Below, piece after piece: positions 1 through 20,000 of a stretch of 20,000 bases of DNA (positions within the stretch are counted from its first letter, which is position 1; each line of letters begins with the position of its first letter). The stretch is from positions 236,727 through 256,726 of the forward strand of contig QPGO01000116.1 of the NCBI GenBank assembly GCA_008632985.1, given 5' to 3'. The translations under genes were made by a program, and so were the position numbers. The DNA comes from Psammoneis japonica (lineage: Eukaryota). Below the pieces are notes generated by a model that worked only from the letters and a program-made list of their open reading frames with translations, ran no database searches and was not told the origin of the DNA.

Positions 1-1040
1 TGTCAGCACTGGGGCTGACAGACAGGCAGCTGCAGCTTTGGCTGCAACAACAATTGCGCCAAGTTCCAGCAGCACATTGTGCAGACTTTTGGGCAGTGCT
101 GCAAGGTCACCTGTTCCTTGTTGTGCTGGAAAAGAGCACATTGTTGTGTTGGAGAGATGTCTGCTTCTGCACACCAAAGTGCCTGTGCCATTGGTGGCCG
201 CACATGCACAGCCACAAGCCCACAAGGGTGCCCTCAAGCAACTTTTTTTCTGTCTTGAACTTGTGATTGCTAAAGATCAGTGACAACAACGGCGCACCAT
301 TGTGGCTTTTTTGGAAATGCTGCCTTCCAAGACAAATTTGTGGTTGCTGATGACAGCAAGAACAACCTTGCCAATCTCTTGTCATTCACGTGCATCATGG
401 CCAAAGTGGTGCCACCCATTTTCGTGCCATTGTGCACCTTGTTTTCCAAGCAAATGTGCAACCTGCCTTTGTGATCATCTTTGAAAATCTTGTGGGAGTT
501 GAAGAGTGATCTTTTCTTGTCTCACTTGTGGCACCAAATTCATGCATGACAATTTCCTTGAGCATCTCGCTGGATGCAAGCATCAACCTGCGGGCCCACC
601 CCTGCTTTGTCTGCTGCAACTTTTCCCCAAAATGCCTTGACAGTGATGCAGTTTCCATTTGAGACAAGTGTCACAGCCAAAACCAAAGGAAGAAACCAGT
701 GCTTGAACTTGTTTGCCTTTAGTTTTTGTGGTGGATTGATGAACAATTCAGCAAAAATGCATCAGCTTGTTCCTTTTCCCGTGTGTGAACCCCACCTTGT
801 TTTTTTTTGGAGTGGAACAGTCTCTTCTTTCTTGAAATCAAGTCACATCATGCCAGCAAACATTGTTGAACATTGTGGTCATTCAATGAACAAGAAAGAA
901 CAACAGATTATCTTGCCACAATTGAACAAATGAACAATGTTCACAGTGTTTCAAGCTTGTCGAATGGACCCGCTCAACAAACAGATTTCGTTTCACAAAA
1001 ACAACAGAAGAATCAATTGTCTTGACACAACTGAAAAACA
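1..1040. other. TpA- and CpG-depleted domain of unidentified decayed repeat DNA
   Basis: Only about 3 TpA (near 271, 720 and 909, all in TTA/TAA context) and few CpG. No recognisable protein motif. Confidence 0.85.
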
Positions 1041-1321
1041 ATGAATGTATGTTCTCCTTGAATGGCCAGAAAATGAAGTAGTGCCTTCTGCTCAATCACT
1101 CGACGTTCTCTCGAGTCCCGGTGCACAGGTGAGTTGGCAACTGTTGTTGTCCTAGGATCAGCTTTGTACTGTATGAATGAGTTATGCTATTGCCACAACC
1201 TTATCTCCGCCTCATCTCGAAGCGTAGCCTCACGCTACCTCAAACTCACATGAATAAAGAATGCTACATTAGAAAGAACATGATTAAGCTACTTCTACTT
1301 CAACACGCTACCAGCCCATCA

Positions 1322-2758
1322 TTACGTCGAGCCATTCTCGTTGGATTGTAGGGAGATTTGCTGTTTCTTCATGTATTCCGAAACCATCTCATTGGATGGC
1401 TGGTGATTGGGTTGCTTTTTCAGATATTCCGAGATCAGCTGTGCACATCGTTCGCGAGAAACATTCGTGAAGCGCTGAATGATTTCGACGGCATTATTCG
1501 CAAAGTACGAGAGTGGAATGTATCCCACCATGTCCTTGTCCATGGCAAAGTACACTTCTCCAACTTCGGAGCTTTCCACTCCGAGTGGCGAAAGAAGTTT
1601 GAACAAAGCACAAAAGGTGACAGTGTTGGGAGGCGCATCTCGTCCCAACCGCCGCAAGTCGCGAAAGGGGCACATGCAATCCGGATCGTCGTCGCTGCTA
1701 TCTTGATCACTCTCCGTTTCGGACGACACGGTTGTGGCTGTGAGCAAGCTATCCACACGGAATACTTTGGCAACTTCGCCTTTGCGATGCCGATGGTGTT
1801 GATCCTTGTGAAGCAAACTCACGCCCTCCAGGATTTCATCGACTGTACTTGCAGGATCCGGCTCCTTGACGCGACCAATAATCCGAGCAGGGGCTCCCAC
1901 CGCTGTGGCACCCGACGGAATAGATCTTAGCACAATGCTGCCAGCTCCAATCTTTGCGTTGTCGCCAACATGAATATTACCAAGGATACAGGCACCCGCC
2001 CCCACCAAAACGTGTGCGCCGATTTTTGGATGCCGATCACCGGAATCTTTTCCCGTGCCACCAAGAGTTACACCATGAAGCAGGGTACATCCATCTCCCA
2101 GAACGGCGGTTTCTCCAATCACAACACCTGTGCCGTGGTCCAGCAAGACTCCAGCCCCAATCTGCGCCGCAGGATGAATGTCAACTCCAAAGACGGCTGA
2201 TGCCTGTGACTGGAAGAAGAAGGAGAGCATGCTCCTCTTTTTCTGAGCAAGCTTTTTTAGATACAAATGCCTCGCCGCCCGATGACACACCAACGATGCA
2301 AATCCCTTGAAGAAGAGCACCACTTCCAGTATCGTCTGACAGGCTGGATCGCGATTTAGAACGGCCAGTGCATCCTTACGAACCGCCTCGCCCATGGTAT
2401 GGCCCAGTTCTAGATATTCTAGAGCCTCACTCGTCTCGTCCAGAGCTGACGAAATAATATTTCGGACGGTCTCCAGAGAGCAACAGGTACCAGTGGTACC
2501 ATTGAGCAGACGATATGCAATCGTGGTGGCAACCGCATCGTCAAACGTTTCCACGTGAGGAGCTAGAACGGTCTGATCTAGCAGATACTGTAGCTCCGGC
2601 TCATTCTCGAGGGCCTGCAAAGCTTCATTGCGCAGCTGTTGGGACATGTCAGTTGTGGAAGTTCCGTTCATTTCTTCGTTATCAGAGGTTACACTTATGA
2701 CAGGTGAAGCGTGTAAGAGGGGAGTCGCAATCGCAACGCCGTTGGTTGCGGCCATCAT
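1322..2758 (-). CDS. cysE: Serine O-acetyltransferase (CysE/SAT family), 478 aa, apparently intronless, with a C-terminal EF-hand-like extension
   Basis: Hallmark SAT motifs RDPAC, FFKGF and FGVDIHPAAQIGAGVLLDHGTGVVIGETAVLGDGCTLLHGVTLGGTGKDSGDRHPKIG, plus hexapeptide repeats ending in VGAPAR. ATG at 2758, TAA at 1324-1322. Normal CpG/TpA content. Confidence 0.95.
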   Translation of the reverse strand: MMAATNGVAIATPLLHASPVISVTSDNEEMNGTSTTDMSQQLRNEALQALENEPELQYLLDQTVLAPHVETFDDAVATTIAYRLLNGTTGTCCSLETVRNIISSALDETSEALEYLELGHTMGEAVRKDALAVLNRDPACQTILEVVLFFKGFASLVCHRAARHLYLKKLAQKKRSMLSFFFQSQASAVFGVDIHPAAQIGAGVLLDHGTGVVIGETAVLGDGCTLLHGVTLGGTGKDSGDRHPKIGAHVLVGAGACILGNIHVGDNAKIGAGSIVLRSIPSGATAVGAPARIIGRVKEPDPASTVDEILEGVSLLHKDQHHRHRKGEVAKVFRVDSLLTATTVSSETESDQDSSDDDPDCMCPFRDLRRLGRDAPPNTVTFCALFKLLSPLGVESSEVGEVYFAMDKDMVGYIPLSYFANNAVEIIQRFTNVSRERCAQLISEYLKKQPNHQPSNEMVSEYMKKQQISLQSNENGST

Positions 2759-2916
2759 GGTTGATTATTTCTTTCTTGCGTTGCCTGCAGAGCAGACATG
2801 ACCGAAGATGAAATCTTTCCATGCGCGCGAACATTTTCGACGACCGTCGAACGCGCACTCCGTCGTGTAGATACAGACAAAAACAAACCACGGACGCACA
2901 AGCAAATCGACAATGC

Positions 2917-3726
2917 AAGATGCTCTGTGATTTTTGAACCCTTCGACTGTCGCGATGCCAGTCCAAAATGCAAGAAAACAGCATGAAGACTAAGTGCAAA
3001 GGTTGATGGTCCAAGACACTGACATCTTTTCAGACCATTCAATCAAGGTTTTTGTCTCCCCTCCATGCTCCTCCGAGTTTGTTCAAAGCCCAGCACATCG
3101 CAGTGCACCTGGGTGCCCTCAGAGTGCGTGCACGCCCTTCTCTCGCGAGAGGAAAAAGAGCTGCTTTTTTCCAAGGAGAGCACAACTTGTGTTTCACCTC
3201 TCAACAACAACAGCACCACAGGTTGAGTCAAACACAGCCAAAGCACAGCCTCAGAGGAGGATGGGGCAAGAAAGAAAATTCTCTCTCTCGAGCGGCAAAC
3301 ATGCTCTCTCAAGATGAGCCAAAGATGCTCTGTGATTTTTGAACCCTTCGACTGCCATGATGCCAGCAGCCCAAAACACAAGAAAACAGCATGAAGGCTC
3401 CCTGCAATGGTTGATGGTGCAAGACACTGACATCTTTTCAGACCACCAGTCAATCAAGGTTTTTGTCTCCCCTTCATGCTGCTCCTCCTCTCCGAGTTTG
3501 TTCAAAGCCCAGCATGTCGCAGCACACCTGGGTGTCCTCAGAGTGCGTGCACACCCTTCTCTTGTGAGAGGAGAGAGAGCTGCTTTGGAAAACACAACTT
3601 GCGTTTCACCTCTCAACAACAACAGCACCACAGATTGAATCAAACACAGCCAAAGCACAGCCTCAGAGGAGGATGGGGCAAGAAAGAAAATTCTCTCTTG
3701 AGCGGCAGACATGCTCTCTTAAGATG
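2917..3726. repeat. Two tandem copies of an approximately 405-bp unit (2917-3321, 3322-3726), followed by G20 at 3729-3748
   Basis: Both copies begin AAGATGCTCTGTGATTTTTGAACCCTTCGACTG and share long identical blocks such as CAAACACAGCCAAAGCACAGCCTCAGAGGAGGATGGGGCAAGAAAGAAAATTCTCTCT. Confidence 0.95.
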
Positions 3727-4539
3727 GTGGGGGGGGGGGGGGGGGGGGCAGCTCTCCTCATTCTGAAATGCACCAGCTCTCTGCACACACCAGTTGATTT
3801 GACAGTGTTTTTGTCAAGCCACTGGGCTTTTTTGCAAACTTTTTTTGCGCTGACATTCATGCAGAAACACGACTGCAAAGAAAAACAAAGCTTTCCTGTC
3901 TCACAGAGGTTGGTGCTGGTGCTTTAAACTGCCATCTGCAGACATTGTGCCACTTGCAGCTCACCTCTGCTGGTGCAGACAGATCTTCAAATGAGAGACT
4001 TTTGAACGAATCACAAGGTTTTTGGTGCATTCATGTGTGTTGTGCACCATGTTTAGCGCCAAACCCATGCAAGAAGATTGAGCTCCTAAATGAAGATGAG
4101 CCAACAGCCATCATGACCAAGGCAAGAATGCAAAAATTCCAAAAAACAGGTTGACAAGGCTGCATTCCATGTGTGGTCATTTGGCTGAAATTTGAGTTTG
4201 GTCTTTTTCTTTGTCTTGTGGAGAGCTCGCTGATTTTTGCTTGTGTTTGGTGTCACTCTTTCTCTCTCCTTCAGATTGTTCAGCAGCTCTTTTCACAGTG
4301 CTTGTCTCTGTCAACTTGGTGCCAGCTGCAAACAACAACAACAACAGGAGCATCTCAATGAGGTGCACTTGCACACTTTTTGCACGGTGTTGTTGTGGAC
4401 GATGCCTTGCAAGCACACATCAATTTTTTTTTTGCAAACAAAAGAGACACTCTCTGCACTCAGTGTTTTGAGAGTGCATGGCAGCCAGCCAAAATGCCCG
4501 CAGGCAAGTGCAAAAAGTGTGCCCAACATTGCAAGCCAG

Positions 4540-5400
4540 GGTGACAAGAACATTGGCAATGTTCTGGTGTTGTGGCCATTTTGCTTCACTTTGAGGCAGC
4601 AGAACTTCTTCTTGTCCAAGCAATGAAATTTGTCAACATTTTGTCACCACCTCTTCTGCCACCTTTTGTGTTGAACAGCTGCTCTGCAGTCAACAATCTT
4701 TTCTTCTGTGCCAGTGTGCAACTCACTCAAGACTCCACCACACAGGACAGTGAACAACTTGATCTTTCTGACAGCCAGCAGCAAACAAAAAAGAGGCAAG
4801 TCAGCTTCCCCAATTTTTCTGCCCAAACAAGTGCAGTCAGAAGGTTGCTCTTTTGCATCTGAGCTTTTTGTTGCACTGTGAAAAATGTCAGCATTTTTTG
4901 TCAAACAACAGCTGGGCATGGTGGAAGAAACAGAAAAAAAGTGGCTCAAAGAGGCAGCAAAAACAGCCGCACACAACAGAGTTTCCTGTCAAGTTGTTCT
5001 CAGAAAAAATGACTGCCTTTTGAAGATTTTTCATCATTTGTTGTCCACACTGCCCAAGAAATGAGAATGATGGCCAGCACTTCAAAGAGAGCAGACTTGA
5101 GGAAAGAAGCAACAGAAATTGGGCAGAAGCCCACTCAAACTTGCTCACACAACATGCGTCAGCAGCATCACACTGTCTCCAACCAGCTCTGTTGAGATTC
5201 ACTCTTCTGGCAACCATTTCAGAGCTGCCTCAGTCCTCCAAGGTCTGATCCTGAGGGCAAAATGGACAAGCTTGTTGTCACAACACTTTCTAAAAGTCAA
5301 AGAAGAATGACGACTGCTTCTGCAGCAGTCCACATGCTTCACGTGGAGCACATGAGTGCTGATGCACATGCCCTCTTTGCACCATCTAATTTCAGTGCTT
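4540..5400 (-). mobile_element. Possible heavily decayed MULE-type transposase C-terminus
   Basis: KKKFCCLKVKQNGHNTRTLP (about 4555-4612) resembles the C..CKQ.GHN.RTC knuckle. An upstream CKEGMCISTHVLHV is faintly SWIM-like. The motifs are imperfect. Confidence 0.25.
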
Positions 5401-7371
5401 GAGCCTTTAAATCTTGATTTCCAAAACACTCCTGTTGACCAATGACAAGATCCTTGCCAGACTCCAATGTGCCATCTTGGGGTTGGGGGGTTGGCCTCTT
5501 CTTGCTGCATTGTGTGCCCTGGAGCTCCCCTTGCTCAAATGCCCAGCAGAGTTTCTCTGGATGCACATTTGCAAAAACATGTTGGCTTGGTGATCACTGT
5601 GCTGCAGTGCCCTCTTTCTCATTCTTTTTGTGCATGCTGAAAAAGAAAGAGGTGTGCTGATCTCATTCTCAGCTGTCTAGCATGATTTTGCCACTCTCCA
5701 AAATGAACACTCTCCAAAAAGAACAACCTCTTGTTTTGCTTTGCTCAACCTTTGTTTTGTTTTGCTCAATGAAAAAATCATCTCATGATGTGTGTGAGAG
5801 ACTCTTTTTGCAGCTCCACTGCAAGACAGGGGCACTCCAGAATGAAAAGTCAAACATGACCCACTGTCAAACAAAGCAAGCATGCTTGTGAGTGACACAT
5901 CATGTTTTTGTCAGTGCTGGTGCTGGCTGCATTTCAGCAGATGTTGACAAGTTTAAGTTGTCTTGTGTGTCCTCCATTGTGCTTGGTTTGACAATTTTTG
6001 ATCCAGTGGGCTGTTGACTTGCACTTGGCACAAGTGAGCAACTCATGGCTGTTGTCCTTTTTTCATTGACAAAGACTGCACCCCAAAGCCCCCAACTCAC
6101 CCTGATGGCAAGTGTGCCAGTGCCAGCAAAAATCTCACAAAAGAGCACCAGTCACTGCACATGTTTCTGTGTGGCTTTTTAAAAGCAGCCAAGCAGTGGG
6201 TGCCTCAGTGCAACTGAACTCTCAGATGCCCCCCTGGCTGATGCCCCACCTGCTTCTCAACTTTTTTTTTTGTGTTGGCTGGCAGGCTTTTGCTCACAGT
6301 TGTTCAAAAAGAAAATGAGGTGTCACCTCTCCAGGTGGTTGGCTGGTCAGATTTGGCAAAGTCTCCTCACTTTGGCAAGCTGAGAATCTGGACATCCCAT
6401 TGGCAACTTTGAGCACTTTGGACCACCACATCCTGGTGACTTGAGGCCAAATCTTGGGCTCACCCTTCACACCAAGTTTGCTGCACCACACATTGTCGCT
6501 GCCCAAAAAGCCACAAATTTTCATGGTGCTTGATGTCACAACTTGAAATTGCACCCAATGCAGTGCACAGTGCACACAACAAACAATGCCACATCTTCTG
6601 CTGTGGGGCTTGTTTTTTGTTCATGTGTTCTTGGTTGTCACATCATTGATCAAGGTGCAAGTGATGTTTTGCAACAACAAGATGGTGGTTGACTTGAGGG
6701 TGGCCATGTTGGATTTCTTGTTGCTGCTGACCATCATGCAATGTTTGGACATGCTGGATGCTGGCAAGCAGTGGCATGCTTTGCAAACTTTTGCAGCACT
6801 CTCATGACTGTGGCACACTTGAGTTTACAGCCACTGGGGGTTTGTTGCCACCATTGATGGCACTGTCTGCATCTGCAACATTTTCAGTTTCCAAGTGTGA
6901 GGCAGTCATTGTGTGGACAATGTGCCACACATGATTTTCAGCAAGGAGCAGTGGAAATGGGCAGCAGCGGTGGGCCTTGCAGCGCTGAGCCAAAATGTTC
7001 ACAGTCATGGTTGCCCTTCCTTGTTGCACCCACATGTTGTTTGTGCAGCACTTTTTTTTTGCCAGCTGGCTGCCCCTCTTGCAGGAGTCTGCTGTGCCAG
7101 AGCTGCTGCCCTGGCTGGTGATTGGCCACCCAGTGCTGTGTGTTCATCACATCTGTGGCCACCCCTCTTGCAGAAATCTGCTGTGCCAAAACAAACTTCA
7201 CCAGGAGGGTTGGGGTCTTGCAGCAGTGTGCAAGATGTGTGCTCATTGCATCCATGGTGTGGTGCCAAAGCCACTTTTGGCTTTTGTTTCAAATGTGCTG
7301 CTCACTGGACAGTGGATTTTTTGATCTTCCACTGGTGCATGTCCTGCCACATGCATTGCAGCTCTTGACTG

Positions 7372-9250
7372 CTTTCTTCTGTTTTTTTTCTCTTCTTTTG
7401 GTTTTGTCTCGGGAGTGAGGTTTTTGTTAGAATGATTGGGGTCTGTGGTGTTGGAAGAGGTTGGTCTGGGGAAATGTGTGGTGGGAGGGGTGTGCGAAGC
7501 GCGCTTGGGGATGGAGAGAAAAAGGGTGGGCCCAAAGTGCAGACAGATGGTTGAAGTGAGGAGTTGTCAGCAAGGGCAGGATGGCGAAGTGGCTGAGCTT
7601 GGCAAGAAGAGAGATGGTGGGAGAGAGCACAGCCAAAGTTGAGGCTGAGGATTTGAGAGGCCCAGAGTTGAGGTGTGACGGTGTGACAAGAGGAGCCAAA
7701 GTGGTCTGGGGAAAGTTGTTTCCAGGCCATGTCAGAGTGGGTGAGGAGGTTGGAAGGGGCAAGCAGTGAATTGGCAAAGGCAGAGAAGGATGCTTGAGAG
7801 TTGGAGAAGGAGGATGGGTTTGTCCAGGGTGTGGTTTGGGAGGAAGGGGTGGGATGGAGGCGGATGTTGAAGAGGAGGAGCCAAAGAAAAAGACGTGAAA
7901 ATGGTGCCCAATGCTGCCCAGGTGGTCAAATGTAAAAGGGAGGAGGAAGAGTCCAGCTTGTTTGATGGCATCAATGACACATCAGAGCTGGGGGCAGATT
8001 GTGCAGAGCAACCAAGAAGCTTGTCCCGTGTGCTGCTGAGGTGAACCTTGTTTGGTGGGTTTTCAGGGACAGGCAACCGGGTGCAGGAAGTGGGGGAGCT
8101 GGTGGTGCGGTGACATCAACAGCCAAGAAGTGATGAGTGGACAGATGGGGCGTTGGGTGGTGTGGAGCCAGGAGTGAGTTGAGCGCTGATGTCAGCAGGG
8201 CATTGAGGGGTGGTCAGCTGGGAGACCTGCTGGTTCAAGGTGGGCTTGTTGGTGGGAGAGGCACAGGCCACAAAGGGGGGCCCAGGGTGTCAATGATGGT
8301 GTGGATGGTGTCACAAACATGGTTGGACAGCGGGCTTTTGTGCATTTTGGAGCATGCAAAGGCGCGGTCACCGAAAGGGTCAGGGCGGGCGTGGCCACAT
8401 GGGCAGTCATGTTGGAGCAAAGCAGAGGAGATCATTGGGAGGCACAGCTTGCAGAGGAGAAGGAGTGTGAAAAGGTGTGATGGAAGTTGGTTGGCAGCAG
8501 AGGATCGGGAGGGAGAGTGCAGGCAAAGGCTTGTCAGAGGAGACAGAAGGGGTGGAAGGGCTGGTTGTGTGGAAGGATCAGCAAGGATCAGAGGAAGGGT
8601 GTTGGTTTTGTGGTGGTGCAAATGAAGGTGTTGTGCAAGACTGCACAGGTCATGGTGTTTGATGGCATGCTTGAGAGAGGCAAAGGAGGGGGAGTCAAAA
8701 CGGAGGAGAATGGGAGCACAGTGAAGGAAGATGCGGCAGAGGGAGGAGAGGGTGGAGCGCGGGTTGGACCATGAGCTAAGAGAGGCAGAACAGCTCAGAG
8801 GGAGGTGAAAGACGTCACCACCATTGAGTGGGATGCCATGCTTTGTGCAGCACATTGATTTTGTCAGAGAGGTGATGAGAGCTGGGGTGGCGATGGCGGA
8901 GATGTCGCGACATCCGACACCGCCTGAAGGAGCGGGCAGGTTGGCGATGAGTTTGGCAGCTGAGGGGAAAGGGGGAGAGTGTTGAGCAAGGCAAGCAAGG
9001 AAATGCAAGGAATGGCCAATGATTTTGTTGACAAAAGGCAATGCCCATTGGAAAGGGGGGTTGAGAGATCGTTGGAGTGCGCGAGGTTGAAGCACGCATC
9101 AGCCACGAGGATGTGGGTGGCAGAAGGGATGGAGCATTTCTGGAAGAGGGTGCTTTGTGTTTGTTCATTGGTGAGGCGGTTGGCGAGGTGTCGGAGGTCT
9201 GAGGCAAAGGATGTGGCTTTGTCTTGAATGAAGTTTGCTGTGGCAGAGTC
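7372..9250 (-). mobile_element. 5'-truncated, frameshifted non-LTR retrotransposon with a restriction-like endonuclease (CRE-clade-like)
   Basis: Motifs in order on the minus strand: post-RT LPAPSGGVGCRD (about 8900-8940), zinc finger CPCG...DPFGDRAFAC...NHVCD (about 8310-8410), RLE motifs (R)PADI 8199-8188 and AVDVT 8123-8109, LLPFTFDHLG 7945-7916. A-rich 3' tail at about 7372-7410. Confidence 0.8.
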
Positions 9251-10153
9251 GCAGTCATGTGCTCTCCTGCCTGCGACTCCCGACAAAAAAAGCGGGGGCC
9301 CAGTTTTTGGAATGCGTCATCACACTGCCTGTTAAACCTAGAGGATCACACCCCACAGTGTAGGGCCCTGGGTTAAACCATCATCATGCAATCTGTTGCA
9401 CACATTAAACTGCAGTCTGCTCCAGCTGGGCACATGGACAGGCCTTTTGTTGCACGCAAGAAGGAGAGTGAGTGGGATCTTGTCTGAGAACTCTTGTTTG
9501 ATTCTCATTGAACAAGTTCCTCAGGAGAGAAAAGACTCGTCTGCAGCATATGGCAGGCGCATCATCCTCCATGGCACATTCGTTCAATGGCATCTTCTTG
9601 AAATGGATGGTGTCTGCCATTGCGGTTCGTTTGCGTGCACTGTGTGTGCTGCACTGTGCACGCACCATGCGCTCGTCGTGGTCCGTCTGCGTGGTGCGGC
9701 ACGTAGCACTTGGTACGTCCTAAGTGGCTCATAACCCACCTCGCCAGACAAAATAAACTGGGGAGCCCCAGCTCCCGCCTAAACCCATAAGCCTACTGGT
9801 GGGCCGATTGATTGATTCCCAGATTGTCGAAAGAGTTCGCCAAACCGTTAAATCTATATATCTTTTATACATTGCTAATGATTGACGTTAACTCGACGGA
9901 CTCGATTTCCGCGAAAGGGCGACAAGCCAAAGCGACAAGCGACATTACATCGCTCACAAACTCGCAAAAAAAGCACACACACACGAATATCCACCAAGGC
10001 CACAACGTGGTAGGCGGGAATAAAGCGAACAACGCGGAGCTCCAACGGCAAATAAGAACCTGCCGACTGTCGAGAACCGAGAAACTCCTGCCAACAGTCG
10101 TAAGCCACAAAGGGCCAAGTGGACTAGACGAGAAGAAGAAAAGTAGTGTGACG

Positions 10154-11901
10154 ATGTTGGTGCCACCACTCTTGGCAAGTTTTTGTTTATTTCTATCATG
10201 GATACCGATCGCTGCCACTAATCATAGTTTTTTCCTACCCGAGGGGTTTAGCCTTCCAGAAGGCGTTTCTTTGGATATGATGGAAGAGGCTGGTCGGACA
10301 GCTTTCAAGAAACTCTTGAGCAAGCTCTTCGCCGACAAATTCAGATCGTCATCAGCACGTGCATTGAACACTTATGAGTGTAATAGCGTAATCGATGTTG
10401 TTTCAGCAAGTGATTTTAGGGAAGAAGTTCGAAAGTTTTTTCTAGAAAACGCGGGTGACAACGATCTTGTAATGATTATCGCAACGGAACTAATCCTCCT
10501 TAGGCTCCAGACCGACTTTCAGGTTTGGAAGGTTTGCGCTAAATGCGAAGACATTGAGGAGCCACCAGAATTTGGTTGTAGTGCTGATGATTACGGTATG
10601 CACCAATCGGTTTCTATGTATTTGTGCGGTGCTTTTTCCAACAATTCTCCTGATGTTTCGACATTCTTCGCGTAGGATACGATGCTATGCATTCGGGTCT
10701 CCTTCTCGCGCCCTACGATATCGACCAAGGGCGTATCATTCACGGAACTCGATCTGTAACTCTAGTTTTGCCGGCCGGTGGTGCTGCTTCAAGTGAGTCT
10801 TGGTCTTTTCCCATTGAGAACGTAGTAGTTATCCCTTCCGTCATTTTCGCTACATTATCCAACAGCTACGCTCTTCTCCCCGATTCCATTGGCTTTGGTG
10901 AAAGCTGGGATTACAACAGGACTTTTGCAATCCGTCGACCAATTGCTACTGCCACTGCTCCTTTAATTGCCAAGGCGGAAAGCATCGTTCGGGAACAGAC
11001 GGACTGTACTTCTGCAATGGCCGATGCCTTCTCGATCTTGGGGTACAGTGAAGGAGCCCACAGCTCCGTGGTGGTTGCTGACATGTTGGACAAGATGGGA
11101 AAGACGGTCATTTCTCTTCACGCAGGTACTGCATTTTAAATATTACTTTGCTGCCCCCTTTTGGTCATCAACTCACTGGACGTTGTTTGTTCTTGGACCT
11201 CAGGTGGAGGCCCATATAGATTGTCATCGGCGCAAATTATCTTTGGCTTTCAAGAGCTCAAATCAGGAACCTATTCAGAAGGTCTACCCTTGATGACTGC
11301 GCATTTGGCCTCAGCATACTCCTCGACTGTTCAAGGTATCGCGAACTATCAACAGGGTCAAGATTTTTTGGATCCGAATTACCGTGAAGCTGTTGTCTAT
11401 GCCGCGAATAACGGGGAATGGTTTAATGCTGGCAAGGCCCTGCCGGATTTCCCACTTGATGCGTTGAATCAGGACATGCTTGCCATCATTGACGAAGCAA
11501 TTCAGGTAGGGGAATCTAAGCCGTGTGAAAGATATGTGGACGACAAGACGGATAAAATCTGCGAGGCACTCATGGACAACGATGTTGTTGAGATCCTTGA
11601 AGCTGTTACAGGATACCCCGTGTATCTCTGCCACTCAGAAGAGGATGATTATGTAGCTTATGAGAATCTTCCTGATTTGAGCAATCCGAATTTGCAGCTT
11701 ACCACCGTATCGGGCACACATATCGAGGCCTACGGAGAGTGCTTTGCGGAGACGTTGCCTTACTGGCTTGACGACGCCAACGTACGAAACTTTGAAGTGA
11801 CGGACAAGACCGTTCCGGGAGGTTGTTCTGGCACGTCGCCGTTGCCGTCGCCGCCTTCAAGTTGCAGTGCCATTCTTAGATTCTTTGGACTGTGCGACTG
11901 A
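10154..11901 (+). CDS. Secreted alpha/beta-hydrolase (secretory lipase-like), 3 exons: 10154-10595, 10676-11125, 11204-11901
   Basis: Signal-peptide-like N-terminus MLVPPLLASFCLFLSWIPIAA. Phase-1 GT-AG introns 10596-10675 and 11126-11203 join three ORFs in frame (DDYG/YDAMHSG and LHAG/GGPY). Motifs: PDSIGFG, nucleophile elbow GYSEGA, HSEEDDYV (candidate Asp) and GTH (candidate His). Confidence 0.8.
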
Positions 11902-12201
11902 GGGCTGTCAAAATGTTTAGAGCTGGTAGTGATATTCTAAAGATGTCGCTACTTCAAATCTCTTGTTGCAAACCATCTTGGAAATTCTGTTGATTGCTTC
12001 AACATACGTATGTGTTCGTTTGGAGTGAACAAACTTTGATAGGAACATTGCGTCCCGTAGGGGAAATGAGTGAAAGTACTACTCTAATTCAGGCTTGCGC
12101 TACGACTAGAGTAGTGCACCTGTCGCCTGATGTGGTGAGAAAGACCAGTGGCGCAGTCAGAGGGTGCATAAGTATCCAGACAAATGACACTGAAACTTGT
12201 G

Positions 12202-13143
12202 TTACTTTTTCCCAAAATACGCCGTCAGCGGTTTGCTATTCGTGACGACCGGCTGTGTGGCCGCCGACTTGTTTTGTTTTTGCTGCTTGTGTTGTCGACT
12301 CTGTTCACGAATCAAATCGCGAACGTCTTCACGCAAAAACAAAAACTGTTCTCGCGATGAGCACACTTGAGCCACATCCTCAGGCAACAACTTGCGGCGG
12401 TTTTGCAGTTGGCAACCTTTACCGATTCCTGTCCCAATTTGATTAAAGCCATTTCCGTGCATTTCGTAATCAACAGAGTAGCTTCTTTGGACATACCCTT
12501 GACTTCTGGATCTAATTTGCATATTTTACGAATCCGAGCCACAGGCATGACTAGATCGGTTTGGGACGATTGCTGCTGAGGCAAAGCGACGTCACCGTAC
12601 TTGGCCTTGTATTCTTCCAGCTCCTTGGCAACCCTTTCACGTTCTTGTGCGGCTAATTCTTGGTATGGAACTTTGTCTTCTGCGCTCAATTCCGACCAAG
12701 CTTGACCCGTCAAGCGAGCAATGATACCAACGCCTTCTCCGGGGTGCTGTATTAATAAGAAGTCAACAATACAGAAAAAGGGTTTCAGAAATGAGAAAAA
12801 TCAGAAATTCCTAACCGTATGATACAAGGCACTATTCATAACCTACAGCAGCTTGAAACTCTGGTCGTTTTTCTTCTGCAAAGAGAAAATACGCCGTTCG
12901 AGCCTTCTTGATGGGACGCGGCGGAGGAGGTGGCTTTTCCGGAGTTTCATTTTTCTTTTCTGACAAGCCGTCCGACTTTTTCTCTGGCGACTCTTCTGTC
13001 GTCGCTTCTTCTTCTTCCGCTTCCTCTTTGGTCTCGGGCTTTTCCAAAGGTTCTTTGGAGGGTTCTCTTTCCTTTGAAATGTCCATAGCTTCGTTTGCTT
13101 TGTTGGATGGCGGTACGTTTTCTTCTTCGACAGCGACCGTCAT
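12202..13143 (-). CDS. HMG-box plus H2A-type histone-fold protein (NF-YC/Dpb3/POLE4/CHRAC-like); exons 13143-12847 and 12746-12202 with an apparent 1-nt deletion near 12411
   Basis: The HMG box PIKKARTAYFLFAEEKRPEFQAA/HPGEGVGIIARLTGQAWSELSAEDKVPY is split by GTAGGT...CAG intron 12846-12747. The histone fold MPVARIRKICKLDPEVKGMSKEATLLITKCTE continues in another frame as QLQNRRKLLPEDV...QFLFL. Adding one C (gcc caa) restores the frame. Confidence 0.85.
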
Positions 13144-13413
13144 TTTCAATTTTGCGCTGTCGGAGTTGGATTTTTTGTGCGCCCGACTTTTTGGCGCGAC
13201 AGACAGAGTACCTTAGTCGAATAAGTCGAAAGATTTTTCGCGCAGAATCGTTCGCGAGCGCGCGTTCCCAAATCTCGCAGCCCAACAGCCCAAAACGGAA
13301 AACACGTCCATGAGCATCGAATCATCAATCGCACATACAAAGCAACAGCAACAAAACAGCCAAGCTATTCCATTTTGTATTGCAAAGCAAAGTCCACCAC
13401 ACATCGCACAATC
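13144..13413. promoter_or_regulatory. Shared divergent promoter with two E2F-consensus sites
   Basis: 270-bp CpG-rich gap between head-to-head ATGs. TTTGGCGC at 13190-13197 and TTTCGCGC at 13236-13243 match TTTSSCGC. Confidence 0.5.
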
Positions 13414-14622
13414 ATGTCTAAGCGATCTCAAGATATTCAGCTTACCAAGGATGATGACGAAGTAGAGGTGGGAGACAACGCGGGACAGTTTACAAAGGCG
13501 GGAGCACAAGAGCTGAAGAAACGTCGGATTGTATCTGTGAAGAAACAGTAAGTTGTTGTGTTGATCGTGTCATTGTACTTGATGCGGGTTTATATGCCGT
13601 GTCTCACCATGGTATTGTTTGCTCTTGTTCTAATTCAGTGAGGCGAAGCACGCGGCTCTGTCGTCTTCTCCCGCTCGAGCCAATCCGTTTGCGAAAATAT
13701 CCTTGCTACAGCATCTGCTTCGGGTTCGGCGGCTAAGCCTGCAGCAGCACCTGCGGCTTTAACCGTTGAGCAACAGAAAAAGCAGCTCATGCGTCAAATG
13801 CTGGGTTACATTGAGACCAACACCCGAGATTATCCTCGCGCCGTGCTCAAGGACGCCGTTGTCGAGTACAGTTTTCACTTGCGTGCGTTGAAGGTGCGGG
13901 ACGCATGCAATGAAAAGGAGAACAGCGGTGCTGTCAAACCTTCGACCAAGGAGAACAGCAACAGCACCGGTGCTGCGAGTCCCTTTGCTGGAGGATTCAC
14001 GGCTCCAGCAGGCGCGACCGCCGCTGCTCCTGCTCCTGCTCCTGCTCCCACTTTTGGTTTCCTTACTGCGCCATCGACAACTGCGCCCGCAAGCAGTTCT
14101 ACGTCAGGCTTTTCGCTTGCTGCTCCTCCCACAGCAGCCCCAGTTGCGGCCACTACAAGCCCTACTACGAATCCCTTTGCACCCGCTTCTCCTTCAGCCG
14201 CGGCACCCGCTGTTACTGCAGCCAACTCTCCTCAAGGGAACGCGAAGGCTGACGAGACAGGAGGCTCTGATCCCAATTGGACTGAGCGCTACGCAGTTCG
14301 TGCCATGCTCTACAGGCAGAGTGACGGTGAGGATACCCCCAAATTCTATGGCACGCATGCCCTGGTTATCAGTACTTCCAAAGAGAACGGTAAAAGCCGC
14401 ATGATTATGCGAAACGAAGTCAAGAAGATTATGCTCAACCTGAACATTGAGAAGGGCATGCCCTTTGAGAAAAAGGTAGAAAAGGGCGGGAATGGAAAAG
14501 CCAAAGCATCTTGTTTCTTTAAGGCCTCGGAGAACGGGACACAGAAGCGATTTTATTTCAGAGTCAAGCCAGAAAATGTGGATGCCTTGTACAACATCTT
14601 GACAGAGTTGGCGTCAGAGTAA
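13414..14622 (+). CDS. Nup50/Nup2-like nucleoporin (N-terminal importin-alpha-binding motif, Phe-containing low-complexity region, C-terminal RanBP1-like domain); exons 13414-13547 and 13639-14622 with an apparent 1-nt deletion near 13703
   Basis: Exon 1 translates as MSKRSQDIQLTKDDDE...GQFTKAGAQELKKRRIVSVKK (Nup50 N-terminal pattern). GTAAGT...CAG intron 13548-13638. Motifs NPFA, TFGF, GFSL. C-terminal RAMLYR...GKSRMIMRNEVKKIMLN resembles a Ran-binding domain. Confidence 0.8.
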
Positions 14623-14800
14623 GTCGCATCCGGCCTCAGGAACTCACTCGGGATGCATCATGAAAAATTTTCGTGGAAAGAAGGGGTATGTGGACGCCTT
14701 GTTCAACATCTTGACAAGTTTTGGCGTCAGAGTAAGTCGCACCCGGCATGAGAAGCTCACTCGGGAGGCATCATGAAAATGTTCGTGGAATGAAGGGGGT
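14576..14800 (+). repeat. Tandem duplication (about 112 bp) of the last codons, stop codon and 3' flank of the Nup50-like gene
   Basis: 14576-14687 and 14688-14800 both read ATGTGGAYGCCTTGTWCAACATCTTGACA...TTGGCGTCAGAGTAAGTCGCAYCCGGC...CTCACTCGGGA.GCATCATGAAAA. Confidence 0.9.
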
Positions 14801-15879
14801 AATAGTTTAGTCGTAAAGTAAATTCAACTTTGCAGAAACATTAGTGTATTGCAGACATGTCGGGAGAAACAAGGCTGTTAATCCCTTGACAGTTTTGTTT
14901 TGGCAGGACTTGTTTCGAATCACGTTGCGGGTGCGCTTTGAACAGTGCTGCATTTCCAGTCATTTCACATTCTTTCTCGGCATCGTTCTCATTTTTCTCA
15001 TTGCCTTCAATCCCATTCCTTTCAACTTGACCTCTTCCAGTTCCCAACACACTCCTTGCAATTCTCACAGCTTGGGTTGTTGACTGGGATGTCATCTGCA
15101 CCTTCCATGATCTGACAATTGACTTGTTGAGTGAAATGGCTTTGTGTGTGGGATGCTCTGTCACTTGTGCCTGGGCTGGGTGCTCCTCCAAATGTTGCAT
15201 AAAAAAGATCTGCTTTCACCTTGTGTTTGTTTTTGCATCCTACATGTTTCAAGTGTTCCTCCTCATGTGAAATGTCAAGGATGATGTGTTCAATGTTGAT
15301 CCTCAATGCATGCCTGTCTCTTTCCTGTTTGGTCAGCAGTGTGCAAAGGAGGGCAAATCAGCAACCCAGGCACAGCAGCACAAAGCCATTCCCTTGGAAG
15401 CTGTGTGCACTGGCTTGTTTTCTGCATTTTCAATCAACTCCCTTTTTGGCAGTTCTGGCCTTAGTCATCTGTGCACCAAGGGCTCTTTTCATCACAGCAC
15501 TTGTGCTTTGCACCAGTGCAAGGGGATGGGAGTTGCCTTGCCACCCTGCCTGAGATTTGCTGTTGCCTCCTTGTTGACCACATGTCATTTTTGATGGGCT
15601 TGCATGTTGCCTGCAGTTGCCCCTGCACTTCCTGTGGCTTCCACTCTCCTGCATGTCTTTTTTTGAACATGGCACAAGCTCAACTTTTCCACACAGTTGT
15701 TGTGCAACAAACATGAAAACCTCACAAGTGGTGCACTCTATCCAGCAATTCCTGCTGCAGTGCCATGGCCAAGCTGCAGCAGGCATTGTTCTGTGCATCA
15801 ATCTTGGAACAACAAAACAGCCCAATGGCCAGATTTAAAGTTTGAACAGGAAAGAGTCATGGCAACCAGCATTGAGCAC

Positions 15880-17050
15880 AATGAGGCACATTGTGGGAAT
15901 CAACAACTGAAGCACAAAGGATGCAGAGATGTGAAATCAAGGTCTTGCTGACTGCAGCTGTGTGTGCTGCACATGCACCATGTGTGAGGGAAACAAGAGT
16001 TGTCTTTCCAGTGCACCACATGCAGATGGAGAGCACTGCACTTGGGAAGATCCTGTGCACTTTGTGTTGCTGAGATGAGACTCTGTGTTGGTCATTTGGC
16101 AAATTTTCCCTGCTGTCTTTAGAGTCTCATTGCAAAGAAGGCTTTGCCACAGCAGCCCCCAGCACAAACTCCTGCAAAACACAAAAAAAACTGTTCATGA
16201 AGATGTTCTCCAACAATGGCGCCAAATGCCAGAAATCAGCTGGTCAAGATGAGAGGTCAAACATCTCCAGAAATGCTTGCATTGTGAGCTGGCTGCTCTC
16301 TCCACAGTGCAAAAGGCTTTGGGCTGGCAAGAAAAAGGCCACAAGAATGACAGCATTCATGAAAAAGTGCTCAGCGCCATTTTTGACATTCTTTGCATCA
16401 ACAAAGCCAGAACATTTTGGAAAACAGCAAGGTGCATTGTGTGGTCAACAATTGAAAAAGCAAGAGCAAAGGGTGCACTGATGTGAGAGCAAGATCTTGC
16501 TGAATGTGGTGGTGTGTCACACATGATGCCTGTGGTGTGAGTGGAAAGCAAGCACTTCCTTTCTGGTGTGCCTTGTGCAGATGCAGACAGTGCTGCAATT
16601 GGAAGGATCCTGTGCATTTTGAATTGACAAAGGGAGACCCCATGTTGGTCATTTGGCAATCTGCTTGATGTGTTGCCCAAGAATCTCACATTGCAGCAAA
16701 AAGTTGGGATGTCACAGTTTTTGCACTGACTCCTTTGCAGAAAAACATCAGAAGACTTGCTGCCATGAAAATCTCCTCCAACAGTGGTGCCAAATGCAAG
16801 GGTGCTGTTGTGTCTTGCACAAAATCAGCTGATGAAGAGGAGAGATCAGCTCCACTCAGAGCACTTGCCAACATTGCTCTCCAAAGAACACATGAAAGGT
16901 GCTTTGAGATGGGGTGGGGTTCACACAGCAATGGCAGCTGCACCAACAGCAGAGTGGTGCTCAAAAAGCACACTGCTGACATTTGTTTTGTCAACAAAGC
17001 CAGAACATTTTGGAGAACAGTTTTCCCACACACCATGGTGGTTGCCAACT
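15880..17050. repeat. Two diverged tandem units with a period of about 550-590 bp, family unknown
   Basis: Colinear shared blocks: GATCCTGTGCA and TGTTGGTCATTTGGCAA (about 16050-16102 and 16607-16659), CTCCAACARTGGYGCCAAATGC (about 16208 and 16776), TCAACAAAGCCAGAACATTTTGGA (about 16398 and 16991). Confidence 0.8.
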
Positions 17051-17306
17051 CTGCAATGGAAACAAGCCAGAGGCAACATTCTGGGAACCCCGTGCACTCT
17101 CCAAATGAACAATGACTGTGTGTGTGATCTCTTCAACCCATGGTCCTTCATCTCATCCCCAGCTGAACATGTTTGCACAGCTCTGCTGAAACTGCCAGAA
17201 ACTGTTGGAACATTGGGGGTGCAAGGCAGTTTGCACAGGTGAAGGGTGCACTGATGGTTGTTGATGATGTGGCAAATTTGTGTTTGCAGCTCCTCTTGAG
17301 TTGTGG

Positions 17307-17755
17307 TGCAGCATGCATGCAGACAAAAGGTCATTTTTGTCACGCCCTTTGTGACATTTAAAGGCTGTAACACGTCACCGTGACACATCAACTCTTGTTG
17401 GCAGCTGTGTGTTGCACTCCTCCCCATGTGTCACGCGTCCATGCGGCTCTTTGCTGACGTGCACTGACACTGCACGGTTTTGGCGGAACAGTGTGGGTGC
17501 GCACGAAGGAACGTACAGAACTGCACAGAGTTTTACGCGTTCGACAGTGATCAACGTTGCTGCAGACAACTCCCACTCAGGGTTTCGAACCCCTGGCCTC
17601 CTGCCCAATGGTTGCGAGATGAACCACTCCGCTGTGAATTCACAACGCAGCATGCATGCAGACAAAAGGTTGTTTTTGTCAAGCCCTTTGTGACATTTAA
17701 AGGCTGCAACACGTCGCCGTGATGCATTGACTCTCATTGGCAGCTGTGTGTTGCA
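17307..17755 (-). mobile_element. Miniature non-autonomous LTR element (TRIM-like), 449 bp, with 110-bp LTRs at 17307-17416 and 17646-17755
   Basis: Direct repeats about 90% identical with TGCAGCA...TGTTGCA inverted termini. 4-bp TSD GTGG at 17303-17306 and 17756-17759. Polypurine tract GGGGAGGAG (minus strand, 17425-17417) abuts the 3' LTR. An empty site is present in the paralogous sequence at about 19789-19807. Confidence 0.85.
17570..17642 (-). ncRNA. Degenerate tRNA-like sequence (Pol III A and B boxes) inside the miniature LTR element
   Basis: Minus strand reads CAGCGGAGTGGTTCATCTCGC (A-box-like; D-stem GCGG/TCGC) ... CAGGGGTTCGAAACCCTG (B box in a T-arm hairpin). The anticodon arm is short and unpaired, so this is not a functional tRNA. 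Confidence 0.6.
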
Positions 17756-18587
17756 GTGGGTCTTGTGCTCACTTTTTGGCTTTTGCACCAGGTTGACACA
17801 ACAACAGCGTGCATCATGCCTCGCTGCTGGACAACACGGCGGAGACCGTGCATGAGCCTCTTGTGTGTGGCAACGTGGTGTTGTCGACACGCACCTGGGA
17901 AGCCACGACCACAGGAGGGCGTGGCTCCAGGTCTCAGGCAATTCCAGAAGGATGCCAAGAGAGCATCCGTGTGAAGCACACCAGCCCGTCGTCTGGCCCA
18001 CGATGGCAGCGTGATTCCACACGATGACATCACTCGTGCATGGCGCATGATGGCTTGATTCGCATGATCCACCAATGTGAACGCACGATTGATTTGATGC
18101 GATCCAAATGCGAACGAACAGAGATTTGGCAAGATTCCCCATTCGCACGATCCCATTTTCTCTGCTCTAAACTGGCTCACAATTTTCACAACGACAAAGT
18201 CGCAACACATCTTCTTTTCAGCACCCAGCACACACACAGGGCAAGTGGTGGCCAGCAACAAAAATGTGTTTGCACTCCATGCAGCAAGAGTTCAGGGATT
18301 GGCAAGACTGAGTGTGTGCCAGCCAGCAAGCCGTGAAATCCCAACACAGAAGAAGCCAAGAAAAAGGCTGGCTGGCAAGTCATCAAGAATCCAAAGGTGT
18401 GAGTTGTGTCAGTGGATGATTGTGGCAAACAAGCTGGCTGGACAAAGGCAAAGAGACAATCTCTGGAGGGCCTTGCTGCAAGGAAGCTGTCAAGGGTCTG
18501 TGCTGAAAGAGGGTGCAGTGATGTTGTGTTGGGCCAGAGACATGGCTGGGCAAGGATGCAGCAGCTGAGTGTGGAAGCAAAAATGAT

Positions 18588-19500
18588 TTGAAGGAGTGGG
18601 TGCATGATGCCATTGCTGAGTTGGATCAAGAACAGGCAGATTGTCACATGGAGACCACAAGAAAAATGAGAGAGCATGTTGGAAAAGAATGTTCAGGTGC
18701 CACCGGAGATGCAGGCACTGGTGTCTCTGAGGCAGCAGAGCAACAAAACGGAGGAGCCGGAACATCCATCGGGCGATGCCATGTCTCAGAAAAGGACAAG
18801 ACAATCGGAAGGAAGCAATGTGATCACCACATGAAACAGGATGCAATCTGCAAGATGCAGAAGGCAAAGGCATTTTATGTGGTTGTGGGACAGTGCACTG
18901 AGGCTGTCCACCACAAGGTTGAAGGAGTGACAGTGTCTGAGAGGGTCACAAAAATGTGGGACAGTGTGGTGGCACCATTGGAAATTCTCAAGTCAATTTT
19001 GTTTGAGGAAACAAGAGAATCTGCTTGCATGTCCAGGTGGCTGAGGCTTGGAAGCAGCTGGCACTCATTTGTCAGGATGAAGGAGCAAGAGGCACTTCAA
19101 GATTGTTGCTGGAATCAGCTCATGAGTGGTGTTGAGATGGCGGAGAAGGGTCTTGCAACAAACTCATTCCTGAACAATTGTCAAGAAAGAAGGTGGGTTT
19201 AACAGGGATGCCAACAATGTCTGAAACAAAGAAATGAGAAAAGAACAAGGTGTCTGTGGCACCACCAATGGAAGGCACAAGGAATGTTGTCATGTCTTGA
19301 AAGACCTGCACAGGCAGTTTGAGCTGGGGGGATGGATGATTTTCCCAATTTGGCTCAGGAGACACTGCAGGTGTTGGACACATGTGGGTCCAAAAAAAAA
19401 CCTGAGAGCACAAGCTTTGTGCGAAATGAGAAAAAGCAGACCAAACGCTGGAGCTGGAAATGCAACAAGGTTGGGCATGTGAAAAAGGGCTGCCCTTCCT
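18588..19500 (+). mobile_element. Degenerate gag region of a Copia-type (diatom CoDi-like) LTR retrotransposon
   Basis: QADCHMETTRKMREHVGKECSG, AFYVVVGQCTEAVHHKVE, LEILKSI and later LKDLHRQFELGG/DDFP resemble, from memory, diatom Copia gag motifs (EYVG..Y, GQC...KLE, G.D.YP). Stops and frameshifts are present. Confidence 0.6.
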
Positions 19501-19680
19501 CCTTTGCTCCATGATGATGATGAGATCATTCATCAGTGGAGTCAGACAGTGCAAGCTTTGGGAATTGGCAGAGCAGTCAAAGTGTGGGTTGGCATGGTTT
19601 CCAAATTTTGCCCTCCTGTGGTCATCGCGCATTGGTCAATCAACTGATGGCTCTTGTGCAAAGTGTGAAGGAGTGTGTCA

Positions 19681-19970
19681 GAACATTGGGGTGCTGTGGG
19701 CAGTTTTTTGCAGGACAGACAACAACATTGCAGTGAAGTGTGCACTGATGATTGTTGATGATGTGGCAAATTGCACTCGCAACTCCGGTTGATTGCAGGT
19801 CTTGTGCTTGCTGTTTGCTTTTGCGCTGCTGGTTTGACACGGCAGCAGCGTGCAGCACCAACACGGAAATGTGTTTGCCAAAAATCTGTGCAGGGTGAGT
19901 TCAGGATCGGTAGACTGAGCGCAACAACCAGTCAGCAAGCCATGAAATCCCAACAGAAACATGATGCCAA
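19681..19970 (+). repeat. Dispersed repeat copy homologous to 17208-18360 but lacking both of its insertions
   Basis: Colinear shared blocks: GAACATTGGGG, GTGCACTGATGRTTGTTGATGATGTGGCAAATT, GGTCTTGTGCT, CAGCGTGCA, AAATGTGTTTGC, GAGTTCAGG, CAGCAAGCCRTGAAATCCCAACA. Confidence 0.85.
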
Positions 19971-20000
19971 GAGGAGCCTGAGCATTCGAGATTTTTTTTG

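Follow-up and report, generated by a model that had tools for sequence, protein, structure and literature searches.

RIP, a premeiotic, RID-dependent process of ascomycete fungi, converts CpA to TpA (C:G to T:A) and raises TpA. Deamination of 5-methylcytosine turns methylated CpG into TpG/CpA, in vertebrates as well as in methylated diatom transposons. Among the editing enzymes, APOBEC3 acts on cDNA and ADAR on double-stranded RNA, the latter yielding A to G; to our knowledge, ADARs are found in animals only. Polymerase-eta mutagenesis of WA motifs, which belongs to non-canonical mismatch repair, produces A to G changes in TA and AA alike. All mutational defences against mobile DNA known to us (RIP, APOBEC) are based on cytosine deamination and push sequences towards A+T. 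Deaminase editing of retroelements in animals has been described (PMC4866542). In dinoflagellates, 5-hydroxymethyluracil made by TET/JBP enzymes has been reported on transposons, with enrichment on repeats together with 5-methylcytosine, in a paper whose discussion cites older work where T was preferentially replaced in the dinucleotides TA and TC (PMC11572971).

The present survey covered one 20-kb stretch of diatom DNA (the window, whose positions are used throughout). An original prediction, made from its letters alone, had proposed that TpA was erased from its repeats by a process distinct from both 5-methylcytosine deamination and RIP.

Results and discussion

Three TpA-free domains beside ordinary genes

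Three domains, with limits drawn from the positions of TA, were delineated together with two flanking genes that served as controls:

1..1047, unstranded: TpA-free domain 1, running off the window start; CpG observed/expected (O/E) 0.23, CA/TG 1.83/1.88
2992..9332, unstranded: TpA-free domain 2; CpG O/E 0.20; non-coding by Pfam; part at near single-copy depth, part at ~6-20 copies
14880..20000, unstranded: TpA-free domain 3, running off the window end; CpG O/E 0.26; contains transposon relics
1322..2758, minus strand: serine acetyltransferase gene, flanking control; Pfam SATase_N and Hexapep; ordinary TpA and CpG
13789..14622, plus strand: last exon of a RanBP1-domain gene, flanking control; Pfam Ran_BP1

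Dinucleotide counts gave TpA O/E ratios of 0.04-0.05 in the three domains against 0.52 (1050-2950) and 0.57 (9500-14900) in the flanking genic stretches, which bears out both the near-absence of TpA from the non-genic domains and its ordinary level in the adjacent genes. Only 3 TpA were found where base composition predicts 75 (1-1000), 15 where it predicts 401 (2990-9330; 14 over 2995-9330) and 15 where it predicts 333 (14950-20000). With the genic O/E of 0.55 as baseline, the Poisson tails are 2e-14, 1e-74 and 2e-58 for domains 1, 2 and 3, respectively. The large TG/CA excess that had been noticed was likewise recovered, at about 1.6-1.9 (CA O/E 1.83-1.89 and TG O/E 1.57-1.88, compared to 1.11-1.22 in genes), and CpG O/E was 0.20-0.26 in the domains against 0.99 in genes. 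As predicted from the open reading frames (ORFs), which nearly always end in TGA, the stop trinucleotides of domain 2, counted on both strands in all frames, comprise 289 TGA, 19 TAA and 9 TAG, while the corresponding counts in the second gene stretch are 185, 98 and 84. AA was not depleted (O/E 1.23-1.39 in domains vs 1.04-1.22 in genes), nor was TT, GC was not raised, and TC depletion was not clear (0.78-0.96 vs 1.04-1.12). None of the domain 2 ORFs, among 102 ORFs scanned, reached the Pfam cut-off.

The closest relatives of the serine acetyltransferase are from raphid pennate diatoms (55-61% identity), and a transcript-like contig of X2 spans its gene. On the other side, X2 record 11 is spliced at 13547/13639, and the transcript-like contig stops at 14817, which leaves 63 bp to the start of domain 3. 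The label 'silent' used for the domains is based on their CpG loss and on these gene positions.

The domains resemble RIP-mutated DNA in their dense, dinucleotide-specific transitions, apparently made in place in transposon copies and on both strands, as well as in the ruined reading frames and the domain-scale dinucleotide skews beside normal genes. Direction and target are, however, opposite: here TpA is destroyed, and A:T becomes G:C. The RIP indices of domain 2 are accordingly inverted, with TpA/ApT at 15/268 = 0.06 and (CpA+TpG)/(ApC+GpT) at 1352/709 = 1.9, and RIP was rejected.

The sequence is reproduced by read-built contigs

Logan contigs of the public run X1 (depth 56-63) reproduce the TpA-free sequence, differing from the assembly at 8 positions over 3669-5274, 4 over 5704-7470, 3 over 8573-9308 and 4 over 9752-17331. 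The original prediction had named an assembly or masking artefact, to be seen from raw reads, as a way in which it could fail, and the read-built contigs carry the same sequence. Such an artefact could consist in a modified base of heterochromatin being misread, or in a polishing error turning TA and CG into TG/CA, and it draws some force from the fact that the sole reads share their sample with the probable source of the assembly. Given this shared sample, the agreement excludes an assembler or polishing artefact while leaving room for a sample-specific oddity. The independently assembled contigs nevertheless match with 3-8 differences per 0.7-1.8 kb, and with strand-dependent misreading one would expect half the depth and a contig break at each site, whereas depth is 59-63 in TpA-free contigs and 56-63 in genes. 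Moreover, Tyr-less relics of the Gag family described below occur in protein databases from other assemblies. We give next to no credence to an artefact.

Erasure probably follows domains, and copies mutated independently

Two repeated segments bear on how the erasure is delimited:

2917..3726, plus strand: tandem duplication of ~405 bp (copies 2917-3316 and 3322-3726); 86.7% identity over 414 columns
17291..17757, unstranded: very high-copy repeat; summed depth up to ~73,000 vs ~60 for single-copy DNA

In domain 2, the summed depth of X1 stays at 66-122 along 3336-4669 and 6004-7337, where a single copy corresponds to ~60, and reaches 360-1354 along 7338-9338. The boundary of TpA and CpG loss, at ~2991, lies inside the first tandem copy (copy A). 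Of the predicted repeat restriction, the confinement to domains held, and a dependence on duplication was not seen: the near single-copy depth of much of domain 2, together with a boundary that splits copy A, makes 'domain-restricted' the better term. RIP, by comparison, targets duplications along their whole length. It may be, on the other hand, that the near single-copy DNA of domain 2 consists of old repeats diverged to below 85% identity.

Between the tandem copies there are CG versus TG/CA differences as well as three adjacent CA/TG double swaps. The repeat at 17.4 kb (17291-17757) has 5 TA where 27 are expected and 23 CG where 31 are expected; many of its other genomic copies carry TA at five listed positions where the window has TG/CA (7-65% of depth), and CA/TG double swaps separate the window copy from others at 17462-3 and 17606-7. 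Other copies of the surrounding element skip 17291-17757. Together with the sister relics described below, the differing CA/TG outcomes among tandem and repeat copies indicate that the copies mutated independently.

A Gag relic reveals the polarity of the change

Domain 3 contains a relic that allowed the direction of the change to be read:

18561..19511, plus strand: Ty1/Copia-type retrotransposon Gag relic (translation; HMMER, 16 matches)

The relic reads through 990 bp in a single frame, free of frameshifts but interrupted by two stops (TAA at 19200, TGA at 19320); among its 330 codons are 20 for Cys, 12 for His and 1 for Tyr. At ~19452-19493 it has a degenerate zinc knuckle, the first Cys of which is replaced by Ser. 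The best HMMER match (P0121; E 1.8e-24, 40% identity) carries Pfam zf-CCHC and has 17 Tyr in 343 aa; it is through this alignment that the CCHC zinc knuckle of a Ty1/Copia Gag is recognised. More distantly related is L005, a Gag-Pol of 1644 aa in which RVT_2 was recognised, a domain seen in L005 only; tblastn of this protein against the window matched the Gag part alone. The full set expected of a Ty1/Copia element, with RVT_2 reverse transcriptase, integrase and LTRs, was not recovered around the relic, although a 40-nt direct repeat (17239-17278 and 19733-19772) and 'goes back' joints in X1 contigs hint at a repeated unit.

For the polarity test, nine intact relatives defined 16 columns of conserved Tyr, at which these relatives themselves keep 118 of 137 Tyr. 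The window relic keeps none of the 16 (4 His, 4 Cys, 8 other) but 56 of 126 other conserved columns. Conserved Tyr were also sparse in five database relics, which may come from the same organism as the window: 2/14 in P0126, 1/9 in P0123, 0/10 in P0125, 0/12 in P0127 and 5/10 in P0134; a further sequence, L002, keeps 12/17. In P0126, 12 of 14 were lost (11 to His or Cys), while 82 of 94 other conserved columns were kept. The predicted polarity, TA to CA/TG, is thus seen as conserved Tyr (TAY) giving way to His (CAY) or Cys (TGY) in the window Gag and the five database relics. In the closest pair, L003 Gag and P0126 (76% identity over 197 aa), of 13 Tyr, 7 are replaced by His, 3 by Cys and 1 by Phe, and 2 are kept; 11 of 21 TA-containing codons change exactly as TA to TG/CA would have it, compared to 1 of 16 CG-containing codons for CG to TG/CA (5 of 6 CGN Arg are kept), and 129 of 160 other codons are unchanged. 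P0123 and P0125, which are 66% identical, differ in what replaced a given Tyr, with His in one copy where its sister has Cys.

These data also bear on the idea that the elements and spacers were always TpA-poor, or that TpA is disfavoured by selection, for instance to avoid TA-targeting transposons or nucleases. TpA is indeed low throughout the window, even in genes, and the promoter stretch of the serine acetyltransferase gene (2759-2990) is TA-poor (3 vs 15.6 expected) yet CpG-rich. The intact relatives, which the original prediction allowed might be equally TpA-free, are however not so: in five metagenome loci whose Gag frame is open, TA O/E is 0.47-0.77 and 10-20 Tyr are present. Replacement of all 16 conserved Tyr would not be expected of a working Gag, the relic carries in-frame stops, and TA is present in other copies, within this genome, of the repeat at 17.4 kb. 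A native composition or selection is therefore highly improbable.

Both strands are affected, and TpA loss depends on the flanks

CA roughly equals TG in each domain, strand-run structure does not go beyond that of genes (z -0.2 to -2.7 in domains, -1.7 and -2.9 in genes), and His:Cys at lost Tyr columns is 26:21 over six relics (4:4 in the window, 4:4 in P0127, 7:4 in P0126). Both strands are affected about equally.

This symmetry is pertinent to editing during retrotransposition, where an adenosine deaminase acting on transposon RNA or cDNA would let insertions arrive already hypermutated. Like the marks of APOBEC3 and ADAR, those described here would then be an enzyme-driven, context-dependent hypermutation disabling retroelements; the best-documented case is a retrotransposon Gag relic, and independent outcomes in sister relics are what separate events would produce. 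Editing of one strand, however, would leave a single type of change on the sense strand, either A to G or T to C, and the marks of APOBEC3 and ADAR are strand-asymmetric and limited to retro-copied sequence, whereas the relics mix His and Cys and the pattern is symmetric and domain-wide. DNA that was not retro-copied is altered alike, including the tandem duplication, which diverged after duplication, and unclassified near single-copy DNA. The boundaries track host genes rather than element ends, and an ADAR-like preference for a 5' U or A would deplete AA, which is undepleted. Editing of the ADAR/APOBEC type was rejected on the one-strand pattern, and hypermutation during retrotransposition in general appears distinctly unlikely.

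Among the residual TA of the domains, 21 of 32 are YTAR, compared to 48 of 264 in genes (Fisher 6e-8) and 47 of 406 in intact transposon loci (2e-11). The depletion ratios are 0.007 for RTAY, 0.044 for YTAY/RTAR and 0.26 for YTAR, so that TA loss decreases in the order RTAY > YTAY/RTAR > YTAR, a rule based on these 32 residual TA, on genes as the baseline for product excess, and on small Tyr counts. The pattern fits a preferred T to C change in R-T-A (equivalent to A to G in T-A-Y). By eye, the product in the window Gag (His or Cys) did not track the preceding base.

TpA loss is separable from CpG decay

Two segments have lost TpA while keeping most of their CpG:

17758..18300, unstranded: TpA erased, CpG mostly kept; TA 1 vs 29.8 expected, CG 28 vs 38.1
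9407..9704, unstranded: TpA erased, CpG kept, ~12 copies; just outside domain 2; TA 1 vs 16 expected, CG 15 vs 20.8

Summed X1 depth is 731 over 9339-10005. TpA loss is separable from, and faster than, the CpG to TpG/CpA decay in the same domains. Decay of methylated CpG is similar in that silent domains lose a self-complementary pyrimidine-purine dinucleotide in favour of TG/CA, and its pattern (CpG loss with TpG/CpA excess) is seen here, accounting, on sequence grounds, for the CpG part only. It does not act on the T:A pair; TpA loss is more complete (0.04 vs 0.2) and present where CpG is kept, and the flank preferences are opposite, CpG being depleted most in the YCGR context and TpA in RTAY. 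That neither 5-methylcytosine deamination nor RIP can remove TpA, as had been argued, follows from chemistry, since cytosine deamination cannot yield A:T to G:C, and agrees with these segments.

A regional mutation bias would leave an identical sequence pattern without any dedicated function. In heterochromatin that replicates late or is methylated, an error-prone polymerase, or a biased step of mismatch or base-excision repair, would slowly drive TA to TG/CA, and the result would be a mutational equilibrium instead of a hypermutation pathway. Several observations are in keeping with it: the pattern spans whole domains including near single-copy DNA, intermediates exist (P0134 and L002), and CpG is also decaying in the same domains, with 9 of the 17 differences listed between assembly and X1 in domain 2 being CG against TG/CA. 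The TpA rate would, however, have to be well over tenfold the background, given the Tyr lost from P0126 beside the other columns and CGN Arg that it kept, and the window Gag is still one frame. A polymerase-eta-type WA signature would deplete AA too, and was rejected on the AA ratios given above, while GC-biased conversion would have increased GC at the expense of AA/TT, and neither effect is observed. We consider a regional bias rather unlikely.

A possible mechanism

In-place, domain-targeted A:T-to-G:C hypermutation at TpA is the best reading of the window, with a probability of roughly 0.7. It builds on the observed depletion and its boundaries, their confirmation by read-built contigs, the polarity, the independent outcomes seen between sister copies, the speed compared with CpG and with the protein backbone, and the flank dependence. 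The process would probably act in situ on DNA and find its targets through chromatin state, not repeat homology, and it may have a defence function. The second process that had been proposed, making A to G (T to C) changes at TpA, is supported by the polarity test, with the enzyme at candidate level.

The substrate would be the silent, largely transposon-derived domains of a raphid pennate diatom, in which nearly each TpA would be turned in place into TpG or CpA. The target would be chromosomal double-stranded DNA across entire silent domains, on both strands, and the process would halt ~60-250 bp from adjoining transcription units and run at a rate far above ordinary decay. Our preferred guess is that an enzyme modifies one partner of the T:A pair in TpA and that replication fixes the transition. 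As a first candidate, a TET/JBP-type 5-methylpyrimidine dioxygenase might oxidise thymine to a base that mispairs with G, which would entail a modified thymine (5hmU or base J) in the DNA and a gene for such a dioxygenase; as a second, adenine might be deaminated to hypoxanthine. The outcome would be irreversible inactivation of transposon genes, with Tyr replaced by His/Cys and TA-containing motifs gone.

The 5-hydroxymethyluracil of dinoflagellates offers a parallel in its thymine-directed modification of repeats, and suggests a possible route for singling out T at TpA (PMC11572971). It is presented there as a silencing mark, with no mutational erasure reported in the parts of that paper considered here (PMC11572971). 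The organism group is also another one, TC is not clearly depleted here, and the diatom case is known from sequence only. Searches of the literature returned nothing on TET/JBP thymine modification in diatoms, and no description of a TpA-erasing process.

More tentatively, the hypermutation may represent a dedicated, chromatin-targeted DNA-mutating defence of diatoms with a polarity opposite to that of RIP. In this view, an enzyme drawn to silenced transposon domains would chemically change the T or the A of TpA, replication would fix the change as A:T to G:C, and Tyr codons and TA-containing signals would disappear within a few generations. The enzyme might be a 5-methylpyrimidine dioxygenase with thymine as its substrate, or else a naturally occurring adenine deaminase that works on double-stranded DNA.

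Conclusions

The signature is a polarised, fast and context-specific A:T-to-G:C change limited to silent transposon DNA, and it matches no described pathway. DNA that is TpA-free, CpG-poor and punctuated by TGA only gives rise to many spurious long ORFs, and TpA erasure conceals transposon proteins from profile searches (0 of 102 ORFs matched Pfam); as a consequence, diatom annotations and repeat libraries may be misled systematically. The Tyr-to-His/Cys test is a simple screen applicable to any genome. If a chromatin-targeted TpA-mutating enzyme is indeed at work, it would be the first natural A:T-directed mutator in genome defence. A dedicated enzyme would bring new chemistry to genome defence and possibly a natural TpA-specific A:T-to-G:C DNA editor, and it would explain the neutralised Copia-type elements in diatom genomes.

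TpA depletion and the limits of the domains

The original prediction had described almost complete loss of TpA from the non-genic DNA next to genes with ordinary TpA, a large excess of TG and CA, and stop codons that are nearly all TGA, and both its counts and its description proved right. Counted in 500-base bins, TpA occurred 0–3 times against 22–42 expected throughout 1–1000, 3001–9000 and 15001–20000, and 13–24 times in each bin within the two gene stretches. The positions of the TA dinucleotides place the limits of the depleted domains at 1–1047 (domain 1), 2992–9332 (domain 2) and 14880–20000 (domain 3). With the genic observed/expected ratio (O/E) of 0.55 as expectation, the Poisson tails for the three domains were 2e-14, 1e-74 and 2e-58, respectively. 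CA stood at 1.83–1.89 and TG at 1.57–1.88 in the domains, compared with 1.11–1.22 in the genes, and the stop trinucleotides of domain 2 comprised 289 TGA, 19 TAA and 9 TAG. These figures describe one window, and the reads all derive from one sample.

Dinucleotide content of the domains and the genes
1–1000: TpA 3 observed, 75 expected; TpA O/E 0.04; CpG O/E 0.23
2990–9330: TpA 15 observed, 401 expected; TpA O/E 0.04; CpG O/E 0.20
14950–20000: TpA 15 observed, 333 expected; TpA O/E 0.05; CpG O/E 0.26
Genes, 1050–2950 and 9500–14900: TpA 61 and 203 observed; TpA O/E 0.52 and 0.57; CpG O/E 0.99

Two genes flanking the domains were recognised with Pfam:
1322–2758, minus strand, serine acetyltransferase gene
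RanBP1-domain gene, by a Pfam domain match

The best relatives of the acetyltransferase share 55–61% identity and include proteins from source-named raphid pennate diatoms (Epithemia, Amphora, Seminavis and Nitzschia). A public run listed as 'DNA?', X2, spans the genes and leaves out 100 and 91 bases at 12746/12847 and 13547/13639, as expected of introns, and thus behaves like transcript contigs; its cover is absent over 3336–12006, which is not to be taken as silence. The acetyltransferase promoter and 5' leader (2759–2990) hold 3 TA against 15.6 expected and 19 CpG against 13. The 3' end of the RanBP1-domain gene carries a tandem duplication of approximately 112 bp (14576–14798, 87.5% identical) with ordinary TpA and CpG. 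Within domain 2, the plus strand of 7000–9330 shows a strong purine skew (G 0.41–0.42, C 0.12–0.16, GC skew up to +0.49), and this part, repeated 6–20 times, contains no recognisable protein in any frame.

Authenticity of the TpA-free sequence

That the missing TpA might reflect an artefact was assessed with Logan contigs from the public sequencing run X1, which contains 85% of the words sampled from 1000–10900 and whose contigs have a depth of 56–63. The separately assembled contigs carry the same sequence; an independent assembler thus recovered the TpA-free DNA, at a depth matching that of the genes.

Coverage of the window by X1 contigs
1–2801: 2 differences to the assembly
3669–5274: 8 differences
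5704–7470: 4 differences
8573–9308: 3 differences
9752–17331: 4 differences

Two half-depth paths per site, as expected if a base were misread differently from the two strands, were not seen in the X1 contigs. As the assembly itself probably derives from the X1 sample, the comparison excludes errors of assembly and polishing and does not replace a second isolate. Between the assembly and X1, 17 differences in domain 2 (3097–9251) fell among the best 40 of 386, of which 9 were CG versus TG/CA, and the remaining ones in this set include one adjacent TG/CA double swap and one TG/TA; among these best 40 of 386 differences, the most variable site class in domain 2 is still CpG. A run of approximately 23 G lies at 3727–3749, at the end of the second copy of a tandem duplication; reads seem to be cut there, and 3717–3759 was flagged.

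A Gag relic in domain 3 and repeats in the domains

The three domains contain 102 stop-to-stop ORFs with a length of 70 aa or more, none of which gave a Pfam match at the curated cut-off (the top match below it was Cys_rich_CPCC, E 0.0016), and the domains therefore looked non-coding until a Gag frame was read by eye. Among the three frames read over 18100–19800, one is interrupted by only two stops over approximately 18560–19511 and has a zinc-knuckle-like motif at its end:
18561–19511, plus strand, Gag relic of a Ty1/Copia-type element

A HMMER search with this sequence against 1.84 billion representatives returned 16 hits, the best being P0121 (E 1.8e-24, 40% identity, 343 aa), which carries Pfam zf-CCHC, and a distant Gag relative on the metagenome contig L005 is part of a 1644-aa Gag-Pol with RVT_2. 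Judged by these relatives, the relic is the Gag of a Ty1/Copia-type element. A profile search with alignment A2 gave only 3 hits; in metagenomes, the 5-sequence alignment A4 located 5 loci, each of which carries an intact-looking Gag. No Pol relic was found in the window, where tblastn with the L005 Gag-Pol matched Gag only. A word-indexed protein search for longer relatives of the Gag ORF yielded 511 candidates, none significant, and a viral-contig scan gave 122 pattern matches, none confirmed. Frames over 7400–9335 examined by eye held nothing recognisable. ARAGORN and Rfam (at gathering and E-value thresholds) detected no RNA gene in the window, and a tRNA-like T-arm considered at approximately 17560–17625 is unsupported by either.

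Summed contig depth above the single-copy value of approximately 60 identifies parts of the domains as repeats.

Summed contig depth along the window (single copy approximately 60)
3336–4669: 68–105, close to single copy
4670–5336: approximately 560
6004–7337: 66–122, close to single copy
7338–10005: 360–1354
16676–18676: 6,900–73,000

The repeat at 17291–18676 is of very high copy number (depth 6,900–73,000 versus approximately 60), with approximately 1,200 copies of the part around 17.4 kb, and contains a 109-nt direct repeat, 90% identical, at 17308–17416 and 17647–17755. Other copies of the surrounding element skip 17291–17757, and this piece therefore looks like an insertion. A 40-nt direct repeat (17239–17278 and 19733–19772, 95% identical) brackets the Gag-bearing unit, and elsewhere in the genome copies run from 19772 back to approximately 17756, which together suggest that a Gag-only unit of about 2 kb is repeated in tandem or in an LTR-like manner. 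Directly upstream of the gene starting near 9812, the segment 9407–9704, repeated approximately 12 times, is either a young target of the TpA-losing process or a natively TA-poor element.

Tyrosine codons give the direction of change

Were the element TpA-free by nature, its intact relatives should be so too. The five metagenome Gag loci instead have a TA O/E of 0.47–0.77 and encode 10–20 Tyr, in frames that are fully open in four cases and hold one in-frame stop in the fifth (L004). In the database protein P0121, 343 aa include 17 Tyr, 4 Cys and 5 His; in the window relic, 330 codons include 1 Tyr, 20 Cys and 12 His. Sequences were aligned with MAFFT, and a column was taken as conserved when at least 60% of nine intact relatives shared the residue, or scored on eight when the target itself was among the nine.

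Fate of conserved Tyr in Gag relics (P codes are database relatives)
Window relic: Tyr kept 0/16; lost to 4 His, 4 Cys, 8 other; other columns kept 56/126
P0126: 2/14; 7 His, 4 Cys, 1 Phe; other columns 82/94
P0123: 1/9; 5 His, 2 Cys, 1 Phe; other columns 44/57
P0125: 0/10; 2 His, 6 Cys, 2 other; other columns 48/74
P0127: 0/12; 4 His, 4 Cys, 4 other; other columns 50/75
P0134: 5/10; 4 His, 1 Cys; other columns 56/71
Nine intact controls, each against the other eight: Tyr kept 118/137

Tyr is encoded by TAY, His by CAY and Cys by TGY, and replacement of Tyr by His or Cys, read against the intact relatives, corresponds at the protein level to TA to CA and TA to TG. The polarised comparison thus bears out the predicted conversion, with no conserved Tyr kept in the window relic (0/16) compared with 118/137 in the intact controls. 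One environmental Gag with a fully open frame, L002 (198–1127), has His or Cys at 4 of 17 conserved Tyr; its TA O/E of 0.47 is the lowest among the five loci. This Gag may show the same process at an early stage, in a different population.

TpA loss is fast and separate from CpG decay

The closest intact/relic pair, the metagenome Gag L003 and P0126 (76% identity over 197 aa), allowed the two dinucleotides to be compared codon by codon. Out of 21 TA-containing L003 codons, 11 were changed exactly as TA to TG/CA predicts, 9 were unchanged, several of which permit silent changes, and 1 was changed otherwise. Only 1/16 CG-containing codons was changed as CG to TG/CA predicts, with CGN Arg kept in 5/6, and 129/160 of the other codons were unchanged. 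Similarly, 17758–18300 holds 1 TA against 29.8 expected and 28 CG against 38.1, and 9407–9704 holds 1 TA against 16 and 15 CG against 20.8. These codons and segments together argue that TpA loss is separate from CpG decay and faster; on this sequence comparison, it is also far faster than general decay. The window Gag keeps a single frame over 990 bp without a frameshift.

The depletion further depends on the flanking bases. Residual TA in the domains is mostly Y-TA-R (21/32), a context making up 48/264 in the genes (Fisher 6e-8) and 47/406 at the intact transposon loci (2e-11). With the genes as reference, the depletion ratio is 0.007 for R-TA-Y, 0.044 for Y-TA-Y and R-TA-R, and 0.26 for Y-TA-R, which is close to multiplicative, with an approximately six-fold effect per strand bearing TA-Y. 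The excess of products over the genic baseline is larger for Y-TG-Y/R-CA-R (+12.4 per kb) than for Y-CA-Y/R-TG-R (+6.7 per kb), which tentatively suggests a preference for A to G in T-A-Y (equivalent to T to C in R-T-A). Between L003 and P0126, 6/7 Tyr-to-His changes follow a purine and 2/3 Tyr-to-Cys changes follow a pyrimidine, as this rule predicts; it is not visible in the window's own Gag, the codons of which were read by eye. CpG depletion relative to the genes is strongest in Y-CG-R (0.14) and weakest in R-CG-Y (0.31), a preference opposite to that for TpA and hence a further sign of two separate processes.

Both strands are hit, independently in each copy

Both products occur in each relic (His:Cys 26:21 over six relics), CA approximately equals TG in all domains, and runs of CA versus TG, the signature of RIP-like processive one-strand events, show no excess over the genes; both strands are thus hit, without long one-strand tracts. 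Sister copies bear independent outcomes. P0123 and P0125 (66% identical) have His in one and Cys in the other at the same Tyr columns. The copies of the tandem duplication of approximately 405 bp at 2917–3726 are separated by three adjacent CA/TG double swaps, and also differ where CG in one is TG or CA in the other. For the repeat at approximately 17.4 kb, CA/TG swaps distinguish other genomic copies at 17462–3 and 17606–7, and at five listed positions they have TA, at 7–65% of depth, where the window has TG/CA.

The left boundary of domain 2, at approximately 2991, falls inside copy A of this tandem duplication, the first 75 bp of which keep three CpG (copy B lost two), followed by a TA at 2991 that is absent from copy B. 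Approximately 200 bp separate this boundary from the acetyltransferase transcript contig, upstream of which it lies; the domain boundary next to the RanBP1-domain gene falls 63 bp past the end of that gene's transcript contig. The two-strand marks, the independent copies and the boundary positions together point to a domain-targeted event on chromosomal double-stranded DNA, rather than to RNA or cDNA editing or homology-guided targeting of repeats. The erasure, originally described as repeat-restricted, is better called domain-restricted: the boundary cuts through a tandem copy, and both 3336–4669 and 6004–7337 are near single-copy depth, although these two stretches may be old, diverged repeats.

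Candidate chemistry and relation to known processes

The results demonstrate a fast, polarised, TpA-specific, flank-dependent change from A:T to G:C on both strands of putatively silent, transposon-derived domains. Cytosine deamination, whether in RIP, by APOBEC or through 5mC decay, cannot yield A:T to G:C. GC-biased gene conversion, polymerase-eta mutagenesis at WA and ADAR-like editing would also deplete AA or increase G+C, and were set aside since AA/TT is not depleted (AA O/E 1.23–1.39 in the domains versus 1.04–1.22 in the genes) and G+C stays the same.

The change would act in place on the DNA, with targeting possibly guided by chromatin state. One plausible chemistry is deamination of adenine to hypoxanthine by an enzyme sharing the T-A preference that is typical of tRNA-type adenosine deaminases. 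Another is that a TET/JBP-type 5-methylpyrimidine dioxygenase oxidises thymine at TpA to a product that would mispair with G, as 5-formyluracil does. In PMC11572971, dinoflagellates are described as having a TET/JBP enzyme that makes 5hmU, enriched on repeats together with 5mC, and older work cited there reports preferential replacement of T in TA and TC. To that extent, dinoflagellate 5hmU offers a precedent, as a mark, for the thymine oxidation route.

Like RIP, the process wrecks transposon DNA by in-place, dinucleotide-specific mutation beside untouched genes. Unlike RIP, it runs in the opposite direction, and the indices are inverted (domain 2 TpA/ApT 0.06, (CpA+TpG)/(ApC+GpT) 1.9). Full-text searches of openly accessible papers brought up no account of TpA erasure in transposons, for diatoms or any other organism. 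We file the process as a transposon-directed hypermutation with a new specificity and, necessarily, a new chemistry, for which 'defence' is an interpretation of the effect.

Follow-up and report, generated by a model that had tools for sequence, protein, structure and literature searches.

The 449-bp element at 17307-17755 on the minus strand of the window, a 20,000-nt stretch of Psammoneis japonica contig QPGO01000116.1, was identified as a non-coding TRIM whose interior carries a tRNA-like remnant with A and B boxes, running on from a 12-bp palindrome at the position of the primer-binding site (PBS). Its anatomy, the match to a helper family and the inheritance of the palindrome are well supported. 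As a whole, the element is best explained as a non-autonomous TRIM that would be copied in trans by Ty3/gypsy family A of the same genome and that bears putative RNA polymerase III (Pol III) boxes, a composite reading to which we give an even chance. It is shorter than 1 kb, non-coding and bounded by two short LTRs, and it has a polypurine tract (PPT), TSDs and many copies, which makes it a member of the TRIMs.

The coordinates confirmed the 110-bp LTRs, the TG..CA outer ends and the PPT at the 3′ LTR which the sequence-only reading had described. On the minus strand, the 5′ LTR, which starts with TGCA, occupies 17646-17755, and the 3′ LTR, which ends with TGCA, occupies 17307-17416 and is directly adjoined by the PPT (GGGGAGGAG, 17417-17425). 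The two LTRs differ at 12 of 110 positions, 11 of the differences being transitions, and the inner end of the 5′ LTR reads CG in the focal copy. A 4-bp TSD, GTGG, flanks the element on the left (17303-17306) and on the right (17756-17759) and is present as a single site in the empty paralogous stretch at 19733-19857 (plus strand), which lacks the element and matches both flanks; this claim of the earlier reading was thus borne out as well. Its proposal that TGCAACA derives from TGTAACA was wrong: TGCA is the original start in 53/53 full copies, which rules out TGTAACA as the ancestral LTR end, and TA-rich copies begin with TGCAATA. The 5′ LTR further contains a T4 run (17664-17667), a short hairpin (17677-17695) and the word TTTAAA (17696-17701). 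On the sense strand there is one T4 run per LTR, at LTR positions 89-92, and none elsewhere in the element; the run in the 3′ LTR (17325-17328) would be the first possible Pol III terminator 3′ of the boxes.

One base past the 5′ LTR lies the 12-bp palindrome (17633-17644), found there instead of a TGG-type PBS just as the sequence-only reading had it, and placed in register with those of gypsy families A, B and D. Compared with 31 host tRNA calls, an incomplete set, the primer-site position showed no TGG, at most 2 bases of complementarity to a tRNA 3′ end and 6 to internal tRNA sequence. The Asp/Glu-like tRNA-like remnant follows at 17570-17641, with a model match of 10.4 bits at 17571-17638. 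It consists, in order, of the A box (17624-17634), a variable D/anticodon part, a T-arm with 4/5 pairs and a 3′ acceptor strand, while the palindrome stands in the place of the 5′ acceptor strand and shares 2 bases with the A box. Position 8 of the A box is C in the focal copy and T in TA-rich copies, and the B box (GGTTCGAAACC, 17581-17591) lies 43 bases 3′ of the A-box start. The A and B boxes of the earlier reading therefore stood, whereas its D-stem is only partial (3/4 pairs) and an acceptor stem is absent (2/7 pairs). The remaining internal region (17426-17569) showed no similarity to gypsy family A (score 24; shuffled mean 26).

We found at least 255 PPT-LTR junctions and 208 exact B-box 22-mers in the genome using exact patterns, each with 0 matches in the reversed control, and a DNA search returned 322 candidates, 40 of which were scored. 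Three samples comprising 62 loci contained 53 full copies. Exact 4-bp TSDs flank 46 of these 53 and 5-bp TSDs none (three pairs are duplicates); 28 of the 43 distinct exact TSDs begin with C and 22 finish with G. The tRNA-like part was present in all 40 loci picked by the PPT, even though 26 of these had been picked mostly for the absence of a visible exact B-box match nearby, and both box motifs were kept in 31 of the 40 (the pattern missed 2 junctions). In the full copies, from samples partly picked on these motifs, the B box was found in 52/53, a relaxed A box in 47/53 and the strict T in 15/53, and profile matches to the tRNA-like part were internal in 53/53. The element thus belongs to a multi-copy family with a fixed internal tRNA-like cassette, as had been proposed, and its presence in 40/40 PPT-picked copies rules out a one-off SINE insertion. 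The suggestion of a SINE/LTR hybrid family holds for the copy number and the cassette, while a hybrid origin is a guess: no free SINE with this head, that is, a copy outside the TRIM with its own TSD and tail, was seen, and the 20 B-box matches taken in genome order from the 208 all adjoin an LTR. Searches of metagenome and viral collections for diverged relatives of the TRIM gave 0 matches, then 20 matches lacking a B box or LTR (chance), then 0, and no relative of the gypsy elements was found in viral contigs.

Several loci showed unusual arrangements. Tandem LTR-internal-LTR arrays of the focal family occur at L006 and L170. The copy at L002 (G000:C94:14385-14833) is 100% identical to the focal element and has the same immediate flanks, so it is either a second haplotype or a segmental duplicate. 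At L113 (G000:C118:160963 and 163106), two rearranged TRIM pieces have an LTR end plus palindrome fused to an inverted LTR start, with the breakpoint directly 3′ of the palindrome. At L040 (G000:C160:157806), a TA-rich gypsy family A element sits within the tRNA-like part of a TRIM.

The palindrome at the primer site was also found in the autonomous elements of the genome. We sampled 20 of at least 150 RNase H matches, picked for long open frames, and an LTR pair was recognized in 19. Four Pol frames were scanned, and all carried gypsy-type RT and RNase H, with an integrase behind in three; the order in family A is RT-RNaseH-integrase. None of the 19 elements had a tRNA 3′-end PBS, with no match to a tRNA 3′ end longer than 2 bases, and 14 of them carried a 12-bp palindrome with 5-6 of 6 pairs at this position (6/6 in eight, 5/6 in six), as compared with at most 0.33% of random positions at 6/6. 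The other five showed only 3-4 of 6 pairs; these are TA-poor copies, one with a mis-set boundary. The letters of the palindrome vary between families, while its symmetry and position are constant, and the autonomous families have it without a tRNA-like piece in the bases read after it. Copia loci, with LTR pairs in 9/10, showed by eye TGG or other motifs and no comparable palindrome. The missing PBS and the palindrome are a trait common to the autonomous Ty3/gypsy elements of this genome and not a consequence of the tRNA-like part.

The search for an autonomous partner, which the sequence-only reading had called for, pointed to gypsy family A, which matches the TRIM LTR in 9/10 first and 9/10 last bases (4-8 for five LTRs of other families) and makes 4-bp TSDs. 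Family E also has 4-bp TSDs, with a poorer match of its ends (8/10 and 6/10), and families B, C and D have 5-bp TSDs. The palindrome of family A has the register of the TRIM and other letters. Termini, TSD length and type of primer site are therefore common to family A and the TRIM, while the LTR body and internal sequence are not, the internal score being at shuffle level. Family A is likely the autonomous partner on this comparison. Of the 17 of 20 pattern matches that were followed up, none belonged to a longer element having the LTR end and palindrome of the TRIM itself. Three other candidate links were rejected. The 11-base LTR word CCTTTTGTCTG, common to family A and the TRIM, was matched by 75 of 300 shuffles and is not significant; family D, which has a GAATTC core in common with the TRIM, was ruled out as partner by its 5-bp TSDs; and shared palindrome arms between family A and the TRIM were ruled out by the different arms of a real TA-rich family A copy.

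It is known that tRNA-independent priming occurs in Ty3/gypsy elements by self-priming of the Tf1 type. Tf1 requires its LTR to contain a sequence complementary to the primer site, whereas in the focal TRIM, as read in one TA-rich copy, no such complement of 5 or more bases was found. The palindrome of a TA-rich TRIM is predicted to form a duplex of -11.6 kcal and no hairpin. We propose that the TRIM would be packaged and integrated by family A proteins, and that two RNA copies may pair via the palindrome, the cut end of one priming minus-strand DNA on the other, without a tRNA. We hold these two steps, taken as a package, with considerable confidence, and the non-standard priming suggested earlier is supported by a palindrome without a tRNA PBS that is common to the TRIM and the gypsy elements. 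The TRIM also offers a palindromic primer site on a minimal element without proteins of its own, with a likely helper family in the same genome. According to Repbase, gypsy elements of Thalassiosira are said to self-prime by a 12-bp palindrome; we found no description of this in the literature searched, and, if it is right, the palindrome is already known from diatom gypsy elements.

We then considered the nature of the tRNA-like part. It aligned best with host tRNA-Asp and tRNA-Glu, with about 42 of 68 columns matching tRNA-Glu. In shuffle tests on four copies, 0, 2, 0 and 0 of 200 shuffles scored as high against host tRNAs as the copy itself. When the element was resampled 200,000 times with a Markov model, a cassette of A plus B box came up 5 times. 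The tRNA covariance proposed as a check gave a divided answer: a covariance model built from 24 host tRNAs found the tRNA-like spot in 21/21 sources at 8.5-15.5 bits, against a background of up to 11.3, while Rfam found none, and neither ARAGORN nor Rfam called a tRNA in the window or in the TA-rich copy. These missing calls and low model scores are what would be expected if the likeness were due to chance, a mere B-box-like word beside an A-box-like word; the resamples, the tRNA-Glu match and the shuffle tests make this highly improbable. The remnant also lacks the cloverleaf and the gene-level covariance score of a functional tRNA gene. It is a remnant of promoter-like character, not a tRNA gene.

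Most variants that several copies have in common lie between the boxes and just 3′ of the B box. Variation per position was 0.0035 in the A box, 0.0068 in the B box, 0.0177 in the spacer and 0.0104 downstream; the A-box figure stems from 2 variants over 7 positions and the B-box figure from 5 over 9, a level not far from the 0.010 seen downstream. With such small counts, in a sample partly picked on the B box, conservation of the boxes is weak evidence for promoter use.

An A/B cassette search of the genome gave 56 matches, as compared with 19 in the control, and revealed two further TRIM families. One, of about 723 bp with 222-bp LTRs, is Helenus-like: each of its LTRs contains an A box, a B box and a T5, and its primer site is of the TGG type (L216-L218, e.g. 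G000:C246:13990 and 14491). The other (L203-L207, e.g. G000:C57:196717-197321, minus) is 599-612 bp long, with 152-bp LTRs, 5-bp TSDs and 5 full copies. It carries T4 at LTR position 114, an A box at LTR position 127, a 12-base host tRNA-iMet PBS and an internal B box at position 181. With the A box in the LTR and the B box internal, only the 5′ junction brings the two boxes together as a pair. The sole sequence that this second family has in common with the focal element runs for 16 bases into the B box (E 0.25), and its one diverged relative lacks the 5′ part. Such independent, repeated box placement raises the odds that the boxes may be used. Also noted were a repeat with a tRNA-like A/B cassette, whose units, each about 725 bp long, overlap or stand in tandem and contain AACCCT-like words (L213-L215, L219, L220 and L222), with gypsy family A inserted at two of its loci, and a weaker A/B-like cassette at four loci (L208-L211), 77-98% alike, at which an LTR pair was not seen.

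We propose that a single capture, from a tRNA gene or a SINE head, brought in the A/B boxes, which may serve as an internal Pol III promoter or a TFIIIC site supplying element RNA, the tRNA-like piece itself being neither tRNA nor primer. The recurrence of the box motifs in the second TRIM family with its 5 full copies, and in a third, Helenus-like one, argues for the promoter reading. This third step is evenly poised; it requires either that transcription pass through the T4 of the LTR or that it begin unusually far upstream. The boxes lie at element positions 122 (A) and 163-165 (B) and the LTR ends at 110, which puts the A box 12 bases past the LTR. A tRNA-type Pol III start lies 10-20 bases upstream of the A box and would thus be placed within the final ~10 bases of the LTR. 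With the only T4 at LTR 89-92, an RNA starting there would lack a terminal repeat and part of the LTR. Given that T4 is the first T run 3′ of 14 of 31 host tRNA genes, it can probably terminate transcription in the TRIM. Replication from a Pol III RNA therefore needs read-through, tandem copies or a start more than 30 bases upstream.

RNA contigs covering the element interior were found, one in each of runs X1 and X2, at a depth of about 3. The X1 contig is 262 nt long, less than 90% alike and covers 17405-17650, and the X2 contig covers 17464-17641; both have TA letters at several sites where the focal copy has CA or TG. Of the 14 gap letters in the X1 contig, 13 lie near the PPT and one in the B box, where the consensus is intact. 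Its end lies 16 bases upstream of the A box, in the expected Pol III start region, and that of X2 lies 9 bases away; since contig ends are unable to show starts, the contigs were not counted as evidence. Pol III-linked transcription of the TRIM is plausible. Its most far-reaching form appears rather doubtful to us: a TRIM without a tRNA primer in which a captured tRNA gene would act as a wholly internal Pol III promoter, with the RNA starting at the extreme end of the 5′ LTR, palindrome pairing priming synthesis, and R either shorter than about 10 bases or supplied by read-through or tandem RNAs. If it is true, the three families would line up by the place of their promoter, from the LTR through a position spanning the PBS to the interior, so that only the 5′ junction can fire.

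The layout that leaves a Pol III RNA without an R region would pose no difficulty for a TRIM that belongs to the palindrome-primed gypsy clade and is transcribed by Pol II in the ordinary way, its tRNA-like piece being a functionless passenger captured once in the founder, e.g. when a SINE inserted or the template was switched. TATA-like and AATAA-like words in the LTR fit such transcription, the boxes show neither significant excess conservation nor protection of TA, and the absence of diverged relatives from the metagenome and viral collections points the same way. Against a passenger speak the presence of both boxes with the spacing they have in a tRNA, next to acceptor, D and anticodon arms that are decayed or vary between subfamilies, and the A/B boxes in three unrelated TRIM families of one genome. 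We consider it a serious contender, though clearly the less probable one, and it keeps this standing because the R-region problem does not arise for an RNA that Pol II makes from the LTR.

A role of the tRNA-like fold at the RNA level, in priming or packaging, would instead make use of its 2-base overlap with the palindrome and of the paired T-arm (4/5), for instance if it attracted RNase P or Z to a cleavage site beside the palindrome or mimicked an RT-bound tRNA. The acceptor stem has 2/7 pairs, and if the RNA were cut at tRNA position 1, the primer would retain only 3 bases of the palindrome; a TA-rich copy folds without a cloverleaf, and the autonomous families have the palindrome with no such piece in the bases read after it. 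This makes a role of the fold unlikely.

In comparison with known systems, the focal element is a variant of the TRIMp3/Helenus-like elements, TRIMp3-like in its working if the boxes are used, and it differs from Helenus in two defining features. Helenus/TRIMp3 elements (Kojima 2024, PMC10886601) are likewise short and non-coding and, in the part of that article available, carry a degenerate tRNA-derived piece that keeps the A and B boxes; their gypsy-dependent animal members make 4-bp TSDs, and their promoter function is likewise only inferred. The small-RNA-gene A and B box motifs of the umbrella term TRIMp3 are present in the focal family. In Helenus, as described there, both LTRs carry the tRNA piece and the PBS is complementary to a tRNA, whereas the piece of the focal TRIM is single and internal, beyond the LTR end and after the palindrome, and a tRNA-complementary PBS was not found in it. 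The available text bears out the statement of the sequence-only reading that Cassandra 5S and Helenus tRNA-like sequences sit within LTRs; it names fungi, animals and a plant as Helenus/TRIMp3 hosts and, in that part, has no mention of 'diatom' or 'palindrom'. Cassandra and Ajax (PMC10886601; PMC7215508, each in its available part) resemble the focal TRIM in having a small-RNA promoter in a TRIM, and the tandem arrays of Cassandra, which are read through (PMC7215508), resemble those of the focal family. Their 5S-derived promoter is in the LTR, next to a normal PBS, whereas the promoter-like piece here is internal, with no Rfam match to 5S rRNA; Cassandra also has an 18-bp R between start and terminator, while the focal layout gives none obviously.

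The Conserved Hairpin Site of fungal GalEa elements (PMC5445492, available part) is likewise a palindrome that replaces the PBS after the 5′ LTR. GalEa elements are Copia, the site being 9-10 bp long with a second complementary motif 12-41 bp downstream; an A/B cassette is not described in that part, and the mechanism of the palindrome is left open there. The biv-TRIM (PMC6934838) has no clear PBS, and its inner domain contains palindromes as well as stretches similar to tRNAs; the tRNA matches are only short and at varying places, and 'polymerase III' is absent from the available text. All small-RNA-promoter TRIMs that we found described, in the available parts of these sources, keep the promoter in the LTR, the source of the terminal repeat, and an internal or junction-spanning promoter would widen this class and test the minimum length of R. 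Neither an internal A/B cassette in a TRIM nor diatom gypsy palindromes were described in the literature searched, outside which lay Repbase, most subscription journals and supplements; by keyword, PMC2806351 yielded nothing of relevance.

The differences between TRIM copies are mostly TA to CA or TG changes, which affected 42% of TA positions versus 2% of others when 82 copies were compared with one TA-rich reference copy. In a sample not chosen for TA, the A-box TA was kept in only 2/75 copies, so there is no footprint of TA protection over the boxes, and the A box is now weakened or altered in most copies. The A-box T has since been lost from most genomic copies through TA-to-CA/TG mutation. 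The TA of the LTR word TTTAAA was spared (71/76 and 62/76). A bioRxiv study (10.64898/2026.01.13.699255) reportedly treats hypermutability in Bigelowiella. In the window itself, TA is depleted at 1-1000, 3001-9000 and 15001-20000 (1-5 per kb versus 24-47 in gene-rich parts).

The focal TRIM is surrounded by decayed repeat DNA, including a decayed gag-like stretch at 18500-19500 with a CCHC zinc-knuckle-like word, seen by eye, at ~19450-19495. Tandem duplications of about 412 bp and about 113 bp lie at 2917-3726 and 14576-14798, respectively, and a eukaryote-type serine acetyltransferase gene (Pfam SATase_N and Hexapep) occupies 1322-2764 on the minus strand.
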